Positions 1 to 64,000 of a DNA stretch of 64,000 nt are shown piece after piece (positions within the stretch are counted from its first letter, which is position 1; each line of letters opens with the position of its first letter). The stretch is from a bacterium. Its GTDB lineage: Bacteria > Hinthialibacterota > Hinthialibacteria > Hinthialibacterales > Hinthialibacteraceae. Both the position numbers and the translations under genes were made by a program. The notes beneath the pieces are model-generated. The model was not told where the DNA came from and did no database searches. It worked only from the letters and a program-made list of their open reading frames with translations. The stretch spans positions 6,351 through 70,350 of the forward strand of contig CAXXSM010000100.1 in assembly GCA_963663405.2 (NCBI GenBank), read 5' to 3'.

Positions 1-1
1 C

Positions 2-934
2 GATGATGCTAAATGCCGCCACGGAGTTAAACCGACCTACAAAAAGAAAAAGGGTTTTCAACCGCTGCAAATGAACTGGGGGCGATTGATTGTTGATGCG
101 GTCTTTCGCGGTGGAAACAAACACTCCAACCATGGTAACACAGTACAACAGATGATTCGCCACATGGTCACCAAAATCCGCAAACAATATCGACAGGATG
201 TTCCCATCATTATCCGTATGGACAGCGGGTTTTTCGATCAGAAGATTTTCAATTTCTGTGAAGAATTGAAAATTGGCTATGTCTGCGGTGGGAAGCTGTA
301 TAAAGATATCAAGTCCTTTGCCGTGGCTTCTACAGACGAAACATGGACCCGTTATTGTTCCGGCAAAAAAGACTATTGGGAGTATATTGAGTTTGGAAGT
401 AAACGGGGCAAAACCTGGGACCGGTTCAGAAGAGCTATCTATTGCAGACTGATCAATGATGGCGATCAGATCTATCTGCCTGGATGCCGGCCCGATACGA
501 TTATCATCACCAATATTGGCCAAGGTCAGCAAATCGATACATTGCTCAAAAAAATTGGAGCTGAAGACTATTTGAAAGCAGACGGCATTGTTGCCTGCTA
601 CCATGAACGTGGCAGTGACGAGCTGGCAAACCGGGCCTTGAAAGACTTCGGCCATGAGCAGTTGCCATTCAAGAAGTTCAACCCCAATGCAGCTTGGTAT
701 TATTCGATGTTGCTGGGTCATTTTTTGATGGAAACCTTTAAAGAAGATGTTGGTACCCCGGTCTTATCGGTTGGTGCTTATGCAACCACGGTTCGCAGAA
801 AATTGATAGACATTGCCGGCAAGATCGTCTCTCATAGTGAGAAAATCATACTCAAGGTTTCTGCCGTTTGTTTTGAAGGTCTTCGCCTGCCGGAGCTTTT
901 TAAACGCTGCCAATATGCGCCGGCTATAACTTAA
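2..934 (+). CDS. IS1380-family-like DDE transposase, 3' part (5' end lies outside the window)
   Basis: The frame of ORF 71..934 stays open back to base 2 (..HGVKPTYKKKKGFQPLQ-MNWG..). IIIRMDSGFF and later acidic motifs resemble IS1380/IS4-type DDE transposases. Confidence 0.55.
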   Translation, partial: DDAKCRHGVKPTYKKKKGFQPLQMNWGRLIVDAVFRGGNKHSNHGNTVQQMIRHMVTKIRKQYRQDVPIIIRMDSGFFDQKIFNFCEELKIGYVCGGKLYKDIKSFAVASTDETWTRYCSGKKDYWEYIEFGSKRGKTWDRFRRAIYCRLINDGDQIYLPGCRPDTIIITNIGQGQQIDTLLKKIGAEDYLKADGIVACYHERGSDELANRALKDFGHEQLPFKKFNPNAAWYYSMLLGHFLMETFKEDVGTPVLSVGAYATTVRRKLIDIAGKIVSHSEKIILKVSAVCFEGLRLPELFKRCQYAPAIT

Positions 935-1073
935 CGCTGGCTGTAACATAAAATTAATCACATAAATCGTATGGTGAGGTGCGCAAAATATCTGAGACAT
1001 TTGACCCAATCGCGTTAAAAATCGTTTGCATTGCTGATTAGAGAGAAATGTCTCGCTCGATAGCAAGGTCTCT

Positions 1074-1259
1074 TCACTTTTTGCCTCTCGCCGACAGGAC
1101 TTTTTGTTGTTCAAACACAAAACCGCTCAGTTTAGGTAAAATCAATTTCTTTCCAGCGGGGAAAAGGAAAATTGCAACTATTGCAGAGACAAAGGCAGAT
1201 GCACAGACAACGGGATCTCCAAAATTCTTAAAAAATTCCATTAACCAATCCATCATCAT
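1074..1259 (-). CDS. Small hydrophobic protein (61 aa), function unknown
   Basis: GAGG lies a few nt upstream of the ATG cluster. One clear hydrophobic helix (VVCASAFVSAIVAIFLF). No family recognised. Confidence 0.25.
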   Translation of the reverse strand: MMMDWLMEFFKNFGDPVVCASAFVSAIVAIFLFPAGKKLILPKLSGFVFEQQKVLSARGKK

Positions 1260-1303
1260 AACCTCTGTTTTATTTATTGTTTTTCCTTAAACAACATAAC
1301 GTT

Positions 1304-1412
1304 CTGCGTGACCGGACGGGAAAACGATCTCGACCTATTAGAAAGACACGTTCAATGATAACTGTGCAAAAGTTAAAAATGGCATCGTTTTCCCGGTCCG
1401 CTGTCTACGCAG
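1304..1412. repeat. Long imperfect inverted repeat / hairpin
   Basis: Left arm CTGCGTGACCGGACGGGAAAACGAT (1304-1328); right arm ATCGTTTTCCCGGTCCGCTGTCTACGCAG (1384-1412). The core is 12 bp perfect (CGGGAAAACGAT/ATCGTTTTCCCG) and CTGCG/CGCAG closes the stem. Confidence 0.6.
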
Positions 1413-1428
1413 TTGTTGTGTGCAATTT

Positions 1429-2133
1429 TCATTTTTTAGCCGATCTATTTTTGTCCCAATCCAGAGTTCGAGCTTTTGCAATTTTTAATTGATTTAGATT
1501 TAAAAATCTCTTTGTCTTTGTAATCATTTCTATGGACCGATGTAAACCGTTCTGAAATGCTAATTCGAACCATACATAGCTTTCCAGAAAATCCTGTTTT
1601 ACACCAGCCCCTTGGTAATACATCATACCTAAGTTATGTTGAGCACCTGGTTCATTTTGTTCGGCAGCTTTTTGATACCATTCAATGGCTTTCTGGTAAT
1701 CCTGATCTAAACCAATCCCATCCTTATACATACAACCCAGATTTAATTGGGCTGGAGCAAAGCCCTGATTGGCTGCTTTCAAATAAAACGCTACAGCTTT
1801 TCTTGTGTTTTTTGTTGTGCCTTGCCCTATCAAGTACATCTCACCAACTATATTTTGCGCCATAGAAAGGCCCTGCAAGGCTGATTTATAATACCAACCG
1901 AAGGCATTTTCATAACTCTGCTCAATGCCGTCACCATTTGCGTGCATAACTCCCAGTGTATACTGGGCATATGCATCTCCGCTTTCTGCTAATGGAATAA
2001 TTTCTTGAAGTGCATTTTGAAACTGCCCCTGTTGTATCTTTATCTCATAGCTTTTTAAATCATTTCCCGAAGTTTTCACGGAAAAAAATACTATGATCAG
2101 CAGTACCATTACCTTGTTTGCTAATTTAACCAT
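1429..2133 (-). CDS. Sel1-repeat (SLR/TPR-like) protein with signal peptide
   Basis: Repeated A.AQ..LG.MY..G.G...D...A..WY.KAA units. The N-terminus MVKLANKVMVLLIIVFF looks like a signal peptide. The ORF track start is 2157; the internal ATG at 2133 has a better RBS. Confidence 0.8.
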   Translation of the reverse strand: MVKLANKVMVLLIIVFFSVKTSGNDLKSYEIKIQQGQFQNALQEIIPLAESGDAYAQYTLGVMHANGDGIEQSYENAFGWYYKSALQGLSMAQNIVGEMYLIGQGTTKNTRKAVAFYLKAANQGFAPAQLNLGCMYKDGIGLDQDYQKAIEWYQKAAEQNEPGAQHNLGMMYYQGAGVKQDFLESYVWFELAFQNGLHRSIEMITKTKRFLNLNQLKIAKARTLDWDKNRSAKK

Positions 2134-2252
2134 TTGGCTACCTTTTGTGGCACACAACGTTTCGCATCACCGGCAACAAAAAGCAGAGCGAGGAACGAGC
2201 GGCGCTTTTTGGTGTCCGAGTGTATGAGCTTGTTGGCTTTCTTTGGTTATAT

Positions 2253-3200
2253 TTATTGTCTTACTCCAGGCCAATTGTTGAGTATTATCTCTGGAGTGAT
2301 CCATCTTGTATCCGCAGAGCAGGCTGCTGCGAGCCAATTTGCCTGTGGCAAATATGGCCGGATTTTCGAGCCAGAATTTTTTCGAGCCTCAACATCGTCA
2401 ACACTCCAACCGTCTCTATATTGAGTCAAAATCCATTTGACTCTTTCCCAAAGAGCCAATAGTGCCTCTTTTTGAATGATTCTTATATTACCTGCCCCGG
2501 CCTCTGCTTCTGGAGCAATTGTAGCTAGATGAGATACAATTGTACCCAACACGGTATATCCCAGGGAATGATACTCACTGTAAGCTCTATTGTATTGGTT
2601 ATGTGCCTGGCCTACATCTTTTGGAAATATTGATGTTTCTGGTGAGTGCTCAATTTTTGCTTCCCAAGTGACAACATATTTAATATTCCCACATGCCAAC
2701 CTCCACCGGCAGTCAGTGGCAGCTGAATGTCTTGGACGACTTGAGGAAAAAGCTAAAATACCTGCTAATTCTGTTAAGCCTTGGGAAAATTGATCATGAG
2801 TTTCGGATTGGAGTTTTTCGGTAATTTTATTGCAGTGTTTTTGAAATCGAGTTCCTCTGACGCCAAGTTTCTCGAGAAGATCATCAAATGAGCGGATAAC
2901 TAAGTCAGAATAATTTTCCGTAAAATGTTCCGTTGAGGCAGCCTGATGCCTTTCTCGATTTAATGAAGCTTTCATTCGGTTGAACCAGGATGAAATTCCT
3001 CCTCGCTGAATAGCTTCTTCTAAAATTGATAGAGCCTCGTTTTCACTCCCTTCGGATAATTTCTTGGCTGCTAGAAATTTGGACTTTGCTAAACACCAAC
3101 CGAAATACGCGCCTAATTCAATAAGGTTTTGTTCTTTAGCCCTATCGTAACAAAGTTGAAATTTGTCCGATGCAATCGAATAATTTTTTGAATGAAACAT
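2253..3200 (-). CDS. Hypothetical protein, possible PD-(D/E)xK-like core; maybe 5'-truncated
   Basis: 315-aa ORF. ..TDCRW..(x)..VVTWEAKIE.. resembles a D...ExK nuclease motif. The frame stays open about 100 nt upstream of the first ATG with no start codon. Confidence 0.5.
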   Translation of the reverse strand: MFHSKNYSIASDKFQLCYDRAKEQNLIELGAYFGWCLAKSKFLAAKKLSEGSENEALSILEEAIQRGGISSWFNRMKASLNRERHQAASTEHFTENYSDLVIRSFDDLLEKLGVRGTRFQKHCNKITEKLQSETHDQFSQGLTELAGILAFSSSRPRHSAATDCRWRLACGNIKYVVTWEAKIEHSPETSIFPKDVGQAHNQYNRAYSEYHSLGYTVLGTIVSHLATIAPEAEAGAGNIRIIQKEALLALWERVKWILTQYRDGWSVDDVEARKNSGSKIRPYLPQANWLAAACSADTRWITPEIILNNWPGVRQ

Positions 3201-3310
3201 TGCAGACCAGCCAATAATTTCATTTTTTGCTAATTCTGTATCATCTTCCTGTATCTCATCAGCAGGAGTTTCTACTTGTAAATCATTTAACTCAGAATCA
3301 AATACAATTT

Positions 3311-3871
3311 ATGAATAAAATTGATTTTTATTCGATCGAACGATTTAAACATGTACAATTGCGAGACGAAACTTATCACATGTTAACGAATCCAGAGCAT
3401 TATATGATTTCTCATAAATGCTATATTGTGAGGCTGAATAGGTTTTTGTTTGAAGACGCATACAGCGGTAAAATTATTTCTTACAAATTAAAATATATGA
3501 GAGAAATAACCAACGCTCGAGAAGAATCATATGTAACTTCAGCTCTGTATGATCATACAGAATCTCAATCTTCAGAAATGTTAGTAAAGGACTTATTAAA
3601 AAGACTATTAATTTCTATTAATTCTATCCCTGATCCAAAAGAAAAATTTTTATTTTTTATGCATAAATATGTTTGTATGAGTAAAAAGGAATGTATGGAC
3701 CTGTTGCATATATCGGAAGAGAAAGAATTTAGAGAAATGATTGCTCATGCAAATACGATCCTTCGTCTCAAACTTGAATCGATCAATAATGATCTTCAAA
3801 CAAAAGAGTACCTTCTAAAATCTGATATTTTTGTGGATTCTCATCCGGATTCGCCGGCTGAAAAGGATTAG
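3311..3871 (+). CDS. Hypothetical protein with C-terminal sigma-70 region-4-like HTH
   Basis: The C-terminus ..IPDPKEKFLFFMHKYVCMSKKECMDLLHISEEKEFREMIAHANTILRLKL fits the region-4 pattern (Lp...r.vf.....s..E.a..l.is...v......A...Lr..L). ATG at 3311 chosen over the track start 3227. Confidence 0.4.
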   Translation: MNKIDFYSIERFKHVQLRDETYHMLTNPEHYMISHKCYIVRLNRFLFEDAYSGKIISYKLKYMREITNAREESYVTSALYDHTESQSSEMLVKDLLKRLLISINSIPDPKEKFLFFMHKYVCMSKKECMDLLHISEEKEFREMIAHANTILRLKLESINNDLQTKEYLLKSDIFVDSHPDSPAEKD

Positions 3872-3879
3872 GTGAGATT

Positions 3880-4287
3880 ATGAGAGATATTTATGAAGAA
3901 ATTCTTGCTGATATTGAGAACCAAAACCTAGACAAAGTGTTAGATTTTTTTCATGATGAAATCTACACTTGCTTGGAGATTCATTCCCTGACAGATCGGT
4001 GCCAAGAAAGGATCGACGAAACTCAGATAAAGGAATGGATCAACAAAAAACAAACGAAAACAGAATTTCTGGATTTTCTTAGTTTACTTGCAAAGTCTCC
4101 CAAAAATATGAAAATCCTCGTTGACTATTTGAATTCCGATGACTTTTTATTTGATTTCTACTCCCGTCCACAGGAATACATTCAATTCATTCTTTATATC
4201 CGTGGCCACAAATTTCGCGAATTTGAACTTAAAAAGGGATCTTCTATATCTTTTCTCCAATTCGTCCCGGTGATCTTTGTGAATTAA
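3880..4287 (+). CDS. Hypothetical protein; probably continues to 4511 after a frameshift at an A5 run (about 4231-4235)
   Basis: ORF 3880..4287. The adjacent frame opens at 4233 (KGIFYIFSPIRPGDLCELKDNEGEVIWSG...) and runs into ORF 4305..4511. Confidence 0.4.
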   Translation: MRDIYEEILADIENQNLDKVLDFFHDEIYTCLEIHSLTDRCQERIDETQIKEWINKKQTKTEFLDFLSLLAKSPKNMKILVDYLNSDDFLFDFYSRPQEYIQFILYIRGHKFREFELKKGSSISFLQFVPVIFVN

Positions 4288-4665
4288 AAGATAATGAAGG
4301 AGAAGTGATTTGGAGTGGCCAAGCGCCCGGAAACCAAACAACTCATACAGATGAAAACATCCGTATGTCCGCTAAAACATCTTACGATAAAGATATCGAT
4401 AATGATTTTATCTCTATGTATAAAGAAAAGATATCCGATATTCCTTTAGTTTTAGAATTTAGAAAATCGAATATTGATTCTTCCCCTTATCTTTTCCTAT
4501 CTCACCAGTAATCGTCGTTCTTTTATGGAGATTAACCATGGAGATAGATCATCTTTCGCATATTGCCCATGTTTATGCGCCAGTTATTTTACTGGATGGA
4601 AATGATCATGTAGTGGGTTCATTCCTCGCTCATTCATTGTTGTTTGTAAATGGTCATCATCGAAA

Positions 4666-5166
4666 GTGTCGATTAATTGGCTCGATCTTGATTCAAGCCC
4701 TTCATCTATCCGTTCTGACACAGTTAGTAATACAAATGAAAAAATCCTACCTTATGTGCTCACCTTTCTAGAACCCTTGATAAACAAAAAGAAAGAATAC
4801 CCTTGTTTTACGATCGAACAAAAACTGACCGACTCGGAAACAGCGATTAGAAAGGAGAAATTTTCATTAGAGGATCTATCCGCTGGGATAGCGATTACCA
4901 TCGGTTTGCTTTCTTCGGCGCTCAAAATTCCTCTTTCTCAAAATTTTTTTTCGACAGGTTGCATAATAGACAATCAAGGACACATCGGGATCGTGTCTCA
5001 CATCTCCCAGAAGTGCAAATGCGCTTTACACGATCATGCCAAAAGCTGGAAAACCATTTTAATCCCAAACGAGCGAGCAACACCATCATCTGCAAACTCG
5101 AGTTATCCTTCTGACTATATTGATATCCTAGAAGAATATCAAAATGTAGAAGAAATGTTTTCATAA
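4666..5166 (+). CDS. Lon-protease (S16) catalytic-domain-like protein; N-terminal part probably in ORF 4538.. in another frame
   Basis: EDLSAGIAITIGLLSSALKIPLSQNFFSTGCIIDNQGHIGIVSHISQKCKCA...ILIPNE aligns motif-for-motif with the Lon C-terminal domain (PSAGIA..L.S......P......TGEI...G.V..IGG...K..AA...LIP.EN), including the Ser and Lys positions. Confidence 0.55.
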   Translation: MSINWLDLDSSPSSIRSDTVSNTNEKILPYVLTFLEPLINKKKEYPCFTIEQKLTDSETAIRKEKFSLEDLSAGIAITIGLLSSALKIPLSQNFFSTGCIIDNQGHIGIVSHISQKCKCALHDHAKSWKTILIPNERATPSSANSSYPSDYIDILEEYQNVEEMFS

Positions 5167-5532
5167 AAAAAAACATATCTGTATAATAAAATATCAGATA
5201 TAGCGAAACATGGAATTATATCCTCGATAAGGAAGAATTACTGATTTGGCTTTTTAAGGAAAATGGTTATAACTTGGCACAAAATTAAACTTACTTTTAG
5301 ATCCCATCCTAGGTAAATCACTAAAACAAAATGCCGAAAAATGCGATTGCAAGATATGAAGATATTGTATTACAATATACTACAAAAAAGAAGTGAAGAA
5401 ATTCATTTGGTGGATGGATTTAATCCTTGGTAATCTAGAGATCTCTCCACGAATTCCAAATTCGTTAATCAATTTGATACTCCATGTTTTTTATGATACT
5501 GAGTTGAAGGAACATGAAGATATTGTATTATT

Positions 5533-5949
5533 ATGGTGGGAACATCGGATCGAGATATAAAAATCCAAATACCATATATGATCTTTTCAAAATTTTACGC
5601 GCAATACCTGTTAACCCTTTTTAAACAAATCTATGAGCGATATGAACCGAAATCTTTTACCATACGAAATATGCTTGTCTCCTTGAGTGAGAATAACCAA
5701 TATAGAGAATTAAGCAACGCTCTACTTATTCTTGGCCGAAAAATATCATGTGAACACGCAATCAATTATTTTAAGGACGATTTAATTCCAATATTAGAGG
5801 CTTATGTAGGAACCTTTGCAGAAATGTATAGAGCGGCCGAATTGGAATGGGAGAATTTTACCAAAAGATCTCCCCATATCAATTCAACGTCCATACCTGA
5901 GTCAGAAGAACAGGTTCAAAACTGGAATAAGAAAGTATTGTTGGGATAA
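5533..5949 (+). CDS. Hypothetical protein (same frame as the 6148.. methyltransferase ORF, separated by one TAA)
   Basis: 138-aa ORF. The stop TAA at 5947-5949 is followed by an open frame in the same phase through to 6999. Confidence 0.4.
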   Translation: MVGTSDRDIKIQIPYMIFSKFYAQYLLTLFKQIYERYEPKSFTIRNMLVSLSENNQYRELSNALLILGRKISCEHAINYFKDDLIPILEAYVGTFAEMYRAAELEWENFTKRSPHINSTSIPESEEQVQNWNKKVLLG

Positions 5950-6147
5950 ACACAGAATATATCACGATTTCATCGAGACCTTCTCTTCGTATTTATCTTT
6001 CACAAATCAAATATTTTCCTTAAGTCCCTTTTTTTTTCAAAGCAAACATGTTATCCAAAACTACATTGGTTTTATCACGAAAGAGAAAAGGCAAAGAAAA
6101 AACAAATATCTATACTCACTTGGATTTGCGATGACCAGCGACGTCCA

Positions 6148-7316
6148 TTGGTGGATTATATTGATGAATTGGTATTCAGTGAATTGCATCAAGGAATACG
6201 CTCACTGACATATCTCTTTGAGCAACTTGATGATTCAGGTACGGAAGAATTATTTAAACCGATGACACCTAAAATGCGAATACGCATTGATAGTGATTTA
6301 TCGAAGATGAGATATTATATCCCTTATAATTCTAATGAAGATAACGGAAATGTTGTTAATAATCCACTACTACTGTGGCAAGGATCAACCGATTTGTGTG
6401 AAATGTGGAGATCAAATGATTGGAATGAAAATAAATGTGAATTGTCATTTTTACCAAACTACAAAACATCAAATCCCCCCCCGAAACTTGGTATAAGTGA
6501 AATATTCTCTTGGCATAATTTTGTTGTTGAAATCGATGGCATTGAGATATTCTTCAATCAGATATTTGAATGGCCTCCCTCCATAGATTCGTTATTTTTT
6601 GTAGAGACCTTAGACAACCATTTTGCGGATAACTTATGCAATGTTAAAAATGTCTGGGATGTTGGTTGCGGTACGGGAATAATTGGAGTCTCAATTGCCA
6701 AGAAATACCAAAATGTCGAGTTATTATTGTTAAGCGATTTAGATCGTAAAAAAGGATTGTTATCTAAGTGGAATGCAAATTACAATTTAAGACAAAGATT
6801 AACACAACAAACTATAAGATACAAATTTATGACGGGAGAAGGATTGTCTTGTAACGAACAGAATCGAAGGTATGATTTATTAGTTTGTGCTCCACCTTAT
6901 TTACCGGAGAGAGATATTTCATCATACAATTGGAATAGATCGAGCGACGAGTGGCACAATTCTATTAGAAGATGTAGTGCTGAATGGTTTTCGACATAGT
7001 CAGGAAGTCGTTCTACAATTTTCAAAAATTGCTTGGCCCGAATTCATTGCGTCTCTTGAAAAATCTGGATGTGATTACAAAATGCCTAGCAGAAAAATCA
7101 GTCCCTGTTAGAATCCCTTCGATCCAACCTTATACACCAGAAGAACATGGGATCAATAGTTCTCATCCGCAATATGAAATCTTTCTTGATAATTATAGAA
7201 AATTAAGAGACTACACTATCTGGCTTGAAGATCAGAACCGAATATATCAACGAAATGAAAGAAATTTCAGATATTGGCATGATATCATAGTAGTCCAGTT
7301 ACTTAAGGGGAGATAA
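6148..7316 (+). pseudogene. HemK/PrmC-like SAM-dependent methyltransferase, apparently split over three frames
   Basis: Motif I is VWDVGCGTGIIGVSIA and motif IV is LLVCAPPYLP (an APPY variant of NPPY/DPPY). The sequence continues plausibly in frame 2 (..GTILLEDVVLNGF..EVVLQFSK) and then frame 0 (ORF 6984..7316). Confidence 0.55.
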
Positions 7317-7477
7317 AAAAATTTTTAGAATTATAACATCTCAATATTTGAAATGACCAAGCCACTATTACTAACAAAGATTACATTTATGATGGAATTT
7401 AGCTATGAATTACTTCGTTTTATCGAACTGGACTATTGCTGAGAATCCGTTACACAACATGAGATGGAATACATTTT

Positions 7478-8516
7478 TCACAATTTATCAATATCTTCCC
7501 TCAATCGTTGGTCATTAAGGTGCGCATATCTCTGTGTTACTTGCAGTGTTTTATGACCCATCAATTCGCGAAGAGAATGAATTCCAACGCCCTTCTGAGC
7601 AAGGTGAGCGCCAAAGGAGTGCCGTAATCCATGAAGCCCTAGATCTTGTCGAATACCGAATCTTTCACCTGCGATCCGCCGAACTTTCTCCCACGGTTTA
7701 CGGATATCTGCACGCGCTGAGCCATCAGGATTTTTTACAACTACTCCAATACGGACGTTCTTCGGGGAACCGACGAGAGGATATCAAGCAATTTGGGATG
7801 GATTGGAACCCCTAGGAATTGTTTATTCTTCCTTGTATCGATTATGATTCTACCTGAATCAATTTTGATCTCATCCCACTTTAATCTAATGATTTCTCCT
7901 TTTCTGAATCCGCCATATCTAGCTAACGCAACAGTCAAGTATATAGGCTCACCACATTCCTTTGCTATTTCGAGCAATTTATCGCACTCGCTTTCAGTAA
8001 AAAAACGTGGCGGTTTAATCTCTAATTTTAGATGTTCGATTTTGGGAGGAGTCCAATCATTTAGGTCTTCCCAAAAATCGGAGGCTTTTTTTAGCATGGA
8101 CAGTAGAACACCGATATACATATTAATACTCCGCTTTGATAATCCACGATTAATTAAGTATGTTTGATATCCTTGTAATTGTTCCTTCCCCAATTTATTT
8201 ATTCGAATATCGCAATCGAAGTATTTTTAATATTTTCATTCGATATAATTCTTTTGATTTCGTAGGTCCATTTTTTTGATCTTCTTTCCTTTGACCATTC
8301 TAAGTATTTTTCCGCAATTTCCTCTAATATTCTTTTCGTACCAATGGTCTTTACGACTGATCCATGACTCATTTTTTTATCAAAGTCACGCTTTTTGACA
8401 AGCGCGATACGTCGATCAGATGTTTTTGTGCTTTTGTATGAACTTTTTCTAGTGAGAGGATGTGTGAATCGGATTTGCCAGTAAGGAGATCCATTACGTT
8501 TGATAAGCGTGGACAT
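7478..8516 (-). pseudogene. Tyrosine recombinase / phage integrase, broken into three frames
   Basis: N-terminal ORF 8199..8516 (GSPYWQIRF...). Middle ORF 7741..8193 (..ARYGGFRKGEIIRLKWDEI..). The C-terminal catalytic part was read by hand in a third frame down to the stop at 7478-7480 (..HGLRHSFGAHLAQKGV..LMGHKTLQVTQRYAHL). Confidence 0.85.
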
Positions 8517-8754
8517 GTTACAAACCTCCTAATAGGATTTTACTATATGATATTTCTCAAACACTTTTTAGAAGAAAAATTGTCTGATATTTGTCTGATT
8601 CTATACGTAAAAAATGGTTGAATAGACGTTAAGTGATGTCACTAAACGGTAATTCTATTATAATAAATAAGTGCAAATAATTGAGATACTTATACTTTAA
8701 ATACTATAGGATAAGTGGGTTAAATATTCAAGAGGTAATAATAGGAACAACCGA

Positions 8755-8820
8755 CTTCTAAGCAGTGGGCCGCAGGTTCGAGTCCTGCCGGGCGTATACT
8801 GATTTTTCTGGACTTACGAA
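8755..8820 (+). repeat. tRNA-Arg(UCU) 3' fragment = att core, left copy
   Basis: 8755-8802 is identical to 23641-23688 (48 nt: CTTCTAAGCAGTGGGCCGCAGGTTCGAGTCCTGCCGGGCGTATACTGA). It contains the anticodon loop (CU-UCU-AA), the T-arm GCAGG-TTCGAGT-CCTGC and the acceptor 3' strand. Similarity continues to 8820 with 4 mismatches. No D-arm or 5' acceptor lies upstream. Confidence 0.85.
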
Positions 8821-8942
8821 TCCTCCTCCAAGTGACAAAAAATTCCAAGCTAACTCAGAGCTAACAAGTTTCTTCACTCCGTGGGCATTGCGCCTGCTTG
8901 GCGAGGATGTCGCGGGCGCGAGGAGCGCGTTCACTCTCTAAA

Positions 8943-8971
8943 CCTTGGGGAACTGGTTCCCCAGGGTTTTT
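8943..8971 (+). terminator. Rho-independent terminator-like hairpin
   Basis: CCTTGGGGAA-CTGG-TTCCCCAGGG forms a 10-bp stem (one G-U pair) followed by TTTTT. Confidence 0.6.
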
Positions 8972-9180
8972 CCTCTTTCCCCTACCACCAGCCTGGCCGT
9001 CCTCATTCTTACCAGAGAGTTGTTTCCCCCCGCCTCGGCTTCGAGGAGGGTGACGCGCTGAATCGTTGTGTGGTATAAGTTATGGTGAGTTGGTGTTGAT
9101 GGTATCTGGTTCAAAGGCGGATTACAGCCGAATAAGAAATCCAATTTTTAAATCGCGATTCAAATCACTAAGGTTAAAGC

Positions 9181-9992
9181 ATGACATCTTCTTTTTGCGC
9201 TTATATTGATGAATCAGGAGATGAAGGTTTTCGGTTTTAGAACGAACTTATCCACACAAAAAAGCAGCGATTGGTTTGTTTTAAGTGCTTTCATCACTCG
9301 AAAACAGAATGATTTGGAAACTGTCAAATGTATCGACCAGATTCGTAAAGATTTTGACATTAACCCTAAAAAGCATGTCCATTGGAAAAAAACTGAAACA
9401 CCCTCAAAAAGTACGTTATTCTCAAATTCTTGCTAGTCTTCATGCTCGAACAATTGGAATTTGCGTTCACAAACCTTCTCTTTTAGAACCGGAGAAATTT
9501 AAAGAACCTTATCGCCTTTATTTTTATGCCGTTCGGTATTTGATGGAACGTTTATCTTGGCTTGCTCGTGATAATCATAATCCAAGAAAATGGGGTGGAG
9601 ATGGAACAATTAGTATTCTATTTTCTAATCGGCAAGGAATGCCATACGATGAAATGAAAAATTATCTGAGACTTTTAGAAATTAAAAAAAACAACAATCA
9701 AGATATTCGAATAGAGTTTCAGCATACGCCTTTAAATAAAATTAGCACTCAAACGCCTGGTCGTTCGATGGGATTACAGTTAGCAGACGCTTGTGCTGGA
9801 GCATTTTTCAATGCCTTAGAACGTGACTTATTTGGGAATACAGAACCGCGCTATATCGAATTATTGAAGCAAATTTTATATAAACACGATGGAACATCTT
9901 GGGGTTATGGAACAAAAATAGTACCAAGAGAAGCCATTAACAATTTGAAGGAAGAATCCAGTCTTGAATGGTTGTGGAGGATGAAGGAATAA
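9181..9992 (+). pseudogene. DUF3800-family protein, two frameshifts
   Basis: The ATG at 9181 gives MTSSFCAYIDESGDEGF (the DUF3800 DESG motif) and then a stop. The sequence continues in ORF 9206..9436 and then ORF 9285..9992 (..GLQLADACAGAF..). Removing one T from GGTTTTCGG restores the first junction. Confidence 0.75.
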
Positions 9993-10159
9993 AAAAAAAG
10001 ACAGATCCCAGGTCGTAGGAGCCCACGCACTAAGCGCTGCCGTCCTGAGGACGACCTACGATAAATCCTGCGCATATCTGTCTATTAAAATTATACCCTC
10101 TTTTGAATAAGTTCGTCAACAGAAATTTCAAAAAAAATTGGGGATTGTATTTCGCCTGC

Positions 10160-10414
10160 TCACTCCCCCCACACCTCCGGCGGAACCGGGCCGTACTCTT
10201 TTTCGAGGATATTCAAAACCATACGCCAATGTTTCGGCGTATATCGCCTAATCCAACTCTCAAGCGTCTGTTTTGGAACGTCCAAAACCTTTTCGAGCGT
10301 TAGAATGCTCTGCCTGCGTGACGGCTCACCAATGTTATCCAGATACCAGCGGAATTTACACTGAAATTCATTTTTCCCGTCCTCCGGGCGTAGTGTTGGT
10401 TCATTCGGTGTCAT
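10160..10414 (-). CDS. Small HTH DNA-binding protein, repressor-like position (divergent from the early operon)
   Basis: 84 aa. ..LTLEKVLDVPKQTLESWIRRY.. looks like an HTH. The start lies 23 nt from a perfect 19-bp palindrome. Confidence 0.55.
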   Translation of the reverse strand: MTPNEPTLRPEDGKNEFQCKFRWYLDNIGEPSRRQSILTLEKVLDVPKQTLESWIRRYTPKHWRMVLNILEKEYGPVPPEVWGE

Positions 10415-10436
10415 TCTTATACCTCACAACGTTGTA

Positions 10437-10455
10437 TCTCATATAGTATATGAGA
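10437..10455. promoter_or_regulatory. Perfect 19-bp palindromic operator candidate
   Basis: TCTCATATA-G-TATATGAGA. The half-site CTCATATA recurs at 10513-10520, overlapping the -10 of the rightward promoter. Confidence 0.6.
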
Positions 10456-10493
10456 AACTCATAAAAAAAATAGGGGAATTTACAAAAAATGGG

Positions 10494-10522
10494 TTGACAG
10501 ATACATGAGATACTCATATACT
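10494..10522 (+). promoter_or_regulatory. Near-consensus sigma-70 promoter (rightward, early operon)
   Basis: TTGACA (10494-10499), a 17-nt spacer, then TATACT (10517-10522). Confidence 0.65.
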
Positions 10523-10570
10523 ATTAATGGAAATGAGCATTATAACCAACCGAAGAAGGAGAATGAGACA

Positions 10571-10792
10571 ATGACACGGGGAACGATGAGCGAAAAAACC
10601 GAAATAGACACCAATCAAGCATTATTTTTCCGCGATGGCGATATGTCATTTGTTACGCGGCCACCGGAGCCAGAGGAAATCGAGCGAGCCAGGGGGCTGG
10701 TTGTTGAAGTCGATGGATACTGCTACGTCATTGGCCGGACTGCGCGGGTTGTGGGATTTGTTGAGTCCGCGTGTCAGAAAATTGACTACTGA
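10571..10792 (+). CDS. Hypothetical phage early protein (73 aa)
   Basis: AAGGAG lies 9 nt upstream of the ATG at 10571. The track start 10505 lies inside the promoter. Confidence 0.5.
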   Translation: MTRGTMSEKTEIDTNQALFFRDGDMSFVTRPPEPEEIERARGLVVEVDGYCYVIGRTARVVGFVESACQKIDY

Positions 10793-11047
10793 GCAGGCGT
10801 GGTGAACAAATGCAATCCACAGTTAATTCATTTTCGTTCACCATTTCTCAACAGTAATTTATCCGCTAACTAACGCGCTATCAATGAGTTATCGATGGAA
10901 TTCACGCGGTGTATTGAAAAATGTTAATAAATGGGGTATTGCGTTTCCCGCAAATGGTAGTAGAGTTCTACGGCTGAGAGCCAAAAACCGAAGTAGCAGG
11001 TAAGAGTAAATGCGTGGACCAACGCATAGCACAATATCGAATTTTCG

Positions 11048-11100
11048 AAGTCCCTCACGGTGAGTGTTGGTCCGCGCAGCCGTGAGGGACTTTTCTGTTT
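11048..11100 (+). terminator. Strong intrinsic terminator inside the early region
   Basis: AAGTCCCTCACGG (11048-11060) pairs with CCGTGAGGGACTT (11080-11092) and is followed by TTTCTGTTT. The loop contains GTTGGTCC, complementary to an upstream GGACCAAC. Confidence 0.7.
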
Positions 11101-11118
11101 ATGGGAAAGGAGCGGGCA

Positions 11119-11436
11119 ATGTCAAAAAAAGTTTTGCAGTTAAAGCCAATTGATTGGAGCGATCCGGAAGCCGTCAAAGCATACAACCGGGCATATTATC
11201 GGGCAAACTGGAAAACGATTCGCGAGCGGCAAAGAAAGTACAAAAAAGAACAGAGTAAGGATTTGACTGATAATTATCTTTTTTGGCTCTTGAAAGATAA
11301 GCATGGTATTGACCGCGAATATGTTACCCCAGAAATGCTTGAAATGTACCGGGATATTATACGTGTCAAGCGCAGTATGCGGGACGGGAATCCTGTTGAC
11401 ACGGTAATATTAAAAAGTTTGGTGCGCAGTCTCTAA
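11119..11436 (+). CDS. Hypothetical phage protein
   Basis: AGGAG lies 6 nt upstream of the ATG at 11119 (MSKKVLQLK..). Basic, helical composition. Confidence 0.55.
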   Translation: MSKKVLQLKPIDWSDPEAVKAYNRAYYRANWKTIRERQRKYKKEQSKDLTDNYLFWLLKDKHGIDREYVTPEMLEMYRDIIRVKRSMRDGNPVDTVILKSLVRSL

Positions 11437-11526
11437 ACATATGAAATCCAATGAAAGGAGGTGTAAACAAAAACTGAGAGAACCAAGAGTATAGAATTTC
11501 AAATCTAAACTATGAGGTAAAAAACA

Positions 11527-11985
11527 ATGCAAGAAATAACAGTAACACCGACAGACAAGCGAAGTCAACACATTGCACGACTACGAGAAGAGCACCGCGC
11601 TAGATTGGAAGCCGAAGCAAGCGCAAAGGAAAAGGAAGAAATGCAAATCAAAGAAGATGAACAGAAATTGAAAGCAAAAGGCTTAAAAGCAGCTGAGGAT
11701 ATGAATAAAGCAGATTTTGAAGAGATTCTCAAAATAGGAGAATTAGAACCAAGGTCTAGCACCAGATACATAGTCGAGAATGGTAATCCAAAAAAGGATA
11801 CATATCAAGAAATGAAAGAGGAGGTTCGGAAAATTCTTAAGGAATATGACGGACCAAAGCCAAAGAATGTAAACGGTCATTTACTTTACAAATATCATGA
11901 AGTTTGTGCCTGGTTTGGTGGCGTCATAGAATATTGGAATTCTATCAAAGATGAGGTCGAAGCCGTAATCCCTAATTCAGAATAA
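11527..11985 (+). CDS. Hypothetical coiled-coil phage protein (paralog A)
   Basis: RLREEHRARLEAE.. lysine/glutamate-rich coiled coil. The C-terminus ..YWNSIKDEVE is shared with the next gene. Confidence 0.6.
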   Translation: MQEITVTPTDKRSQHIARLREEHRARLEAEASAKEKEEMQIKEDEQKLKAKGLKAAEDMNKADFEEILKIGELEPRSSTRYIVENGNPKKDTYQEMKEEVRKILKEYDGPKPKNVNGHLLYKYHEVCAWFGGVIEYWNSIKDEVEAVIPNSE

Positions 11986-12090
11986 TTAATTTAGTTTTTG
12001 GTTTGGTAGGGTATGGTATGGTTTGGTTTGGGTATTACAACAGCAAAGAACAGTGTTTTTATATATAAAATGAAAGTTGAGGTAAATATC

Positions 12091-12498
12091 ATGCAAGAAC
12101 AAACTAACAAAGAAATCATCGAACGGTTGAGAGAAGAACGTCGCGCTGTAATAAAAGAAGAAAAGCGAATTGCAGAAGAAAAACGACAAAAGCAATTAGC
12201 AGCGGAACAGGCCGAGAAAAACAGACAAGAGAAATTGGAGGACGAACAAAAGAAATTATACACACGCGGCTATGAAGCCGGTAAAAAAATACATTATTAC
12301 AATATGCGGATAATTGTGAATTATCACATTAATGGTAACACATTCAAAGATGAGAGGGAAGAAAAAGCATTTTTAACGGTTTTAAAAGAACACGGTTTTG
12401 GGCCGGGAACCCAGCTTCCCAAGATTAATATTTGGGTTGAAGGCGTAAATGCCTACTGGGAAACAATCCGGGATGATGTCGAATTCGATAAACCATAA
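12091..12498 (+). CDS. Hypothetical coiled-coil phage protein (paralog B)
   Basis: GAGG RBS before the ATG at 12091. ERLREERRAV.. and the C-terminus ..YWETIRDDVE parallel the previous gene. Confidence 0.6.
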   Translation: MQEQTNKEIIERLREERRAVIKEEKRIAEEKRQKQLAAEQAEKNRQEKLEDEQKKLYTRGYEAGKKIHYYNMRIIVNYHINGNTFKDEREEKAFLTVLKEHGFGPGTQLPKINIWVEGVNAYWETIRDDVEFDKP

Positions 12499-12651
12499 CT
12501 AAAATAATCATAAATTCCGGCGCCGGAATGAATTTTTTTAGACCAATTTACTATATATAGTAAAAAATGTGGAGAAATTAGAAAAAAAGTTTGCGCGGCT
12601 TGCATTTTTGGTATATCATATAGTGTATACACTCCAAGAAGGAGCCGTGCA

Positions 12652-13302
12652 ATGGCTAAAGTGAAGTTAGAAACATTGTGTTTCCGATGCAACGAAGAAA
12701 CCGCCAACAAGATTCGCAAACGCGCTGATGAGATGGGACTTTCGCTTTACTCATATCTCAAGCAACAGGCGTTGAGCCGCGAGCCATTGACTCAAGCGGC
12801 GGAGGATTATATCCGCGATATCGCCCGTGGCGTTGCGGAACAATTCGGAGGAGAGCCGGATATTAATTTCGCAAAAACGATGATACTGAATGACGCTACT
12901 GCTGGTTATCTGGCTCATTTCCATGAAGAGGGAATCGACTCACTCGGAGCGCGTCCGTTTCTATTTTTTAAACAGGGCAAACCACTTAGCCCAGAGGAAC
13001 AGCAAGATGCGATGATAAACCGGCGTGTTGAAGAAATCCGGCGGCGGAAAAAAGAATTGGAAGAATGGAAAACGTATGCGAACGCATGCCGGAAACAATC
13101 GGAAGACTGGCAGGCGCTAACGATGGAGGTCGTGCGTGAATCAACTAAAGACAATCCAAATATGGAGGCTATCGCCAACCGATTCAATTTGAAAGCAATT
13201 CCGGAACCAGCGGAAGAGGAGCCAACTTCACCGGCTGAGCCGGAACCGGACGCGATTAAAAACCGGTACAATCCACCGAAAATGGCAAAAGTGAAATCAT
13301 GA
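12652..13302 (+). CDS. Ribbon-helix-helix (MobC/CopG-like N-terminus) protein
   Basis: KLETLCFRCNEETANKIRKRADEMGLSLYSYLKQQAL fits a strand-helix-helix RHH pattern. Confidence 0.5.
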   Translation: MAKVKLETLCFRCNEETANKIRKRADEMGLSLYSYLKQQALSREPLTQAAEDYIRDIARGVAEQFGGEPDINFAKTMILNDATAGYLAHFHEEGIDSLGARPFLFFKQGKPLSPEEQQDAMINRRVEEIRRRKKELEEWKTYANACRKQSEDWQALTMEVVRESTKDNPNMEAIANRFNLKAIPEPAEEEPTSPAEPEPDAIKNRYNPPKMAKVKS

Positions 13303-13679
13303 ATTATCTGGACTGGGAGAACCAAAAATACGAATCCGGCGAATCGGGCGGTGAGTCAGGCGAGAGTTTTATTCCTGCGCCGGTTGTCGCGTTTATTCGA
13401 TGTATTTTAAAGAACGTTAATGATAAATATCCATCGTTGGAACTCGATTTTGGAACCGTCATGGCCAATCTGTTGATTGACTGTGTGGCCAGATATCGCG
13501 CGGAAATGGACCAATTTGGAAAGGCTGTAACTGGTGGACGTGGAGCATTTCTGCTAACAACAGAAGGAGAAATGAGGCGGGGGCAGGATTTATACGACGT
13601 GTTGAAAGCACATTACGCGGCGGAAATTCAGAGGCACACGGATAATGAAAGCAAACGGGAAATCGTCCCGTTGAATTGA
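13299..13679 (+). CDS. Hypothetical phage protein
   Basis: 126-aa ORF whose start overlaps the previous stop (ATGA). Confidence 0.5.
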   Translation: MNYLDWENQKYESGESGGESGESFIPAPVVAFIRCILKNVNDKYPSLELDFGTVMANLLIDCVARYRAEMDQFGKAVTGGRGAFLLTTEGEMRRGQDLYDVLKAHYAAEIQRHTDNESKREIVPLN

Positions 13680-13775
13680 TTTATAAAAAATAAAGCCGAG
13701 CGGCGTCAGTTTGGCGACGGAGGCCACTCGGCGAGAAAAGTAGCACAATAGGCTAGGAGCCTACGGGCTATTCTT

Positions 13776-15119
13776 ATGGTACTATCAATGTCGGTTGATG
13801 GCAATGGAAAAAATGAGAAATCCGGAGGAAAGTTAAGCCGGATCAATCCGCCTAAGCGCACGATTTTCCTGCCTGCCTCCACTTTTGAGACAATATGCTC
13901 TTATCCAATCACAAAGGGCGCGATCCTCTTTTATATAGCGATTAGATCATACGCGAATAGTGAGGGCTGGTGCAATCCATCCATAAAAACTTTCGCCGAA
14001 ATGCTCAGCTGTGACCCGCGATCAATTAAGCGCCATATCCAAGAATTGTGTGAATATGGATTGCTCTCTGTCGAGGTGAATAAAGGGCATTCATCGAATG
14101 ATTATTATTTGAATCTCGAACCAAAGAGAGGGGACAATTTTGTCACCTCTGTCACGGCAAAGAGAGGGGACATTTTTGGTCAAAAAACCGGAAGAGAGGG
14201 GACAAAACGTGTAAAGAGAGGGGACATTCCTGGTAAGGCTAACAATATAAACAGTAATAGAACATCATCAGTAAGAACAATTGATGATGATGAACTAAAT
14301 CCCGCGGGAAAAACACGCAACAGCAACAGCATTCCAAACCTGGATTTTCTTTCAAAAAACAAAAAAGAACTGGCTCTCAAATGCTGGAAAATACATCGCT
14401 CGAAATGGGGATCGGCGGAAGAATTTTCAGATACGCTCCGGCGTATTTCAGAAACGGAATCAGACGAAACGCTCCACGGCGCATTGGAAGATAATTCTGC
14501 TCACAGAAATCCACAGGATAGTGAACGTCTTATGGCGGCGGTATACCGTCTCCGGAAAATCTATCCATTAAATCCAAGCAAGAAGAGATTCGGCGAATGT
14601 GAGAAAGCGAAAGAAGAAGATATCCGCCGGGCTGAAGAGGAAGAGCGAAAACGCTTCCAAAAGGCGCGTGAAAAGGTCCAACGTCACCGGCGCGAGGGCT
14701 GGACGGATGACGAAATAATCCGCAACGATTTTAGCCGATGGGAGAAAGACGAAGTCCTGGAATGCGCTATATCGAAAGAAGCGATTGAAAAGCATTATGC
14801 AGAATTGGAAGCATGGGAAGAGGAAAAGCGAAAAGCCAGAGCCGCGGCAAAAAGAAAAGACCAAGAAGAAAAGCGGATTCTCCGGCTCGAAAAGCAAAAA
14901 CAAGAATACGCCGTATTCATCGAAAAATTGGAAGGCATAACTGAAGCTAAGGCCGCTTTCCAATTGCGTTATCGATTCAACCTCGACGGTAAGTCAATTA
15001 CTCCACAAACCACCGAAGATAAAAAACGGCTTATCGAAATTCTTGAGCGCATAGGTATGCGCTTCGACGTGAATAAGAGTGGCTGTCCGGTTAATTGGGT
15101 TGTTCCGCAGAAAGGATAG
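13776..15119 (+). CDS. Replication-initiator-like protein (winged-helix N-terminal domain), carries internal iterons
   Basis: ..YANSEGWCNPSIKTFAEMLSCDPRSIKRHIQELCEYGLLSV.. is a winged-helix/HTH typical of phage O/DnaD-like initiators. Four iterons lie in the linker, followed by a charged C-terminal half. Confidence 0.6.
   Translation: MVLSMSVDGNGKNEKSGGKLSRINPPKRTIFLPASTFETICSYPITKGAILFYIAIRSYANSEGWCNPSIKTFAEMLSCDPRSIKRHIQELCEYGLLSVEVNKGHSSNDYYLNLEPKRGDNFVTSVTAKRGDIFGQKTGREGTKRVKRGDIPGKANNINSNRTSSVRTIDDDELNPAGKTRNSNSIPNLDFLSKNKKELALKCWKIHRSKWGSAEEFSDTLRRISETESDETLHGALEDNSAHRNPQDSERLMAAVYRLRKIYPLNPSKKRFGECEKAKEEDIRRAEEEERKRFQKAREKVQRHRREGWTDDEIIRNDFSRWEKDEVLECAISKEAIEKHYAELEAWEEEKRKARAAAKRKDQEEKRILRLEKQKQEYAVFIEKLEGITEAKAAFQLRYRFNLDGKSITPQTTEDKKRLIEILERIGMRFDVNKSGCPVNWVVPQKG
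14124..14226 (+). repeat. Four direct iterons AAGAGAGGGGACA (putative origin of replication inside the initiator gene)
   Basis: Copies start at 14124, 14160, 14192 and 14214. They are followed by an AT-rich stretch (about 14230-14300). Confidence 0.7.
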
Positions 15120-15123
15120 AAAA

Positions 15124-15312
15124 ATGAAAAACGTTGAAATGGAAGTGAAAGAAAACAAATTACTCATCGAAGTCGATCTCACGCAGGATCACGGGCCGAG
15201 TAAGAGCGGTAAAACCAACATCGTTGCGACAACCGCCGGAAATGTAGCGGTACCGGGAAATAATTCCGTCCGGCTTGGATTGAATGTCTATAAATACTCG
15301 GAGGAAGAATAG
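15124..15312 (+). CDS. Small hypothetical phage protein
   Basis: AAGGA RBS before the ATG at 15124 (MKNVEMEVKENKLLIEVDL..). Confidence 0.5.
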   Translation: MKNVEMEVKENKLLIEVDLTQDHGPSKSGKTNIVATTAGNVAVPGNNSVRLGLNVYKYSEEE

Positions 15313-15317
15313 AAGCG

Positions 15318-15848
15318 ATGGACTTAATCCGTACCACATTTGAAACAAGCCGCCTGATGGAATTCTTTGATGAAAAAGAATTAACAAAACAAATCGGCCA
15401 CAATCGAGGAATGTGGCCGGTTGCGCTCCTAAAAGAATTAATTGACAACGCGCTGGACGCTTGTGAGAGCGCCGGAGTCAATCCGGTTATCGAAGTCTAT
15501 TTGGAGAAGAATAGTCTCTCTGTCCAGGATAACGGGCCGGGTATTCCACCGGAGACAATCGAGAAATCACTTGATTATAAAATTCGCGTATCGGATAAGA
15601 ATAAATATGTCTCACCAAGTCGAGGTCAACAAGGAAACGCCTTGAAATGTGTGTGGGCTGCTCCGTTCGTTGCTACAGGATCTGGAATTATCGAGATAGG
15701 CACTAGGGGCCAATTACATGAAATCGATGTTTCACTGGATCGATTGACGGAAGAGCCGGAGATTGGCCACACAATCACCGATGATTTTGTAAAAAATGGC
15801 ACTTTTGTAAAAATCCATTGGCCAGAGATAGCATTGCTCTCAGGATGA
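15318..15848 (+). CDS. GHKL (Bergerat-fold) ATPase domain protein, topoisomerase VI-B-like
   Basis: MEFF..(x)..LKELIDNALDA (N box), VQDNGPGIPPE (G1 box) and SPSRGQQGNALK parallel the Topo VI-B N-terminal motifs (AEFF, RELIENSLDA, DNGIGIP, RGxxGxG). Only 176 aa. Confidence 0.65.
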   Translation: MDLIRTTFETSRLMEFFDEKELTKQIGHNRGMWPVALLKELIDNALDACESAGVNPVIEVYLEKNSLSVQDNGPGIPPETIEKSLDYKIRVSDKNKYVSPSRGQQGNALKCVWAAPFVATGSGIIEIGTRGQLHEIDVSLDRLTEEPEIGHTITDDFVKNGTFVKIHWPEIALLSG

Positions 15849-15886
15849 AAGTAAAACGGTCGATCGGAAAGGAGCACAACAACATC

Positions 15887-16066
15887 ATGACTAAGATAAC
15901 GGAACAAACAATAGTGCAGGTCTATTGCCAGCGGTGTGGTCATGCGTTGGCAGGCGCGCCGATAGGATCGAGAGTCTACTGTCCTCCATGCCGTGTATGG
16001 ACATTGGCCAAAGAAACAGCGGACCAACCATTGCTCAAGGAGACGAGGTCATGCAAGGAGAAATAG
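15887..16066 (+). CDS. Small zinc-ribbon protein
   Basis: CQRCG...(x)...CPPC four-Cys pattern. Internal ATG at 15887 of ORF 15818..16066. Confidence 0.4.
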   Translation: MTKITEQTIVQVYCQRCGHALAGAPIGSRVYCPPCRVWTLAKETADQPLLKETRSCKEK

Positions 16067-16275
16067 TTTTGAGCGCTAACCAACTGCGCAGCATCATCCA
16101 CGCTGGACTATGCAATGATCGCATGTGGACCGAGGGCTGCTGTCATGAGATCGCTAAGCAGTCGCACTCCAACGGCGAGATATCGCGCGTATCGTTCGCG
16201 GATCGTGACGCAAGACATTCATTTAAAAATGGAATGAAATTTATGCGTTCTGTTTTGCGCAATGATATTAAGTGA
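16051..16275 (+). CDS. Hypothetical phage protein
   Basis: AAGGAG lies 8 nt upstream of the ATG at 16051. Confidence 0.35.
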   Translation: MQGEIVLSANQLRSIIHAGLCNDRMWTEGCCHEIAKQSHSNGEISRVSFADRDARHSFKNGMKFMRSVLRNDIK

Positions 16276-16313
16276 TATATAATATATTTAACAACAATAT
16301 AGGAGTATACATT

Positions 16314-16601
16314 ATGAGCGTAGCATTCGAGCATTCAGGAACTTCATTACATTTGATCGTTGATTTGAGCGCTGTTGAGAGTCTCAGCAACCAGGACGGC
16401 GGGACGGTCCACGTGGGCAGCATGCACGGCGAGATTAACGAGACGTTAACGAAAGAGGGCTATACGATAGATTTATCTGTCCGCCGGGCACTCACTCCGA
16501 GCGAGCGCGAGCAGTACGGCGCTGACCTCCAACTTGATGCGGCTCCAACGGCCAAGCGCGGAGGGGGAGGGCGGTCCAAATCTCCACAGCCTCAAAAATA
16601 G
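16314..16601 (+). CDS. Hypothetical phage protein
   Basis: AGGAG RBS before the ATG at 16314 (MSVAFEHSG..). Confidence 0.5.
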   Translation: MSVAFEHSGTSLHLIVDLSAVESLSNQDGGTVHVGSMHGEINETLTKEGYTIDLSVRRALTPSEREQYGADLQLDAAPTAKRGGGGRSKSPQPQK

Positions 16602-16674
16602 GAACCGTATAGCCTCGCATCGCGCACACAACCGCAATTCCGGTTAGTTTAGCAATTTGTAAAGGAATATAGCA

Positions 16675-17130
16675 ATGCCAAGACAACCAGTACCTACCAA
16701 CCTAAAGATCCTGCGCGGCAATCCAGGCAAGCGCGCAATCAACAAAAATGAACCGCAGCCGAGCGCGGACGGCGTCAAGTGTCCGTCCTGGTTATCACGC
16801 GACGCCAAGGCCGAGTGGCGGCGTGTGGCGCCGGAGTTAAAGCGGCTCGGCCTATTGACAGTCGTTGACGTGTCCGCGCTGGCAATGTATTGCGAGTCAT
16901 ATTCTCAATGGCGCGAGGCCGTCCGGATTATCGAGCGCGAGGGCCAAACGTATTCACATGACGGACTCATCCGCACTCATCCGGCGTGTCACGTGGCTAA
17001 CAATGCGGCGCGGACGGCTAACCTATTCGCCGGGCAGTTCGGAATGACGCCATCGGCGCGAACGAAATTATCTATCGAGCCGCCACAGCAACCGAGTTTG
17101 GTTGACAAATTTTTGAACCGGAGTGGGTGA
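16675..17130 (+). CDS. Phage terminase small subunit, P27 family
   Basis: ..LKILRGNPGKR.. at the N-terminus and ..FGMTPSARTKL.. at the C-terminus are characteristic of P27-family TerS. Confidence 0.8.
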   Translation: MPRQPVPTNLKILRGNPGKRAINKNEPQPSADGVKCPSWLSRDAKAEWRRVAPELKRLGLLTVVDVSALAMYCESYSQWREAVRIIEREGQTYSHDGLIRTHPACHVANNAARTANLFAGQFGMTPSARTKLSIEPPQQPSLVDKFLNRSG

Positions 17131-17398
17131 TATGGACGGCCTAATTTCACAGAGCCAAGTCGAGGACCAACTCGGTATTAATAAGCTCGCGCTGGACACG
17201 CTCCGGAACTTAGGCGTCCTCATTCCGGTTGACACCGGCGACGGTGAGCCGATGTACAGGCAAAGTGACGTCAGTCCATTTCTATTTTATCGATGCGTGT
17301 ACGTTGACGTAACGCTTGAGCGGGTCCGCGCAATTACAGCGGCGCAAACCGAGACGCCGGAAACTTACAATCCAATGCGGGGTGTAAATAATGGGTAG
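17123..17398 (+). CDS. Small HTH (excisionase/MerR-like) protein
   Basis: ..SQVEDQLGINKLALDTLRNLGVLIPV.. HTH_17-like pattern. Confidence 0.4.
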   Translation: MGDMDGLISQSQVEDQLGINKLALDTLRNLGVLIPVDTGDGEPMYRQSDVSPFLFYRCVYVDVTLERVRAITAAQTETPETYNPMRGVNNG

Positions 17399-19076
17399 AC
17401 AGACTATCGGCCAATTGGTTATTGACTTACAGGCGCAGACGTCCAAATTTCATAGCGATATGAATAAGACGTCACGTATGTGGAATAACAAATTGGATTC
17501 CATGCAGCGGACAGCCAAAAATTTTGGCACTGCCATCAAGGCGTATTTCTCATTTCAGGCGCTAAAAGGTCTATCCAATTTTGTGCAGGATAACATCGCC
17601 TGGGCGTCCTCCATGGCCAAGGTAGCCGATACCGTTGGTCTCTCGCTGGATAAATTCCAAGGCCTCTCGATGATCGTAAAGGAGCTATCCATCGAGCAAA
17701 GCACCTTCGAGCGCGCCATACAGCGAATGACGCGCCGGATCGGCGAAGCAGCCGAGGGAACCGGGACGGCAAAAGACGCATACTCCAAGTTAGGCATCCA
17801 GATTACAGATAGCGCGGGCAAGGTCCGGGATACGTTTTCCATTTTTCTCGACGTGGCGCGCCATTACAAAAAATTAAAAACAGAGGCGGATGAACTAAAC
17901 GTATCCAATCAACTATTTGGCCGTGGGTTTGAGGAGATAAATCTGCTGCTCAGGCAGGGCGCGCCTGCCATCGAAACGCAGATCAAAAAATTCGCGCGCA
18001 TGGGATTGATAATCAAAGATCCGCTCATACGCCAAGCGGAATTAGCGGACGATTCGCTCACAGAAATGAAAGACAGTGTTAGCGCGCTCGGCAAAGAATT
18101 CTCGCTTGTATTGGCTCCGGCGATTAAGACAGCGGCGGACGCCATGAGAACCAATGTAGGCGCAATGCGGCTGCTGTTCTCAAAGGCAACCTGGAATGAC
18201 TGGCTCACGGGCAATCCGCTAAAAACGGCGATCATGTACAACGTTATGTCACCGGCTGAAATGTGGGAAAAATATTACTATGGCGGCAAAGGGAAAAAAC
18301 TACTCGCCTACTCCGGGCTTCGGCTCGTCTAAAGGCGATGACGATTACATGGACGTATTTCCACCGGCGCAGGTAACGAAAACACGCGCCGATTGGATGA
18401 ATGACACTGTTCGCCGGATGAAAGACAATATGGAGTCTCTCACCAATGAAATGCAAATGCAGGTTGACGTCATTCGGGATGAGATGCGCTCGGAGCGGGA
18501 CATATACAATCAGCGATTAGAATTACTCAATCAGGCGCGCTCTATTAACATACTCAACGCCGATGAATTTAATACTATGTCCGAGCATGTAAATAACGTA
18601 TTCAACGGCATGGTAGAGGCCAGCCAGCGTTCTGCTAGATTAATAGAGAGCGGTATATCCGGCGCATTGGAATCAATTGCCAATAACGATCTTAATAATT
18701 TCGTAAATAGTTGGATACGCTCATTTGACAAAATCTTTTTTGATTTGGCCGGGCGGAATATTATCAATTTATTAGAACCAACTATGTTAGGCGCAGGGCG
18801 GGTTCCTAAACTTCGCATTCGGCGGCGTGAGAGCCGCAGGCGGGCCGGTTATGGGCGGCGCGTCCTATCTAGTCGGTGAGCGCGGGGCCGGAGTTGTTCA
18901 CACCGAATATCAGCGGACGGATAACACCGCATGAGCAGATAAAAGGCGCGGGCGATATCAACATTGACACCGGCGGCGCTCCACTATTCACCGTTACAAG
19001 CGGCCATGTAGGGCCACAGAGCGCGGCGCAGTTTAGGACAGGACTTCCTCGAATTCATCGAAGACGCGAGGCGTAA
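17391..19076 (+). pseudogene. Phage tail tape-measure-like protein, split over several frames
   Basis: TP901-type core (..KLGIQITDSAGKVRD..LFGRGFEE..). The C-terminal signature GGPVMGGASYLVGERG / PELFTPNISGRITP can be read only by switching frames around 18800-18890. Covers ORFs 17391..18332, 18280..18879 and 18876..19076. Confidence 0.7.
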
Positions 19077-19080
19077 ACGC

Positions 19081-20309
19081 ATGACTATTATACAACGCAT
19101 AAGACAATACATATGGCCGGAGCGGCGCAGCGAATATGAGAGCGCATGGTACAGCGGCGATCCATTGCCGGAGCGGTTCGGCGCGGCTGGAATTCGTGTC
19201 AACGCTGACAACGCCGTCCAACTAACGGCGGTTTTTCGCGTGTGTGAAAAATATTGAGTGAGACGGTCGCGTCACTTGCCATTGATCCTATACAAGCGCC
19301 TACCGGACGGCGGCAAAGCGCGCGCGGTGGAACATCCGCTATACAAACACGCTCCATGATAGTCCAAATCGTTGGCAGGACGTCGTTAGAATTCCGCAAG
19401 TTACTGCAGAGTCACTTATGTTTGCGCGGGAATGGCTACGCCGAGAAAATACGGCCAGGCGGACGGCTGGAATTGATACCGATCCATCCGGATACCTGCA
19501 CTCCTAAAATGAGTGACAGCGGCGTCATAACGTATGAGGTACAGACGCAGGAACAGCGGCGGACGTTACCGCAGAATAAAATACTGCACTTGCGCGGCAT
19601 TGGCAGTAACGGCCTTGTAGGTTTATCACCAATCGAGATATGCAGGGACGCAATCGGCGCTGGTATGGCAGTACAGCAGTATGGCAGCCGGTTTTTCATG
19701 AACAACGCTAGGCCATCGGGAATTATCGAGTATCCGGGCGTCATGCAGGATAAAGAGGAAATTGCAGCGTTTAAAAAGTCGTGGCAAGAGGCGCAGACGG
19801 GCGCGAATCAACATAAGACGGCCGTCCTTGAGCGCGGCATGACTTACAAGCCGATAGGTATATCCAATGAGGATAGCCAATTCCTTGAGACGCGGAAATT
19901 CAGCGTTGAGGAGATAGCGCGGATATACCGCATACCAATGCATCTTTTACAGTCATTGGACAAGTCGAGTTTTAATAATATCAGTCATCAGTCGATGGAA
20001 TTTCTAACATATACAATGATTCCTTGGTTCCGGCGGTGGGAATCAGTGTTAGCGCGCGATTTACTAACAGCCGAGGAGCGCACAGAGTATTTTTTTGAAT
20101 TCCTTGTCGATGGTTTCCTGCGCGGGGATATCCAGACACGCTATAACGCATACACCAAGGGCCGTCAATGGGGCTGGCTCTCACCTAACGACGTTCGCCG
20201 AATGGAAAACATGAATCCGATCGACGGCGGTGACGAGTATCTTACACCGCTCAATATGCAGGCAATAGGACAGCAAGATAACGGCGCTGACAATGCCGAT
20301 AAAAACTAA
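19081..20309 (+). pseudogene. HK97-family phage portal protein, N-terminal region frameshifted
   Basis: ORF 19254..20309 has portal motifs (..LRGNGYAEKI.., ..FMNNARPSGII.., ..EEIARIYRIP..). The N-terminus (MTIIQRIRQY..AVFRVCEKY) and ..LILYKRLPDGGKARAVEHPLYK.. are in other frames. Confidence 0.8.
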
Positions 20310-20331
20310 CATTTTACCGAGGTAAAAAAAA

Positions 20332-21667
20332 ATGAATGAATTACAGAAATTGCAAGCAAGACAGCGTGAAATTGCGCAGCGTATCATTGACATTAATGAG
20401 GCGGCTGTTTTGGAATCACGGGATTTATCCGAGGATGAAAAAAAGGAATGGCGGGATCTCCGGGCCGAGGAAAAAAAAGAACGCTGAGCGTATCAAGAAA
20501 CTCGAAACCGAGCAGCCAGCCGATGAGCGCAGCGTAGGTATCGAGGCGCTGAGCGCGCAGACGAATGGTGAGAGCCGCCAACGGGCGGCTAACCTGGATC
20601 GCCGGAGTTATCGCGGGATGTTTTGCCGAAATGGTGAACAACTCTCCAACGATGGCTTTTCCTCATTCGAAGAATGGATGGCATGTGTCCACAGTGGCCG
20701 TCCAGACGAGCGTCTGCAGTATCGATCGATGGGCAGCGATATTCCATCTGCAGGCGGTTTTCTCGTACCGGATCAATTCGTAGCCGAAATGTTGGATACC
20801 GGCATTGAGAATGAAATTGTCCGTCCTCGCTGCACTATCTGGCCGATGGTAAGTGACACCGCGCGCGCGCCGGGCTGGGATGGCGCGGATCACTCCAGTT
20901 CGTTATATGGCGGGTTTGCCGGGACGTGGCTCGGCGAGGGCGAGACGGCCACCGAGGTTGACGCGCAGTTTCGTTCCATTGCGCTTACGGCGCACAAATT
21001 GGCAGTCTTTACATCCGCGTCAAGCGAGTTGGTACAAGACAGTTTTCTCTCGTTTGATAGCATCATGAATGACGGTCTGCGCAATGCGCTGTCATGGTTC
21101 CTCGATTATGCGGCCATCAATGGGACCGGCGCGGGCCAGCCGCTCGGATTGGTCAATAACAATTCTGTTGTGTCAGTGGCCAAAGAGTCAGGACAGGCCG
21201 CGTCAACTATCGTGTGGAACAACATCTGCAAGATGTATGCGCGTATGTGGCCAAGTGGCCATCAAAATGCCATCTGGATTGCCAACAATACTATCATTCC
21301 ACAATTGTTGGCGCTTACCATTCCGGTTGGTACCGGCGGAAGTGCAGTCGGTCCTAACATCGGCCATCCAGTAATGAAAGAGGATAGTGGTAGTTTTTCA
21401 CTACTCGGCAAGCCGATTTATTTCACAGAAAAAGCTCAATCTCTGGGCACAGCGGGCGATATTATGTATGTCGATCTCTCACAATACGTCATGGGATTGC
21501 GAAAAGAGATCATTATCGAAAAGTCCAACGCCGTCCATTGGACAAGTGACAAGCAAGCCTACCGCGCCATCATGAGGGCCGATGGTATGGGCAAGTGGAA
21601 TAGCGCCATCACACCGAAAAACGGCGATACGCTTAGTTGGTGCGTAACGCTGGCGGCAAGGTCGTAA
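20332..21667 (+). pseudogene. HK97-family major capsid protein, frameshift in an A8 run
   Basis: The ATG at 20332 gives a coiled-coil delta-domain start (MNELQKLQARQREIAQRIIDINE..RAEEKKER*). The A8 run at 20471-20478 separates it from the frame of ORF 20336..21667 (..AGGFLVPDQF.., ..SELVQDS..). Confidence 0.85.
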
Positions 21668-21673
21668 GCTAAC

Positions 21674-22099
21674 ATGAGGACTTACATTCCGCTCATAGCG
21701 TTGTTAGTCATTCTCGCGGGCGCGGCCTATGGCGCTCATTGGTCATGCACAACAACCGAGGATATATCCTGGTCCGTGCGAAAAATTACATGGTCCTGGA
21801 TATCCAACGCAACCGGCGAGGTGGACGCGCAGACAACCGCGTATTTCTCCGGCGCGCCACTCGGTTTCATTGCCGAGCCAGCGGGCGGGGTATCCGCGCC
21901 ATCGGCTGACTATGATATCTCGATCACCGATGAGAATGAATACGACTTACTGCAGTCGAGCGGGGTGGATATGTCAGCGGCGACTAGCGTCTATATTTTC
22001 GATGCGACGTTGACGCCGATATCGAACGATAGGCTTACATTGCATATCAGAGCTGCCGGGAATGCGAACAGCGGCACGGTGGTTTTGTATCTGCGATAG
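21674..22099 (+). CDS. Hypothetical protein with signal peptide, downstream of the capsid gene
   Basis: MRTYIPLIALLVILAGAAYGA.. hydrophobic leader. No family recognised. Confidence 0.5.
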   Translation: MRTYIPLIALLVILAGAAYGAHWSCTTTEDISWSVRKITWSWISNATGEVDAQTTAYFSGAPLGFIAEPAGGVSAPSADYDISITDENEYDLLQSSGVDMSAATSVYIFDATLTPISNDRLTLHIRAAGNANSGTVVLYLR

Positions 22100-22180
22100 G
22101 GTTTCATCCAACCTGCTCGGCTTGTCCATTCCGTGCGGGTAGGTTTTGGTCTCGCCGTTCTCAGGCGGGCTTCGTCGAAC

Positions 22181-22219
22181 AGCCGGGCGCACTACATATG
22201 ATGTAGCCGCGTCCGGCTC
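22181..22219 (+). terminator. Hairpin after the structural operon
   Basis: AGCCGGGCGCACTACAT-ATG-ATGTAGCCGCGTCCGGCT forms an imperfect long stem followed by CTCCTTTT. Confidence 0.4.
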
Positions 22220-22317
22220 TCCTTTTAAAAATGCGCTCTAACGGGCGCTCTCTCTCGCTCGTGGTTTCTATCGGAAAATTCGAGAAGTCCTCACCTGCGC
22301 AGCGAGGCTTGGCCGTT

Positions 22318-23490
22318 CTAGCCGTTTTCCGCTTTCGCCTGTACGTCCGCAAACGATATGATTTTCGATCCATGTTTCCCCAACGCCTCACGCAGCGGGT
22401 CCTGTGCTAGATGCGCGTAGACTTCGGTTGTGCTGAGCGTGGATTGATTCAACGCCTTGCCAACGAGTATCAGCGACTCCCCGGAGGACGCCAGCCAGGA
22501 GCCTACCGTCCTGCGCAGATCATGGATTCGCAGCGTTGGCATTCCGGCGCGGTTGCGGATGCGATGCCATTGGCGCTTTGGAAATATCGCCCAGTGTTTC
22601 GATGGATCGGGGCCGGGGAATATCCATTTACAATTATCGATTCGGGGAATCATTTCGAACATGCCGAGAGCGGCAGTGCTGAGCGGCAAATAAAACGGGC
22701 GGCCTGCCTTTGTATCGTCCAACTTGAGAATCCTTTGCTCACGATCTAAGTCTTTCCATTCTCGCCGCATTAATTCACGATTCCGTAGGCCGGTTAAGAG
22801 GTACAGCCACAGTCCGGCGCGTACGACGGGATTCCACTCCTCATTAATCGCGGCGGCCAATTTAGGTAATTCGTCCGGCGTTACCCACACGTCCCGTTTT
22901 TCCTCTCGATTTTTCTTTATCCGTCTCGCCGGGCTGACGTTATCCTCTTTCAGGAAACCTTCGTTGATTGCGTATGAGTGTATGCGCGAGACGAGAGAGA
23001 CAATTCTATTGGCTTCGATGGGCGCGGTTTTCGATATACGATCATGTATTTTTTCTGATATCCGGGCGGGTGATCGAATCGGCTTTTTTCTTTCCAAGTT
23101 CGGGGCGCAGGTGTTTTTTCAATCCGGCGGCGGTCCTGAACGCCGGTTTTCAATTTCGATGCGTGGCGGGTTAAATAATCGTCAAGAATATCATTGAATG
23201 TTACCGATGGCTTGCCGCGCTTATCTGGATTGTTTACCGGCGGCAATGGTGAGATTCTTTATTCCAGCAATCTGACGCGCCTTCTCCGGCGTGATATTCG
23301 GATATTTTGCGATTGTGATCCATTTCAATTTTCCTTCCCACCGATAGCAGTAGACGAAAGACTTTTGACCGGATTTAAAAAACACGCAGACCGAAATGTG
23401 CGGTTTTCCGTATCCCAGATTATGCCAGGTGTTTTTACTGACTCGCAGAGGTGAGTTGTTATTTTTTTTTTCATAACAGTGGGCCTCCAA
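22318..23490 (-). pseudogene. P4-type tyrosine integrase (DUF4102-like N-terminus), three or more frameshifts at A runs
   Basis: N-terminus ..SFVYCYRWEGKLKWITIAKYPNITPEKARQ.. (23221..23490). Middle ..NPDKRGKPSVTFNDILDDYL.. (frame of 22950..23246). Catalytic part ..LRNRELMRREWKDLD.., ..RIHDLRRTVGSWL.., ..LSTTEVYAHL (22318..23097). Confidence 0.85.
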
Positions 23491-23640
23491 AAAAATAACA
23501 GTGGTTCTAACAGTGGGCCGTTTGAGCTAACACCAAGCTAACACATATGTCTATTTCTGTCCATATCGGAAAATGTAAAAGTAAAAATTTCCTAGGAAAA
23601 ACGGGGATTTGTATATGTCTGTCCATGTAGGGGCGATTGC

Positions 23641-23706
23641 CTTCTAAGCAGTGGGCCGCAGGTTCGAGTCCTGCCGGGCGTATACTGAAAATTCTAGACT
23701 TACGAA
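23641..23706 (+). repeat. tRNA-Arg(UCU) 3' fragment = att core, right copy
   Basis: 48 nt identical to 8755-8802. The 5 nt upstream (ATTGC) would complete the anticodon stem with GCAGT, but no acceptor 5' strand (ACGCCCG) or canonical D-arm is present. Confidence 0.85.
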
Positions 23707-23768
23707 CATAGATTTGGGTAGCGGTAATCTCCAAAGTAGCGTCACGGTAGCGTTTGAAATCAAAAAAA

Positions 23769-23792
23769 AGGGCCTAATTTGCCCTCTTTTTT
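23769..23792. terminator. Bidirectional terminator-like hairpin
   Basis: An A8 run, then AGGGC-CTAATTT-GCCCT, then a T-rich run. It lies between the att repeat and the convergent DGR target gene. Confidence 0.5.
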
Positions 23793-23970
23793 ACTCTTAG
23801 ATCTTTTCCCAGTTTGAATATAATAAATCAATTCATCTCGGCAGGATCAGAAATTACCATTCAAACAAAATTCAAAAATCCCCGCCAGCTGCGCTAGCGC
23901 AGCAAAAAGACAAAAGCAAAGAGTATAAAGTGTCAAAGTGCAAAGGGTAAAAGCGATACAGCAAAAAGCG

Positions 23971-24791
23971 CTAATAAGTCCGGGAATACACAACTCGCAA
24001 ACCTATGACGTCGTCCCTGAGATCTGGGGCCCTGTCGAACCGGTACGCCGATCGGCAGTTCTCTGGATTGTAGAACCAGGAACCGCCCCGAAACACACGA
24101 GCTGCCCCACGGGGTGAATCAATCCAAGCGGAACCATCTTGAGGCGCCTCTTTGTAATTCTCATGCCAATCATCTTCACACCATTCCCGCACATTTCCGC
24201 TCATATCACAAAGCCCCCATAGATTTGGGGATTTTTCTACCTACTTGCTTCGTTTCCTCTTATCACATTATTGTCCGGATACCACGCATAATTCCATATT
24301 TCTCGATAATCATCATCCTCTCCCCAATAAAAGCGTGTCTTCGTTCCCGCCCGGCATGCGTATTCCCATTCCGCTTCGCTTGGAAGGCGAAATGTTCCTT
24401 GACCGAGTTGATTCAATTCAGTAATGAATCTTTGACAATCATCCCAGGAGACAGATTCAACTGGATGATCGGGTTTCCCTTTAAATTCAGAAGGATTCTC
24501 ACCCATCACAGCTTTCCATTGCGCCTGGGTGACGGGATATTTACCAAGATAACAATCATAATCTATTTTGACTATATGCTGTGGACTTTCATCATCATAT
24601 CGACCTTTCTCATTCTTTGGACTTCCCATCTTGAATCTACCCTTGGGTATATGAACAAATTCGATAGGAATCGATTCATTTGGCAAATTCGGTAATTGAA
24701 TGATGATGGTGTCCACGTTCATGTATTTCGAATGCGTCTCGTTTCTTAATTTGGATTTGAGGAACTTTCGTTTGCTCATTCCACGGTTCAA
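23971..24791 (-). CDS. FGE-sulfatase (SUMF1-like) domain portion of target 1 (two fragments), carries VR1
   Basis: ..FVHIPKGRFKMGSP..ESPQH..VTQAQW..VSWDDCQRF..FRLPSEAEWEYACRAG.. and ..MSGNVREWCEDDW..RGGSW..CRSA..R. Confidence 0.85.
23981..24110 (-). repeat. DGR variable repeat VR1
   Basis: Gap-free 130-nt match to the TR. All 20 mismatches (hand count) are at TR adenines (plus-strand T). Confidence 0.9.
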
Positions 24792-25489
24792 TCAAGAGTG
24801 TTTCTTCCAGCCATCTTCGTTTCTCATCTGCAACTGAACATTCCGTAAGCAGACAATCCATTAACAATTCCGATGATTGCATGTATTGGATAATATTCGA
24901 CAAATCTTCTGGAACTTGCAATGGATTCGAGAAATCAATATCAACGTGTGGATCAAACGATCGTTTTTCATTTTTTCTAAATAGGCTCTGGACAAATTCA
25001 CGTATTTCATCACTTCCCGAAGTTGCGAATAAAGCAAGCATTTTATTGACGGAATGAGGATTTGAATTGCTGGAACAAATACAACCTTCAAGATTCTGAA
25101 GAAGCCCAATCACTTCATCATTGGCAAGTTTTGAAATTCCCCGGCGCATAGAAATCAAAAATGAGTATGGATCGCTTAGTTTCTTCCGTTATCAATAAAA
25201 AAAACTTCACGCCATCGCTGTTCCCGCATATGCCGTTCAATAATGGAATCAAGATTCTGGGGATGTTCAACAATCCACAACGCGGTTAAATACTCATGGA
25301 AAGTGAGATGAGAGAAGGAATAGATATGCCTAGCGCGTTCAACCAACAAACCATGATGGCTTTCAATGGAACAAAGCAAAGTTCGACTATCAGTCAGTGC
25401 AATTCCTTTTTCAAATTGAAAAGTTTGTTGAAGGTAATGGGAAATATTATTTTCCAGAGATCTCCGTTTCATAAAAATAGTGTTCTTCA

Positions 25490-27049
25490 TTAAAAACTTT
25501 GATACGCCAATTCTGTCAATAATGAAATTTTAATCTCTTCTGTGAACGACTCTACAACATCAGGCCGTACGATCCCTCTTGTTAAATCCCATTCACGTAT
25601 TAACAAATCGAATGTTTCTCGATATAAATCAGCGCGGCTGGATGGAAACCGTTCTTTTTCAGAATTAGAAAAGACCCAACATAATAATGTTAGAAGCAAT
25701 GGATTTGTAGCTAACTCTAGAAGAGATCGATTCCTATTAATTTCATCATAACACTTTTGTGCTTTTTGGGGATTCTTTTTAAACCAGTTTTGTATAAATG
25801 TTCTGATCTGATCTTCATTAAAGTCCGCCACTTCAACTAAAGTAAATTTTTCAAAGGTTCTGTTATAAGCGGCAAGACGACAGCTAATGATAAAACGGTT
25901 TTTGTTATATCGTTTTGTAAACAAACGAATGGTCTGCACGGCTTCAGCTATTGTACTAAATGAAACCTCATCCAAACCATCCATAATAACTACACAATTC
26001 CCTTTTCTTAGATGCTGGCTGGTAAACTGCATTGCATCTTTAACATCTGCATCTTCAAATTGTTTGGAAATAAATTCAAGTATTGTGTTTTTGCTATCAG
26101 ACCATTCTTTTAAACTTATGAATATGGGTATCTTTTGTTTGTGAAGTTTTCCTTTAAGTATCTCAATGGTTATATATTTAAAAAAAGTAGTTTTCCCCGC
26201 TCCCGGTTTTCCTAATACCATCAAATGGTCATCGTTATCTTTTAATATTTCTATCCCTTCTACGGATTTATTTGAAGACGGATATTGACGCTGCTCGTTT
26301 GATCGAAACTGTTTCTCTAGTTCACTTAACTCAACGGATTGCTCTTTTGTGATCTTCTCAAGAATATGAACTTTAACATATATCGAATCCAAGGATATAT
26401 CTTTATCCATTCCTAAAATCTGAATCGAACTATTGTTCTCATAAATCTTATTTTTATAGGTTTTTAAGTCATGCTCAAAAACTTGCGTTTCTAAAACTGG
26501 TTCGTGAGTAAAAAAAATCTTTGAATCGATATTCGATGTATATAGTTTTATCTCTCCAAGAGGTGGTATTTCTATTTGATGAGTCATAAAACGATATAAA
26601 GTAATGTACTCTCTTTGAATAGATACATTAAAATATCCATAAATCTGCATGAATTCTGGAATATATAAATCCCATTCCGCATGAAAGACAATCGGAATGT
26701 ATTTTTCATTTAATGATTTCTGTTTATATAATTTATAATTAATATTTTGTAATTCTCTAAAACTTCCACGTTTATCAGATTTAGAATATTGTTCTGAACA
26801 TACTATTAATACAAAATCCGCTTTTTCGATTTGTTCAGACATCCAATCGAGCCATCCTTTAGGTGGGAACGGCTCATATTGGTCTATCCAACAATCTAAA
26901 CCATCATATCGAAGTTGATTCGCAAATGACAAAACAAGTTCACTATGCTCATTTGTTTCATGGCAATAGCTGATAAATACTCTTATTTTTTTGGGATAAT
27001 TTTCCATTTTTTTGTTCCAAGACATTTTCCTAGAAATTCTCTTATTCAA
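25490..27049 (-). CDS. TIR-superfamily (SEFIR-like) + NACHT P-loop NTPase fragment of target 1
   Basis: The N-terminus IRVFISYCHETNEHSELVLSFANQLRYDGLDCWIDQ..ADFVLIVCSEQY is TIR/SEFIR-like. Walker A is VLGKPGAGKTTF; Walker B is VVIMDGLDEV. Confidence 0.85.
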   Translation of the reverse strand: MNKRISRKMSWNKKMENYPKKIRVFISYCHETNEHSELVLSFANQLRYDGLDCWIDQYEPFPPKGWLDWMSEQIEKADFVLIVCSEQYSKSDKRGSFRELQNINYKLYKQKSLNEKYIPIVFHAEWDLYIPEFMQIYGYFNVSIQREYITLYRFMTHQIEIPPLGEIKLYTSNIDSKIFFTHEPVLETQVFEHDLKTYKNKIYENNSSIQILGMDKDISLDSIYVKVHILEKITKEQSVELSELEKQFRSNEQRQYPSSNKSVEGIEILKDNDDHLMVLGKPGAGKTTFFKYITIEILKGKLHKQKIPIFISLKEWSDSKNTILEFISKQFEDADVKDAMQFTSQHLRKGNCVVIMDGLDEVSFSTIAEAVQTIRLFTKRYNKNRFIISCRLAAYNRTFEKFTLVEVADFNEDQIRTFIQNWFKKNPQKAQKCYDEINRNRSLLELATNPLLLTLLCWVFSNSEKERFPSSRADLYRETFDLLIREWDLTRGIVRPDVVESFTEEIKISLLTELAYQSF

Positions 27050-27268
27050 GTTTCATCACAAAATAGAGGGCCGCCTAAGCAGGACGTTCGGCCAACACCT
27101 ACCAGCCCCGCCCAGGCCTTTCAATCTTTGTCCGGCAGCCTCGAACGGCCCTCATTGTTCGAACGGCTGCGCGATGCGGGAATATACCTATGGACTCCTC
27201 TTAGTACGCTCAAGGCATCCGTAAATGACTTGACTCTGACCGTGAGAATACCATTCTCACAAGGAGCG

Positions 27269-27398
27269 CGGGAATACACAACTCGCAAACCTATGTTGTT
27301 GTTCCTGTTATCTGGGGTCCTGTTGTTCCGGTTCGCCGATCGGCAGTTTTCTGGATTGTTGTTCCAGGAACCGCCCCGAATCACACGAGCTGCTCTTT
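27269..27398 (-). repeat. DGR template repeat (TR)
   Basis: Translates (non-functionally) to [40 protein letters not shown], with about ten AAC codons. It overlaps the 3' end of the RT ORF. ORF 27121..27384 in the track is this repeat, not a gene. Confidence 0.9.
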
Positions 27399-28463
27399 CC
27401 TGATATATCCCCTTTCTTTACAATTTTTGCGTTTTCGAATAAAGACGTACGTAATCCCCATGAATCGGCATGTGAGACATGACCGATCCAACTGACAACC
27501 GATTGCGTCACATCAAACAATGCGATTTGCTTCTCACGATATTGAACGCGCAATTTCTTGAATCTTTTCAAAAACCGGTGGCCATTGCCATTCCGCACTA
27601 ATACATGACTGGGAAAAACACGATAACCCAGAAAATCAATCCCATCTCTAACCGGAACAACATGCGCGCAGTTTTCATGAATGGATAAATGGTTCTGATT
27701 CAACAAATAGTCAGAGATTTCGTTTTTGATTTCATACAATCGTTGTTTTGAATGATGCAGGACAAGCATATCATCCACATAGCGCAGGTAGGCTTTCACT
27801 CCCAAGGTCTCTTTCACAAAATGATCGAATGGATTCAGATAGACGTTAGCAAAAAATTGGCTGGTTAAATTACCGATTGGAATCCCCAAAGGCCCGTCAA
27901 AATTCAATAGATAATTCCCACGATCGTCAATCGGGTGAGGCTCACGGTAGCTGCGCAGTATATGACGTATTAACCATAAGATGGATTGATCGCCGATTTT
28001 CCGGGAGAGAATTGAGAATAATAAATCCTGTCGAATACTCTGGAAATACTTTCGTATATCTATTTTGATGGAGTACGGATAGTGTTGGATCAACGTTTTC
28101 AATCGATTCACCGCCGCATGAGTCCCTTTACCTTTACGGCATGCGTAGGAATCAGAGATAAACGATCGCTCGAAAATCGGTTCGATGATATTGCAAAAGG
28201 GCATGATGAACGATACGATCACGATAGGGAGCGGCGCTGATGGTTCTTTTCTTCCCTTCATTAATGACAAATTCCCGATACCCTCCATGTTGATACGTCT
28301 TTGTCTCTAATTCACGCTGTAACCGTAAGATCTCTCGCTCAAAATTGAGGTTAAATAGACTCACTTCAAAGCGGAATCGCTTCCCCTTTTGCGCTTTTTT
28401 GGACGCCAGCAATAAATTTTGAAAATCCCTTAGTTGGGGATAAAGGTTTTTATAACGTTTCAT
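27308..28463 (-). pseudogene. DGR-type reverse transcriptase, one frameshift near 28190-28200
   Basis: N-terminal ORF 28152..28463 (..[17 protein letters not shown]). It continues in ORF 27308..28288 ([26 protein letters not shown].., IGNLTSQFFANVYL, YLRYVDDMLVL). The junction lies at GCCCTTTTGC. Confidence 0.85.
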
Positions 28464-28804
28464 GCTTTCGCCTGCTGCTTGATCCAGCCTCCCAACATAG
28501 ATCCCACTTCATCTAAAATTTCAGAGATATACTTGTATCGGCGGAGATCAACAAATTTAAGATCTTTAGCCAATCTCGCCAAGAAACGGAATTTCTCCAA
28601 ATCTAAATTCGCGCGTTTCAGTAGAGCAATTTTCGAGCGTGAATACGAAGCTTCCACCAAAAGATCCAAGATCTCCAACAATACATTTTCCATACGGGAG
28701 CCAATCGTATATCGCTTATTTTTGGGGAATTTTTCAATCAAAGGCATCATCCAAAGAATGATGTCATACATTTTCTGCACGATAGCGGGGTGATTGCTTT
28801 TCAC
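28460..28804 (-). CDS. avd: Avd (accessory variability determinant), four-helix-bundle protein
   Basis: ..[33 protein letters not shown].. is typical of the four-helix-bundle (Avd / 23S-IVS protein) family. GGAGGA lies 5 nt upstream of the GTG at 28804. The 3' end overlaps the RT start. Confidence 0.8.
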
Positions 28805-28920
28805 GTGAATCCTCCAATTTAAAAAATATTCGCGAGCTGCGCTAACGCGCAGCAAAAAGACAAAAGCAAAAAGTATAAAGAGTCAAAGTGCAAAGGGTAA
28901 AAGCGATACAGCAAAAAGCG

Positions 28921-30157
28921 CTAATAAGTCCGGGAATACACAACTCGCAAACCTAAGTAGTTGACCCAGCTAACTGGGGACCTGAAGAACCGGAACGCCG
29001 ATCGGCAGCAGTCTGGATTGTAGTACCAGGAACCGCCCCGAATCACACGAGCGCCTCTACGGGGTGAATCAATCCAAGCGGAACCATCTTGAGGCGCCCC
29101 TTCAAAATTCTCATGCCAATCATCCTCACACCATTCCAGCACATTCCCGCTCATATCATAAAGCCCCCATGAATTCGGTTTCTTTTTCCCCACAGGATGT
29201 GTTTTTTGAGAAGAATTTCCAGTAAACCATGCAAACTGATTTATTTCTTTGATACTCAGGATCATCTCCCCAATAGAACCGCGTGCTTGTACCTGCCCGG
29301 CAAGCGTATTCCCATTCCGCTTCGCTTGGAAGACGGAACGTTCCTTGACCGAGATCATTCAATTTTTTGATGAAATTTTGACAGTCATCCCATGATACGC
29401 ATTCGACTGGGCGATTTGTGTTTCCCTTAAAATTAGCAGGATTCTTACCTAAAACCGCTCTCCATTGTTTTTGAGTTATTGGATATTTCCCTAAATAGAT
29501 ATCATGAGGAATAGTCACTTGATGCTGCGGACTTTCATATTCAGATCTATCTTTTTCTTTTTCCGGACTTCCCATCATGAAGGAACCTGCAGGAATTTTG
29601 CACAATAATAGAGGAACAGATTTACCTGTTGAACTGGGGATTTTAAATTCGATCTCGGAAGATTCATCTATAACTGGTTCGATTGATTTTAAAGGCGGTT
29701 CTACTATTGATGTAGTTGTATCCCTTTCAGGAGGTCCTTCTTCATCCGGCTTGTTTGGTTTGGAAGGTGTTCCGATTAATGATTGAATGGACTTGATAAG
29801 GTTATCAAAGTCTGTATTAGGTGTCCCCTTTTTCCAGCCGGTAAGATCAACCGTTTTAAGATCTCTGAATCCAAAAGGAGGACGTACTTTTTCAATGAAT
29901 ATTGGCCTTAAAATATTTTTATTTAGACCTTCTCTTGCCTCTTCTTTTACCCACTTGGATTTAATAGACGATTCTGACCAAAGCACGATAACACAATGGG
30001 TATTGTCAAGTTCAGCGTCGATAAAATCATAGATATTTTCTGCTATCGGGACTTCTCGATCCCAAAAAACAGACCACCCCCGCGATTGCAATTCTTCAGC
30101 GATAACCTTCGCAATTGCAATATCGTCACTTTTATAGCTAATAAAAATATCACTCAT
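28921..30157 (-). pseudogene. DGR target 2: TIR domain fused to FGE-sulfatase (C-type lectin fold) domain, one frameshift near 29260
   Basis: The N-terminus MSDIFISYKSDDIAIAKVIAEELQSRGWSVFWD..VIVLWSESSIKSKWVKEEA is a TIR. This is followed by a PSKPNKPDEEGPP linker, then ..CKIPAGSFMMGSP..ESPQH..RLPSEAEWEYACRAG.. . The C-terminal fragment ORF 28921..29358 carries VR2. Deleting one base in GAGTATCAAAGAA restores ..DDPEYKEINQFAWF. Confidence 0.85.
28931..29060 (-). repeat. DGR variable repeat VR2
   Basis: Gap-free 130-nt match to the TR. 22 of 23 mismatches (hand count) are at TR adenines. Confidence 0.9.
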
Positions 30158-30327
30158 CCGCTAGCCCTATATATTTGATATAATCATTTCACAATTATCA
30201 AACAATATAGACCAACTATGCAAGGTCCATCAAAATCAAAAAAACCAAAAAATGAGGATGGGCTCTTATTTTCTCATCCACAGCAATTGACAAATTTCTC
30301 TAAATACCTAGGGAACATTTATGATAG

Positions 30328-30358
30328 AACAATGGCATAATTTGCCATTGTTTTTTTT
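30328..30358 (+). terminator. Strong intrinsic terminator
   Basis: AACAATGGCA-TAATT-TGCCATTGTT (10-bp stem) followed by a T8 run. Confidence 0.7.
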
Positions 30359-30701
30359 GTTCGTCTTTCCCAATTTCAAAAGTGATGAATCATTTCATCG
30401 CGGCATGATTGATCGCTTCCGTTCTATCCGCTTCGTCTCCTCCGCTTGACGCCAGATCTTCCATTCCCTTACTAAGTTCATAAAACGAAACCATTTTCTT
30501 CTGAAAAAAATACCATGGAATCCGGATTCCACTATCGTAACTTTTTTTAATTCATCCTAAAAAACTATGTTATCATGGAAATTATTTTATAGGATGGATT
30601 CCTGGATCATGAAAGGACTATAAAACAATGGTTCTTTCTCGATCTTTTTTATATATTCTTTTTACTTGAAATAAAATAATACCATTTTCCGGAGGTTTAT
30701 T

Positions 30702-33075
30702 ATGATCGTATCCAGGCGATATGCGCTTTGGGGCAATCTCTTTCGAATAACCTGTTGTCTTCTTGTCTGGTGTTCCAATGCTGTGGCTTTGTTTGAAACC
30801 GATATGCCGTATGCGGAGCGTGTAACGGATGGACGATTTCCGTTCGTAGGTACGTTTATGGTTTCCAAATGTCGCCAATCTTGGCACCGGCGTTGTAATC
30901 TCTCCCCGGCACATTTTGACATGCGCTCATCTGGCGCCATTCGACGAGGGAATCATTAAAGATTCCTTGTGGTATGAAGAACACGGGGGATCTGCCGACA
31001 ATGCGCGTGATGGGCGTATTAATTTCTATGGAACCGCTTCGACAGGAGACCATCCCAACTATACGACAACGCAGTTCTGGGTGCATCCGGATTACAATCC
31101 GGATTTAGGAAATTTGGCAGGATGGGATTTAATGATCATGGTGACAGCGGAACCGATCGACGATGTCGAGCCGGTTCCAATCATGCCGCGCTTAAACAGC
31201 GATCATTTACGCCGTGGATCGTGGGTTCGTCATGTTGGATTCGGTCCGACGGAAGGAGGCGCCGCGCATCAGTACAAAAGCACGTTACTCACACGCACAC
31301 TCAGCGTAGGTTTGAGTTCGCCGACTCTATATACATGGGGAGATGCGGGAGGCGGCGACTCAGGCAGCCCGGTTTTTCAACGCCGTATGGACGATCATGG
31401 ACAAATGAGAGAAGTATTAGTCGGTGTATTAACCAATGAGGGAATTCGTTCGATTTGGATCGATCCAAACGTATACAGTTGGATACGAAGTATTGTTGAT
31501 CGAATGGATCCAACGCTTCTGCCTGAGGATTACGACGGAGATGGAATTGAGAATATTTTTGATTCCTGTTTGTTGAAAGCGAGCAGCGAATCTGATTCCG
31601 ACAGGGATGAAGATGGGGTCGGCGCTTCGTGCGACACGTGCAGTGATTACAACGGTGGACAGTTCGACTCGGATGATGATGGAAGGGCAAATGGGTGCGA
31701 TCCTTGTCCGATTCCGAGTAGTTTCTTCCGGTTTGATCGATTGAATATTCCCAGTCTTCGCGGGTATTGGACGCAAAGTCCTTTCATGTTGGAATTTTTG
31801 GGTGTTGAAAGTGACGGACGCTGGTTGGATGAAGAATTTACTGTGGCTATCGATCCTGGAAGTGGTGGGGGATTTTATTCTGGACTCAGTCCTACTTTAA
31901 CGTTAGATGATGGCCGATACTCTCTTCGAGCGTCGGCTTTTGATGGATGCGGGAATCTAAGTGAGACACACACGATCGATTTCGGTGTGGATAGCGAACC
32001 TCCTACATTATCGTTTAATCATCCCGAAGAGGGCGCCATGATTCCTCGCGAATCAAATATGACTGTAGAGATCTTCGTTGGAGATATGAGCAGCGGTATC
32101 GGTTCCGTTGAATTATGGTTAGACGCGCCCGGAATGGGAGATGAGTTCAATCCAGGTATCAAGTTATGCGATTTTCCCGGCCCTTGGTTGATCGGATATG
32201 GGAATGTCGATCGTTGCACAGTAAATATGGATTTTCCCTTTGGGACGCATACTCTTTACGCGATCGCAAAAGATGTGGCTGGGAATGAGACGATCGCCCA
32301 AAGAGAAATAATGGTATGGTTATCACAACCGGGAGTTATACTTCCAACTCTTCCACCACTCAATACACCGGAACCGCTTGAATCAGAGCCGACGCCTACT
32401 CCGACCGCAACAAATACATCCATACCCAAAACAAATACTCCGGCGCCTGTGCAGAAAGCAACATTGACTCCAACACCCAAAATATCAGAAGAGTCGATCG
32501 TCTATTCGTTTGATCAAGCGACATTGGAGAAAAATGGCTGGAGTGAAATCCCCGGTGGCTTTATGAAATACGATTCCGGAGATGTGATTGTATCAAAATT
32601 ACCGGCGAATTCGATCCCTTCTTCCGAGGATAATTTGGGATTGGCGATGACTGTTATGGGGGATGAAGTTGCGCTTGTTTATTCAGTCAAGCCATTCGAT
32701 TCGGATGGAAAACCGGTTTTATTACGCTTAAGCGTGCGCGCGACCGGGCCTGACGCGACATTAACCTTGGCTTGTTTGAAAGGAGGAATTCAAACGCAAA
32801 CCGATGGATCGGTCGCCACTCATTCGCCTGCAACCGCGCAGAGTTTCGTTAAAAATGAACGTACGATCGTCCTCATTTATCAACCCGATGACGAGGAACC
32901 AATCAATCCCATAATTCAAGTGGCGGGAATCGGCGCTAAAACGAAAACAACAGTATATATTGATCGATTGGAAGCGTATGTCATTGAAAAAAGTGGTTCG
33001 TATTTGGGTGAATTATTCTATTCCGATCCATTATTCCACAAGCAAATCCCCGGAATTCCTAGCATCAGAGAATAA
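30702..33075 (+). pseudogene. Secreted trypsin-like (S1) serine protease with TSP3-like Ca-binding repeats and Pro/Thr linker; frameshift near 30865
   Basis: The signal-peptide ORF 30702..30959 reads on in the next frame as ..NVANLGTGVVISPRHILTCAHL.. (His), ..WDLMIMV.. (Asp), ..GDSGSPVF.. (Ser). DxDxDG repeats occur at DYDGDGIENIFDSC...DRDEDGVGASCDTC. The linker is EPTPTPTATNT. Confidence 0.75.
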
Positions 33076-33189
33076 TTTCTCAATCGTTACAGAGACAAAA
33101 ATCTATCGTAGCAGGAGACTTTGGCTGATCTGATGATGGTCATGCAAAATTATATACGAAATAGCGGGATCAAATTTTCTCCCATAATA

Positions 33190-34698
33190 CTAGGGCAACC
33201 GGTGGGAAATCTCTTTCATGCGTGGGTAGAGTTCTTTGTATAATTCAAAACGTTCGTTGTAGATGTTGTGATTCTCGTTGTTGGGTTCGTATGTTTTTTT
33301 GATCTTCGCCAGCTGCGAACCGGTTTCGCCAATAGAAGAATAGACACCTGTGGCCGCTCCCGCTAGAATGGCGCAACCCAGACACCCCGATTCCGATACG
33401 GCGGGCACGGCGATGGGAATTCCCATGATATCCGCTTTGATTTGCAGCCAGTATTCTGATTTTGCGCCGCCGCCTGTGGCGAGCAGCAAATGAATGGCCC
33501 CGCCCGCTTCCCGCAGCAGTTCGGCGCACATCCGCATCTCATAAGTCAATCCCTCCAACAGCGCCCGTGTGATTTCTCCCTTGGTTGTGCCCAGCCGCAG
33601 TCCGGCGATAACGCCTTTCGTCTGCGTGTCGAAATGAGGCACACCGGATGTGGTGAAGTGGGGGAGAACTAACAGATTTGTGGGATTGCTCGCTGCTTCT
33701 TCGGTGAGAATATCGTATACATCCCGGCCACTTTCTTCAGCCCGCCGTTGTTCGTCCTGTCCGAATGTATCCCGGTACCAACGAAATAAACTGCCGCCGG
33801 TGAAATTGTAAACCAGGGAGATGAATTGGTCTGGGCAGGTATGGTGGTAACAACAGATGTTGTTCGACAACATCTGATCGTTCAACAGCAATTCTGTGAA
33901 CACCGGCGCGATACATTCCACCGTGCCGATCCCATAAGCGGCCACATTCGGTTTTGTGGCGCCCGCGCCCAGTGTTTGACAGGGTTGATCGTGTCCGCCG
34001 GTAACAACTTTCACTCCTCGCGGGAGACCAATCTCATCCGCGATGGAATCAGGGACAACGCCGATTACGGTTCCGGATGGTTTTGGATCCGGCATCATTG
34101 AACGGTCAACGCCGGCGAATTCTAAAAACTCATCACACCAATCATTCTTTCGTACGTCGAAGAGCATCGTCCGGCCCGCGAGGCTGTAATCAGTTGTGGG
34201 CGCCATTCCTAGACGATAAAGGACCAGATCTTCAAAACAGAGAATTGACTTCGCTTTATGCAGAACCTCTGGTTCATGTTCTTTTAACCACTGCAGCTTC
34301 AGCGCAGTAAAACAAGCCGCCAAAGGCTGGCCTGTGGTTTGAAAGATCTTTTCCCGTCCATATTTTTCTTCCCATTGAGGAACATACGGTTCGGTGCGGG
34401 TATCGAAACTGACGATCGCGTTGTAAAGGATCGTTCCTTCCGCGTCCACGATCGATACCGCTTCTCCCTGACAGGAAGGGGCCATGGCTGTGATGGGATC
34501 ATTTTTCGTCTGACTCGCCACGAAACCAATGCAAGTCTTGATATCCTCCCAAACCCGGTTTCCATCCAATTCCGCCCAACCAGACTGGGGAGAATGCAGC
34601 GGATATTCCCGGTAGGCTGAGGTGAGAATCTTTCCCTCTTCATCAAAAGCGACGGCTTTACAACCAGTCGTGCCAACATCGACGCCTAATAAACTCAC
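33190..34698 (-). CDS. FGGY-family carbohydrate kinase (xylulokinase-like)
   Basis: LLGVDVGTTGCKAVAFDEEG.. N-terminal actin-fold motif and ..LLLATGGGAKS.. C-terminal motif. GTG start with a GGAGG RBS. Confidence 0.8.
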   Translation of the reverse strand: MSLLGVDVGTTGCKAVAFDEEGKILTSAYREYPLHSPQSGWAELDGNRVWEDIKTCIGFVASQTKNDPITAMAPSCQGEAVSIVDAEGTILYNAIVSFDTRTEPYVPQWEEKYGREKIFQTTGQPLAACFTALKLQWLKEHEPEVLHKAKSILCFEDLVLYRLGMAPTTDYSLAGRTMLFDVRKNDWCDEFLEFAGVDRSMMPDPKPSGTVIGVVPDSIADEIGLPRGVKVVTGGHDQPCQTLGAGATKPNVAAYGIGTVECIAPVFTELLLNDQMLSNNICCYHHTCPDQFISLVYNFTGGSLFRWYRDTFGQDEQRRAEESGRDVYDILTEEAASNPTNLLVLPHFTTSGVPHFDTQTKGVIAGLRLGTTKGEITRALLEGLTYEMRMCAELLREAGGAIHLLLATGGGAKSEYWLQIKADIMGIPIAVPAVSESGCLGCAILAGAATGVYSSIGETGSQLAKIKKTYEPNNENHNIYNERFELYKELYPRMKEISHRLP

Positions 34699-35346
34699 AG
34701 TTGATTTCCTCCCCCATATTTATATGGTTTTCGAGATGTATATAATTTTAAAGGCGATCTGGTAATCCAAGCAAGTCTTTCCAGTAGAATAAATTCATTA
34801 TATCGGATTAACAGTGTGTTTTTTTTCATTAAAGATGCGGCGGAAAAAAAGCCTTATAAGACGAAACGAACATAATACACTGCGTATGGCAAGCCTATCA
34901 ACGCTACGATAGATGAGTATCAATTTTATGGTTCATCCGGTAAGTGAGTGCGTAAAGTTAAAATAATTTCTTTCATGCTATACTCCTCTTACATTTGTGG
35001 CCTCTCACCACGACGGCCCTATAAGCAAAACTATCGAGTCAAGATTCCGATTAATGAGCGGCGGGAGGTTCATCCAGTGCGGGAAACGCTCCAGTCTGAG
35101 TTACGAAGACAGGCTAGTCTGGTTATCCCGAACTGGGAGTGAGATTCTATTTTTTTCCTGACTTATCCACAGGGATTCGCCGCGAAAAATGCGTTTTTTT
35201 CATTCTTTTTTTTTCATTTCTTTTTTTCTCTTTGGAATTATAGGACTATTGTTTATTGTCTCACGGGGACAAAAAGATACTACACAGCCTTTAAAAGCTG
35301 GGTATTTTCTGAATAATTCTGAATATATAAACAAACGGTTACTATT

Positions 35347-36248
35347 TCATTCCAATTCGATTGTATACGCGATCATCTGCTCGCCTTGATCCGGGGCTTT
35401 CACGGCCCAATTTCCATCGGGACGCAAGACACCGGTCGGCGCGGAGCAAGGTATATCCGTTGGATGGCAATTATCCGCAGTCACGATCCAGACGTTTCCC
35501 GCCTGGGCGCGGATACGCAGATTCGTTTCGTGGAACGGCCAAAAAACAGTCTTGGACCATTCTCCTCCATTCCGCCCTCCGTTGATCGCGTGAAAAATGA
35601 TCTTCGCGCCCATATCGGATAATTGCTGGCTGAGATGAGGATCAGGCATCGGTGTGCAACCGGGATTACCCCATAGGTCATTACAGATCAAACCACCAAT
35701 GGTAAGCCCATCAAGATTGAACACTCGCAAAGGCCGCGCCGCATAATGGTTAATTTCCCCGCGAGACGGTTCGGTCATTGAACCACAGCGGAGGATTTTA
35801 TTATGAAATCCAAGAAAATTCCCTTTGACCATCATAAAATCGAATCTGGTTGTAACAGCGTTGATCGTCCGGTTCCACGAAACACGTGCCCAGCGCCAAA
35901 GCCAATCCCGCTTTAGAAGAGCGTTTTAGAAGTTGCTTTAAACCTTCCTCAACTTGCGATTGATCAAATTCATGTGTATACCCGCTCAACGATCCTTCGG
36001 GTCGTCAACAGAATATCAGCGTTCTCAGCGATCGCCCAATCGATCGAGCGGGTGATGGTCTTCACATTTTCGGCGATATCCCGCGTAACGGGAATTTGCG
36101 CCGCCGCTACCCGGATTGTTTTTCCCGCGCTTTTCTCTTGTTCTTCCATCGTTTGTTTATTCAATTCTTCCTCTGCATGGATGATTGTACTTTGAAAAAA
36201 TACTATAACGGCTCCAATGATTATGATAGACAATGTATATTTCATCAT
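35347..36248 (-). pseudogene. Carbon-nitrogen hydrolase (nitrilase superfamily), two frameshifts
   Basis: Signal peptide plus ..IRVAAAQIPV.. (35970..36248), ..PEGSLSGYTHEF.. (frame of 35801..35989), ..LTIGGLICNDLW.. with the catalytic Cys (35347..35835). Confidence 0.7.
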
Positions 36249-36294
36249 TGTTTTTCTCCTAATAAATACCTAAATGCAGTTTGGAAAATACATT

Positions 36295-38193
36295 TTATAA
36301 TTCATCATTGTAAGTGACAATCGCAATCTCGTATGTCTCGACCTTAGGAATCGTAAATGAAACAATACCGTCTTCAACATGGTAATGCAGCGAACGATCC
36401 GTTTCCCTCAATGGATTGGCCAACAGGATGCTCTGTACAGTTTTATTTTTCGGTAGGCGGATCCGGGCCTGGACATCTGCAACCGGATCAATCGGATGAT
36501 AATTAACAAGATGGAGAAATCTCCGGCGCCCGCTCTCCGTCAATTCCGCGCAGAGACCGAACGGCGCTTGAACATCCATCGAAAGCCCCTTGTGACTGGC
36601 TTTCTGAATTGCGCTGGTTAAATCACTCGCGCTGTTGATCCACGTCAATTGACGCAAAGGAACGTCATTAAAAATCTGTTCTTTCCGGGTAGTCATCCAT
36701 TCATCATAGATTCCAACTGAACCTAACAGGCACAAATGGCCTCCCTCTTGGACAAATTTCGTGATCTGATGGATATGCGAATCAGAGAGAGCCACGCATC
36801 CAGCCAATACAAGAACTCGATAAGGATTGAGATCTTTAAGATGTTGATCATATACGATCTGAAATGGGATACGATTTTCAATCAGCGTCTGTTCCGCTTC
36901 ATTTGTGAGCTGGGAATATTTGTGATCCGCGAATGATTGAGAGGGAAAACTGCGCAAGACCGCTACATCCGCGATCACGCGGGTGTCACGAAAAATCTCC
37001 CGCCGCGTATGGAAGAATTGGATATAGGGCGCGAGCGCTTCGGAGACGGGTTGGTCCGACCCCGGTTTCTCCACCATCTTCCCGTATTCAAACCAAACCA
37101 CACAACCCAGACAATTCAGATTGAAGGCCATCGACTCGGCCATTTCTAAAGGCGTTGTGCAGTAAGCGAAAGCCATATTGTCCATCCGCCGAGCTGTTTT
37201 GTAGGTTCGAATCCGGTTATGTAAAACACCCTCTCGTACACCAGGAGGTCTTCCTTCATCCCAAAACGCCTCGCCCCCGCCGAGAAGCCTTCCATGATCG
37301 ATTGGAGAGCGGATGTAGCCGCCTACTCCGCCTGGATTGCATTCCAGAAGGACATCTTTTCGCAAACTGCGGGCATACGAACCCATTTCATAATACGAAT
37401 CAGCAAGGGATTGGCAGGAAAAATCATTCCATGCGTAACGTAGAAAGCCAATCGGCGCCTCATCTCCTGGTGGTAAAACGGTATTTACATCGTCAATCCC
37501 ATTGCGTTTTAATGTATCGGTATTGAATCGAGTTCGAAGATAGTTCCGGAAACGCTGGATCGAATTAGCGTCATGTCCCGGACCCACGGAATAATTATCA
37601 AAATGAATCAGATCTGTTTGAATCCTCTCCACTGCGAATTGGACGATATTATTCTTATAAAACGCCTGCGCGGCTGGATGATTTCGATTCCAATAATACC
37701 GATATGTGGCGCTGCCGTATTGAGCCGGATCGCCATTGGGTTTCAAGACAACCCAGTCCTTCGCTTCCGGCGTTTCGGGAAAGAGCAACTCCCACCCAAA
37801 CGCGCCGCTGTACACATACACACCAACGCGAAGTCCGTTCTCATGGCAGAGTTTCGAGAATTGGACGGCGTCAGCCATGCTGTCTCGTTCATTTCCTAAC
37901 CCAAATCCTTTATAGCAGTGCATCATGACGAAATTGACGCCGAGAGATTTTAATTGTTCCACCATCTCCTGACTGTGTTCGCGCTTGTACGCGGCCCGTT
38001 GTTCGGGAGTGGGTTCGTAACCGTCACTTCCATCCCGGCGCACGCGGAACAGCAACGGTTCCCAACTGCCCGCCATGACGATTCCGTCTTCATTAAACCA
38101 GCCCGGCCGCTGATCGTGGGGAAGAGTCAACGTTTCTCCCACAGCGGACGAGATGAATCCAAAACAGAATAAAAGAATTACATGAATGAACAT
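36295..38193 (-). CDS. Putative glycoside hydrolase (GH42-like TIM barrel plus trimerisation-like domain)
   Basis: 632-aa intact ORF with a signal peptide. ..GVNFVMMHCYKGFG.. and ..YRVLVLAGCVALSD..FVQEGGHLCLLG.. resemble the beta-galactosidase GH42 architecture. AGGAAGGA RBS before the ATG at 38193. Confidence 0.45.
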   Translation of the reverse strand: MFIHVILLFCFGFISSAVGETLTLPHDQRPGWFNEDGIVMAGSWEPLLFRVRRDGSDGYEPTPEQRAAYKREHSQEMVEQLKSLGVNFVMMHCYKGFGLGNERDSMADAVQFSKLCHENGLRVGVYVYSGAFGWELLFPETPEAKDWVVLKPNGDPAQYGSATYRYYWNRNHPAAQAFYKNNIVQFAVERIQTDLIHFDNYSVGPGHDANSIQRFRNYLRTRFNTDTLKRNGIDDVNTVLPPGDEAPIGFLRYAWNDFSCQSLADSYYEMGSYARSLRKDVLLECNPGGVGGYIRSPIDHGRLLGGGEAFWDEGRPPGVREGVLHNRIRTYKTARRMDNMAFAYCTTPLEMAESMAFNLNCLGCVVWFEYGKMVEKPGSDQPVSEALAPYIQFFHTRREIFRDTRVIADVAVLRSFPSQSFADHKYSQLTNEAEQTLIENRIPFQIVYDQHLKDLNPYRVLVLAGCVALSDSHIHQITKFVQEGGHLCLLGSVGIYDEWMTTRKEQIFNDVPLRQLTWINSASDLTSAIQKASHKGLSMDVQAPFGLCAELTESGRRRFLHLVNYHPIDPVADVQARIRLPKNKTVQSILLANPLRETDRSLHYHVEDGIVSFTIPKVETYEIAIVTYNDEL

Positions 38194-38356
38194 AATCAGA
38201 TCCTTCCTAATGGGGCATTCCATCTAAGAAATGCCATGTTTTTACTAACGTTCGATTGTGCGATCGCCGGATATCGAAAGGAGCGCTTTATACATCTGTT
38301 TTTCTTCCTATGAGAATGCAATCACTGGAATCCAATCCAGCCGCGTGGACTCTCGT

Positions 38357-39649
38357 TCAACGTTTTCGTACACGGGAAAGAATTTTTTCGTAGCGTTGAC
38401 GGTAGACAGGATTATTCGGATCAAGGTCAATGGCCTTGCGTATCGACCGCAGGCAGAGATCGGCGTCGCCATGGGAATAATAGGCCCAGCTCAAAATGTC
38501 GTACGCTTCCGCCGTAGGTTCGCTGCTCACTACGCTTTCGAGAAGTTCAATCGCTTTTTGGGGACCCTCTTTGCTACTGCTGTAGAGGAAGGTTTTCGCA
38601 AGTCCACGTTTGACCGCGTTGTCGTCTGGATTGAGTTCATGCGCTTTCGCGAGCGCCTGATGAGCGTTTTTCCAGTCTTTCTGCGATGCGAGAATGAGTC
38701 CCAGCCCCAAGTAGTAACGATGATCCTCTCCATTCATCGTCAGCAATTCCCGGAACAGGGTCTCGGCTTTCTTCGGTTGTTCCAGGTCTTGGTAGACCTG
38801 AGCCAACCTGAAACGGGCTTCTTCACTTTTTGGATCGAACGAGAGTGTTTTTAAAAAATGGAACCGGGATTCATTCAACCGGTTGCGCTGGTAATAGATC
38901 GAAGCCACATCAAAATGGACAGCGGCGGCGGAAGCGTTTGCGTTCTCTTGATCGGTCTTTTCGACCACCGTTTCGTCCATATATTTTTCTTCTTCTTTTT
39001 TCTTTTCGCGGAACGTCTCTAACATTTTTTTCGCCGCGTCTTGATCGCCTTGCTGCCGGTAAATCTTGGAGAGTAGATAGTACGGTTCGGGCAAGAGGGA
39101 ATTATACTTGCTCGCAGCTTCCGCTTCGCGCCGGGCTTCATCCAAACGGCCTTCGTCGAAATAACGCTGCCCCAAATAGAAATGACAAGACGCGTCAGTC
39201 GGATTGTATTTCAGTTCCGCTTCAAACGCGTCACGGGCTTCTTCCATACGATTCAACTTTTCGAGCGCCTGCCCGAGCCGCTTGTTCGCCTGCGGAGCGC
39301 CGGGATCGAGCCGCAGCGTTTTTTGATACCAGTCCACCGCGTTTTCATAATCTGGAAGACGGGCGTAGAGAAACGCGACCATCTGCACAATCGACGCTTT
39401 TCCCGGCTCATACTCCAATCCCTTTTTAAAAGCCTCAATCGCTTCCTCATATTTCCTCGCGCGGTAATACACATATCCCATTGCAAAATGACTCGGCGCG
39501 AACTCTGGAAACGCATTCTGAACCTGATCCGCGACACCAACAGTATATTCCAAAACCTTCTTTGGATTCATTTTCTCCGCGGCAAAGACTGAGCAACCGG
39601 CGTGAGAAACAACAGCGAAAAGAAAAAAAACAATGAGTAATCGTTTCAT
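38357..39649 (-). CDS. TPR-repeat protein with signal peptide
   Basis: Multiple A..Y..A......P....A...LG TPR units. Start MKRLLIVFFLFAVVSHA at 39649. Confidence 0.8.
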   Translation of the reverse strand: MKRLLIVFFLFAVVSHAGCSVFAAEKMNPKKVLEYTVGVADQVQNAFPEFAPSHFAMGYVYYRARKYEEAIEAFKKGLEYEPGKASIVQMVAFLYARLPDYENAVDWYQKTLRLDPGAPQANKRLGQALEKLNRMEEARDAFEAELKYNPTDASCHFYLGQRYFDEGRLDEARREAEAASKYNSLLPEPYYLLSKIYRQQGDQDAAKKMLETFREKKKEEEKYMDETVVEKTDQENANASAAAVHFDVASIYYQRNRLNESRFHFLKTLSFDPKSEEARFRLAQVYQDLEQPKKAETLFRELLTMNGEDHRYYLGLGLILASQKDWKNAHQALAKAHELNPDDNAVKRGLAKTFLYSSSKEGPQKAIELLESVVSSEPTAEAYDILSWAYYSHGDADLCLRSIRKAIDLDPNNPVYRQRYEKILSRVRKR

Positions 39650-39854
39650 GATAGTAATACCTCTGCGGAATAACGGCGAATTTCCTGTATTATAGTAAAT
39701 GAGCAATATCAAGCCGTCAATATATTCTAAAATTCGCTTGACAATCTGGATGAGGGAAGCATAATGCGAAGCTACATAGTAACCTGTTCCGATTGAATGA
39801 AGATTATGTGATGATAGGTTCATTAGACGAAAATGTCATAAAGGATAATGGCTG

Positions 39855-40082
39855 GTGATTATAAAGTTCTCACGACACGCAAAACGAAGATCAAAGTTAT
39901 ATGATATATCCCAACAAACAATTGAGAAAATCATTGAAAATTCGAATATAGATGAAGGTAAACATGAATTAATAGAAGATGTTTCTGGTTTTAAATATCC
40001 GATAAAGATAGTTGTTTCAGTGGAAGGTAATATCGTGACTGTGATTACAAATTATCCTTTAAAGAAAGGAAGAAAGCAATGA
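39855..40082 (+). CDS. DUF4258-like small protein (putative toxin)
   Basis: ..FSRHAKRRSKLYDISQQTIEKII.. pattern. Overlaps the next gene by 4 nt. Confidence 0.5.
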   Translation: MIIKFSRHAKRRSKLYDISQQTIEKIIENSNIDEGKHELIEDVSGFKYPIKIVVSVEGNIVTVITNYPLKKGRKQ

Positions 40083-40321
40083 AAGTCCATTACGATGAAG
40101 AAATAGACGCCTTATACATCACTCTTGGCGATCAAAAACCCGATGGAGTGATTGAAATCGATGAGGGGGTAAATATTGATACCACAACGAATGGGAATCT
40201 TACTGGAATTGAAATTCTCAATGCGTCTCAGAAAATAAATATTGAAACGATCTTGTCTTACGTTTTAGAATTTGATCGGGATATACTAAAAAAAACTAGC
40301 CGAAGAAGCCGCCCTATTTAA
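40079..40321 (+). CDS. DUF2283-family protein (putative antitoxin partner)
   Basis: MKVHYDEEIDALYITLGD...NLTGIEILNAS is the DUF2283 signature. Confidence 0.65.
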   Translation: MKVHYDEEIDALYITLGDQKPDGVIEIDEGVNIDTTTNGNLTGIEILNASQKINIETILSYVLEFDRDILKKTSRRSRPI

Positions 40322-40634
40322 TTGTCCGATCACACATTGGTATTCCCAGAATTCAACATGGAAGAAAATCAAATCTTTTTTTAAATACAATTGCTATAAT
40401 TATGGATATAATTATAGATAATTATTGGGATTTAATTGAAGGTTCTCGCCCGCAGAATGTTTTGACAAACAACTGAATTGACTCTTACTGGAATTTTATG
40501 ATCTATGGTTCGATGATGACAATTCACTGCGTATAGCTATTTTGCTTGACAATCGGAACAATGGCTCCATACATATGGACTGAATTTGCCGAATGGCGTT
40601 TTATTATTAATGTTAACCAAAGGGGATAAAGAAA

Positions 40635-41084
40635 TTGAATCAAATGAACGCAGTAAAAAGACTCTATTTCTCTAAACGGGTAATTTTATTCGAATCGATT
40701 GGTTTTATTGTCATGATCCTCTTCTTTTGGATCATTGAATTGGTCGATATTCCCAATTTCATTATGAGGGGGGAACCGACGCCGATTAACTGGGTTGAAG
40801 CGTTAATTGAAAGCTCTGGTATCGCTTTTCTCGGCGCCGTATGTGTGATTTACACAAAATTAATGCTTCTGCGATTGAAATATCTCGAGGGAATTATCCC
40901 CATCTGTTCTTCGTGCAAGAAAATAAGAGATGATTCTGGGCAATGGCGTCAAATTGAGTCTTACATTCGTGAAAAATCCGAAGCTGAATTCAGTCATGGC
41001 CTTTGTCCTGAATGTATGAAAAAATTGTACCCGGATATTTATGCGAAGATGCATGAATCAAACAAAGATAATAACACTTTTTAG
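40635..41084 (+). CDS. Membrane protein with C-terminal Cys/His motif (CxxCKKIRDD..W..E.Y......FSHGLCPxC)
   Basis: Two predicted TM helices, then CSSCKKIRDDSGQWRQIESYIREKSEAEFSHGLCPECMKKLY. Confidence 0.6.
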   Translation: MNQMNAVKRLYFSKRVILFESIGFIVMILFFWIIELVDIPNFIMRGEPTPINWVEALIESSGIAFLGAVCVIYTKLMLLRLKYLEGIIPICSSCKKIRDDSGQWRQIESYIREKSEAEFSHGLCPECMKKLYPDIYAKMHESNKDNNTF

Positions 41085-41389
41085 TGATTTGGCGTTGACT
41101 CAATTTCTTTTGATGACCACATTTTGCGATCTCATACCATAAAATCATTATCCCATCTATTGGAAAAACTCAATTCTCTCAATTGTCTTTTTTTTAAACT
41201 AGAAGACCCTCCACTTCGATTTTCTCTTTTTTCAGATTGAACCACTAAAGTCTAACCGGATTTTGGACGATAGTAGAATTAGACATTTGCTATGTATTGT
41301 AAAGGGTGGATGAGGCGGATTGCAATCCCCACTCCCGATTGAATAACACCGGTCAAACCATTTTATCCATCAGAGCCAAGGACGGCTGA

Positions 41390-42781
41390 ATGGATCCACG
41401 GACGGGTCGAGCTGTACTGATGGCAAAGGCGAAAACTATGAATACCACGCCTAGCCTGAGCGCTCAAACAGTTGGCGTATCCGCATCCATTATCAATGGA
41501 TACACGGCGCCGGAACTCGGTCAACAGTCTTCGAACACCGGTTCATCGGTGAGAATTGCCAGTCATATGATGATTTCGCGGCGCGATAATGCGGTGATCT
41601 CCACCCAGGCGCGGGAGATGGCGCAGATTCGCGAGTCTGGAGAAGATTCTCAAATTCGCCGGATTCAAGAAGCCGCAATGGACGATAAGAGCGATAAGGG
41701 AGGAGTTCCTTTACCGGATGAGTTCACGCTGGAGGCCCAGACCGGATCATTGGCTCGATCGTTAAGCCGTGAACAAGTGGGCGATATCGCCGCGCAGATG
41801 CACAAACTTTTTGGCTTGAATGAAACAGCCAGCCGGCAATTGCTGTCAGAAACCAATTCAACAAATACGAACACATTACAAACCGAAGCCCTTAATCCAA
41901 CCAGCGATACCCCCTCCAATCCATTAGCGGACGTTCAAACCAATCCTGAATTTCAATCGTATATCGCTTTGATCCGTATGCTCTCCAAAGATGATGAAGC
42001 GTTGGGGAAAGCGCTGAATCAGTTGGAAGAATACCTCGCTGGTGAATCGCCGGAATCGGAAGGAATGTCCCTGGACGATATGATGGCAAAGATCGGCGAG
42101 GAATATCAGGCGGAACAAGCCGCGCAGTCCTCCGCGTCATCCTACGTTGAAATCAGAATCAGCAGCCGTCAGGAACTGGAAATCCGGATGGAACAAAACC
42201 AACCGGTACAAACCAGTGAACGGATCGTCTTCAATACAGTGATCGCGGCGGATGGAACTGTTTCTGTCCAGCAAGTCGCGCAAGGTGATCCGTTGGTTCT
42301 CGATTTAGATGGCGATGGAATCGAACTCACTTCCGTCGAGGAAGGAGTCTCGTTCTCTCTCGATGGAACAGGCAGAACTCATCAAACGGCGTTTGTAACC
42401 GGCGGAGACGCCTTTCTCGCATTGGACCGAAACGGAAACGGTGTCATTGACAGCGGAAAAGAACTGTTTGGCGAACAACATGGGGCCAAGGATGGATTTG
42501 AAGAACTCCGTAAATTAGATGACAACCATGATGGTCAAATCGACGCGCAAGACGCAGTCTACTCTCAACTCAGACTCTACAGCGAAAAGAACATGGATGG
42601 AATCTCTCAGCAAGATGAACTGAGAACGCTGGTGGAGGAAGGCGTTTCCGCCATTTCACTTCACGCCGAAAAAGAGAATCAAATCATCGCTGGAAACACA
42701 CTCGATCGCGTGGCCTCCTTCGAGCGGGTGGATGGTTCGCAAGGAATCATCGGTGACGCGCTGCTCAACTTCTACGTTTGA
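41390..42781 (+). CDS. Ca2+-binding-loop protein (Dx[DN]xDG EF-hand/dockerin-like repeats), low-complexity N-terminal half
   Basis: DLDGDGIE.., DRNGNGVIDSGKELFG, DDNHDGQIDAQD, NMDGISQQDE. Confidence 0.55.
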   Translation: MDPRTGRAVLMAKAKTMNTTPSLSAQTVGVSASIINGYTAPELGQQSSNTGSSVRIASHMMISRRDNAVISTQAREMAQIRESGEDSQIRRIQEAAMDDKSDKGGVPLPDEFTLEAQTGSLARSLSREQVGDIAAQMHKLFGLNETASRQLLSETNSTNTNTLQTEALNPTSDTPSNPLADVQTNPEFQSYIALIRMLSKDDEALGKALNQLEEYLAGESPESEGMSLDDMMAKIGEEYQAEQAAQSSASSYVEIRISSRQELEIRMEQNQPVQTSERIVFNTVIAADGTVSVQQVAQGDPLVLDLDGDGIELTSVEEGVSFSLDGTGRTHQTAFVTGGDAFLALDRNGNGVIDSGKELFGEQHGAKDGFEELRKLDDNHDGQIDAQDAVYSQLRLYSEKNMDGISQQDELRTLVEEGVSAISLHAEKENQIIAGNTLDRVASFERVDGSQGIIGDALLNFYV

Positions 42782-42791
42782 TCCCATACGG

Positions 42792-43796
42792 TTAGATAAA
42801 CCGCGCGCCCCCTCGAAACGGAGGTGGTTCATCCGCGTCTCTCCGTTTGAGTGGTTGTAGAACCGCCTTGCGGAAATTGAGCATTTCCGTCCGGCCCATA
42901 CCATCGAACATTAGCACGCAATGCGATAATCCGTTATCGAGCATCCGAGCCGCGTTCCATAGGGACACTTCACATTGCCGAAACACCCAGCGCAGTTTTT
43001 GCGCGTAGAATTCCGCGCGTTGAATCGACGCATAGGCGGTAACCGGCTGCTCGCGATACGTCGAACGCCGCTGTTCACCTACGATCCCTCGATGAAGAGC
43101 AATCCAGACATAAGGAACAACCTCCGCTCCCCAACGGTAGAGCGCGTCTCGTTCTTCCTCATCCTTTTCAAACGCATCCACGGCCAGTTCCGCCGCTTTA
43201 CGGTTGTATAGTTTGTATCCGGATTGAAGATCCGGCCACGGCCCATATTGGCGGTAGTAAATCTGATTGGGCGCGTAGTTCTTCTTCGCCAGAGCGAACT
43301 GTAGAGCGGCGTCGATTACCCCGTTGAGGATTTTCTCATACACCGCCCGGTAGAGCGTTAAGGGAGGTTCCAGCTGATTCCGCCCGCCAACCACAAGAAT
43401 CGGCGCGTCTTCGCATTCCTCCTGCATTTGGCGCCCCAGTTCGAGCATAGCGGAAAAATCATCCACCCGGTGATCTCCATCCGCGTCCCGCACGGCGAAC
43501 CATTCCATGGACGAATCTACAAGCCCACACTGCAGTCCTGCAACCACTCCCTTCCCTTTCCCTTTGTTCTCAGTGGCGTTAACAATCTGGAAATGAGATG
43601 TGGTCTGTTCCCGGATTCGTTCCGCGATTGGAAGAACACGTTCAACACCGTCTATATACACGTATTGATTATCCGGTTCTGCGATCCTCTCAGCCCCCGT
43701 TAAGGTCATGGAAAGCAGCCGCTCGATTTCATCTTCTTCCACACGGTCCGAAAACCAGGCCGGGATAATCATAAACACATTTGAATTACACGACAT
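42792..43796 (-). CDS. Glycosyltransferase-like (GT-A fold) protein
   Basis: ..NKGKGKGVVAG.. and ..VRDADGDH.. (DxD-like) motifs. Confidence 0.4.
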   Translation of the reverse strand: MSCNSNVFMIIPAWFSDRVEEDEIERLLSMTLTGAERIAEPDNQYVYIDGVERVLPIAERIREQTTSHFQIVNATENKGKGKGVVAGLQCGLVDSSMEWFAVRDADGDHRVDDFSAMLELGRQMQEECEDAPILVVGGRNQLEPPLTLYRAVYEKILNGVIDAALQFALAKKNYAPNQIYYRQYGPWPDLQSGYKLYNRKAAELAVDAFEKDEEERDALYRWGAEVVPYVWIALHRGIVGEQRRSTYREQPVTAYASIQRAEFYAQKLRWVFRQCEVSLWNAARMLDNGLSHCVLMFDGMGRTEMLNFRKAVLQPLKRRDADEPPPFRGGARFI

Positions 43797-43808
43797 TCCA
43801 CGCTCCCC

Positions 43809-46391
43809 TTAATATAAAATTCCATTAAACAAGAGCCGGAACGTCCCGTGCGGCTGCGCCCGGTGTTGAACGCGGAATCCGTAAAGAACAATCTTCCCAG
43901 AGCCGTAGGGGATGGCCAAAGCGGCGATTTTTTTCTGCAGATGTTGTTCCCCAAAAATCCAACCGCTAAGTAGAGTAACAGTCTTATCGTATACCGCGAC
44001 GATCTCCGGTTTCCCAATCGCAGGGCCGTCGAAATCTTCTCGCGTCGCGTTTTTAATTATGTCAAATGCGTACGAGCGAGAGAAATAAGCGGCCGCTTTC
44101 TTGGGCATCCCAAAAGCGACGGGCGAGTCTGTGTTCAGATTGATGCGCAACAATGAACCAGCGCAGAAGAATTCAGTTTGTTTCAAACCACTGAGCACAT
44201 TCTTAATGGGTAGATCGAAATGTTTAATTGCAAAGAAACAAGAACTATCCAAACAAAGCAACCGTCCTCCTTGATCAACGAAATCCTGCATGGCCGCCAC
44301 ACCGATATCGCCAATGCCTCCTACATACTGGGGCGCCGTAGTGGATTCTTTACTGCCATTGATTAACGTATCGACACCCATATCTGGAATGATGATCGCG
44401 TCATACCGGTCTCGCAGGTTCCCCGCCCGGATTTCCGCATTGTGCAGTGAAGTGTAATCAAATTCGAATTGTTCGATGACAAAGCGGGTCCATCCCTCAT
44501 CCATGTTGGCGGTCCAGGGTTGATAAAGGCCCAGCCGAGGTTTAGGGATTTCCGCCAGTGTCTCTTTCGGTGGGGATGAAGAAATACGGGCAACTTCTAA
44601 TCCCAATTCCTCGATCCATTCCCGTAGTTGGTTCTCTTGCGAAGAGCCGTTGGGCGCATACAAGAGACAACCGGTGGGATAGTCTTCCTTGCGCGTTCCC
44701 CATTTTTCCGTCATAACGAAGACGGGAATTTCCTCACGAAACGCGCGGTTGGCGAGGATAAAATCGTTAGTGGTTTGATTTTTTGTAATATAGGTCGAAC
44801 CGCTTCCCCGGATTTCAACCGGTGGAATGGAAAAGATTTCTGCGCGGCGAGACTCCGCATCGAAAGTGGTCTGCACGGTGATTACGTTCACGCCCATCTG
44901 ATACGGCAGTGTCCATCCGGCTACATCATAGGGCGCTTCGGCGGGACCACCGGGATATAGAAAGCGGTCAGGGTACTCCTGCGGTTCCATTAAATCTTTC
45001 AGGTGATTGCGGTATGGCTGCGCGCAGTAGGCGATATATGTCCCTGCCCCGTATTCAACGCCATCCGCAATAAAAGAATCTTCCGCGACATCGATCTCAA
45101 TGCCGCCCATCCGCAAAATCCGCAGCATCTTCACTGCCGTCGGAAAATCCCGTTGTTCTTTGGGGATGAGATAAGCGAACGGTGGTTCTTCCGCTCCAAG
45201 ACGGATCGCTTTTTCGCCTAATTCCAGATAATTGCGGTTGAACCGGTCTCGATAACGGGCCGCTACATTGAAAAGAGCGTAACAGGCGATTTCTTCGTAA
45301 TCGATCACATCCCGCAGCCGCCACCAGCCCCCATCCCACGGATCGGCGAAATTGACCTGAGGCCGGTATTCTTGCAAACCCCGTGTATGGCCGCTTAATT
45401 CTGATTTCCGCTGGAAGATGGGAGACGCGACAAGCGGTGAGGCCGCTTCGGTCAGGATCCCAACAATGTTATGACGATAGGGTGTAGTACGATTGCCGCC
45501 ATGCCACCAATTATCGTAAATCGCATTCGTCAATACTCCCTTCTTCCCATTCTCGGCCAATTCAGTGGCCATATGTCCGCCAATTATTTTTAGGGATTCA
45601 TGAATAATCGGATCCACATTGGGATTGATGGGATCGAAAAAGGGAGGGAGGAAGAACCGGCAACCGCTATTTCCCATCTGGTGAATATCATAAATAATGC
45701 AGGGGTACCATTCCTCGTAGAGAACCCGTGTCAAAATCCGCGTTTCTTGCTGTGTAAGCATAAACCAATCACGGTTATTATCGTGTCCTACATATTTTTG
45801 ATACAACCAGGGCATCCCCTGCCCCTCCCACGGTTTCCCCAGGCTGCTCTCATACCAATCAATAACTTTATTTATCCCATCCGGATTGGCCGAGGGAACT
45901 AACAAAATAATCGTATTATCAAGGATCTCCCGCGTCCGTTCGTCCTGATCCACCGCCAGTTGATACAACAGTTCCATCGACAGCTGAGAGGAACCGATCT
46001 CACTGGAATGAATAGCGCAGGAGATGAGAACGACGGTTTTGGCTTTCTCCAAAACCTGTTCCCGCTCCCCTGATTGAATTTCATTGGGATGGGAGAGCAG
46101 CCGCTGATACCGCTTGTAGCGGCCGATTTCCTCTATCGTTTCCGGTGAGGAAATCGTGGCCAACAAGAACGGCGCGTTTTCCGTCGTACGGCCGATTTCT
46201 TCAACAATCGCTCGATCCGTTTCTTCCGCCACATGATAAAAATAGTCTACAATGGTCTCCCATCGCGCCAGTTTAAAATCCGCCCCGACCGGATGCCCGA
46301 TAAACTCCTCCGGCGATTGGATCGACGCCACGCTGGATGACAGTGGGATGGACATTAACAATAAATAGAGAACGAATACGCGTGTTTTCAT
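43809..46391 (-). CDS. M14-family zinc carboxypeptidase-like protein, secreted
   Basis: ..ISCAIHSSEIGS.. (HxxE) and ..LLVPSANPDGINK.. . AGGAGG RBS before the ATG at 46391, followed by a signal peptide. Confidence 0.7.
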   Translation of the reverse strand: MKTRVFVLYLLLMSIPLSSSVASIQSPEEFIGHPVGADFKLARWETIVDYFYHVAEETDRAIVEEIGRTTENAPFLLATISSPETIEEIGRYKRYQRLLSHPNEIQSGEREQVLEKAKTVVLISCAIHSSEIGSSQLSMELLYQLAVDQDERTREILDNTIILLVPSANPDGINKVIDWYESSLGKPWEGQGMPWLYQKYVGHDNNRDWFMLTQQETRILTRVLYEEWYPCIIYDIHQMGNSGCRFFLPPFFDPINPNVDPIIHESLKIIGGHMATELAENGKKGVLTNAIYDNWWHGGNRTTPYRHNIVGILTEAASPLVASPIFQRKSELSGHTRGLQEYRPQVNFADPWDGGWWRLRDVIDYEEIACYALFNVAARYRDRFNRNYLELGEKAIRLGAEEPPFAYLIPKEQRDFPTAVKMLRILRMGGIEIDVAEDSFIADGVEYGAGTYIAYCAQPYRNHLKDLMEPQEYPDRFLYPGGPAEAPYDVAGWTLPYQMGVNVITVQTTFDAESRRAEIFSIPPVEIRGSGSTYITKNQTTNDFILANRAFREEIPVFVMTEKWGTRKEDYPTGCLLYAPNGSSQENQLREWIEELGLEVARISSSPPKETLAEIPKPRLGLYQPWTANMDEGWTRFVIEQFEFDYTSLHNAEIRAGNLRDRYDAIIIPDMGVDTLINGSKESTTAPQYVGGIGDIGVAAMQDFVDQGGRLLCLDSSCFFAIKHFDLPIKNVLSGLKQTEFFCAGSLLRINLNTDSPVAFGMPKKAAAYFSRSYAFDIIKNATREDFDGPAIGKPEIVAVYDKTVTLLSGWIFGEQHLQKKIAALAIPYGSGKIVLYGFRVQHRAQPHGTFRLLFNGILY

Positions 46392-46868
46392 TGATTGCCT
46401 CCTATATGAAACGCGTGATTGTATCTTCAAAGGATGAATGTACGTATCTTGCGGGATGTTTTTCTCCAGGTCAATGCGTAACGGGAGATTTCTATAATTC
46501 GTTGATTTTATCGATCCTGGTATAGCCTTGAGCGCGGCATTATGGTAGATTACTTCTAAAGAAACACCTAGGTATCAACCTCGATGTTGAAATGATACTA
46601 AATCTGGGTTCAATTTTAAATTAATCCAAAAAACGGACAGGTTCGTCTGCTTATAAAAGAAAGCGGTAAAAGCCGAAAAGAGAATCTGCGCAAATCGATA
46701 AACATCATAATAGAGTCTTTATTTTTTTATGAATAGATACGAGTACCGTCTTACAGAAATCGTGTAACTGCAATGTGAGGAAAATGAAGATTGGGAGTAA
46801 AAACCTCTCAATCCACGTTTGTTCATTTTCACCAAACATTTTGATTTCTATTGCATGAGGTAAAGATC

Positions 46869-47204
46869 ATGCGCATCGAGAAAAGTTCGATGGGAGACGT
46901 GGTTCTGCTCAAAATATCGGGAAAGATTTCGTTTACTGATATTCAGACACTAAAGACCATGTTGCGAAAATTGGCGATTTCAGGAAAAGAAAAGATCCTA
47001 GTGGACTGCGCCAATATGGACAGTCTTAACAGCCAAGCGCTAGCGACATTCATGTCAGCGTACAGGATGTTGAAAGAGGGTTTCATTTCATTCGCCAATG
47101 CGAATCCGCATGTCAGGGCGGTGTTTGAAACGACTCATCTCGATCAACGATTCCATCTCTATGATACTATTGAAGACGCGATCACCGAGATGAAATTCGC
47201 TTAA
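46869..47204 (+). CDS. STAS-domain anti-sigma-factor antagonist (SpoIIAA-like)
   Basis: ..VVLLKISGKISFTDIQTLKTML..ILVDCANMDSLNSQALATF.. . Confidence 0.75.
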   Translation: MRIEKSSMGDVVLLKISGKISFTDIQTLKTMLRKLAISGKEKILVDCANMDSLNSQALATFMSAYRMLKEGFISFANANPHVRAVFETTHLDQRFHLYDTIEDAITEMKFA

Positions 47205-47232
47205 AAACGATCCACGCCGCTGGCTATTCGTT

Positions 47233-47964
47233 ATGCCCTATTTACACACCGAAGCCATCACATTGCGGCGGCGGCGTACCCGTGACGCGGACGCGCTTGT
47301 CACACTTTACACGTGCGAAAGCGGAAAAATCACCGTTTCCACTCGTGGTGTTCTGAAACCCACCAGCCGCCGAGCCGGAGTCACGCAGCCCTTCAACCAT
47401 CTCCACACAATCCTCTACGCCAAAAACGAAAACCAGGAAATCTGGACACTTACACAAGTATCTCTTATCCGCCAATATCCCACCATCCAAAACGATCTCA
47501 CCCGGCTCTCCTATACGTCCTGCGTTGCTGAGTGGATCGATCTATTGAGCGGAGAATTCGCTCCGGGCCCCACCATCTGGGAACTTCTGTTAGATCTTCT
47601 CGAACGCTGGGAAAAGAAGGTCCCTGCGGATGAAGAACTGTTTTTCTATCAATGGCGCCTGTTGTCCTGCGCGGGGATTCAACCAGCGGTTCACCCGTGT
47701 TGGAAATGCGGTCGGTTTGAATCGAAGGATTGGCGCTATCAACCGGACGCGGGAGCGGTTTTTTGTGAAACATGTTCTTCAGGAGGCGTTCCACTCAGCG
47801 GCGGCGCGGTCCAAGCGCTGCGAAAGATGGCGAATTCAACAGCGCCTCCTCCCATGAGGCTCTCCACAACACAAAAAAAAGAGATTGGCCTTGTTTTAAA
47901 CAAACATCTCGAATACCACGGTGGAGCGCAAGCGAAAACACAACTCCTGCGGCCATCCCGCTAG
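47233..47964 (+). CDS. recO: DNA repair protein RecO
   Basis: N-terminal OB-fold pattern (..EAITLRRRRTRDADALVTLYT..GKI..) and a CxxC...CxxC zinc motif (CWKCGR..CETCSS). Confidence 0.8.
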   Translation: MPYLHTEAITLRRRRTRDADALVTLYTCESGKITVSTRGVLKPTSRRAGVTQPFNHLHTILYAKNENQEIWTLTQVSLIRQYPTIQNDLTRLSYTSCVAEWIDLLSGEFAPGPTIWELLLDLLERWEKKVPADEELFFYQWRLLSCAGIQPAVHPCWKCGRFESKDWRYQPDAGAVFCETCSSGGVPLSGGAVQALRKMANSTAPPPMRLSTTQKKEIGLVLNKHLEYHGGAQAKTQLLRPSR

Positions 47965-48072
47965 CGCTCGTTTTAGGATGGGGATTATAATAAAAATACT
48001 GTGCGTGATTCGCAACTGATCCTTTCATGATTCCTTGCGAACGATTGTTTAATTTGAGGAGCGTCGATCTAT

Positions 48073-49392
48073 ATGAAACCCATTCTCGTTCTTGGCATTG
48101 GTCCACTGAGTATCGACGATTCTCAAAAATTCCACAGTGGAGGGAACCGCGCCTGGCATTTGACCAAACCGCTGTTGGATGAAGGTCTAGACGTTGTCTT
48201 AATCTGCATGCGTATCACAGACAAGAAAGCGCAAGAGCGCCCTAAAGAAGAACGCCGCCAGCAAGGAACCTTGACTTATTATAGTGTGGATGAATTGACC
48301 TGTTTCGCCGATGACGCCTACCTGCGCGCTAAAATTGAAGAACACAATCCCTGCGCGATCGTAGGCGCTTGTAGCTATCCAGCAGCGCGGGCTGCGTTGG
48401 TGGCGGGCACCCTTCCCGTTTGGGCGGATATCCACGGTTACCCAATGGGCGAAGCCCAAGCGAAAGCGTACCATTACCTGGAACCGGGCTTTATCCATCA
48501 TTTCTGGAACATCCACCGGCCGGCGCTGTTTCGCGCCGATCGCTTTTCCATCACATCGGAACGTCAACGCTTCGCCCTGATCGGTGAATTGGGAACTATG
48601 GGACGTTTAAACGGCAATATATTCGGGGAAAACCTGGTCGAAACCATCCCAATCGCATGGGATCCCCAGACGCCCTTTCATCCCCGGACACGGAGCAAAG
48701 ACGATCCGTTTTACGTCTTCTTCAGTGGGGGATACAATCTCTGGTGTGACGTTGACACATTGTTCAAAGCGTTGGAAACGGCGATGGAGCGCGATTCCCG
48801 CATCCATTTTCTCTCGACGGGAGGAGCGATCGACGGTCATGATGAGAAAACTTACCCACGTTTCCAGGCACAGATCGAACGATCCCGATTCCGCGATCGA
48901 TTCGATTTGCGTGGTTGGGTTTCACGGGATGAACTGGAGCAATGCCAAAAACAAGCGCATCTCGGTATCAATGTAGATTTAGATTGCTATGAAACCGTCA
49001 TCGGCGCGCGCAACCGGATCACGGAATTCATGGCGCGGGGGATTCCGGCACTCACCACTCTCGGCACGGAAATCAGCCAGATTCTTTTCTATAAAGGTGG
49101 CGTTTTGACGGCCCCCATCAACGATCCAACCATTTTGGCCAACGAAATGATCCTCGCCGCCAACCATCCAGACAAAATGGAAAGCATGGCGCGACAGGCG
49201 CGGCAGTTGTTTGAACAGCATTACACCTACCAGACCACGACCATCGAATATTTAAAATGGTGCCAATCCCCCGTCCACAGCCGGGATTTTGGAAAAGAAC
49301 CAATCCGCCTCGATTACCGGCGCCCCGGTGAACTTACCACCCACAGCAAAAATCCTATTAAACGAATGCTCCAGAGATTGCTAAAAAAATAA
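48073..49392 (+). CDS. Glycosyltransferase (GT-B, family 1/4-like)
   Basis: ..YVFFSGGYNLWCDVDTL.. and the C-terminal ..NRITEFMARGIPALTT.. E/G-rich motif. Confidence 0.6.
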   Translation: MKPILVLGIGPLSIDDSQKFHSGGNRAWHLTKPLLDEGLDVVLICMRITDKKAQERPKEERRQQGTLTYYSVDELTCFADDAYLRAKIEEHNPCAIVGACSYPAARAALVAGTLPVWADIHGYPMGEAQAKAYHYLEPGFIHHFWNIHRPALFRADRFSITSERQRFALIGELGTMGRLNGNIFGENLVETIPIAWDPQTPFHPRTRSKDDPFYVFFSGGYNLWCDVDTLFKALETAMERDSRIHFLSTGGAIDGHDEKTYPRFQAQIERSRFRDRFDLRGWVSRDELEQCQKQAHLGINVDLDCYETVIGARNRITEFMARGIPALTTLGTEISQILFYKGGVLTAPINDPTILANEMILAANHPDKMESMARQARQLFEQHYTYQTTTIEYLKWCQSPVHSRDFGKEPIRLDYRRPGELTTHSKNPIKRMLQRLLKK

Positions 49393-49400
49393 AACGTCTA

Positions 49401-49658
49401 TCAAGACTCAACATCTGCAGAAGCTTCCTGCTTGATCTGCGCAAATGTCTTGCGGGATAACTCTCCACGTTCCGCGGCTTCTATACGGGGTTGTAACAAA
49501 GTTTCCAATTGCTCTAACGCCTCTCTCTCATTTTGATCCATTTGAGAAGGCAGAGAACGTTCCAAAACATAGTCTTTGATACTTTGTCCACATAAAGCAG
49601 CGGACGCTTTCAAACGTTTATGTTGTTCCGGTGTAATATCAATGGAAAGCCTTGGCAT
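49401..49658 (-). CDS. Ribbon-helix-helix antitoxin-like protein (orphan)
   Basis: MPRLSIDITPEQHKRLKASAALCGQSIKDYVLE. AAGGGGA RBS before the ATG at 49658. Confidence 0.6.
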   Translation of the reverse strand: MPRLSIDITPEQHKRLKASAALCGQSIKDYVLERSLPSQMDQNEREALEQLETLLQPRIEAAERGELSRKTFAQIKQEASADVES

Positions 49659-49856
49659 CGCTTCATCCCCTTTATATGAAAATGAGTTTCCGAGACTTGC
49701 TCGTTTCCGATTACTCCCGCAACTCATTTTCATTTGCAGGTTGTGATCTTAATCATGATGGTTAACATTAATTATTAATTTTAGAGATATTATTTTAGCC
49801 CACAAAACAACATTTGTACAACTTTTGTTGGATAAAATAATGGTCCACGACGGAAA

Positions 49857-50183
49857 TCAATCCTCTTCCAGTTCTTCATAGACAAAAGTCTTCACTTCTT
49901 CCCCTGCGCTCTTCACAGTGACGATTTTTCGCTTATACAATTCTCCTTCATCTTCGTAGTCATCTAGAATCATAAAAGTTTTATCATCTAAACCAAATAT
50001 AATTTCACCTTCAATTTCTCCAGAATCATCTGGATGAATTACAGGATGCCCAAATTTTGGGCTTGTGAACGCGTATCCCTTCAAGATCGCCTTCTTTCTC
50101 CGCTGGAGGCGAAGTCCGGTGATTTCCTCGAATGTTTTTTCATCCAGGAGCGATCCATAGACAAAGAGATTCTTCACATTCAT
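49857..50183 (-). CDS. Gamma-glutamylcyclotransferase (AIG2/GGACT-like) family protein
   Basis: LFVYGSLLDEKTFEEITG.. N-terminal signature. Confidence 0.65.
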   Translation of the reverse strand: MNVKNLFVYGSLLDEKTFEEITGLRLQRRKKAILKGYAFTSPKFGHPVIHPDDSGEIEGEIIFGLDDKTFMILDDYEDEGELYKRKIVTVKSAGEEVKTFVYEELEED

Positions 50184-50188
50184 GGTTC

Positions 50189-51805
50189 CTAACCTTTCTC
50201 CTGGGCGTTTTTATCCGATGTCAACCGCAGTACAACGGAATAGAAAATCTGAGGACGGAAACGAAACATCATACATGGCGGATTGCTGGTCAAAAACGAG
50301 CAGACTGGATCATCCAGGTCCGCCATGATATCCGGCAAAAGAGGGATTGTGATAAATTGCCCTGGATGTGTCACCGGTCCCCATCTCGCCAGTACAGCAT
50401 ATTCAAAATTCTCTTCCAGCCATTCGTATTCACTGGATATTTTTGAATAGGTATTATGTAGAACCAGAATATCCCCTTCCTTTGGTTTGGTTTCATGCAG
50501 TGGAAGGATATCTTCCCGGCCCGACCAGAAGCGCATTTTGACATTATTGGCGTGCCGCCCATAGGTTTCATCGGACAATACCCGTGCGCCCTTGCCCACT
50601 TCGCGCAAAAATCGCGCCGATTCGGCCAAATCCCCAAATGTAGCTCGTTGATAGTACAACACCGCGCCTGTCATCCCACTTAGATTGATGAGAACCAAAC
50701 CGGTCAATCCAACACGAAGGGCTTGATTTTTGATGTTGTCCTTAAGATTGATGAATCCCCGGCCCGCTAAGATACACCACAATGGAACCAATGGAAGCAG
50801 ATACCGGTATTGAAACGATTGAAATACGCTTTGAACAATTAAAAACGTGAGCGCCGCCAAAAGACTGAAATAGAAAAACTGTTTTTCATCCCTACGTCCC
50901 TGAACAAATCGAAATCCACCGATTATCCCTAAAATAAACAAACAATACGTCACCGCCCAAGGCCAATATAAAACGAATCCTTCAAACATTAAAAAATAGG
51001 AGACTATTGTATTCCAAAGACCATAAGACGCGCGTTCAGTAAATTGTCCAACATGCCCAAATCCCCGGCTCAGAATCCAGGCTCCTAAAAGCAGCCACGG
51101 CAGGAGAGCGAATCCCGTTTTGATTATGGTCATGAGAATCGTGGATTGTTTCTCGGATCGTTCGATTGAATCCACTGTGTCTGGTGAATCGGATGAGATA
51201 CGGGAGTTAAATAAAAAATGTCTTATAATCAAATACCCGGCGCAAAGCAGGAAAAAGAAGGCTTGATATCGGACCAGCGAGGCGAATCCTGTTAATCCGA
51301 TTAATTCCAGCCACGAGCGCCGGGAATCGGAAAGCGCCTTAAAAAAGACCCAGCAACAGCCAATAAAGAAAAGACAGAAAAGCGAATCCGTCATGACACG
51401 AAGCGACCAGCGGTTGAAAATTGGAGAAAGCGCCAGGAACAGCGTTGCCCAAAACGCCTCCCGTTCGTTCTTTAGAAGAAATTTTGCAAATGGATAGAAC
51501 ACAATCAACGCGGCCGTGGATGCGAGAATAGAGACCAACCGGCCAGCGAGCAGGGGGGAGCCCATCAAAGGTTCAAAAATCCATGTCAGCGCGGAATAAC
51601 CCGGGGGGAAAAAAACTATGGGACTTTCCCACAGCCGCAGCTGAATAATCCCATCCGTGTATTCTCCCATGTTGAGATTAATGAGACCGAGTTTCACAAG
51701 AAGCGAAAGAAGAACGATCCCTAAAACCGGAAGGGGGAATTCACCTTTCCGGTCAGGTATGTTCTCCGTTGAAATCCTGGATGTAAAAGAATGTATGCTT
51801 GACAT
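50189..51805 (-). CDS. Polytopic membrane glycosyltransferase (GT39/GT83, ArnT/PMT-like)
   Basis: Many TM helices and an early loop ..FPPGYSALTW.. . 538 aa, intact. Confidence 0.55.
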   Translation of the reverse strand: MSSIHSFTSRISTENIPDRKGEFPLPVLGIVLLSLLVKLGLINLNMGEYTDGIIQLRLWESPIVFFPPGYSALTWIFEPLMGSPLLAGRLVSILASTAALIVFYPFAKFLLKNEREAFWATLFLALSPIFNRWSLRVMTDSLFCLFFIGCCWVFFKALSDSRRSWLELIGLTGFASLVRYQAFFFLLCAGYLIIRHFLFNSRISSDSPDTVDSIERSEKQSTILMTIIKTGFALLPWLLLGAWILSRGFGHVGQFTERASYGLWNTIVSYFLMFEGFVLYWPWAVTYCLFILGIIGGFRFVQGRRDEKQFFYFSLLAALTFLIVQSVFQSFQYRYLLPLVPLWCILAGRGFINLKDNIKNQALRVGLTGLVLINLSGMTGAVLYYQRATFGDLAESARFLREVGKGARVLSDETYGRHANNVKMRFWSGREDILPLHETKPKEGDILVLHNTYSKISSEYEWLEENFEYAVLARWGPVTHPGQFITIPLLPDIMADLDDPVCSFLTSNPPCMMFRFRPQIFYSVVLRLTSDKNAQEKG

Positions 51806-52384
51806 AACTCGTTTAATTGGTTAAGTTTATTATTCGAACAATCAAATCCGCCTTGATTCCGCGGCGTGTTTGTGGTTCAAGGTTATATTGAGGGCTAGTA
51901 TAGACGAAACGGCAAAAAACAAAACTGAAATATTCGCTTATAAAATTAGTATTATTAACTATCTATTATATTAAATTTACCTGAGTTTCGTGTCGAACAG
52001 CGCGAAGCAAGATATGGATGAGCAGCCGTGAAGGCTGTTTTACTGGTTGCAGGTCCGTTTTTCCTCCGCGCCTGGAATGAACTTCAAGTTGTTCGTATCT
52101 TTCGACGCGATGGCGAATATCCCATAAATATTGCATCTGAATACATTTTTAAATGTAAGCGCAGGGTAACATATCCGTAAACACAGAGTAAAATACTCAA
52201 TAAGAATTAAGAATTTTATGGAAATTTAGATTTAATTGATTTGTAATTATGGCGATTACAAATACTTTCTTGTAAAGCAGCCTTCATGGCTGCCCGATCT
52301 TGCGTGAAAACAATCTGAAAGATAAATTCGTAGATTCACTTTGATTGAATCTCAATAAAACCACTTTGAGTCGAGAACAAAAGT

Positions 52385-54178
52385 ATGAGTTTTGAAGCGA
52401 TTTCATCCACGTGTACAACTTTATTCTATTTTTTAGTCGTACTCGGATTGGCGGTCTTTGTACACGAATGGGGGCATTTTATTGTCGCAAAGTTGGCGGG
52501 CGCCAAAGTCGACCGGTTCGCGATCGGATTCGGAAGAGTCGTCTATTCGCGGGTTTGGCATGAAACCGAGTACTGCGTTTGCGTGTTGCCTTTGGGGGGA
52601 TACGTTAAAATCCGTGGAATGGATCCGGAAGAAGAACTCACCGGCGCGGAATTCGAATATTTACAGATTCCACCCTGGAAACGGATTCTTTTCGTGTTCG
52701 CGGGACCATTCATGAATTTCGTTCTCGCCTACCTGATCTACGTATTTCTCCTGGCGTCGTATGGTGAAGCGTATACCGCTACGAAAACTATCGGCCGTGT
52801 CGTGGATGGCTCATGGGGCTGGGAGATGGGCCTGCATGAAGATGACGTGATTCTCGAGGTCAATGGAAATCCAGTTTCTTCCTGGGACGAGATTCTTCAA
52901 TATCAATCCGATCTCAACCGTCCAATCCTCTCCCTCACCATCGAACGAAACGGAGAAACATTTACGCGAGAGAAGCCGATTCCTGAGGGATTCGCGAATC
53001 CCACGGAAGAGATTGAAATACCGGGGGTTTTTGAAGGCATCCTCGTGACCGGTGTGTTGCCAGATGGGGCCGCCGCCCGTGGGGGGCTTGGTGTTGGGTA
53101 TAATATTCTCCGCGTGGATGGCAAATCTCTGGGAACAGACGAAGAATGGTCTAAATACTTTAAATCCCGGTATGAAGAACTCCCAGACGGCAATCATCGA
53201 GCGATCCCCATGGAATTGCTCTGCCTCGATCCACAGGGCGCGACAAAAACCTTAACCGTCAATCCTGACTTGGTTCTCCCGGCGAAAGACGCGGAACCCT
53301 ATCACCCAAAAACCTACTTGGCGATGTCCTATCAGGGAGAAACATCGGTCCGGGAATATTTAACGCCAACGATCCCCCTTTTAGGCGTCTCACCAAAATT
53401 AGCGCCATCCGTCGGCAGTGTTTTGGAAGGCGGACCCGGTGAGACAGCTGGGATCACAGTGGGATCCCGGATCGTCGAGATCGATGGAAAGCCGGTAGAC
53501 GATTGGGTTGACGTGCAATTGGCCATCTATGAAACACTGGAGACACAAGAAGACGGAACCGCAAAAGCCAATCCTATCGAGATCACATGGCACACCCCTG
53601 GTTCAGAAATGAAATCCGCATCCATCACACCGGATGTTATCTACCGGCCCATCATGACCTCCTCCAGCATTAAAACAGGAAAGGAATACGCGCTGGCGCA
53701 GATTGGCCTCGAACGTGAATCGGATCGCCGCAAAATGGGTGTGATCGGAGCCCTCGTTGGGGGATGGAACCGGCTCACTTTTATGGTGAAATTCATGGTT
53801 TCAACGATTTGGAATCTTTTCACTGGAGAAGTTTCCGTTAAAACGCTGGGAGGACCGATCGCCATTTACAATCTGTCGGGTGAAACAGGCCGATGGGGAT
53901 TGGAGCGTTTCTTCAGCTTTATCGCTCTGCTTTCGGCCAATTTGGGGATACTGAATCTCTTCCCGCTTCCTCCTTTTGATGGTGGGCATATTGTATTTTA
54001 TCTTCTTGAAATGATCCGCCGTAAGCCACTGACAATGCGGCAGATGGAAAATTTCGGCCGTATCGGCTTGATTTTAATTCTTCCATTAATCGCGTTTCTA
54101 TTTTGGAACGACCTCAATCGAGTTAATTTTTTCTCTAACGTAGGTGAATTTTTTATGAAAGTGTTTGGTAAGTCATGA
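52385..54178 (+). CDS. rseP: RIP metalloprotease RseP (site-2 protease, M50) with PDZ domains
   Basis: HEWGHFIVAK (HExxH) and the C-terminal NLFPLPPFDGGHI. Confidence 0.9.
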   Translation: MSFEAISSTCTTLFYFLVVLGLAVFVHEWGHFIVAKLAGAKVDRFAIGFGRVVYSRVWHETEYCVCVLPLGGYVKIRGMDPEEELTGAEFEYLQIPPWKRILFVFAGPFMNFVLAYLIYVFLLASYGEAYTATKTIGRVVDGSWGWEMGLHEDDVILEVNGNPVSSWDEILQYQSDLNRPILSLTIERNGETFTREKPIPEGFANPTEEIEIPGVFEGILVTGVLPDGAAARGGLGVGYNILRVDGKSLGTDEEWSKYFKSRYEELPDGNHRAIPMELLCLDPQGATKTLTVNPDLVLPAKDAEPYHPKTYLAMSYQGETSVREYLTPTIPLLGVSPKLAPSVGSVLEGGPGETAGITVGSRIVEIDGKPVDDWVDVQLAIYETLETQEDGTAKANPIEITWHTPGSEMKSASITPDVIYRPIMTSSSIKTGKEYALAQIGLERESDRRKMGVIGALVGGWNRLTFMVKFMVSTIWNLFTGEVSVKTLGGPIAIYNLSGETGRWGLERFFSFIALLSANLGILNLFPLPPFDGGHIVFYLLEMIRRKPLTMRQMENFGRIGLILILPLIAFLFWNDLNRVNFFSNVGEFFMKVFGKS

Positions 54179-55908
54179 GGCAATCCATAGGTTTTTTTCC
54201 GACCTTACGCGAAGTCCCTAAAGAAGCGGAAGCAAAAAGTCACATTTTAATGTTACGAGCCGGTCTGATCCGGCAATTGGCGGCGGGATTGTATCTCTAC
54301 CTCCCGCTTGGTTGGCGCGCGTTACGGAAAGTCGAACAGATTGTGCGGGAAGAGATGGACGCGGCCGGCGCCATTGAAGTGCTGATGCCGGCTCTTCAAC
54401 CCGATGAACTCTGGGATAAGACGGGACGATTGCAAGCGATCGGACCTGAAATGATGCGGCTCAACGACCGCAACGACCGTTCTTTCGTTCTCGGCCCCAC
54501 ACACGAAGAGGTAATTACGCATATTATTGCAGGGGAACTGCGCTCTTACCGCGATCTCCCTAAAAATATGTATCAAATTCAGACGAAATTCCGTGACGAG
54601 CTTCGTCCGCGTTTCGGTGTGGTCCGCGCGCGTGAGTTTATCATGAAGGATGGTTATTCGTTCGATGTGGACGAGGAATCCGCCAAACATTCCTATCAAA
54701 GTATGTATGAGGCGTACAAAAAAGCTTTCAAGCGATGTGGCTTGACAGCCATTCCCGTTGAAGCGGATACCGGCGTCATGGGAGGCGCTCTTTCACATGA
54801 ATTCATGGTTCCAGCGGAAATCGGGGAAGCGGAAGTCGTCACCTGTTCCGCCTGCGGTTACCAAGCGAACCGGGAATTGACGGAATCCGCAATCCCGCAG
54901 GAAAACGCCCCGGATAGCGCTTCCATCCCTCCGGTCGAGGAAGTCCATACTCCCGATCTTCGCACGGTGGAAGAGGTCGCGGAGTTTATGAAAACCACGC
55001 CCAGCCAGATGATCAAAACCATGATCTTCAAATCCGGCGATCAGCCGTATGTCATTCTGCTGCGTGGCGACCATACCATCAATGAAGCTAAAGTGGCGAA
55101 AGCCGTGGGTGGACCGGTCGAGATGGCCGATCCGGAATTAATCTACAAGGTCACAAACGCCCCCGTCGGATTTGCGGGTCCAGTAGGTCTTAATGGTATA
55201 GAGATTTGGGCCGATCATCATATTAAAACAATCCCAAGCGGTGTGACAGGAGCAAATAAAAAAGACTATCACATTCGAAACGCCGCGCTCGGACGTGACT
55301 ATAAAGTCAACCGTTGGGAAGATTTCCGCGCCGTGGACGCGGATGATCCTTGCCCAAAATGTGTGAGTGGAAAACTTGCAATCAGCTGGGGCATCGAAAT
55401 TGGTCATGTCTTTGTACTTGGCACAAAATATAGTGTCGCCCTCGACGCGTACTTCACCGACGAGAAGGGAAACCGGAAACCGATGGTCATGGGATGCTAT
55501 GGAATCGGGATCAGCCGTACCCTCGCGGCGGCGATCGAAGAGCACGCCGACGAAAATGGAATTGTATGGCCGGTATCGATTGCTCCATATCACGTTCATA
55601 TTCTTAACCTTACGCCAAAGAATGACGAAGTCAACCAAGTTTCGAACCAACTTTACGAAACCTTCCAGCAACATGGTTTGGAAGTTTTAATGGACGACCG
55701 TGACGAACGACCCGGCAGTAAGTTTAAAGACTCGGATCTTCTCGGATTGCCATATAGAGTTGTCATCGGTGAAAAGGGATTGCGTGACGGGAAGGTCGAA
55801 TTTGTCGAACGCAAAACCTTGGCGATGGAAAAATTGACGCCGGATGAATGTGTCAAAACCGTCCTGCAGAAATACGAACAAGAATCTACAGCATTGAAGA
55901 GTGTTTAA
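54175..55908 (+). CDS. proS: Proline--tRNA ligase
   Basis: ..QTKFRDELRPRFGVVRAREFIMKDGYSF.. class II motif 2, an insertion/editing domain, and a C-terminal anticodon-binding region. Confidence 0.93.
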   Translation: MRQSIGFFPTLREVPKEAEAKSHILMLRAGLIRQLAAGLYLYLPLGWRALRKVEQIVREEMDAAGAIEVLMPALQPDELWDKTGRLQAIGPEMMRLNDRNDRSFVLGPTHEEVITHIIAGELRSYRDLPKNMYQIQTKFRDELRPRFGVVRAREFIMKDGYSFDVDEESAKHSYQSMYEAYKKAFKRCGLTAIPVEADTGVMGGALSHEFMVPAEIGEAEVVTCSACGYQANRELTESAIPQENAPDSASIPPVEEVHTPDLRTVEEVAEFMKTTPSQMIKTMIFKSGDQPYVILLRGDHTINEAKVAKAVGGPVEMADPELIYKVTNAPVGFAGPVGLNGIEIWADHHIKTIPSGVTGANKKDYHIRNAALGRDYKVNRWEDFRAVDADDPCPKCVSGKLAISWGIEIGHVFVLGTKYSVALDAYFTDEKGNRKPMVMGCYGIGISRTLAAAIEEHADENGIVWPVSIAPYHVHILNLTPKNDEVNQVSNQLYETFQQHGLEVLMDDRDERPGSKFKDSDLLGLPYRVVIGEKGLRDGKVEFVERKTLAMEKLTPDECVKTVLQKYEQESTALKSV

Positions 55909-55954
55909 TACTAGGGGATTAGGTAGAAGGCTGAAGACTGAAGGAAGACGAAAA

Positions 55955-55987
55955 GCCCAGGGCTTGCCCTGGGCGTTGTGTTTTTTT
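55955..55987 (+). terminator. Intrinsic terminator after proS
   Basis: GCCCAGGGC-TT-GCCCTGGGC followed by GTTGTGTTTTTTT. Confidence 0.75.
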
Positions 55988-56012
55988 GATTGAAGCCGGT
56001 GGTTGGTTAAAA

Positions 56013-56966
56013 ATGCTAAAAGTCATATCCGCAATCGATGATTGTTCATTCGATAAGAGTGACAATGTTGTAACCGCCTTGGGATTCTTTGATGGGCTCC
56101 ATTTGGCGCACCGCCGCATCGTGGAAGAATGTAAACGACGCGCGCGGGCCCGTAATGGCTTATGCGTTGTATTTACGTTTCAGAACCATCCCTCCTCTAT
56201 CTTAACTCCTGATTTTTCAACCCATTTACTCACTCCTTATCCACTCAAACTGAAACTATTGGAAGCGATGGAAGTCGACGTGGTAATCGGCGTTCCATTT
56301 GACATGACGTTCAGCCATACAGAAGCGGAGAATTTCATCGATCGGATTTTATGCGAGAAATTGAAAACGCATGAGATTGTGGTTGGATACGATTTCCATT
56401 TTGGCCGGGAGCGGAAAGGAACCGCCGCTCTTCTGCAGTCATACGTTCCCAGCGAGTTTGATGAAGTCACCGTCATCGAACAAATGCGCCTGGAAAATGA
56501 CACCATCAGCAGCACGAACATCCGCCGTTCCATCCAACTCGGTGAACTGGATCGAGCCGCTAATTTACTTGGGCGGCCCTACCAACTTTATGGCCAAGTT
56601 ACCGAAGGCGACGGACGTGGGCGTGAGATCGGATTTCCCACCGCCAATCTCAATACATCCGGCCAAATTCTACCCCCAAAAGGCGTCTATGGCGTCCGTT
56701 TCCGGAAAGAATCCATCAACGCGCAAGGCGAATGGGGAGTCATGAACGTAGGAACAATTCCAACATTCAAAGAAGGAGAACAACTCTCCGTCGAAATCCA
56801 CCTTCTCGACAGCAACGAAAACCTCTACGGAATCACCGCGATTGTAGATATCCTCCAATTCATCCGCCCCGAACAGAAATTCCCCAATCCCAACGCGCTG
56901 ATTGCGCAAATTCACTCCGATATACAGACCTTCCGGGATTGGATTGAGATTCATGACGGCAAATGA
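56013..56966 (+). CDS. ribF: Bifunctional riboflavin kinase / FAD synthetase
   Basis: ..GFFDGLHLAHRRIV.., ..SSTNIRRSI.., ..GDGRGREIGFPTANL.. . Confidence 0.9.
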   Translation: MLKVISAIDDCSFDKSDNVVTALGFFDGLHLAHRRIVEECKRRARARNGLCVVFTFQNHPSSILTPDFSTHLLTPYPLKLKLLEAMEVDVVIGVPFDMTFSHTEAENFIDRILCEKLKTHEIVVGYDFHFGRERKGTAALLQSYVPSEFDEVTVIEQMRLENDTISSTNIRRSIQLGELDRAANLLGRPYQLYGQVTEGDGRGREIGFPTANLNTSGQILPPKGVYGVRFRKESINAQGEWGVMNVGTIPTFKEGEQLSVEIHLLDSNENLYGITAIVDILQFIRPEQKFPNPNALIAQIHSDIQTFRDWIEIHDGK

Positions 56967-57220
56967 GTTTGATGATGTCATGCTTAATTCTAAGACGCTT
57001 TTTTTGTTAATCTTTGGTGAAATCTGATAATCGGCGCTAAAATAGGAATCAATCACCTTTTACTCGATTCTCCATGTCTAAACACTATTTGATGAGAGCA
57101 ATGCAACAAGAATAGTTGGCAATACGAAATCCATAGCCTCGTCTCTTCGCGCCGCTTTAACGAGTGGAACCTTTTGTTAATGTAAAACTAACAATTAAGT
57201 CTTAAAAGGTATGATGGATA

Positions 57221-57832
57221 ATGATTGCAAATTGGATGAAGAATAAGTATGAGCGCGCTTTCACACTTATCGAACTTCTTATTGTCGTCGCGATTATAGG
57301 GATTCTGGCCGCGATCGCTGTTCCCAATTTTTTACAAGCGCAGATTCGCGCAAAAATTTCCAGAGCCGCCAGCGATCAACGGACTATATCAGTCGCGTTG
57401 GATAATTATTTTCTCGACCATAACTCGTATCCACCAGAACGCGCCACCAGCGCCAATTACATGAGAGGGTATACGTATCTAAGCACACCCGTGGCCTATT
57501 TAAACAATATTTTGCTCGATCCTTTTGGACTTAGTAACCTCAGCGATTCACAACGCGGCGACGATTTCGACGCGCAATACGAGTTCTATGTAACCCGCCT
57601 AAGCGGTAACGCCAATAACATGTTCAACATTGAAAGCGTCGGCCCTGATGGATTCGATGACTTTCAACCTACAAGTTCCTATCCATCTCATCCCGCCAGT
57701 TTTGATTTTTACGATTCCAGCAACGGTATTCACAGCAAAGGCGATATTATCAGGGCCGGTGGTATTTTCCTCCCCCGATGGTACAAAGAACGAAAAGGGG
57801 GTTCCGCAACAACAGGACAAGACTGGATTTAG
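57221..57832 (+). CDS. Type II secretion / type IV pilin-like protein (prepilin-type N-terminal methylation domain)
   Basis: ..RAFTLIELLIVVAIIGILAAIAVPNF.. . Confidence 0.85.
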   Translation: MIANWMKNKYERAFTLIELLIVVAIIGILAAIAVPNFLQAQIRAKISRAASDQRTISVALDNYFLDHNSYPPERATSANYMRGYTYLSTPVAYLNNILLDPFGLSNLSDSQRGDDFDAQYEFYVTRLSGNANNMFNIESVGPDGFDDFQPTSSYPSHPASFDFYDSSNGIHSKGDIIRAGGIFLPRWYKERKGGSATTGQDWI

Positions 57833-57968
57833 TATAGTTTCGTCATACAAATCCTTTTTGCCGCCGCATCATCCAACATCTCTATCAATACAGAGAATCT
57901 AAGGTATATAATTCATCTATAGGCTTCCACCATCATCAGAGAATCAAATCGTTGAAAGTGGCCGTACG

Positions 57969-59105
57969 ATGGGTGAACAAATTCCGGTAATACCTTCCGT
58001 TCTAAAGTGGGCTAGAGAGCGATCTGGCTTCACACTAGAAGAAATGCGCGAAAAATATAAAAAGATTGACGATTGGGAGAACGGAAAAACATACCCAACC
58101 TACAGTCAACTAGAAGCGTTATCGGAAAAATACAAATGCCCTGCCGCCGTATTCTTCTTTCCAGAACCACCTAAAGAGGAGCCGATCAAAAAATCATTCA
58201 GAACATTACCCGATTCCGAGTTCCATAAGATTCCACGACAGATTCAAACGCTCTTGCGCAAAGCAAAAGCCATGCAAATTAACCTGGAAGAATTAAATGA
58301 TGGGAATAATCCATCAACTAAACAGATTCTTAAAAATATCAAATTCAATATTAATTCTTCCATTTCTTCGATCACCGGTAGAATCAGAAAATACTTGGGG
58401 ATAACACTTGAACAACAATGTTCTTGGAAAAACACAGCTGAAGCATTTGAACATTGGAGAGAAATTCTAATTGAATGTGGCGTTTCTGTTTTCAAAGATC
58501 ATTTTGATGACAGTGATTTCTCAGGATTCTGCCTTTACGACAAAGAATTTCCAGTGATTTTTGCCAATAACAGTAATGCGAAAAGCAGACAAGTATTCAC
58601 ATTATTTCATGAACTAGCCCATCTTCTTTGTAAAACGAGTGGTATTGATAAAAAGGATAATGATTACATAAACAATCTCGAGAGCAAGGAGAAGGGGATT
58701 GAAACGTTCTGTAATGAGTTCTCTGCAGTCTTTCTCGTTCCAAACAATGATTTTAATGAGTCAATTGCAGGAATGGAATTTGATGAGGAGAAGATCATCG
58801 AACTGGCAAACAAATACAAAGTCAGCCGAGAAGTGATTCTCCGGAAATTACTCGACAGGGATTTGGTAAACCAAGACTATTATAAGGAAAAATCAGAAGA
58901 ATGGACGAAGCAAACAAAACAAAAAGGAAATGGTGGGAACTATTATAGTACACAGATCACATATCTTGGCCAGGATTACATTAATTTAGCGCTAAGCAAA
59001 TATCACCAAAATAAAATAACCATTGAACAATTATCAGATTATCTCAATGTTAAAACAAAAAATATAATTAAATTTGAAAATATATTCATGGGGAGGGGGG
59101 CATGA
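57969..59105 (+). CDS. XRE-type HTH + ImmA/IrrE-family (DUF955) metallopeptidase
   Basis: N-terminal HTH (..RERSGFTLEEMREKYKKIDDWENGKTYPTYSQLEAL..) and FTLFHELAHLL (HExxH). Confidence 0.8.
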   Translation: MGEQIPVIPSVLKWARERSGFTLEEMREKYKKIDDWENGKTYPTYSQLEALSEKYKCPAAVFFFPEPPKEEPIKKSFRTLPDSEFHKIPRQIQTLLRKAKAMQINLEELNDGNNPSTKQILKNIKFNINSSISSITGRIRKYLGITLEQQCSWKNTAEAFEHWREILIECGVSVFKDHFDDSDFSGFCLYDKEFPVIFANNSNAKSRQVFTLFHELAHLLCKTSGIDKKDNDYINNLESKEKGIETFCNEFSAVFLVPNNDFNESIAGMEFDEEKIIELANKYKVSREVILRKLLDRDLVNQDYYKEKSEEWTKQTKQKGNGGNYYSTQITYLGQDYINLALSKYHQNKITIEQLSDYLNVKTKNIIKFENIFMGRGA

Positions 59106-59569
59106 TCTATGTGTTTGATACATCTCCATTAATTGATCTGTTCAAACACTATTATCAAGAACGATTTCCTACTTTGTGGAAACATTTTTATCAAATGATC
59201 GATTCTCAAAGAATTATTTCGACAAGAGAAACACTCCATGAAATCGAGAATCATACAGATTTGCTAAGCCAGTGGGTAAAAGACTATAAAAAAATATTCG
59301 AACCTCCATCCGCAAAAGAAGCGGCGTTTATTACAGAAATATTTCAAATTCCCCATTTTCAGAATATCATCGAAAAAAGAAAAATACTACAGGGGGGATA
59401 TAATGCAGATCCTTTTGTCATCGCTAAAGCAAAAATAAAAAACGCTTCTGTCGTAACCAATGAAGTAGAAAAGCCAAACGCTCCCAACATTCCTGCAATT
59501 TGCGCCCATTTTAGAATACCATATATCAATCTCGAAGAATTTATGGAAACAGAAAACTGGATCTTTTAA
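59102..59569 (+). CDS. DUF4411-family (PIN-like) protein
   Basis: MIYVFDTSPLIDL..YYQERFPTLW.. . 4-nt overlap with the ImmA/IrrE gene. Confidence 0.7.
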   Translation: MIYVFDTSPLIDLFKHYYQERFPTLWKHFYQMIDSQRIISTRETLHEIENHTDLLSQWVKDYKKIFEPPSAKEAAFITEIFQIPHFQNIIEKRKILQGGYNADPFVIAKAKIKNASVVTNEVEKPNAPNIPAICAHFRIPYINLEEFMETENWIF

Positions 59570-59590
59570 CAAATTCAAGGATTCGCTCCT

Positions 59591-61714
59591 ATGGCGCTGA
59601 AAAAATTGATTCTCCGATTCGCTCTTTTTATCTTCGCGTCTCTGCTCCTTCATTCTTGTTCGGGACAGAATCCAGCGCCTGAACGACGGATTATAGTCAT
59701 TGGATTGGATGCGCTGGATTTAAAAATTCTAGGTGAGGTGATCGAGCAAGGCCGTGCGCCTACTTTCGATTACCTTATGGAGAATGGAGCGTACGGCTCT
59801 CTGCAATCATACCATCCACTCCTCTCACCTTTGATCTGGACAACGATCGCTACCGGACGCCCGCCAGACGAACATGGGATCAATCGTTTCCTCGGCGGCG
59901 ATTTGGATGGGAATCCGATCGCGGTTCCTTCTTCCGACAGGAAATGCGCGGCGTTGTGGAACATCGCTTCGGAACAGAATATATCGTGTACGGTTCTCGG
60001 CTGGTACGCGACCTGGCCGGCGGAAACGATTCAGGGAACGATCGTCTCCGATCGGTTTGATGACTCATCCCAGTTGGATTCGATCGAGGACTTACCGCCC
60101 GAAGTGATCTATCCACCGGATATTGTAGAGACCCTATTCAATTTCCGCAAATCATATAACGATATTGGACAATCCCAGCTGAGCCGCTTCATGCGCCTCA
60201 ATCCAGAGGAATGGAAAACCGTCCTCTCCGAGCCTTTTCAAATCGAGAACCGGATCCATCATTTCCATGAAATTCTCGCAAGAACGGAAACCCGGCGAGA
60301 AATTCTGCTCCATTTATTAAAAGAAAAATCCTCCCATTTAACATTGGCGTATTTCGATTTCACCGATTCGGCGCTGCATCTATTCATTGAGGAACGACCG
60401 CCGAAGCGTCCACACGTTTCCCAACGAGATTTCGACCGCTTTTCCGGAACCGTGGACGCTGTATATGAATACGCGGACGGACTCATCAAAGATGTGTTGG
60501 AGACGCTGGATGATTCGGATACGTTGATCGTTATCTCAGATCATGGTTTTAAATCCGGTTCGGAGCGTCTCGAACGATCTTCTCGAACCACAGCGGGCGC
60601 CGCTGCCCAATGGCACCGCCTTGAAGGAACGATCATCGCCTACGGTAATGGGGTTGTCCCCGGTCCTATAAAAGACGCTTCCGTTTTTGATCTAACTCCC
60701 ACATTGTTAACTCTGCTTGATATCCCCCCATCCTATAAGATGTCAGGAAAAGCGCTGCCGGAACTCATCGGTGGATCGGATAACACGACGGAAGGGAAAC
60801 GAGTGGACGATTTGGACGGTGGTTACACGCCTCCGTCTTTACCCAAAACAGACTCCGTTCATTCTCCTCAGCTGGAACGTTTACAAGCGTTGGGCTATAT
60901 CGGAAAAGAATCACCGGATAATGAATCTCAGCTCATCCGGAAATACGAAGCCGACGGCCATTTCAACCTGGCCGCCTATTTCGAAGATCAGGGCCAAATG
61001 GACCGCGCATTCGTTGAAATCGATCGCGCGCTGGCGCTCGATCCCAAACACGTCAACGCGCGGGGCCGGAAATGCGCTCTATTGATCGAACGGGGGAACT
61101 ACACAGAGGCGCAAGCCCTTATCGCCGAACTAAAAACCGAACTCGAACAAGAGATCGATACGTTTAAGAGCCAAATCGAAGCGAAACGAGGCGAGCGTTC
61201 GGATGAAGAGGAGCGGGCGGAGCATGATCGATTGATGACGCTCTGTTTTTCCCTGGCGGAACTTTATCATAGTGAAGGTGAAATTTACTTCAATCAGAGA
61301 AACTTGACTGCCGCCACGCAGAGTTTCGCCTATTCCATCGAACTGGATCCGGATAGTATGGAAACCCTGTACAATCTCGGTACCTGCTACGGGATGACCG
61401 GGCATTACCCGGAAGCGGAGGAATGCCTGGTGAAAGTGTTAGAGCGTGAATCCCACCACCGGAAAGGCCGTCAAAGTCTCGCCGTAACTCGAATTCGGAT
61501 GAAAAAAGGAAAGGAAGCGCGTCCTCTCTTGGAGAGCCTTCTTGAAGAATCGCCAAACGATCCGAACCTTCTCTATCTCATGGGAGAGAGTTATCTCGCC
61601 GCTCAATCCTACCCAGAAGCAATAATGTGGTACAAAAAAGCGCTCGCCATCGATCCAAACTTGCAAAAAGCGGCCCGAAGATTAGAATCCCTCTCAAAAA
61701 TCAATAACAACTAA
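59591..61714 (+). CDS. Alkaline-phosphatase-superfamily (nucleotide pyrophosphatase/phosphodiesterase-like) protein with C-terminal TPR repeats
   Basis: ..IVIGLDALD.., ..SPLIWTTIATGRPPDEHGI.., ..VISDHGF.. . TPR units run from about residue 480. Confidence 0.65.
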   Translation: MALKKLILRFALFIFASLLLHSCSGQNPAPERRIIVIGLDALDLKILGEVIEQGRAPTFDYLMENGAYGSLQSYHPLLSPLIWTTIATGRPPDEHGINRFLGGDLDGNPIAVPSSDRKCAALWNIASEQNISCTVLGWYATWPAETIQGTIVSDRFDDSSQLDSIEDLPPEVIYPPDIVETLFNFRKSYNDIGQSQLSRFMRLNPEEWKTVLSEPFQIENRIHHFHEILARTETRREILLHLLKEKSSHLTLAYFDFTDSALHLFIEERPPKRPHVSQRDFDRFSGTVDAVYEYADGLIKDVLETLDDSDTLIVISDHGFKSGSERLERSSRTTAGAAAQWHRLEGTIIAYGNGVVPGPIKDASVFDLTPTLLTLLDIPPSYKMSGKALPELIGGSDNTTEGKRVDDLDGGYTPPSLPKTDSVHSPQLERLQALGYIGKESPDNESQLIRKYEADGHFNLAAYFEDQGQMDRAFVEIDRALALDPKHVNARGRKCALLIERGNYTEAQALIAELKTELEQEIDTFKSQIEAKRGERSDEEERAEHDRLMTLCFSLAELYHSEGEIYFNQRNLTAATQSFAYSIELDPDSMETLYNLGTCYGMTGHYPEAEECLVKVLERESHHRKGRQSLAVTRIRMKKGKEARPLLESLLEESPNDPNLLYLMGESYLAAQSYPEAIMWYKKALAIDPNLQKAARRLESLSKINNN

Positions 61715-61720
61715 AGAAAA

Positions 61721-61744
61721 AGCCCTGTGGAAAACCACCGGGCT
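61721..61744. terminator. Bidirectional terminator hairpin between convergent genes
   Basis: AGCCCTGTGG-AAAA-CCACCGGGCT (one mismatch), flanked by A-rich and T-rich tracts. Confidence 0.6.
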
Positions 61745-61779
61745 TTAAAAATGTAAAGATAAAAAATCGTATCTTCTTA

Positions 61780-62763
61780 CTAATAGAGCGCCCAATTGGA
61801 GATAGAGACTGGAGTGAAAAATTCGAGGCTGAAGATCATTGTTCCGTCTAGTTGCGGCGCGCCATTTTTACTGCCTTCGGACCATCCGATCCAAGCGCCT
61901 TCATCATCGGCTGTCAGATAGAGAGGATCATCAGGTATTTCCAGATCGAGCTCTCCATCCCGGTCCATCATGGTTACATCAAATCCCATCCCCAATCCAC
62001 CATTCATATCGGGGCCCAGATCGACGACATCGGTTTCCGGCTCGGGTTCGATTCCCGGTTCCAAGAAGTTCATCACGGTTAAAGCCGCCTCAAACCGTTT
62101 GACATAGGGGCCAAACGGACTGGCTGGATCTTCCATTTCAATAATAAGTTTGGCCTCTGAAAACGGAGGACGTCCATCTTCGGTAGCGTCGTTGTAATTT
62201 GAGATGAACGTAGCGGTTCCACCTTCCAAAATTTCTCCGTTCGCATCCGTTTCCTGGCCATACAAGTCCTCTCGGCTGGGATCGTTCAATTGAACTGTAT
62301 ATTGAACATTCCCGGGATCATCGGCCAATCCATATGCGCCACTATCGGAATTATCATACTCAATGTAAATCTCCCACCGGTCATAGAACCAAGTCGCCCC
62401 AGCAGGCGCGAGTGTATCAGGATTGGACCATAGGCTCAGCTGAGTGACGTTGACGTCATCCCACGACCAACCCGCAACGTACAGCTGATTGGCTTCGTCA
62501 TTCCATGCAACCATGAAATAGTTATCCTGGGTACTGGTGCCAAGCGTATTTACTTGATATGACGGATAAAATTCTGCGCAAGCGCGTTTTTCTATCCCCT
62601 CGGGCCAATCATCAAAATTCCCATCGACGGTAATCGGATCGATTTGATACGCCGTCACCTCTTTTGGATTCGTTCCTTCTTGTGGATCATGATACGTAAC
62701 TTGCGCGCTTACAAAAGGAACGAACAGCGTCAGCAGCAATGCGATTAAAAAAAACCTATTCAT
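61780..62763 (-). CDS. Secreted acidic protein, possible CBM9/DOMON-like carbohydrate-binding fold
   Basis: Signal peptide MNRFFLIALLLTLFVPFVSA. ..VDGNFDDWPEG.. motif. Confidence 0.45.
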   Translation of the reverse strand: MNRFFLIALLLTLFVPFVSAQVTYHDPQEGTNPKEVTAYQIDPITVDGNFDDWPEGIEKRACAEFYPSYQVNTLGTSTQDNYFMVAWNDEANQLYVAGWSWDDVNVTQLSLWSNPDTLAPAGATWFYDRWEIYIEYDNSDSGAYGLADDPGNVQYTVQLNDPSREDLYGQETDANGEILEGGTATFISNYNDATEDGRPPFSEAKLIIEMEDPASPFGPYVKRFEAALTVMNFLEPGIEPEPETDVVDLGPDMNGGLGMGFDVTMMDRDGELDLEIPDDPLYLTADDEGAWIGWSEGSKNGAPQLDGTMIFSLEFFTPVSISNWALY

Positions 62764-63170
62764 ACTCAATACCCCCATTTCGAATAATTTTAATCCAACA
62801 AAACCATTTGAAGATTATTTCACATATACTGCTGTAAGTCAAACTTATTTCTCATAAAAATTAAAAAAACATCTATCAATTCATCTGTTATCTAAAAGAC
62901 ATGATGGTTATCGAAAATTTGACATTGTTCAACTAAAACACTACGTCTTCGTCTTGAATCAATGCTAAAAACGATGAAATTTATACTATTGTTTTTGGTT
63001 TTACTTGACCTTTTTTCGAAATCACTTATAAACCTTTTGATTTATCCCAGCGGAGATATAATATCTGGATGCGTTGTGGATGTGTGGCTTTGAGAATTCT
63101 ATCGATTCTCCGTTATTCGTTCATTAAACCGCCCCCATCCAATCAATCCCGGCATTCAATTCCGAGGTAA

Positions 63171-64000
<830 letters not shown>

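Follow-up and report, generated by a model that had tools for sequence, protein, structure and literature searches.

We identified two copies of the 3′ part of a tRNA-Arg(UCU) gene in the stretch of DNA analysed here (64,000 nt, hereafter the window), each lying beside the start of a tyrosine integrase gene of its own, and these two repeats are very likely the att scars of integrative elements that inserted in tandem at a tRNA-Arg(UCU) gene reading from left to right. Copy 1 would be the joint between element 1 (integrase Int1, visible at 3309-8802) and element 2 (integrase Int2, 8803-23640), copy 2 would be the right end of element 2, and a third, decayed element may begin beyond it. Since both tRNA fragments are on the forward strand, each element is expected to the left of its fragment, and the array should have the intact gene at its left end. 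What we infer here is the crossover point, the order in which the elements integrated and the present place of the intact tRNA gene.

The tRNA-derived repeat and its two integrases

Segments 8755-8802 (copy 1) and 23641-23688 (copy 2), both on the + strand, constitute an exact direct repeat of 48 nt that begins at the anticodon loop of the tRNA and reaches 6 nt past its discriminator. The likeness between the copies reaches 66 nt with four mismatches (93.9%), so that both lengths given in a previous sequence-only reading of this DNA were reproduced, and the longest alignment covers 79 nt at 87% identity (8742-8820 and 23628-23706). A search with the 42-mer core yielded exactly two matches in the 64-kb window at up to three mismatches, with none expected from 100 shuffles. 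The 48-mer being a generic repeat, an observation that the sequence-only reading itself had named as one that would overturn its proposal, could be ruled out within the window, where there are just two copies with an integrase beside each.

Parsed as a tRNA, the repeat consists of the anticodon loop CUUCUAA, the 3′ anticodon-stem strand GCAGU, the variable loop GGGCC, the T arm GCAGG-UUCGAGU-CCUGC, the 3′ acceptor strand CGGGCGU and the discriminator A. The identity between the two copies begins at the C of CTTCTAA, i.e. at the anticodon loop, and the same start was observed in about 20 relatives. The repeat is 100% identical over 42-45 nt to the intact, ARAGORN-called tRNA-Arg(tct) genes of two loci, L001 and L002, which upholds the original assignment of the fragments to the 3′ part of tRNA-Arg(UCU), from the anticodon loop to the acceptor. 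Copy 1 matches both of these genes at 42 of 42 positions, and the identity of copy 2 to the L001 gene runs 3 nt further to the left (23638-23682). L001, from an uncultured Planctomycetia MAG, with the tRNA-Arg(tct) gene at 1115-1191, was the sole exact match when one genome per species was scanned, and L002 was the single further exact match in the JGI metagenomes scanned. In both loci, tRNA-Arg(UCU) is the last gene of a Pro(UGG)-Leu(UAG)-Arg(UCU) cluster and the site is unoccupied; beyond the tRNA, no synteny or other resemblance to the window was found in them. A search of viral contigs with the 42-mer gave no match. The likeness to enterobacterial argU that had been pointed out earlier is also borne out, with 90% identity over 40 nt between the repeat and an annotated E. 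coli tRNA-Arg.

The integrase gene next to copy 1, Int1 (7478-8516, − strand), is distributed over three frames, with two frame changes near 8178-8235 and 7762-7777, and two of its pieces match the Pfam Phage_integrase domain (PF00589). Over its full length, it is 61% identical to an intact 344-aa protein (P0243). The gene next to copy 2, Int2 (22318-23474, − strand), encodes a P4-like tyrosine integrase in which the C-terminal 259 codons are intact, and the N-terminal ~130 codons, within which all four of its frame changes fall, are spread over three frames. The C-terminal ORF hits the catalytic domain (PF00589) and is 72% identical to the closest intact relative, the 384-aa protein P0002, which is composed of Arm-DNA-bind_3 (PF13356), Phage_int_M (PF22022) and Phage_integrase (PF00589) domains. 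Int2 aligns across its frames with residues 1-379 of P0002 and thus displays the three-domain organization of the P4 type; the depositor's gene call (P0001) comprises only a 190-aa C-terminal ORF. The coordinates previously given for Int1 stand, and the start of Int2 is likely the ATG at 23474 and not 23490, as had been proposed. Between start codon and repeat there are 238 nt in the case of Int1 and 166 nt in that of Int2, in agreement with the claim that a leftward tyrosine integrase starts within 150-240 nt of each copy. Int1 and Int2 are ~36% identical across 53 residues of their C-terminal parts, close to the catalytic tyrosine, a comparison by which they are only distantly related to each other.

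The sequences between the integrase starts and the cores are the putative P arms of the two elements. That of element 1 (8517-8754) contains three short repeats of the TAAGTG type. That of element 2 (23475-23640) contains two extra copies of (A)CAGTGGGCC, the sequence of the right half-site of the core, at 23477-23485 and 23511-23520; these copies, detected with blastn-short, match tRNA positions 41-50 and look like an integrase-binding array.

The same layout recurs in relatives of the two integrases, about 20 of which, at other tRNAs, have a fragment that starts from the anticodon loop; it is found 140-280 nt before the start of the integrase gene and on the strand opposite to it. Two loci with Int2-like integrases (L004 and L005, 52-54% identical) carry a tRNA-Trp(CCA) fragment 150-185 nt upstream of the integrase start, and ARAGORN calls no tRNA at this position in either of them. 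Fragments of Lys(UUU) and Thr(CGU) occupy the same position in the Int2-like loci L208 and L209, respectively, as do Met, Thr, Lys or Arg fragments in ~15 more distant IMG/VR relatives, and an Int1-like relative (L207) has a Lys(CUU) fragment at the corresponding position. A whole unit is found on IMG/VR contig 3300023440_000532, which carries a tRNA-Met fragment (1961-2005, − strand), an integrase gene (2180-3418, + strand) and, at the far end, 17 kb from the fragment, an intact tRNA-Met gene (18,952-19,028, − strand). This arrangement, with the intact gene at the end far from the integrase, corresponds to the earlier expectation of an intact gene at the left end of the array in the window. 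The placement of an integrase beside a tRNA fragment is therefore normal in these relatives, and the window has the structure of an ordinary tandem array. The central proposal of the sequence-only reading, two elements in tandem at one tRNA gene, is accordingly retained, with an integrase of its own beside each displaced fragment and the same geometry in relatives.

Two further observations were made on these loci. In two IMG/VR members of the Int2 clade, L034 and L035, a complete tRNA-Met gene, not a fragment, is located on the opposite strand 425-485 nt upstream of the integrase, so that, in this clade, the P-arm position of some elements seems to be occupied by a whole tRNA gene. In L207, a short excisionase-like HTH ORF and a transposase fragment lie beyond the tRNA-Lys fragment and its trailer (8765-9690); this region is probably another decayed unit, and tandem remnants seem to be common at these sites.

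Probable attachment sites, trailer motif and the tRNA-like stretch at copy 2

Under the proposed mechanism, the attP of each element would contain a tRNA copy that starts at the anticodon loop and reaches the 3′ end, followed by a trailer of ~25 nt, and the tyrosine integrase would recombine this copy with the chromosomal tRNA gene, the crossover most likely falling within the 7 nt of the anticodon loop. In the integrated state, the tRNA gene would be completed at the left junction by the copy that the element brought, and its displaced 3′ part would come to lie at the right, by the integrase gene.

The extended repeat runs 18-24 nt beyond the tRNA, up to the motif GACTTACGAA, which forms its right edge in both copies (8811-8820 and 23697-23706, + strand). 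The 8-mer of this motif, GACTTACG, is present 13-25 nt past the tRNA end of fragments that represent three different tRNAs and are associated with two unrelated integrase families. In the form GACTTACG(A)A, it is located at 6546 in L004, 9790 in L005, 9687 and 11582 in L207, 1217 in L001 and 4168 in L002; in the last two loci, it lies 44 nt past the unoccupied tRNA-Arg(UCU) gene. The 8-mer was found nowhere else in the window and occurs once per locus, at the trailer, apart from one further copy in L207 (11582), just after the excisionase-like gene. As a universal feature of the Int2 clade, it had to be rejected, being absent from L208 and represented in L209 by a variant only, inside a terminator hairpin. 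The hosts of the att sites bearing GACTTACG appear to be PVC-group bacteria.

The bases that follow the motif differ between the two copies: those of copy 1 resemble L207 and those of copy 2 resemble L004, so that each trailer matches the integrase to its left and not the element to its right. This pattern fits a crossover located on the 3′ side of the anticodon loop, and GACTTACG could mark the true outer boundary or the crossover point of these att sites. Alternatively, it may be an arm-type site, or, by analogy with the proteobacterial relatives, in which the IHF consensus WATCAANNNNTTR is found at the equivalent place, a host architectural protein could bind to it. We regard it as a speculative and rather unlikely proposition that GACTTACG is an unrecognised shared att component or, separately, that the locus has lost tRNA-Arg(UCU), leaving the cell reliant on another copy that an element may carry.

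The sequence-only reading had also named a complete tRNA overlapping either repeat as an observation that would speak against it. ARAGORN reports none, but the Rfam tRNA model (RF00005) matches 23615-23682 (+ strand), i.e. copy 2 together with a degenerate 5′ half, over its full length with 31.3 bits, above the gathering score of 29; the D arm is absent from this match. One rival explanation is, hence, that this stretch is a working D-armless tRNA-Arg(UCU) and that the window contains an intact gene after all. Besides passing the gathering score over the full model, the stretch could form all seven acceptor-stem pairs, with ATGTCTG pairing with CGGGCGT by way of three G-U pairs, and all five pairs of the anticodon stem ATTGC/GCAGT, one of them G-T (in copy 1, the corresponding dyad, ACCGA/GCAGT, has three of five pairs). 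However, there is neither a D stem nor a D loop: in both the Rfam alignment and the fold, 11-14 nt take the place of the ~15 that are modelled, and the stretch lacks the complete cloverleaf of a functional bacterial tRNA gene. Its predicted fold is no better than that of shuffled sequences (z-score −0.41), most of the Rfam score comes from the true 3′ half (copy 1 by itself scores 19 bits), and tRNAs without a D arm are not known from bacteria. Given also the lack of an ARAGORN call and the whole tRNA present at this position in L034 and L035, we consider a working tRNA here very improbable indeed. The differences between the 5′ acceptor strand in 23615-23640 and the real 5′ strand GCGCCCG are all transitions, and, from sequence comparison, we read 23615-23682 not as a gene but as the probable decayed remainder of a full tRNA copy once present in the attP of element 2; a decayed vestige is the simpler reading because L034 and L035 carry a whole tRNA-Met at that position.

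Element borders, read support and the intact tRNA gene

Element 2 (8803-23640, + strand) is a phage-like element of 14.8 kb that, according to Pfam matches, encodes a DUF3800 protein, a NikA-like protein, an HTH_36 initiator-like protein, a small terminase, a tail-tape fragment, a portal protein, an HK97-type capsid protein and Int2. At its left end, there is a strong match to the Rfam DUF3800-VII RNA (9995-10082, − strand; 82 bits, gathering score 36), starting 3 nt past the end of the DUF3800-family ORF (9285-9992, + strand), on the opposite strand.

To the right of copy 2, a block of low GC content (23707-30600, − strand) contains retroelement-type repeats and genes for a reverse transcriptase and TIR-NACHT and TIR-FGE proteins (Pfam), and core genes, for an FGGY kinase, RecO, ProRS and RibF, follow from ~33 kb on. 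Because the genes of this block point at the att site, as do the late genes on the far (P′) side of the L004 att site, a third, decayed element may, by analogy, have its left (P′) end in this block; no third copy of the repeat, degraded forms included, was found in the 64-kb window by the 42-mer search or blastn-short. Repeats of 75-90% identity at 23897-24604, 27269-27393 and 28847-29550 (D1-D3) flank the reverse transcriptase gene (27308-28288) as well as genes with FGE-sulfatase-type C termini, a layout of the diversity-generating retroelement kind, and some X1 and X4 contigs connect 24208 to 29287, probably via those repeats.

What can be seen of element 1 beyond Int1, on the left, is an AT-rich cargo block, delimited by composition (3309-7477, + strand; GC 29-39%), in which the sole Pfam match is a methyltransferase; the GC content is 29-40% between 3.3 and 8.7 kb and 46-49% in core genes. 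To the left, the block abuts a 5′-truncated helicase-nuclease gene (2253-3308, − strand). The ORF at 2253-3200 extends in frame to 3308 without a start codon, and, in a comparison with 1.8 billion representative proteins, the ORF with this extension aligns only to residues ~520-875 of proteins of 850-875 aa, so that the C-terminal ~350 residues of an ~870-aa protein remain; the full-length relatives carry DEAD/ResIII and Helicase_C_2 domains in their N-terminal part. The missing start codon and the confinement of the alignment to the C-terminal ~350 residues therefore indicate that the gene was cut at ~3309. This is the exact border of the AT-rich block, and the first gene of the block begins there, without an upstream region.

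This breakpoint may be the scar of a deletion that took the left junction. The sequence-only reading had suggested that the junction was lost in a rearrangement at an IS1380 copy at the window start, for which we found no direct support, the real breakpoint being elsewhere, at ~3309. The IS1380-family transposase gene in question (1-934, + strand; DDE_Tnp_1_4, profile positions 162-429 of 435) is cut by the window start and is 98% identical to a 470-aa cluster representative. Between it and a Sel1-repeat gene, there is a long imperfect inverted repeat at 1304-1411 (CTGCGTGACCGGACGGGAAAACGAT ... ATCGTTTTCCCGGTCCGC...ACGCAG). The whole of 1-3308, with IS1380, the Sel1 protein and a defence-type helicase at 40-44% GC, also looks accessory, and the ~3309 breakpoint may, for this reason, be internal to a larger element 1.

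The public sequencing runs that contain the organism are complex metagenomes in which it is present at a depth of ~2-5x with patchy coverage. Unitigs from these runs are identical to the window wherever they align, reaching 5.7 kb and 13.5 kb in core regions and breaking up into pieces of 200-470 nt in the elements. All six frame changes in the integrases are located in stretches that lack unitig support: the gaps at 8046-8329 and 7754-7764 concern Int1, the second of them starting inside a C run beside a frame change, and the gap at 23054-23637 takes in all four frame changes of Int2. Five of the six coincide with mononucleotide runs of four or more. The same was seen in the accessory genes generally, where frame changes coincide with unitig breaks, mostly at mononucleotide runs, and long core genes are intact. 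Judging from these positions, the frame changes in the integrases may be consensus errors of low-coverage long reads, and the "decayed" state of the two genes is therefore not to be taken as demonstrated. The earlier description of the integrases as broken thus holds for the assembled sequence, with its two and four frame changes, respectively, but, as real damage to the genes, it may be a consensus artefact.

Read support also bears on the tandem arrangement itself, which, wholly or in part, might have been produced in assembly if two integrated elements, possibly from different strains, had been joined through the 48-66-nt repeat. The low depth of just ~2-5x, the patchy coverage, the lack of unitigs over the flanks of copy 2 and the clustering of frame changes at unitig breaks would all be compatible with such a join. 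However, unitigs that are identical to the window and extend over 5.7-13.5 kb in the core suggest long, accurate reads, by which a repeat of 66 nt would be spanned; one X1 unitig passes from copy 1 into element 2, covering 8755-8981 without a difference; and tandem arrays at tRNA genes are common (PMC4383910). We therefore consider an assembly artefact improbable. In the runs examined, independent unitig support is confined to this junction of copy 1 with element 2, and no unitig covers the flanks of copy 2 or the sequence just left of copy 1. Drops in coverage at 32.9 kb and 36.2 kb, considered as alternative junctions, proved to be plain contig ends.

Four observations count against tandem integration, which, nevertheless, is the reading that we prefer: unitigs support just the passage out of copy 1 to the right; on its left side, the Int1 block is seen to end at a truncated gene and not at a tRNA gene; the trailer of each copy goes with the integrase to its left rather than with the element to its right; and there is no intact tRNA or tRNA 5′ half in 1-8754. 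On the last point, the original failure to find such a sequence was confirmed: ARAGORN detects no tRNA anywhere in the 64-kb window, and the 5′ half of the L001 tRNA gene, used as a query in low-stringency blastn-short, had no match in it. The window represents 64,000 nt of a 72,345-nt contig and the absence concerns the window alone, with up to 8,345 nt of the contig lying outside it, so that this result does not amount to genome-wide loss. Moreover, AGA accounts for 5.3% of the Arg codons in 15 core genes, and, with these codons in use, a tRNA-Arg(UCU) must exist somewhere.

If the two elements are integrated in tandem, the functional tRNA gene would stand at the far-left end of the array, outside the window, that is, on the rest of the contig or on another contig, unless it was removed at ~3309. 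About half of the probability or slightly more goes, in our estimate, to an intact tRNA-Arg(UCU) further to the left or on another contig and somewhat under a third to its deletion at this locus, with another copy in service; what remains is taken up by assembly problems and other cases. A candidate for the left junction is an X1 unitig of 2031 nt, at a depth of 2.7 that matches the organism, which carries the 3′ part of an intact-type tRNA-Arg(UCU), with four mismatches to the repeat, and an AT-rich trailer. Many tRNA-Arg genes of other organisms aligned to the core with 3-6 mismatches, and none of these could be tied to this genome.

With the real breakpoint at ~3309, loss of the left junction stays a live rival. 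In that event, a deletion running from element 1 into the helicase-nuclease gene, at ~3309, would have removed the left junction along with the tRNA-Arg(UCU) gene of this locus, and another copy, possibly carried by an element, would decode AGA. Such a deletion would account for a gene at 2253-3308 that is devoid of ~520 N-terminal codons and ends where the AT-rich Int1 block begins, for the position of the first gene of this block right at the border with no upstream region, and for the lack of a tRNA 5′ half in the window, and the use of AGA for 5.3% of Arg codons in the 15 core genes shows that the function is needed. However, the accessory appearance of 1-3308 would place the breakpoint inside a larger element 1, up to 8.3 kb of the contig extends beyond the window, and tRNA-Arg(UCU), which is single-copy in many bacteria, would be costly to lose where this is the case. 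On balance, the deletion is possible, though unlikely.

Relation to known integration systems

Tandem integration at tRNA genes is a well-known pattern, and this locus leaves the understanding of tRNA-targeted integration unchanged. It provides a clean case of tRNA-Arg(UCU) serving as an integration hotspot in an uncultured bacterium, probably of the PVC group, in a region eroded on its left side, where two unrelated integrases have converged on one anticodon-loop site. For annotation, the boundaries of the 14.8-kb phage-like element are fixed, and many of the frameshifts in accessory genes of this assembly should be viewed with caution, as they may be consensus errors rather than decay. Some wider interest attaches only to the conservation of the trailer motif and to whether the tRNA gene has survived.

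Prophages such as DLP12 integrate at argU (tRNA-Arg UCU) of E. coli and share with the elements described here the tRNA-Arg(UCU) target, but the comparison is at the tRNA alone, and the host, the elements and the integrases are unrelated. Int2 resembles P4-type integrases in having an N-terminal Arm-DNA-bind_3 (DUF4102) domain followed by Phage_int_M and Phage_integrase domains; in contrast to the P4 type, the integrase gene here adjoins the displaced fragment and the block of identity begins at the anticodon loop. Furthermore, the use of many tRNA identities (Arg, Trp, Lys, Thr and Met) by one integrase clade is shared with the anticodon-loop ("A") att sublocation of tyrosine integrases (Williams 2002, Nucleic Acids Res 30:866, as cited in PMC4383910), whereas the repeat in the window passes the tRNA by 18-24 nt, up to GACTTACGAA, and the outer att boundary or the crossover could lie further 3′.

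A close parallel is with the islands catalogued by Islander, in which the regenerated tRNA gene is located at the upstream end of the element and the displaced 3′ fragment at the downstream end (Hudson, Lau and Williams 2015, PMC4383910); among 3919 islands, 125 tandem arrays and 2083 anticodon-centred sites were counted (PMC4383910). Islander calls are anchored by an intact tRNA gene, whereas in the window there is none, the left border is a truncated gene and the integrases are frameshifted. As in Islander, the displaced fragments have the orientation of the gene and a PF00589 integrase, frameshifted in this assembly, lies inside the island, and, as required of a tandem array, every member is equipped with a fragment and an integrase not shared with the other (Int1 with copy 1, Int2 with copy 2). 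The two elements resemble Islander tandem arrays in their gene-oriented direct-repeat fragments, in having one tyrosine integrase per unit and in the restoration of the gene by element-borne sequence, as would be expected here at the left end of the array.

What the first reader, a model, noticed from the sequence alone, without database searches (positions are those of the whole stretch)
23881..30157. DGR cassette with one TR serving an upstream and a downstream target, and TR placed 3' of the RT
The order on the minus strand is as follows. First comes the TIR-FGS target ending in VR2 (30157 to 28921), then a conserved flank with hairpin, then avd (28804 to 28460). Next is the RT (28463 to about 27400), with the TR overlapping the RT ORF 3' end (27398 to 27269). 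A structured spacer of about 200 nt follows, and then a roughly 3.1-kb second target (27049 to 23971) ending in VR1. In the Bordetella phage BPP-1 paradigm the order is target-avd-TR-RT. Here the TR follows the RT and sits directly upstream of the second target. The two FGS domains are also about 90% identical at the DNA level just upstream of the VRs, so the target module was duplicated recently.
Basis: partly seen in the sequence, partly recalled or inferred. Interest (0 to 1): 0.8.

Follow-up and report, generated by a model that had tools for sequence, protein, structure and literature searches.

The report
Ordinary two-target DGR cassette, frame-broken
This is a real diversity-generating retroelement that rewrites the tips of two immune-sensor-like genes, but its gene order is the usual one for its family, and the sequence as deposited carries about a dozen single-base frame breaks that are probably assembly errors.

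Summary
The DGR is real. TR (27393-27269, minus strand) matches VR1 (24105-23981) and VR2 (29055-28931), and all 35 mismatches within the homologous cores fall on TR adenines. Avd passes NCBI's DGR-Avd model. The RT's best solved relative is a 328-aa RT (8ub7, E 1e-52), against 8e-18 for group II intron RTs.

The layout is not unusual. avd-RT-TR is architecture B2 of Wu et al. 2018. Among 80 genomic loci of this RT clade, 45 have the TR after the RT, and 14 have VRs on both sides, as here.

The roughly 200 nt after the TR are a conserved, covarying RNA. It follows the TR in relatives whether the TR lies before or after the RT, like the Spacer RNA of the Bordetella phage DGR.

- Neither target nor the RT is one ORF. 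I count at least 12 one-base frame breaks, 11 of them +1 insertions, including three in the adjacent integrase. All are colinear with intact homologs.
- The RT-TR overlap probably comes from one such insertion.
- The target duplication is old, not recent.

A related contig shows the same clustered one-base insertions in housekeeping genes, so assembly error is the likelier cause (about 60:40 against real decay). Verdict: a new member of a known kind, of low interest.

The parts
28921..30157 (-). Target 1: TIR domain plus FGE-sulfatase/C-type-lectin (FGS) domain, 411 aa when reconstructed. It is split into two ORFs (30157-29156 and 29358-28921) by a +1 insertion in an A run near 29250.
   Evidence: Pfam TIR_2 (3.7e-21) and FGE-sulfatase on both pieces. 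The frame break is located. The intact 410-aa counterpart lies on L085.
28931..29055 (-). VR2, at the 3' end of target 1.
   Evidence: 19 mismatches to the TR within the 122-nt core, all at TR adenines.
28818..28930 (-). Conserved 3' flank of VR2, ending in the hairpin GCTGCGC-GTTA-GCGCAGC (28853-28836) followed by a T-rich stretch.
   Evidence: 93% identical to the flank after VR1. Sequence read.
28460..28804 (-). avd accessory gene. It starts at a GTG after a GGAGG ribosome-binding site, and its stop overlaps the RT start codon (ATGA).
   Evidence: NCBIfam DivGenRetAVD equivalog, 116 bits against a cut-off of 80. Pfam bAvd 1.5e-21. Sequence.
27418..28463 (-). DGR reverse transcriptase, 347 aa when reconstructed. 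The raw ORFs are 28463-28152 and 28288-27308. There is a +1 insertion in the T run near 28197, and probably another in the A run at 27428-27424 that removes the stop codon.
   Evidence: HHALCN is invariant in 35 homologs and is split here. The IGNLTSQ and YVDD motifs are present. Best solved structure is 8ub7, E 1.2e-52 over the full length.
27269..27393 (-). Template repeat (TR), the only one in the window.
27064..27268 (-). Spacer-like structured RNA after the TR. It consists of a variable hairpin (GTGAGAAT-GGT-ATTCTCAC) followed by a 140-nt conserved core (27203-27064).
   Evidence: Conserved in 6 relatives whose RTs are only 61-63% identical. The covariance model finds it just after the TR in 13 further loci. 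92% of cells are paired, against 32-45% with slid partners, and 31 of 35 pairs show compensatory change. No Rfam family matches.
23971..27025 (-). Target 2: TIR/SEFIR, NACHT, NCH2 helical domain and FGS domain, 1017 aa when reconstructed. It is split into five ORFs by six one-base frame breaks.
   Evidence: Pfam. Junctions located. The reconstruction is colinear over 99% of its length with the intact 985-aa homolog P0128.
23981..24105 (-). VR1, at the 3' end of target 2.
   Evidence: 16 mismatches to the TR, all at TR adenines.
23866..23980 (-). Conserved 3' flank of VR1, with the hairpin GCTGCGC-TA-GCGCAGC (23903-23888) and a T-rich stretch. The loop is 2 nt shorter than in the other three copies.
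   Evidence: A terminator-like site is reported.

Best explanation
This is a cellular diversity-generating retroelement with the common core order avd-RT-TR-Spacer. It has one diversifiable target upstream and one downstream.

Proposed mechanism:
- avd, RT, TR and spacer are probably transcribed together. avd and RT overlap by ATGA, and no terminator-like site lies between them.
- The spacer RNA just 3' of the TR folds, binds RT-Avd, and primes cDNA synthesis at the 3' end of the TR.
- The RT misreads TR adenines. The cDNA then replaces VR1 or VR2, guided by TR-VR homology and by the shared flank and hairpin after each VR.
- The result is a varying ligand-binding face on two C-type-lectin/FGS domains. 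One sits on a TIR-NACHT (NLR-like) protein and the other on a TIR-only protein. These are putative hypervariable antigen sensors of a conflict system.

Because TR and spacer form a self-contained RNA module, their position before or after the RT gene has no special mechanistic consequence.

What is shown: the adenine-specific TR/VR pattern, the domain content, the conserved covarying spacer RNA, and how common the layout is. What is inferred: co-transcription, cis-priming, the role of the hairpin, and the sensor function.

The dozen frame breaks are more likely consensus errors of a long-read metagenome assembly than real decay (about 60:40).
For: DGR identity:
- 35 of 35 TR/VR mismatches fall on TR adenines, and the TR holds 10 AAC codons in the target frame.
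- Avd passes the curated DGR-Avd model.
- The RT carries the [LIV]GxxxSQ motif (IGNLTSQ). It matches the 328-aa RT of 8ub7 at 1e-52, against 8e-18 for group II RTs. It fails the group II, retron and Drt cut-offs.

Layout:
- It is architecture B2 in Wu 2018.
- 45 of 53 clade loci with a detectable TR have it after the RT, and 14 have VRs on both sides.

Spacer:
- Covariation is strong.
- The model hits always lie about 50-70 nt after the TR. This includes loci L005 and L077, where the TR precedes the RT.
- Handa et al. report Avd-binding stem-loops and stop duplexes just downstream of the TR in 207 of 278 Avd-type DGRs.

Targets:
- Pfam finds TIR, NACHT, NCH2 and FGE-sulfatase.
- There is an intact 985-aa homolog with the same architecture.
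- Dore et al. 2024 describe two-target STAND-CLec DGRs, some with TIR.

Ongoing diversification: the two VRs of the related contig L085 also differ from this TR almost only at adenines (18 of 18 and 17 of 21).

Frame breaks as artefacts:
- 11 of 12 are +1 insertions.
- Contig L092 (96.9% identical to window 50133-64000) has 27 one-base insertions relative to the window. Eighteen fall within 1.5 kb, and they break the PMT_2, RseP and ProRS genes that are intact in the window.
Against: - As deposited, the RT and both targets cannot be translated full length, so activity is not shown.
- The breaks cluster in accessory DNA: about 12 in 7.8 kb of integrase plus DGR. None was detected where checked in 33-64 kb, where ORFs are long and the FGGY kinase, ProRS and RseP are full length. 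That distribution also fits real decay of a mobile island.
- A/T-run density differs only about 1.3-fold between the regions.
- I could not establish the sequencing technology of the window's contig.
- The single-sequence fold of the spacer is not exceptional (z = -1.06).
- The proposed duplex between the TR flank and the spacer beat a random-window control in only 4 of 16 loci.
- No reference tree was used to place the RT in Roux/Dore clade 5.
Confidence: 0.87

Rival explanations
1. The cassette is a recently dead DGR. The roughly 12 frame breaks are real mutations that accumulated in a decaying mobile island, alongside a broken integrase and a prophage remnant. The adenine-only VR pattern would then be a fossil of past activity.
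For: - The breaks are confined to accessory DNA: three in the integrase, one or two in the RT, one in target 1 and six in target 2. Housekeeping genes in the same window are intact.
- The neighbouring phage genes look truncated. The portal match starts at profile position 49, and only a tail tape-measure fragment is present.
- The VR1 hairpin loop has lost 2 nt relative to the other three copies.
Against: - 11 of 12 indels are +1 insertions. From established knowledge, natural bacterial pseudogene decay is biased towards deletions.
- The same clustered one-base-insertion signature breaks housekeeping genes in a related contig.
- There is not a single non-adenine substitution in the 247 aligned TR/VR positions.
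- Every domain remains colinear with intact homologs.
Confidence: 0.4
2. The gene order (TR after the RT, feeding one upstream and one downstream target) is a new DGR architecture with its own mechanistic consequences.
For: It differs from the Bordetella phage order of target-avd-TR-RT.
Against: - avd-RT-TR is already class B2, and two-target cassettes make up 13% of DGRs.
- 45 of 80 clade loci have the TR after the RT, and 14 have the same two-sided arrangement.
- The spacer RNA travels with the TR in both orders.
Confidence: 0.03
3. The RT belongs to a non-DGR lineage (group II intron, retron or defence RT), and the repeats are unrelated to it.
For: There are weak sub-threshold matches to the group II RT/maturase (143 bits, cut-off 300), Drt3a and retron St85 models. 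Some databases name homologs 'retron-type' or 'group II'.
Against: - All those matches are far below their curated cut-offs.
- The best solved relative by 35 orders of magnitude is the 8ub7 RT.
- The DGR-specific IGNLTSQ motif is present.
- A curated Avd gene is translationally coupled to the RT.
- The repeat mismatches are adenine-specific.
Confidence: 0.01

Closest known systems
DGR architecture B2 (avd-RT-TR) of Wu et al. 2018, NAR 46:11 (PMC5758913)
   Same: The core order is avd, RT, TR on one strand, with Avd as the only accessory gene. There are two targets with C-terminal VRs in C-type-lectin folds, and a GC hairpin lies downstream of each VR.
   Different: Nothing in the architecture differs. 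I could not read their supplementary table, so I could not check whether the exact sub-variant target-avd-RT-TR-target is listed. My own survey found 14 such loci.
Bordetella phage BPP-1 DGR (mtd-avd-TR-Sp-brt)
   Same: It shares adenine-specific TR-to-VR transfer, Avd, an RT homologous over its full length (8ub7, E 1e-52; I take this entry to be bRT from memory, not verified here), a structured non-coding spacer immediately 3' of the TR, and a hairpin after the VR.
   Different: - Here the TR-spacer module lies after the RT gene rather than before it.
- There are two targets instead of one.
- The targets are cytoplasmic-type TIR/NACHT proteins, not a phage tail fibre.
- The hairpin sits about 75-90 nt after the VR rather than directly after IMH.
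- The spacer has no detectable sequence similarity to BPP-1 Sp (not compared directly).
Clade 5 cellular DGRs that diversify STAND-NTPase/CLec putative antigen sensors (Dore et al. 2024, PNAS, PMC10907252; e.g. Thiohalocapsa PB-PSB1 DGR 3 and clade 5D)
   Same: There are two targets, each with a single C-terminal CLec/FGS domain. One has a central NACHT, and both have N-terminal TIR effector domains. A trypsin-like peptidase gene lies next door (30916-33075). RT relatives come from cyanobacteria, Thiotrichaceae, Chloroflexota and similar groups.
   Different: - Target 1 has no NTPase.
- By its ProRS, the host looks related to Omnitrophota/Hinthialibacterota MAGs (68-73% identity). These are not known multicellular bacteria.
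- Placement of the RT in clade 5D was not tested with a reference tree.
DGR RNA elements around the TR (Handa et al. 2018, NAR, PMC6182149; Handa et al. bioRxiv 10.1101/2023.10.23.563531)
   Same: A stem-loop lies directly after the TR, followed by conserved helices. A short duplex between the 3' edge of the TR and the spacer is possible (GCTCCTT with GAGGAGT).
   Different: The priming nucleotide and Avd contacts are not known for this spacer. The 140-nt core found here has no Rfam family.

Membership tests
Diversity-generating retroelement (DGR) | A TR/VR repeat pair whose differences fall almost only at TR adenines | tested here: met
   16 of 16 (VR1) and 19 of 19 (VR2) mismatches fall at TR adenines. 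No other copies exist in the window.
Diversity-generating retroelement (DGR) | An RT of the DGR lineage ([LIV]GxxxSQ in motif 4, YxDD) | tested here: met
   IGNLTSQ and YVDD are present, and HHALCN and other columns are invariant with 35 homologs. 8ub7 RT scores E 1.2e-52 against 8e-18 for group II. The RT is below the cut-offs of the group II, retron and Drt models. No reference phylogeny was made.
Diversity-generating retroelement (DGR) | VR at the C-terminus of a target protein with a C-type-lectin/FGE-type fold | tested here: met
   Pfam FGE-sulfatase matches the C-terminal pieces of both targets, reaching profile position 254 of 255.
Diversity-generating retroelement (DGR) | An accessory protein Avd next to the RT | tested here: met
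   NCBIfam DivGenRetAVD equivalog, 116.4 bits against a cut-off of 80. There is a 4-nt overlap with the RT start.
Diversity-generating retroelement (DGR) | Intact RT and target reading frames (a potentially active element) | tested here: not met
   As deposited, the RT has 1-2 one-base frame breaks, target 1 has 1 and target 2 has 6. Whether these are real is unresolved.
Diversity-generating retroelement (DGR) | IMH at the VR end that differs from IMH* at the TR end, followed by an inverted repeat | tested here: inconclusive
   TR and VR diverge right after ...TATTCCCG. A 7-bp GC hairpin follows each VR but lies about 75-90 nt downstream, and none follows the TR in that form. Function is not testable here.
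DGR architecture B2 (Wu et al. 2018) | Core order avd, RT, TR with no other accessory gene | tested here: met
   avd is 28804-28460, RT is 28463-27418 and TR is 27393-27269, all on the minus strand.
Clade 5D-type DGR of Dore et al. 2024 (STAND-CLec antigen sensors) | Two targets with single CLec domains and a central STAND NTPase | tested here: inconclusive
   Target 2 has NACHT plus NCH2 plus FGS. Target 1 has TIR plus FGS and no NTPase.
Clade 5D-type DGR of Dore et al. 2024 (STAND-CLec antigen sensors) | RT placed in clade 5 of Roux et al. 2021 by phylogeny | not tested
   No reference RT set was available. The taxa of the relatives (cyanobacteria, Thiotrichaceae, Chloroflexota, Nitrospirota) are merely compatible.
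BPP-1-type DGR RNA (TR plus Spacer) | A structured non-coding RNA immediately 3' of the TR, conserved with the element | tested here: met
   19 sequences, 92% paired, 31 of 35 pairs with compensatory changes, always located just after the TR. Caveat: the alignment was fitted to the model.
BPP-1-type DGR RNA (TR plus Spacer) | Cis-priming from a spacer adenosine paired next to the TR 3' end | not testable with these tools
   A 6-11 bp duplex between the TR flank and the spacer 5' end recurs, with compensatory changes in L090, L026 and L032. It exceeds a random-window control in only 4 of 16 loci.

The most novel reading that the evidence does not exclude
The DGR core (avd-RT-TR-spacer) and the C-terminal sensor module (NCH2 helical domain, FGS, VR and 3' flank) may behave as separable, movable modules.

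- In contig L085, which is about 86% identical in the shared segments, the same two target 3' modules lie directly adjacent in the order target 2 then target 1. This order is circularly permuted relative to the window.
- The breakpoint falls exactly at the T-rich stretch after the VR-flank hairpin.
- The shared sensor module sits on a divergent TIR-NACHT N-terminal half.

If this is general, the conserved VR flank and hairpin would double as a recombination junction. That would let a DGR attach its diversifiable sensor to new NLR-like effectors. Here it would do so in a host related to Omnitrophota/Hinthialibacterota, which are not known as multicellular bacteria.
Probability: 0.2. Interest if true: 0.45.

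Novelty: new member of a known kind. Interest (0 to 1): 0.22.

Why it matters
It matters little as an architecture, because the layout is the norm for this RT clade and is already classified. There are three modest points of value.

1. It is another example of a DGR that diversifies NLR-like TIR-NACHT-lectin sensors. The host appears to lie outside the multicellular lineages emphasised so far.
2. It gives comparative evidence that TR and spacer RNA move as one unit relative to the RT gene. The 140-nt conserved spacer core has no Rfam family.
3. It is a caution for genome scans. Clustered one-base insertions in long-read metagenome contigs can make an intact cassette look pseudogenised. They can also create apparent features, such as an RT ORF that runs into the TR.

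Tried and rejected
- ARAGORN found no tRNA. Rfam later gave a borderline tRNA hit at 23615-23682.
- Exact-protein look-ups of the window's own RT fragment, two neighbouring proteins and Avd returned nothing. The source record and its sequencing technology therefore stay unknown.
- A metagenome scan for the RT frame-break site, allowing 3 or 4 T's, found no other copy. The break could not be checked in an independent assembly.
- No Rfam family matches the spacer or anything else in the cassette.
- The single-sequence fold of the spacer is not significant (z = -1.06). Only the comparative evidence supports it.
- My test for a duplex between the TR flank and the spacer was weak, with 4 of 16 loci below 5% in the control. 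I keep it as an inference only.
- Avd has no PDB match by sequence.
- I could not confirm from the paper text that 8ub7 is the Bordetella bRT.
- Homopolymer density as an explanation for where the breaks cluster was rejected, because the difference is only about 1.3-fold.
- Recent duplication of the targets was rejected.
- The supplementary tables of Wu et al. are not held, so the count of B2 members and sub-variants could not be read.
- Of the eight 'TR upstream' calls in my scan, L019 and L029 have the repeat more than 3 kb away and may be VR-VR pairs.
- The 27 'no TR' loci may reflect contig ends or my thresholds.

Full report
**Observation**

The region holds a three-copy repeat on the minus strand:
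- TR at 27393-27269
- VR1 at 24105-23981
- VR2 at 29055-28931

VR1 differs from the TR at 16 positions. VR2 differs at 19 within its 122-nt core. All 35 are adenines in the TR, which has 37 adenines. Read in the target frame, the TR encodes [41 protein letters not shown], with 10 AAC codons and one AAT. No other TR, VR, RT or FGS copy exists in the 64-kb window.
- target 1 (TIR plus FGE-sulfatase/FGS)
- Avd
- RT
- TR
- a spacer of about 200 nt
- target 2 (TIR/SEFIR, NACHT, NCH2, FGS)

avd ends in ATGA, which overlaps the RT start codon.

**It is a DGR**

- Avd passes NCBI's curated DivGenRetAVD model, at 116 bits against a cut-off of 80.
- The RT carries IGNLTSQ and YVDD, and it aligns end to end with 35 homologs.
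- Its best solved relative is the 328-aa RT of entries 8ub7-8ube, at E 1.2e-52 over the full length. Group II intron RTs reach only 8e-18. From memory I take 8ub7 to be the Bordetella bRT, but I could not confirm this in the paper text.
- The RT falls far below the curated cut-offs of the group II, retron and Drt models.

Neither target nor the RT is a single ORF.
- RT: HHAL|CN, invariant in all 35 homologs, is split by one extra T in a T run near 28197.
- Target 1: one extra A near 29250.
- Target 2: six breaks. My 1017-aa reconstruction is colinear over 99% of its length with the intact 985-aa protein P0128, which has the same TIR-NACHT-NCH2-FGS architecture. Short peptides between breaks are matched too, for example REVFLLITEELSDPYSF and QVGRK.
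- Adjacent P4-type integrase (23490-22318): three more breaks.
- RT 3' end: the nearest RT homologs all end at 347 aa. If the A5 run at 27428-27424 is read as A4, this RT ends ...SLFENAKL* at the TAA at 27420-27418, 25 nt before the TR. The 'TR overlapping the RT ORF' is therefore probably a twelfth insertion.

Eleven of the twelve breaks are +1 insertions. Most duplicate a neighbouring base in a short run.

**Are the breaks real?**

*For real decay*
- The breaks sit in accessory DNA, while housekeeping genes in the window are intact. Examples are the FGGY kinase, ProRS (profile positions 1-558 of 559) and RseP.
- A/T-run density differs only about 1.3-fold between the regions.

*For artefact*
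- Natural pseudogene decay is biased towards deletions (established knowledge), whereas 11 of 12 breaks here are insertions.
- Contig L092 (ENA ERZ21869602, ctg73401l) is 96.9% identical to window 50133-64000.
  - It carries 27 one-base insertions relative to the window.
  - Eighteen of them lie within 1.5 kb.
  - They break the PMT_2, RseP and ProRS genes that are intact in the window.
  - Clustered one-base insertions are therefore a property of this kind of metagenome contig.
- There is no non-adenine substitution in the TR/VR alignments.

I put artefact at about 60% and real recent decay at about 40%. Only the reads can decide.

**The layout is ordinary**

Wu et al. 2018 define architecture B2 as avd-RT-TR, and they report that 13% of DGRs have two targets. 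I fetched 80 genomic loci of this RT clade (44-51% identity) and scanned each for repeat pairs with adenine-specific mismatches.
- The TR lies downstream of the RT in 45 loci.
- It lies upstream in 8, of which two are doubtful.
- No TR was found in 27.
- In 14 loci there are VRs both upstream of avd and downstream of the TR, exactly as here: L006, L009, L017, L027, L031, L033, L053, L057, L059, L071, L073, L074, L078, L079.
- The nearest relatives (RT 61-63% identical) also have bAvd-RT followed by the TR 19-50 nt later.

**The spacer is real and conserved**

The roughly 200 nt after the TR align strongly across six relatives whose RTs are only 61-63% identical. RNAalifold predicts 53 pairs, 13 with compensatory changes. 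A covariance model of the 140-nt core (27203-27064) finds 13 more distant copies, each about 50-70 nt after that locus's TR. These include L005 and L077, where the TR precedes the RT.

On the 19-sequence alignment:
- 92% of cells pair, against 32-45% when partners are slid.
- 31 of 35 pairs show changes on both sides.
- Caveat: the alignment was fitted to the model.

Other observations on the spacer:
- No Rfam family matches it.
- The single-sequence fold is unremarkable, at z = -1.06.
- A variable hairpin directly after the TR covaries in four of the six close relatives.
- A short duplex between the TR 3' flank (GCTCCTT) and the spacer 5' end (GAGGAGT, followed by CCA) recurs, with compensatory changes in L090, L026 and L032. 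It beats a random-window control in only 4 of 16 loci, so I treat it as an inference.

These features match what Handa et al. describe for the Bordetella Spacer RNA. They report stem-loops and stop duplexes just downstream of the TR in 207 of 278 Avd-type DGRs. TR and spacer thus form one RNA module, and its place relative to the RT gene is evolutionarily labile and mechanistically unremarkable.

**Targets and their history**

Contig L085 (ENA ERZ21862645, ctg12974l) carries intact counterparts of both targets (985 aa and 410 aa), directly adjacent in the order target 2 then target 1. At the DNA level, L085 2466-3963 matches window 25370-23866 at 87%. It continues without a gap into window 30251-28818 at 85%. 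The order is therefore circularly permuted relative to the window. The junction lies at a T-rich stretch (ATTTTTGAATTTTG) right after the VR-flank hairpin. The N-terminal TIR-NACHT halves of the two target 2 proteins are much more divergent than the C-terminal halves.

Over the 200 nt before the VR, identities are:
- 86.6% and 88.6% between counterparts in the two lineages
- 75% between paralogs within a genome

The duplication is therefore older than the split of these lineages, not recent. Only the last 100 nt before the VR (91%) and the 100-nt 3' flank (93%) stay alike between paralogs. That pattern fits constraint on the lectin core and on DGR target recognition.

The L085 VRs differ from the window's TR almost only at adenines (18 of 18 and 17 of 21), and all four VRs differ from one another. 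This is what continuing diversification from a conserved TR would give.

**Context and host**

- To one side lie a borderline tRNA hit (23615-23682), the broken integrase, and a prophage remnant with HTH, tail, portal and capsid genes at 13.7-22.1 kb.
- To the other side lies a 719-aa ORF with a trypsin-like GDSGSP motif and an Ig-like domain.
- G+C content is 38-42% in the cassette, against 45-52% in the flanks.
- ProRS is 68-73% identical to proteins of MAGs labelled Omnitrophota, Hinthialibacter or simply 'bacterium'. The host is an uncultured bacterium of that neighbourhood, and the assignment is loose.

**Mechanism (inferred by homology to the Bordetella system)**

1. One transcript covers avd, RT, TR and spacer.
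2. The spacer folds on RT-Avd and primes cDNA at the TR 3' edge.
3. TR adenines are misread.
4. The cDNA replaces VR1 or VR2, guided by homology and by the shared flank and hairpin.

The products would be hypervariable lectin domains on a TIR-NACHT protein and a TIR-only protein. These correspond to the putative antigen sensors of Dore et al. 2024.

**Verdict**

This is a genuine DGR, correctly recognised, but of a catalogued and common architecture. It is a new member of a known kind. The claims of an unusual layout, a recent duplication and an RT-TR overlap do not hold. The sequence as deposited is frame-broken, probably through assembly error.

Noticed in passing
L085:2466-5381 versus window 25370-23866 and 30251-28818: A related contig has intact versions of both targets directly adjacent, in the order target 2 then target 1. 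This order is circularly permuted relative to the window. The junction is a T-rich stretch (ATTTTTGAATTTTG) right after the VR-flank hairpin, and the TIR-NACHT N-terminal half is much more divergent than the sensor half.
   Followed up: partly
L092:585-2112 (window 50717-52226), and the whole of L092: A contig 96.9% identical to the window has 27 one-base insertions relative to it. Eighteen fall within 1.5 kb, and they split the PMT_2, RseP and ProRS genes that are intact in the window. This looks like a clustered insertion-error signature of these long-read metagenome contigs.
   Followed up: yes
window 23615-23682 (+): A borderline tRNA match (31.3 bits, gathering score 29), missed by ARAGORN, lies between the broken P4-type integrase and the end of target 2. 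It may be a damaged tRNA or an attachment-site remnant.
   Followed up: no
window 22318-23490 (-): A tyrosine integrase (Arm-DNA-bind_3 plus Phage_integrase) is split into three ORFs by three +1 insertions in A runs.
   Followed up: partly
window 13776-22099 (+): A prophage remnant is present: an HTH_36 protein, a minor-tail/tape-measure fragment, a portal whose match starts at profile position 49, and a capsid. ORFs 17391-18332 and 18280-18879 overlap in different frames.
   Followed up: partly
window 9995-10082 (-): A strong Rfam match to DUF3800-VII RNA (82 bits, gathering score 36) lies directly after ORF 9285-9992.
   Followed up: no
window 30916-33075 (+): A 719-aa ORF, divergent from target 1, has a trypsin-like GDSGSP motif and a weak Ig-like (Big_13) match. 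Peptidase genes next to DGR targets are noted by Dore et al. as candidate effectors.
   Followed up: no
window 5533-6999 (+): Three overlapping same-strand ORFs (5533-5949, 5816-6208, 6148-6999; the last is a methyltransferase) lie in a 35-37% G+C stretch. This may be another frame-broken gene.
   Followed up: no
window 23903-23888 versus 28853-28836 and the two L085 copies: The hairpin after VR1 has a 2-nt loop (GCTGCGC-TA-GCGCAGC), while the other three copies have 4-nt loops (GTTA or GCTA). VR1's copy has lost 2 nt.
   Followed up: no
L005:9885-9989 and L077:324-448: In clade members where the TR lies before the RT, the spacer-RNA model still hits just after the TR. The TR-spacer unit therefore moves as a block between the two architectures.
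   Followed up: partly

Follow-up and report, generated by a model that had tools for sequence, protein, structure and literature searches.

Does the minus-strand locus at 23971-27049 encode a single NLR-like receptor whose lectin-fold tip is rewritten by a DGR, as the initial annotation of this DNA had proposed, and, if so, is it a working gene or the remains of one? The locus lies in a 64,000-nt stretch of bacterial DNA (hereafter the window), in which its first target gene, T1, is deposited as five minus-strand ORF pieces. Removal of seven single bases joined these pieces into one reading frame with zero internal stops across 1015 codons, which runs from a SEFIR/TIR domain through a NACHT module and a helical region to a complete FGE-sulfatase (C-type-lectin-fold) domain ending in VR1. 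Its start is likely the ATG at 27025 rather than the TTG at 27049. We regard the identity and architecture of the locus as close to certain. T1 and its parts are:

23971..27025, minus strand: T1 (target gene 1), 1015 aa once 7 extra bases are removed
26630..26983, minus strand: SEFIR-type TIR-superfamily effector domain (residues 15-132), with Pfam, PDB and PADLOC matches
25775..26224, minus strand: P-loop NTPase core of the NACHT module, residues 268-417 (58-60 bits with Pfam NACHT; cut-off 26.7)
26189-26212, minus strand: Walker A motif GKPGAGKT of the T1 NACHT
25967-25981, minus strand: Walker B motif DGLDE of the T1 NACHT
24715..25774, minus strand: putative NACHT-associated winged-helix and helical region with FSHLTFHEYLTA and a weak NCH2 match, then a spacer before the lectin domain
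23986..24667, minus strand: FGE-sulfatase / C-type-lectin-fold domain (residues 787-1010), Pfam 163.8 bits

Pfam already recognized these parts on the unrepaired pieces, with TIR_2 (9.5e-17), SEFIR (2.7e-13) and NACHT (3.3e-16) on the piece at 25490-27049, a weak NCH2 match on that at 24676-25158, and FGE-sulfatase divided into an N-part (1.5e-25; 24237-24791) and a C-part (8e-15; 23971-24204). On the repaired protein, FGE-sulfatase gave a single continuous match (model positions 4-254/255) and TIR_2, SEFIR and NACHT each exceeded their Pfam cut-offs, so that the HMM search suggested by the initial annotation returned all four families at significant scores. The N-terminal domain scored 59.8 bits with TIR_2 and 49.9-50.9 bits with SEFIR (SEFIR cut-off 23). 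Since TIR_2 stands slightly above SEFIR in Pfam, the SEFIR call for T1 rests on PDB, where B. cereus SEFIR (5y8e, 3.9e-10) and Act1 SEFIR were the best matches, and on PADLOC, whose bSEFIR profile covers residues 6-416 at 4.4e-33; the SEFIR-like TIR domain claimed earlier was borne out by all three resources. The motifs cited for NACHT (GKPGAGKTT, DGLDEV and FSHLTFHEYLTA) were also found. The linker of about 160 aa said to follow is not featureless and appears to be largely a NACHT-associated helical region with 64-78% identity to the homolog P0001 and an NCH2 score of 22.9-24.8 bits, under the Pfam cut-off of 27. The C-terminal domain matched TvpA (2y3c) in PDB at 1.3e-26, and it is assigned to the CLec fold on its sequence matches to Pfam and TvpA.

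P0001 is an intact protein of 985 aa with TIR_2, NACHT, NCH2 and FGE in one polypeptide. Its alignment with T1 covered 99% of the query, with 57% identical residues, and was co-linear across all seven junctions, in agreement with the claim of one protein across the frame breaks; the proposed survey of intact orthologs yielded the same architecture, with NACHT and FGE not always separate. Further co-linear NACHT-FGE proteins are P0273, P0414 and P0281, and in L003 two NACHT-FGE fusions adjoin an RT; the majority of database NACHT relatives are without an FGE domain. At the nucleotide level, T1 was 82.5% identical to the intact L001 gene in an alignment that required single-base gaps only. No near-identical sister-strain copy of T1 was present among the matches listed in the homology search, in which multi-FGE proteins dominated. 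An AF2 model of P0001 (the homolog, not T1) was confident over the TIR and NACHT parts, helical to about residue 710 and poor over the lectin part, because the alignment contained no FGE homologs. In Foldseek, the best matches of this model were NLRC4, NLRP3 and NOD2, at ~1e-12 over ~500-600 columns. The N-terminal effector is swapped relative to the closest ortholog, with SEFIR in T1 and a canonical TIR in the ortholog.

T1 belongs to a complete DGR, arranged on the minus strand in the order T2 (TIR-lectin, VR2), Avd, RT, TR and T1, and both targets, Avd, RT and TR fit in 6.3 kb:

28921..30157, minus strand: T2 (target gene 2), TIR_2 then FGE-sulfatase, 411 aa after one extra A is removed
28931..29055, minus strand: VR2, at the T2 3' end, 19 mismatches to TR, 19/19 at TR adenines
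28816-28920, minus strand: copy of a ~105-nt flank after VR2, also kept after both L001 VRs
28460..28855, minus strand: Avd, accessory variability determinant, Pfam bAvd 77.4 bits against a cut-off of 40
27400..28463, minus strand: DGR reverse transcriptase, Pfam RVT_1 1.6e-14, with matches to PADLOC RT models
27269..27393, minus strand: TR, template repeat, 36 adenines in its core
23981..24105, minus strand: VR1, at the T1 3' end, 16 mismatches to TR, 16/16 at TR adenines
23866..23970, minus strand: conserved ~105-nt 3' flank of VR1, a GC hairpin (CTGCGCTAGCGCAG) then a T run

Avd also matched the NCBIfam equivalog DivGenRetAVD at 115.8 bits (cut-off 80), and the repaired RT is a protein of 384 aa with YVDD and IGNLTSQ, whose matches to other RT families in NCBIfam stay under their cut-offs. 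The DGR has a single TR and precisely two VRs, and the VRs form the last ~42 codons of their FGE-sulfatase domains. All TR/VR mismatches (35/35) fall at TR adenines, which make up 30% of the core (chance < 1e-17); the alignment of TR, VR1 and VR2 contains zero non-adenine mismatches, and the differences between VR1 and VR2 are confined to adenine sites. The TR contains 11 AAC/AAT codons and 19 variable codons, corresponding to about 10^17.7 protein variants. The adenine-specific TR/VR differences and the TvpA match (1e-26) together uphold the claim that the lectin-fold tip is the DGR target. The 3' ends of VR and TR part ways after GTGTATTCCCG. The hairpin in the VR 3' flank is a 6-7-bp GC hairpin, and the overall fold stability of the flank is no different from that of shuffled sequence; it could be a DGR target-recognition hairpin and/or a terminator, and could also be a plain terminator.

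The second target, T2, is ~80% similar to the 410-aa gene 2 of L001 and contains no NTPase. Its TIR domain matched the Thoeris ThsB and SAVED-TIR defence models in PADLOC. Probably, T2 serves as another sensor/effector or works together with T1.

The best explanation overall, which we consider somewhat probable, is that the locus is a two-target DGR in which T1 is an NLR-like sensor with a NAD+-depleting SEFIR output, and that its frame breaks are consensus errors. In this system, the RT/Avd complex would copy TR RNA with adenine-specific errors, and the cDNA would replace VR1 and VR2, and 19 codons specifying the ligand-binding surface would thereby be re-randomized in both lectin domains, T2 being rewritten from the same TR as T1. 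T1 would act as a cytoplasmic, NLR-like tripartite STAND protein, which would stay autoinhibited until its lectin tip binds a cognate ligand; a phage protein is the most plausible candidate. Oligomerization of the NACHT module would follow, and the SEFIR domains at the N-terminus, now clustered, would break down NAD+ like the bSEFIR defence protein and abort the infection. For the immune, NAD+-depleting mechanism as such, which is drawn by analogy, we find the case evenly balanced. Defence against phi29 and NAD+ depletion by bSEFIR are known for the Bacillus protein only (10.1101/2022.05.11.491447; 10.1101/2024.02.11.579819). A role as antigen sensors has been put forward for DGR-STAND-CLec targets (PMC10907252), and the programmable sensor coupled to a TIR effector that the initial annotation suggested, and that we infer as well, is the same as that published for the class. 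The accompanying remark that function has not been demonstrated for DGR-diversified STAND proteins still holds in the literature, in which there is no experimental test of any such protein.

A more far-reaching reading, which we offer as a tentative possibility, is that of an active immune module whose two receptors hypermutate somatically, in a lineage for which multicellularity is not known; one TR would serve a cooperating T1 and T2, and the effector would be exchangeable. The T1 switch and the short TIR-lectin T2 would then work as a sensor plus a helper or decoy, and the presence of SEFIR in T1 versus a canonical TIR in the closest ortholog would mean that the death effector can be exchanged on a conserved DGR-sensor chassis. 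If this were true, NLRs programmable by DGRs would occur independently of multicellularity and would behave as modular, adaptive-like receptors.

It is also conceivable, though we think it unlikely, that the system is active but not antiviral, with lectin tips that tune signalling, regulatory or kin/self-recognition and a TIR/SEFIR domain that serves signalling or assembly. Cyanobacterial DGR targets were first read as tuners of regulatory pathways (PMC7517822), SEFIR domains of animals act as adaptors and not as enzymes, and generic protein-protein interaction was proposed in early studies of the bacterial ones. Moreover, the NTPase switch is missing from T2, and evidence of phage sensing by members of the class is absent from the literature. 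However, the experimentally validated bSEFIR defence model matches T1 over its effector and NTPase part (4e-33), both models matched by the T2 TIR are defence models, and defence proteins of the bNACHT/Avs type follow the same tripartite NLR logic (PMC10907252). In addition, the locus adjoins mobile elements and the PADLOC candidate PDC-S28-like.

Taken as an NLR-like immune sensor diversified by a two-target DGR, the locus resembles the clade 5D DGR-STAND sensors of Doré et al., PNAS 2024 (PMC10907252), a likeness of locus organisation. In both cases there are two targets per DGR, each with one C-terminal CLec domain carrying a VR, and one target has a central NACHT/STAND NTPase, some of these sensors having an N-terminal TIR effector. 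In both, moreover, the system is cytoplasmic, chromosomal rather than phage-borne, and of proposed function. In contrast, the effector of T1 is not a canonical TIR but SEFIR-type (bSEFIR-like), T2 is a short TIR-CLec protein that has no NTPase, and the host appears to be a Hinthialibacterota-like uncultured bacterium, not a known multicellular one. The single-gene bSEFIR system (Millman et al. 2022; Bacillus sp. NIO-1130) shares with T1 an N-terminal SEFIR followed by an NTPase region and, by analogy, an expected output of NAD+ depletion; unlike T1, it lacks both an FGE/CLec domain and a DGR, and has a sensor that is not hypervariable. The tripartite logic of effector, STAND switch and sensor is common to repaired T1, bNACHT, Avs/AVAST and animal and plant NLRs (NLRC4, NLRP3, plant TIR-NLRs), and the NACHT modules of NLRC4, NLRP3 and NOD2 superpose on the predicted model of P0001. 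Whereas the bNACHT, Avs and NLR sensors are germline-fixed repeats (TPR, LRR, WD40), that of T1 is a lectin fold that would be somatically rewritten by a retroelement. In the classical DGR variable proteins, TvpA of Treponema denticola and Mtd of Bordetella phage BPP-1, the fold is likewise an FGE-type C-type lectin with the VR on its C-terminal, ligand-binding face, and their DGRs also have AAC-rich TR codons, Avd and an RT. These proteins, however, act as binders on the surface or the tail fibre and carry neither an NTPase nor a TIR effector.

DGR-linked FGS domains are always C-terminal in multidomain conflict proteins, with TIR and NACHT among the fused modules (PMC7159879). The VMAP/iSTAND ternary conflict systems (Kaur, Burroughs, Iyer, Aravind, eLife 2020) have a C-terminal FGS like T1; in contrast to them, no MoxR ATPase, vWA or VMAP was seen beside the cassette, which is of a stand-alone STAND type. 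A MoxR-vWA ternary system was rejected, since none of the flanking ORFs scanned was such a gene. Doré 2024 and Kaur 2020 have already described the class, to which the locus adds one genuine member, with a bSEFIR-type effector, an effector swap with respect to the closest ortholog and a Hinthialibacterota-like host as minor new points. DGR-diversified STAND/NLR-like proteins are the nearest known bacterial counterpart of a somatically diversified immune receptor. The locus of this member is compact, its effector is of a type whose output can be measured (bSEFIR NAD+ depletion) and an intact ortholog exists to guide repair, which makes it reasonably well suited to synthesis and testing.

In the deposited sequence the system is non-functional, because the frames of T1, RT and T2 are each interrupted. 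This had been taken to mean a dead allele in need of repair; the breaks look like assembly errors instead, and they are very probably long-read consensus insertion errors. The insertions in T1 are as follows, with one inferred extra base in each run:

24232..25496, minus strand: interval of the seven inferred single-base insertions, from frame analysis and nucleotide alignment
25492-25496, 25467-25469, 25197-25204 and 25180-25182: runs 1-4 (T5, A3, T8 and A3)
24713-24714, 24253-24255 and 24232-24236: runs 5-7 (GG, A3 and A5)

Every frame-disrupting difference between T1 and the intact L001 gene is an extra base in the window. Breaks of the same +1 type, again within base runs, interrupt RT (one extra T in the T4 run 28195-28198), T2 (one extra A in the run 29248-29250) and the neighbouring integrase. 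The runs 23114-23119 and 23049-23054, and those near 36002 and 35824, are further suspected places of an extra base. Relative to the window, the sister assembly L080, with 97% identity to it, has 46 single extra bases and 11 missing ones over 17 kb, the genes split there being intact in the window. The core CN-hydrolase gene at 35347-36269 carries 2 private extra bases in the window and 7 different ones in L080, and its full-length domain was restored once the extra bases were removed. Targeted comparisons were used because a whole-window scan of frame-shifted ORF junctions was too noisy to give an error density. Insertion-only breaks together with private CN-hydrolase sites are the signature of consensus error, not of mutation, and since the breaks are most likely of this kind, the T1 gene itself is probably intact.

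True decay of the cassette, that is, a dead DGR island with real frameshifts in T1, T2, RT, integrase and prophage genes, is improbable in our view. The ~12 frame breaks crowd into roughly 16-30 kb while most core genes at 33-64 kb are intact, a distribution that mobile-island decay would fit too, and this low-GC stretch is rich in mobile elements (transposase, degenerate prophage, integrase). Moreover, the L080 contig stops at the island border near 30.9 kb, so that the island may be strain-variable and dispensable. However, each break consists of a single added base within a short run, with 0 deletions; the 1015 codons of repaired T1 contain no nonsense codon, TR and VRs show no mismatch of the kind that decay would leave outside adenines, and the insertion-only defect recurs in the core CN-hydrolase gene at private sites that differ between the two assemblies. 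The practical lesson is that apparent pseudogenization is here best explained by insertion-type consensus errors, and not by biology.

The notion that the fragments are unrelated neighbours, one a SEFIR-NACHT gene and the next an independent FGE-sulfatase DGR target, would suit the five ORFs as deposited and the rarity of FGE among database NACHT relatives, but it is hardly tenable and, on the sequence alignments, already refuted by P0001, which holds all parts in one protein co-linear at every junction, and by L001 with its single-base gaps, besides the other three NACHT-FGE proteins and the stop-free repaired ORF. Programmed frameshifting or a deliberately split NLR was rejected as well, given seven +1 events in T1 and the same defect in unrelated genes.

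The DGR cassette is chromosomal. Its assignment to the adjacent prophage was discarded, because the cassette is located on the far side of the integrase and the tRNA-like site and has a GC content of 38-42%, against 50-52%. At the integrase boundary, ARAGORN found no tRNA, and Rfam reported a borderline tRNA at 23615-23682 (31.3 bits against 29).

T1, the flagged SEFIR/TIR-NACHT-FGE-sulfatase gene, belongs to a compact DGR cassette on the minus strand, which runs from 30157 to 23971 of the window:

30157..28921, minus strand: T2, the second DGR target, TIR_2 and FGE-sulfatase by domain content
28855..28460, minus strand: Avd gene (Pfam bAvd, 77.4 bits; NCBIfam DivGenRetAVD equivalog, 115.8 bits against a cut-off of 80)
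28463..~27400, minus strand: reverse transcriptase (RT; RVT_1, with YVDD and IGNLTSQ motifs)
27393..27269, minus strand: template repeat (TR), 125 nt, from repeat alignment
ATG 27025 to stop 23971, minus strand: T1, five ORF pieces as deposited

The five T1 pieces carry, in order, TIR_2/SEFIR and NACHT (25490-27049), a winged helix with FSHLTFHEYLTA, a helical region with a weak NCH2 match, and the FGE-sulfatase domain in two halves. The variable repeats at the 3' ends of T1 and T2, VR1 (23981-24105) and VR2 (28931-29055), align with TR without gaps and differ from it at 16 and 19 positions of the 120-nt core, respectively. Since TR adenines account for 30% of the core and all of these mismatches (35/35) lie at them, the probability of a chance pattern is <1e-17. 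Among the TR codons, 11 are AAC/AAT and 19 are variable, giving ~10^17.7 protein variants per target, and the whole window holds three TR/VR copies and no more. The DGR at this cassette is real. In addition, a ~105-nt T-rich flank after the stop codon is near-identical behind four of four VRs (23866-23970 and 28816-28920 in the window, minus strand; 3858-3960 and 5277-5380 in the related contig L001). A GC hairpin (CTGCGC..GCGCAG) and then a T run close this flank, which is less diverged between the window and L001 than the coding regions upstream of it and has a fold that is statistically not unusual; the flank may provide the hairpin for DGR target recognition, act as a terminator, or do both.

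The initial annotation read T1 across its frame breaks as one protein, and this reading held. On three-frame inspection, each junction was bridged by a one-base shift, always in the same direction, and seven one-base deletions in short runs (T5 25492-25496, A3 25467-25469, T8 25197-25204, A3 25180-25182, GG 24713-24714, A3 24253-24255 and A5 24232-24236) yielded a 1015-aa ORF with zero internal stops. The repaired T1 gave a continuous FGE-sulfatase profile match (model positions 4-254 of 255, 163.8 bits), and TIR_2, SEFIR and NACHT all exceeded their cut-offs. Moreover, its closest relative among 5.8 billion proteins is P0001, an intact 985-aa protein encoded on L001 that combines TIR_2, NACHT, NCH2 and FGE-sulfatase in a single polypeptide; 99% of the query aligns with it at 57% identity, through 7/7 junctions. 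The P0001 gene is followed on the same contig by a 410-aa TIR-FGE gene, the T2 ortholog. The gene order in L001 (ENA ERZ21862645 ctg12974l, 393-5276) is orf157, T1-like, T2-like, lacking Avd, RT and TR between the targets, in contrast to the order T2, Avd, RT, TR, T1 in the window; the RT may lie behind the T2-like gene in L001, whose contig stops 195 nt past T2. The 157-aa ORF upstream of the T1-like gene is unannotated.

The three domains assigned from the sequence were each recovered with solved or modelled relatives. The SEFIR-type TIR-superfamily domain at the T1 N-terminus (residues 15-132) has as its best solved relatives the Bacillus cereus SEFIR domain 5y8e (3.9e-10) and Act1 SEFIR. 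A match to the PADLOC bSEFIR model spans residues 6-416 (4.4e-33), and therefore the likeness covers the effector and continues into the NTPase. In the central NACHT NTPase, Walker A and Walker B are both intact; in the AF2 model of P0001, the intact homolog rather than T1 itself, the TIR and NACHT parts are confident, and a Foldseek comparison with the PDB ranks NLRC4, NLRP3 and NOD2 highest (~1e-12). For the FGE-type lectin fold at the C-terminus, the nearest match is TvpA, a DGR variable protein (2y3c, 1.3e-26). Since neither a signal peptide nor a membrane segment is apparent from the T1 sequence, the sensor is probably cytoplasmic. The TIR of T2 matches the PADLOC defence models Thoeris ThsB and SAVED-TIR.

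The observation in the initial annotation is confirmed, and its interpretation is supported. From the anatomy observed at the locus, we infer how a diversified immune sensor of this kind may work. Avd and the RT would make cDNA from TR RNA, introducing errors specifically at adenines, and this cDNA would replace VR1 and VR2. T1 would then bind an invader molecule through its re-randomised lectin face, its NACHT switch would oligomerise, and the clustered SEFIR domains would hydrolyze NAD+ so that infection is aborted. The analogues for this mechanism are bSEFIR, which confers phi29 defence with NAD+ depletion (10.1101/2022.05.11.491447; 10.1101/2024.02.11.579819), and the bNACHT/Avs proteins (as summarised in PMC10907252). 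A non-immune role in signalling or recognition, of the kind suggested first for cyanobacterial DGR targets (PMC7517822), appears unlikely.

Kaur et al. earlier linked DGR-diversified FGS domains, always at the C-terminus, to NTP-dependent conflict systems (PMC7159879), and Doré et al. proposed that such DGR-diversified proteins are antigen sensors (PMC10907252). Since these accounts precede ours and our literature search found no experimental test of the class after them, T1 joins a class already described. Modestly new are its bSEFIR-like effector, an effector exchange, and the host lineage. T1 carries a bSEFIR-like effector (residues 1-200, window ~26426-27025), whereas the P0001 N-terminus (residues 1-190) matches pAgo-TIR and SAVED-TIR models and is a canonical TIR. 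By region, T1 and P0001 share 20% identity over the effector, then 47%, 64% and 78% over the successive stretches behind it, and 83% over the lectin domain, a gradient that points to an exchange of effectors on a conserved sensor. To our knowledge, the host lineage is not known as multicellular; host ProS is <=73% identical to any database protein, with Ca. Hinthialibacter antarcticus (68%) and MAGs labelled Omnitrophota (~70%) as nearest named relatives. The T1 locus is a usable test case, given sequence verification first.

The T1 frame breaks are probably assembly artefacts rather than biology, because the breaks in T1, RT, T2 and the integrase are insertion-only, nonsense and non-adenine decay are absent, and the window and a sister assembly carry private insertions. 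The 3' half of T1 is 82.5% identical in nucleotide alignment to the intact L001 gene; at each frame-disrupting difference there, it is the window that has the extra base, the sites are those predicted, and the sole other indel is an in-frame 3-mer. Other +1 insertions occur singly in RT (T4 28195-28198) and T2 (A3 29248-29250) and twice in the integrase (A6 runs 23114-23119 and 23049-23054), with no frame-disrupting deletion among the breaks of these four genes. No nonsense codon interrupts the repaired T1, and in TR and the VRs no decay is seen outside adenine positions. The sister contig L080, whose assembly comes from an ENA project of the same type, is 97.3% identical to window 32318-49777 and carries 46 extra and 11 missing single bases relative to the window; two genes that are intact in the window, for an M14 peptidase and an FGGY kinase, are split by them. 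A secreted core CN_hydrolase gene carries two private extra bases that break it in the window (35347-36269, minus strand; ~36002 and ~35824) and seven different ones that break it in L080 (~17030-17960); once every gap column is removed, a 306-aa ORF spanning the complete domain reappears. These breaks are direct evidence of insertion-type consensus errors in both assemblies: when two near-identical assemblies are broken independently, at different sites and by insertions alone, the pattern is the hallmark of long-read consensus error. True decay of the cassette, to which the clustering of breaks in a low-GC mobile region would point, is unlikely. That the T1 pieces are unrelated adjacent genes is refuted by P0001 and other co-linear NACHT-FGE proteins (P0273, P0414, P0281/L002 and P0394; fusions in Desulfobacterales, L003, with two copies adjoining an RT, and L063, in a cyanobacterium, L052, and in other MAGs), and therefore the refuting condition set in the initial annotation, homologs that always encode the two parts separately, does not overturn the single-protein reading.

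The end of L080 (28,721 bp) all but coincides with the start of the DGR island (window ~30.9 kb), and the contig diverges again past window 49.8 kb, where it carries transposases, which suggests that the island is strain-variable or difficult to assemble. The GC content of the cassette is 38-42%, versus 46-52% in flanking core genes, which lie on one side; a tRNA-like sequence and a frameshifted integrase lie on the other. Features to the left are as follows:

23615-23682, plus strand: borderline tRNA-like sequence (Rfam, 31.3 bits; ARAGORN finds no tRNA here)
22318-23246, minus strand: tyrosine integrase, frameshifted
~16.6-21.7 kb (~16660-21670), plus strand: prophage remnant (small terminase, tape-measure-like pieces in three frames, portal, capsid)
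9995-10082, minus strand: DUF3800-VII RNA motif (Rfam RF02967, 82 bits)
9285-9992, plus strand: DUF3800 protein gene
3218-5166, plus strand: five overlapping ORFs, each one frame off its predecessor
2253-3200, minus strand: 315-aa PDC-S28-like ORF
1429-2157: Sel1-repeat protein
71-934: DDE transposase

The integrase belongs to the degenerate prophage to the left, and together with the tRNA-like site it probably marks that element's attachment end; the DGR cassette lies outside the element, starting just past this site. The remnant has 50-52% GC and no recognised large terminase, and the N-terminal coiled coil of its capsid is in another frame (20332 vs 20336). Several of its junctions resemble +1 insertions. 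The five-ORF chain, free of Pfam matches, may be one larger indel-broken gene or several small genes. The DDE transposase, the Sel1-repeat protein, the PDC-S28-like ORF and the DUF3800 gene with its RNA motif are all low-GC accessory genes. The PDC-S28-like ORF, also without a Pfam match, corresponds to the C-terminal part of the PADLOC candidate defence protein PDC-S28 (2.9e-10) and shares a 35-37% GC stretch with the DDE transposase and Sel1-repeat protein. The DUF3800-VII RNA motif lies directly downstream of the DUF3800 gene.

What the first reader, a model, noticed from the sequence alone, without database searches (positions are those of the whole stretch)
27269..27398. Template repeat and two variable repeats that differ almost only at adenines: the DGR signature
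The 130-nt segment 27269-27398 (coding sense on the minus strand) aligns without gaps to 23981-24110 (VR1) and 28931-29060 (VR2). By my hand alignment, all 20 TR/VR1 mismatches and 22 of 23 TR/VR2 mismatches fall on plus-strand T, which is an adenine of the minus-strand template. C, G and T positions of the template are conserved. Translated, the TR reads [40 protein letters not shown]. VR1 reads [40 protein letters not shown]. VR2 reads [40 protein letters not shown]. The TR holds about ten AAC codons, the codon that gives the widest amino-acid spectrum under A-to-N mutagenesis. The last 23 nt (GGTTTGCGAGTTGTGTATTCCCG) are identical in all three copies even though they contain adenines, as expected for an IMH-like homing end.
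Basis: partly seen in the sequence, partly recalled or inferred. Interest (0 to 1): 0.9.

Follow-up and report, generated by a model that had tools for sequence, protein, structure and literature searches.

The report
Diversity-generating retroelement with immune-type targets
This is a genuine, complete diversity-generating retroelement, a reverse-transcriptase system that rewrites the tips of two lectin-fold sensor proteins linked to TIR and NACHT immune domains; it belongs to an already described kind, and several of its genes carry single-base frameshifts in this assembly.

Summary
The template repeat (TR) at 27269-27398 (minus strand) aligns without gaps to VR1 (23981-24110) and VR2 (28931-29060). 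All 20 mismatches to VR1 and 22 of 23 to VR2 fall on template adenines (P about 1e-12 each). About half of the 41 adenines are substituted in each copy.

The repeats sit in a full DGR cassette on the minus strand, in this order:
- TIR-CLec target carrying VR2
- avd
- RT
- TR
- a roughly 200-nt structured RNA
- SEFIR/TIR-NACHT gene
- CLec target carrying VR1

The RT's best solved homologue is the Bordetella phage bRT. Avd passes NCBI's curated DGR-Avd model. The targets resemble the Treponema DGR target TvpA.

The RNA after the TR is conserved, with compensatory changes, in 17 related loci. It forms a covarying long-range duplex that brackets the TR, like the published 'cPRT Stop' duplex.

Gene order (avd-RT-TR) and target type (CLec sensors with STAND NTPase or TIR domains) are both published, so this is a new member of a known kind.

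One caveat remains. Seven single-base homopolymer indels interrupt the RT, both targets and the NACHT gene. I cannot tell sequencing error from recent decay, so current activity is unproven.

The parts
27269..27398 (-). Template repeat (TR). Core homology runs from 27396 to 27269. It has 41 adenines and 10 AAC codons, and it overlaps the read-through tail of the RT ORF.
23981..24110 (-). VR1, the last 43 codons of CLec target 1. It has 20 substitutions, all at TR adenines.
28931..29060 (-). VR2, the last 43 codons of the TIR-CLec target 2. It has 22 substitutions at TR adenines and 1 at a C.
28921..30157 (-). Target gene 2: an N-terminal TIR domain plus an FGE-sulfatase/CLec domain, 411 aa after removing one A from an A-run at 29236-29257.
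28460..28804 (-). avd (accessory variability determinant), 114 aa. The GTG start has a GGAGGA ribosome-binding site, and the stop overlaps the RT start (ATGA).
   Evidence: NF033474, 116 bits against a cut-off of 80
27308..28463 (-). DGR reverse transcriptase. A +1 T at 28190-28202 splits it into ORFs of 103 aa and 326 aa. An A5 run at 27424-27428 probably removes the natural stop, so the ORF reads on into the TR.
27066..27268 (-). Structured RNA immediately 3' of the TR, the analogue of the BPP-1 'Sp' spacer. The covariance-model match covers 27249-27066. An extra hairpin lies at 27260-27242.
27402..27412 (-). Upstream strand (GGGGATATATC) of an 11-bp long-range duplex that brackets the TR. 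Its partner is 27188-27178.
27178..27188 (-). Downstream strand (GGTATATTCCC) of the long-range duplex, the analogue of the 'cPRT Stop' duplex.
27194..27200 (-). Invariant GAGGAGU, part of the conserved GAGUCCA motif. It can pair with GCUCCUU at 27267-27261, directly 3' of the TR. This is a candidate template:primer duplex.
   Evidence: function inferred
24676..27049 (-). SEFIR/TIR-NACHT-NCH2 STAND NTPase gene, 791 aa after repairing two 1-nt deletions at 25482-25504 and 25173-25196. It is either fused to CLec target 1 or overlaps it.
23971..24791 (-). CLec (FGE-sulfatase fold) target 1, which carries VR1. A possible own start is the ATG at 24722. There are two +1 insertions, at 24244-24263 and 24222-24241.
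28836..28930 (-). Conserved region downstream of VR2 (28847-28930), followed by the GC-rich hairpin GCTGCGC-GTTA-GCGCAGC (28853-28836).
23888..23980 (-). Conserved region downstream of VR1, 97.6% identical to the VR2 copy over 84 nt, followed by a GC-rich palindrome at 23903-23888.

Best explanation
The three repeats are the template repeat and two variable repeats of a diversity-generating retroelement with the known avd-RT-TR gene order.

**Shown here**
- The adenine-restricted TR/VR differences.
- The DGR-type RT and Avd.
- The position of both VRs at the C-terminal ends of two paralogous C-type-lectin-fold (FGE-sulfatase) proteins.
- A conserved, covarying RNA structure attached to the 3' side of the TR.

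**Inferred by analogy with the Bordetella phage system**
1. A transcript carrying the end of the RT gene, the TR and the 200-nt downstream RNA folds so that segments on either side of the TR pair (27412-27402 with 27188-27178).
2. The sequence just 3' of the TR pairs with the invariant GAGGAGU.
3. RT-Avd then self-primes and copies the TR into cDNA, misincorporating at about half of the adenines.
4. The cDNA replaces VR1 or VR2, using the invariant 3' end and the conserved sequence downstream of each VR.

Up to 20 codons can vary, giving about 10^18 possible proteins per target. These codons lie in the ligand-binding face of sensors that are coupled to a TIR domain (target 2) and to a SEFIR/TIR-NACHT STAND NTPase (next to or fused with target 1). 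The most likely role is therefore a hypervariable recognition module of an anti-invader, cell-suicide type system, as proposed by Dore et al. 2024.

In this assembly seven single-base homopolymer indels interrupt the RT (two), both targets (three) and the NACHT gene (two). The element is therefore either mis-sequenced here or recently inactivated with its VRs frozen.
For: - **TR/VR pattern:** mismatches are restricted to adenines. 49% and 54% of adenines are substituted, matching the roughly 50% reported for bRT-Avd (PMC6182149).
- **RT:** it hits Bordetella phage bRT (8ub7) at E 9e-53 over its full length, against 8e-18 for group II intron RTs. It falls below the curated cut-offs of the group II, retron and Drt models.
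- **Avd:** it scores above the curated cut-off of NF033474 and matches Pfam bAvd.
- **Targets:** they match FGE-sulfatase/CLec, with TvpA (2y3c) at 4.6e-30.
- **Relatives:** the closest intact RT relative with an intact target on its contig, L086, has the same target-avd-RT-TR layout, and its own VR has 18 A and 2 non-A mismatches.
- **RNA local structure:** a model built from 4 sequences finds 14 more loci at E below 1e-5, always on the RT strand and next to the TR, whether the TR lies before or after the RT. 93% of cells are paired and 41 of 49 pairs show compensatory changes. RNAalifold independently predicts 33 pairs, all with compensatory changes.
- **RNA long-range duplex:** it is at least 9 bp in 12 of 17 loci, against 1.6 expected from shuffles, and its sequence covaries between loci.
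- **Homogenisation:** VR1 and VR2 agree at 88 of 89 non-adenine sites, while the rest of the two CLec domains is only 75% identical. This is as expected if retrohoming keeps overwriting the VRs.
- **Literature:** the avd-RT-TR order is architecture B2 (PMC5758913). CLec targets with NACHT, KAP or TIR domains are described (PMC10907252). The Sp RNA elements are described (bioRxiv 10.1101/2023.10.23.563531).
Against: - The RT and both target ORFs are interrupted by 1-nt indels. The same truncated RT and NACHT products appear as gene calls from a 72-kb public contig, so the indels are in the deposited sequence.
- There are no reads, so ongoing diversification is not shown.
- No IMH/IMH* pair is delimited.
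- The GC hairpins lie about 77 nt after the VRs. Their loops (GTTA, CTAG) do not fit the GRNA consensus or the 4-34 bp spacing of phage DGRs.
- Whether target 1 is fused to the NACHT protein is unresolved.
- The priming site and the immune role are inferences.
- The pair counts for the RNA were made on an alignment fitted to the model. RNAalifold was run on that same model-fitted alignment; only the long-range duplex test does not depend on its pairing.
Confidence: 0.93

Rival explanations
1. A decayed DGR relic. The cassette was active until recently, but real frameshifts have now inactivated the RT and the targets. VR1 and VR2 are frozen snapshots. This is a sub-case of the main explanation and concerns only present activity.
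For: - Seven 1-nt indels lie in 6.2 kb of the cassette, against none in 26 kb of long ORFs elsewhere in the window.
- Housekeeping genes (proS, rseP) are intact here, although a related, error-prone assembly breaks them.
- The neighbourhood is mobile-element debris: a scrambled prophage remnant, an integrase and a transposase.
- Relatives L081-L084 also keep only a VR remnant with no target.
Against: - All seven lesions are single-base length changes in homopolymer runs.
- There is not one in-frame stop in about 1800 repaired codons.
- Only 1 non-adenine mismatch occurs in 178 VR sites.
- This pattern also fits homopolymer sequencing error, or a very recent event.
- The 'intact' comparison set was chosen because the ORFs are long, which biases it.
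Confidence: 0.45
2. Ordinary diverged paralogue fragments. The three copies would be leftovers of duplicated CLec genes that drifted apart, with no retroelement involved.
For: Targets 1 and 2 are indeed paralogues: their flanks are 75-92% identical.
Against: - 42 of 43 differences from the TR lie on template adenines (P about 1e-12 each).
- Non-adenine sites are 88/89 identical between the VRs, while the adjacent coding sequence is 75-92% identical.
- The third copy lies in non-coding context right after a DGR RT and has no CLec domain upstream.
Confidence: 0.01
3. A phage-borne DGR that diversifies a receptor-binding protein for tropism switching, belonging to the prophage remnant next door at 16.6-23.1 kb.
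For: Terminase, tape-measure, portal, capsid and integrase genes lie directly beside VR1. The prototype DGR is phage-encoded.
Against: - The targets carry TIR and SEFIR/NACHT cytoplasmic signalling domains, not tail-fibre domains.
- An integrase (22318-23097) and a tRNA-like sequence (23615-23682) separate the phage genes from the cassette.
- GC content drops from 0.51 to 0.38-0.42 at that border.
- The RT's relatives sit in chromosomal contigs of Anaerolineae, cyanobacteria and others, next to NTPase-CLec genes.
Confidence: 0.03
4. The RT belongs to another bacterial RT class (retron, Drt/UG defence RT, or group II intron), and its position next to the repeats is a coincidence.
For: Generic RT models of these classes give sub-threshold hits: TIGR04416 at 143 bits, PADLOC RT_UG17 at 4.6e-43.
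Against: - All of those scores are far below the curated cut-offs (143 against 300, 72 against 200, 54 against 235).
- The full-length best match is bRT.
- The DGR-specific motif IGNLTSQ is present.
- A DGR Avd gene is translationally coupled to the RT.
Confidence: 0.01

Closest known systems
Bordetella phage BPP-1 DGR (mtd-avd-TR-brt), the prototype
   Same: - The RT is homologous over its full length (8ub7, E 9e-53).
- An Avd partner is present.
- TR-to-VR changes are adenine-specific, at about 50% of adenines.
- The VR lies at the C-terminus of a CLec-fold protein.
- The RNA 3' of the TR contains a duplex that brackets the TR and a strand able to pair with the 3' end of the TR.
   Different: - The gene order here is avd-RT-TR, not avd-TR-RT.
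- There are two targets, which are cytoplasmic-type signalling proteins rather than a tail fibre.
- No (G/C)14 IMH is present.
- The GC hairpin lies about 77 nt from the VR rather than 4 nt, and its loop is not GRNA.
- About 7 nt, not 2 nt, separate the putative primer strand from the stop-duplex strand.
DGR lineage diversifying CLec 'antigen sensors' fused to STAND NTPases (Dore et al. 2024, PNAS, PMC10907252; clade 5D, e.g. Thiohalocapsa PB-PSB1 DGR 3 and 6)
   Same: - There are two target genes, each with a single C-terminal FGE-type CLec domain.
- The cassette is associated with a NACHT STAND NTPase, and a close relative has KAP NTPase.
- TIR is present as an N-terminal effector.
- RT relatives are found mostly in filamentous Chloroflexota and cyanobacteria.
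   Different: - Placement of this RT in clade 5D was not tested by phylogeny.
- ProS similarity puts the host among uncultured Omnitrophota- or Hinthialibacterota-labelled MAGs, which are not known to be multicellular.
- One target is a short TIR-CLec protein with no NTPase.
- Fusion of NACHT to CLec in target 1 is not established.
- The genes are frameshifted here.
Treponema denticola TvpA DGR
   Same: The target's variable domain is the FGE-sulfatase subtype of the CLec fold (2y3c, E 4.6e-30 over the VR-bearing half).
   Different: TvpA is a surface lipoprotein, and its DGR uses an HRDC accessory gene (architecture C). Here the accessory gene is Avd and the targets have TIR/NACHT contexts.
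Architecture B2 (avd-RT-TR) of Wu et al. 2018 (PMC5758913)
   Same: The core order avd, RT, TR lies on one strand, with targets flanking the core.
   Different: Nothing essential. This is the catalogued variant with one target upstream and one downstream of the core.
bSEFIR / bacterial NACHT (Avs-like) antiphage STAND NTPases
   Same: The 791-aa protein upstream of CLec target 1 has SEFIR/TIR, NACHT and NCH2 domains. It matches the PADLOC bSEFIR model at 2.7e-35.
   Different: Known bSEFIR and bNACHT proteins are not DGR-diversified. Here the candidate sensor domain (CLec with VR1) is encoded immediately after the NTPase or fused to it.

Membership tests
Diversity-generating retroelement (DGR) | Near-identical template and variable repeats whose differences are restricted to template adenines | tested here: met
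   20/20 and 22/23 mismatches fall at TR adenines, with no gaps and P about 1e-12 each.
Diversity-generating retroelement (DGR) | Reverse transcriptase of the DGR clade (motif 4 [I/L]GxxxSQ, catalytic YxDD; closest to bRT) | tested here: met
   IGNLTSQ and YVDD are present. bRT 8ub7 matches at E 9e-53 over the full length, against 8e-18 for the next class. Scores are below the curated cut-offs of the group II, retron and Drt models. No phylogeny was made.
Diversity-generating retroelement (DGR) | VR at the 3' end of a protein-coding target with a CLec (or Ig) fold | tested here: met
   Both VRs form the last 43 codons of FGE-sulfatase-domain ORFs. TvpA matches at 4.6e-30.
Diversity-generating retroelement (DGR) | Accessory gene (Avd, HRDC, MSL or CH1) beside the RT | tested here: met
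   NF033474 DivGenRetAVD scores 116 bits against a cut-off of 80. Pfam bAvd matches at 1.5e-21.
Diversity-generating retroelement (DGR) | RNA elements flanking the TR that support self-primed cDNA synthesis (a duplex bracketing the TR, and pairing between the TR 3' end and Sp) | tested here: met
   Structure and covariation were shown in 18 loci. The function of these elements is inferred from Handa et al..
Diversity-generating retroelement (DGR) | IMH/IMH* and a GC-rich hairpin/cruciform close to the 3' end of the VR | tested here: inconclusive
   - The 3' 23 nt are invariant, and TR and VR diverge right after CCCG.
- The 84 nt after both VRs are 97.6% identical, and a motif in them is shared with relatives.
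- GC hairpins exist but lie about 77 nt away, have non-GRNA loops, and look like terminators.
Diversity-generating retroelement (DGR) | Intact RT and target reading frames, and ongoing diversification | tested here: not met
   Frames are broken by seven 1-nt indels in this sequence. Diversification between reads or populations cannot be tested without reads.
DGR-diversified STAND-NTPase antigen sensors (Dore et al. 2024, clade 5D type) | Two targets with single C-terminal CLec domains | tested here: met
   Target 1 and target 2 each have one FGE-sulfatase domain carrying one VR.
DGR-diversified STAND-NTPase antigen sensors (Dore et al. 2024, clade 5D type) | Central STAND NTPase (NACHT, nSTAND1 or KAP) fused to the diversified CLec domain | tested here: inconclusive
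   - The NACHT-NCH2 ORF ends at 24676, and full-length homologues end at the position equivalent to 24784.
- The CLec frame opens at 24791, with a possible ATG at 24722.
- This fits either a fusion needing one more frameshift or two overlapping genes.
- Relative L086 has KAP_NTPase fused to FGE-sulfatase.
- Target 2 has no NTPase.
DGR-diversified STAND-NTPase antigen sensors (Dore et al. 2024, clade 5D type) | RT placed in the 'clade 5' lineage, with a multicellular host | not tested
   No tree was built with their reference RTs. The nearest RTs come from Anaerolineae, cyanobacteria, KSB1 and others. The host's ProS is 68-73% identical to proteins from Omnitrophota- and Hinthialibacter-labelled MAGs, whose morphology is unknown.

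The most novel reading that the evidence does not exclude
The roughly 200-nt RNA that travels with the TR may be a defined, widely conserved RNA family of this cellular DGR lineage that is not yet catalogued. Its parts are P1 pairing to the TR 3' flank, the conserved GAGUCCA linker, the covarying TR-bracketing duplex, an A-rich CAAA-AUAAA strand, and a terminal stem with GUAGG...GCCGAA. There is no Rfam match. If so, the priming and stop sites of cellular DGRs could be read directly from sequence. In addition, the cassette would be a working hypervariable TIR/NACHT immune receptor pair in a candidate phylum not known to be multicellular, which would extend the 'antigen sensor' idea beyond multicellular bacteria.
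Probability: 0.3. Interest if true: 0.5.

Novelty: new member of a known kind. Interest (0 to 1): 0.35.

Why it matters
This adds one more well-resolved example of a DGR aimed at TIR- and NACHT-linked lectin-fold sensors, the class proposed to act as hypervariable antigen receptors in bacteria. The host here appears to belong to a poorly known candidate phylum.

The comparative by-product may be more useful than the locus itself. The RNA attached to the TR shows strong covariation across distant hosts, and it keeps its place next to the TR whether the TR lies before or after the RT. This gives a sequence-level handle on where cDNA synthesis starts and stops in cellular DGRs. It could also serve as a search model for TRs.

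The frameshifts matter in practice. Automatic DGR finders that require an intact RT ORF would miss or truncate this element.

Tried and rejected
- **Retrieving the window's own contig.** Exact look-ups were made with eight proteins: six of the window's own products (a capsid-family protein, ProS and four versions of Avd) plus the database calls P0001 and P0121. All failed, and the cluster look-up gave no accession. The organism is therefore placed only by ProS similarity.
- **Scans for closer RT relatives.** The genome and metagenome scans found nothing above 50% identity. The 61-63% relatives came only from the protein database.
- **Rfam.** No family matches the TR region even at E up to 10.
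- **Single-sequence folding.** Folding the post-TR RNA alone is not better than shuffles (z = -0.74). Only the comparative analysis shows the structure.
- **Promoter scan.** Hits do not exceed chance (20 against 19.4). The promoter-like hexamers inside the conserved VR-downstream block are therefore not claimed.
- **Hairpins after the VRs.** They do not fit the published cruciform rules.
- **An independent assembly.** L167 is a 96.9%-identical relative of the proS region and is itself error-prone. It covers only 50-64 kb, so it does not settle whether the cassette's indels are real.
- **Rejected readings.** Paralogue drift, a phage tropism DGR, and a retron, Drt or group II RT were all rejected (see the rival explanations).

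Full report
**1.

Read on the minus strand, 27269-27398 aligns without gaps to 23981-24110 and to 28931-29060. There are 20 mismatches to the first and 23 to the second. All 20, and 22 of the 23, lie on adenines of the 27269-27398 copy. The exception is a C>G six bases from the 5' edge.

That copy has 41 A in 130 nt. The hypergeometric probability of such a restriction is 1.6e-12 and 1.1e-12.

Of the 41 adenines, 13 are changed in both copies, 7 only in VR1, 9 only in VR2, and 12 in neither. That is 49% and 54% substituted per copy. It matches the roughly 50% measured for the Bordetella enzyme in vitro and in vivo (PMC6182149).

Changes occur at all three codon positions and include a synonymous GAA>GAG. 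This argues for a mutational origin.

Homology begins at about 27396-27398 and stops abruptly at 27269. With the adenines masked, no further copy exists in the 64 kb.

**2. What surrounds the repeats**

On the minus strand the order is as follows.

- **Target 2 (30157-28921).** It has an N-terminal TIR domain (PF13676, 3.7e-21) and an FGE-sulfatase/CLec domain, with VR2 as its last 43 codons.
- **avd (28804-28460).** The GTG start has a GGAGGA ribosome-binding site. It scores 116 bits on NCBIfam NF033474 'diversity-generating retroelement protein Avd' against a cut-off of 80, and it matches Pfam bAvd.
- **RT (from 28463).** Its ATG overlaps the avd stop. After one frame correction it gives a 351-aa protein with IGNLTSQ and YVDD. 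Its best solved homologue is Bordetella phage bRT (8ub7, E 9e-53, residues 2-343 against 3-321). Group II intron RTs score 8e-18. It falls well below the curated cut-offs of the group II, retron and Drt models.
- **TR (27398-27269).**
- **A conserved non-coding stretch of about 200 nt.**
- **A SEFIR/TIR-NACHT-NCH2 gene (27049-24676).** Its N-terminal part matches the PADLOC bSEFIR model at 2.7e-35.
- **CLec target 1 (24791/24722-23971),** ending in VR1.

The CLec domain of target 2 matches the Treponema DGR target TvpA (2y3c, 4.6e-30) and formylglycine-generating enzymes.

The TR encodes 20 variable codons, about 10^18 possible proteins. Only one codon, at its edge, can mutate to a stop.

VR1 and VR2 agree at 88 of 89 non-adenine positions, while the N-terminal parts of the two CLec domains are only 75% identical. 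This is what repeated overwriting from one TR would produce.

**3. Relatives**

The RT has thousands of homologues. The closest intact ones are 61-63% identical. Their loci have avd-RT followed by a TR (L081-L084, L086); the L085 contig starts just upstream of the RT, so only RT followed by a TR is seen there. In L086 a KAP-NTPase/FGE-sulfatase target precedes avd. Its VR differs from its TR at 18 adenines and 2 other sites.

More distant RTs (41-50% identity) come mostly from Anaerolineae and other Chloroflexota, filamentous cyanobacteria, KSB1 and Bacteroidota.

The avd-RT-TR order is architecture B2 of Wu et al. (PMC5758913). CLec targets joined to NACHT, nSTAND1 or KAP NTPases, some with TIR effectors and often two per locus, are the theme of Dore et al. 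2024 (PMC10907252). The locus is therefore a new member of a described kind.

**4. The RNA attached to the TR**

The 200 nt after the TR are conserved in the 61-63% relatives (nhmmer, E 4e-11 to 3e-24; alignment). RNAalifold on four sequences gave 49 pairs, 14 of them with compensatory changes. Rfam has no match.

A covariance model built from these four hits the window once (27249-27066). At E below 1e-5 it also hits 17 other loci: the three other sequences it was built from and 14 further loci among the 166 RT-related loci. Every hit is on the RT strand.

In some loci the hit lies downstream of the RT (for example L013, L045, L003, L072, L036, L023, L143). In others it lies upstream (L137, L088, L130, L038). 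The element therefore goes with the TR, not with the RT gene.

On the 18-sequence alignment 93% of cells are paired, 41 of 49 pairs have changes on both sides, and the covariation score is 0.59 against 0.08-0.15 for slid partners. That alignment is fitted to the model. RNAalifold run on the same model-fitted alignment predicts its own consensus of 33 pairs, all with compensatory changes.

A conserved single-stranded linker (GAGUCCA...) separates the helices.

- **3' half of the linker.** It pairs with a segment just 5' of the TR. In the window, GGGGAUAUAUC (27412-27402) pairs with GGUAUAUUCCC (27188-27178). The paired sequences differ between loci but stay complementary: AUAUG/CAUAU, GUAGAC/GUCUAU, ACAGG/CCUGU, GCAGG/CCUGC, GUAGG/CCUAC and GCGGUC/GACCGC. 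Twelve of 17 loci have an uninterrupted helix of at least 9 bp, against 1.6 expected from shuffled linkers.
- **5' half of the linker.** The sequence G(A/G)(A/G)GAGU pairs with (C/G)ACUC(U/C)(U/C) directly after the end of the TR. In the window this is 27200-27194 pairing with 27267-27261. An extra hairpin (27260-27242) is inserted there in the window, L085 and L081.

[quoted passage not shown] Handa et al. predicted such elements in many DGRs.

The structure and covariation are shown here. The roles in priming and termination are inferred.

**5. Downstream of the VRs**

The 84 nt after the two stop codons are 97.6% identical. They share a motif with the VR-downstream regions of L086 and L081: TTCCCGGACT, GCGCTTTT, and CTTTT(A/G)CCCTT(T/G)G.

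A 6-7 bp GC hairpin followed by a T-run lies about 77 nt after each VR. This could be a terminator or the DGR target hairpin. It does not match the spacing (4-34 bp) or the GRNA loop described for phage DGRs. I leave it open.

**6. The frameshifts**

Four genes are interrupted. Seven single-base changes, all in short homopolymer runs, restore them.

| Gene | Site | Change needed |
|---|---|---|
| RT | 28190-28202 | remove a T |
| RT C-terminus | 27424-27428 | A5 to A4; this recreates a stop aligned with the relatives' stops, just before the duplex strand |
| Target 2 | 29236-29257 | remove an A |
| NACHT | 25482-25504 | add a base |
| NACHT | 25173-25196 | add a base |
| CLec 1 | 24244-24263 | remove a base |
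| CLec 1 | 24222-24241 | remove a base |

After repair there is no in-frame stop in about 1800 codons. The database's own gene calls from a 72,345-bp public contig show the same truncated RT (298 aa) and NACHT protein (505 aa). The indels are therefore in the deposited sequence.

- **For real decay.** There are none in 26 kb of long ORFs elsewhere, although that set is biased. proS and rseP are intact here, while a related assembly breaks them. The neighbourhood is mobile-element debris.
- **For artefact or a very recent event.** All lesions are homopolymer indels, there are no nonsense codons, and the VRs are almost free of non-adenine changes.

I cannot decide without reads. This affects only whether the element works now, not what it is.

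**7. Host and context**

ProS is 68-73% identical to proteins of MAGs labelled Omnitrophota and Candidatus Hinthialibacter. The host is therefore an uncultured bacterium of a candidate phylum.

The cassette is AT-richer (GC 0.38-0.42) than its flanks (0.48-0.52). It abuts an integrase and a tRNA-like sequence. This suggests an acquired island.

**8. Verdict**

This is a correct call of a DGR, and here it is extended to a complete anatomy. It is a new member of a known kind, and interest is moderate to low. The most useful extra is the covarying RNA bound to the TR. The main open point is whether the frameshifts are real.

Noticed in passing
window 23897-23980 and 28847-28930 (minus strand); L086:1569-1700; L081:4885-5040: The non-coding 84 nt after both VRs are 97.6% identical, more conserved than the coding sequence upstream. 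They share the motif TTCCCGGACT..GCGCTTTT..CTTTT(A/G)CCCTT(T/G)G with DGR relatives whose RTs are only about 62% identical. This may be a target-recognition element. Each copy also contains a promoter-like TTTACC-18-TATACT.
   Followed up: partly
window 16675-23097: A scrambled prophage remnant. It holds a small terminase fragment, a tape-measure N-terminal fragment, a portal lacking its N-terminus, a capsid (20336-21667) and a tyrosine integrase on the opposite strand (22318-23097).
   Followed up: partly
window 23615-23682 (+): A tRNA-like sequence just above Rfam's threshold (31.3 bits against 29) that ARAGORN does not call. It lies between the integrase and VR1 and may be an attachment-site remnant marking the island border.
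   Followed up: partly
window 9995-10082 (-) and 9285-9992 (+): A strong match to the Rfam DUF3800-VII RNA (82 bits). It abuts the 3' end of an ORF with a weak DUF3800 hit, but lies on the opposite strand.
   Followed up: no
window 27416-27430 (minus strand): The RT ORF has no stop where its relatives stop, and it runs 33 codons into the TR. Removing one A from the A5 run gives ...FENAKL*, which aligns with ...FNQAVI* of L081 and ends right before the duplex strand GGGGATATATC.
   Followed up: yes
L081-L084 (ENA metagenome contigs): Relatives with avd-RT-TR plus the RNA, but only a VR remnant upstream of avd (L081:4791-4870) and no intact CLec target. They are flanked by transposases and a serine recombinase. 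This may be a DGR core being moved or decaying.
   Followed up: partly
L167 (ENA contig ctg73401l) against window 50133-64000: A 96.9%-identical relative of the proS-rseP region from another sample. It carries many extra single bases that split rseP and proS, so that assembly is error-prone while the window's copies are intact.
   Followed up: yes
window 71-934 (+), 1429-2157 (-), 57969-59569 (+): A DDE transposase fragment at the window start, a Sel1-repeat protein, and a Peptidase_M78/DUF4411 pair (weak hit, far below the curated cutoff, to the spr1629 repressor/antitoxin family). These are further accessory or mobile content.
   Followed up: no
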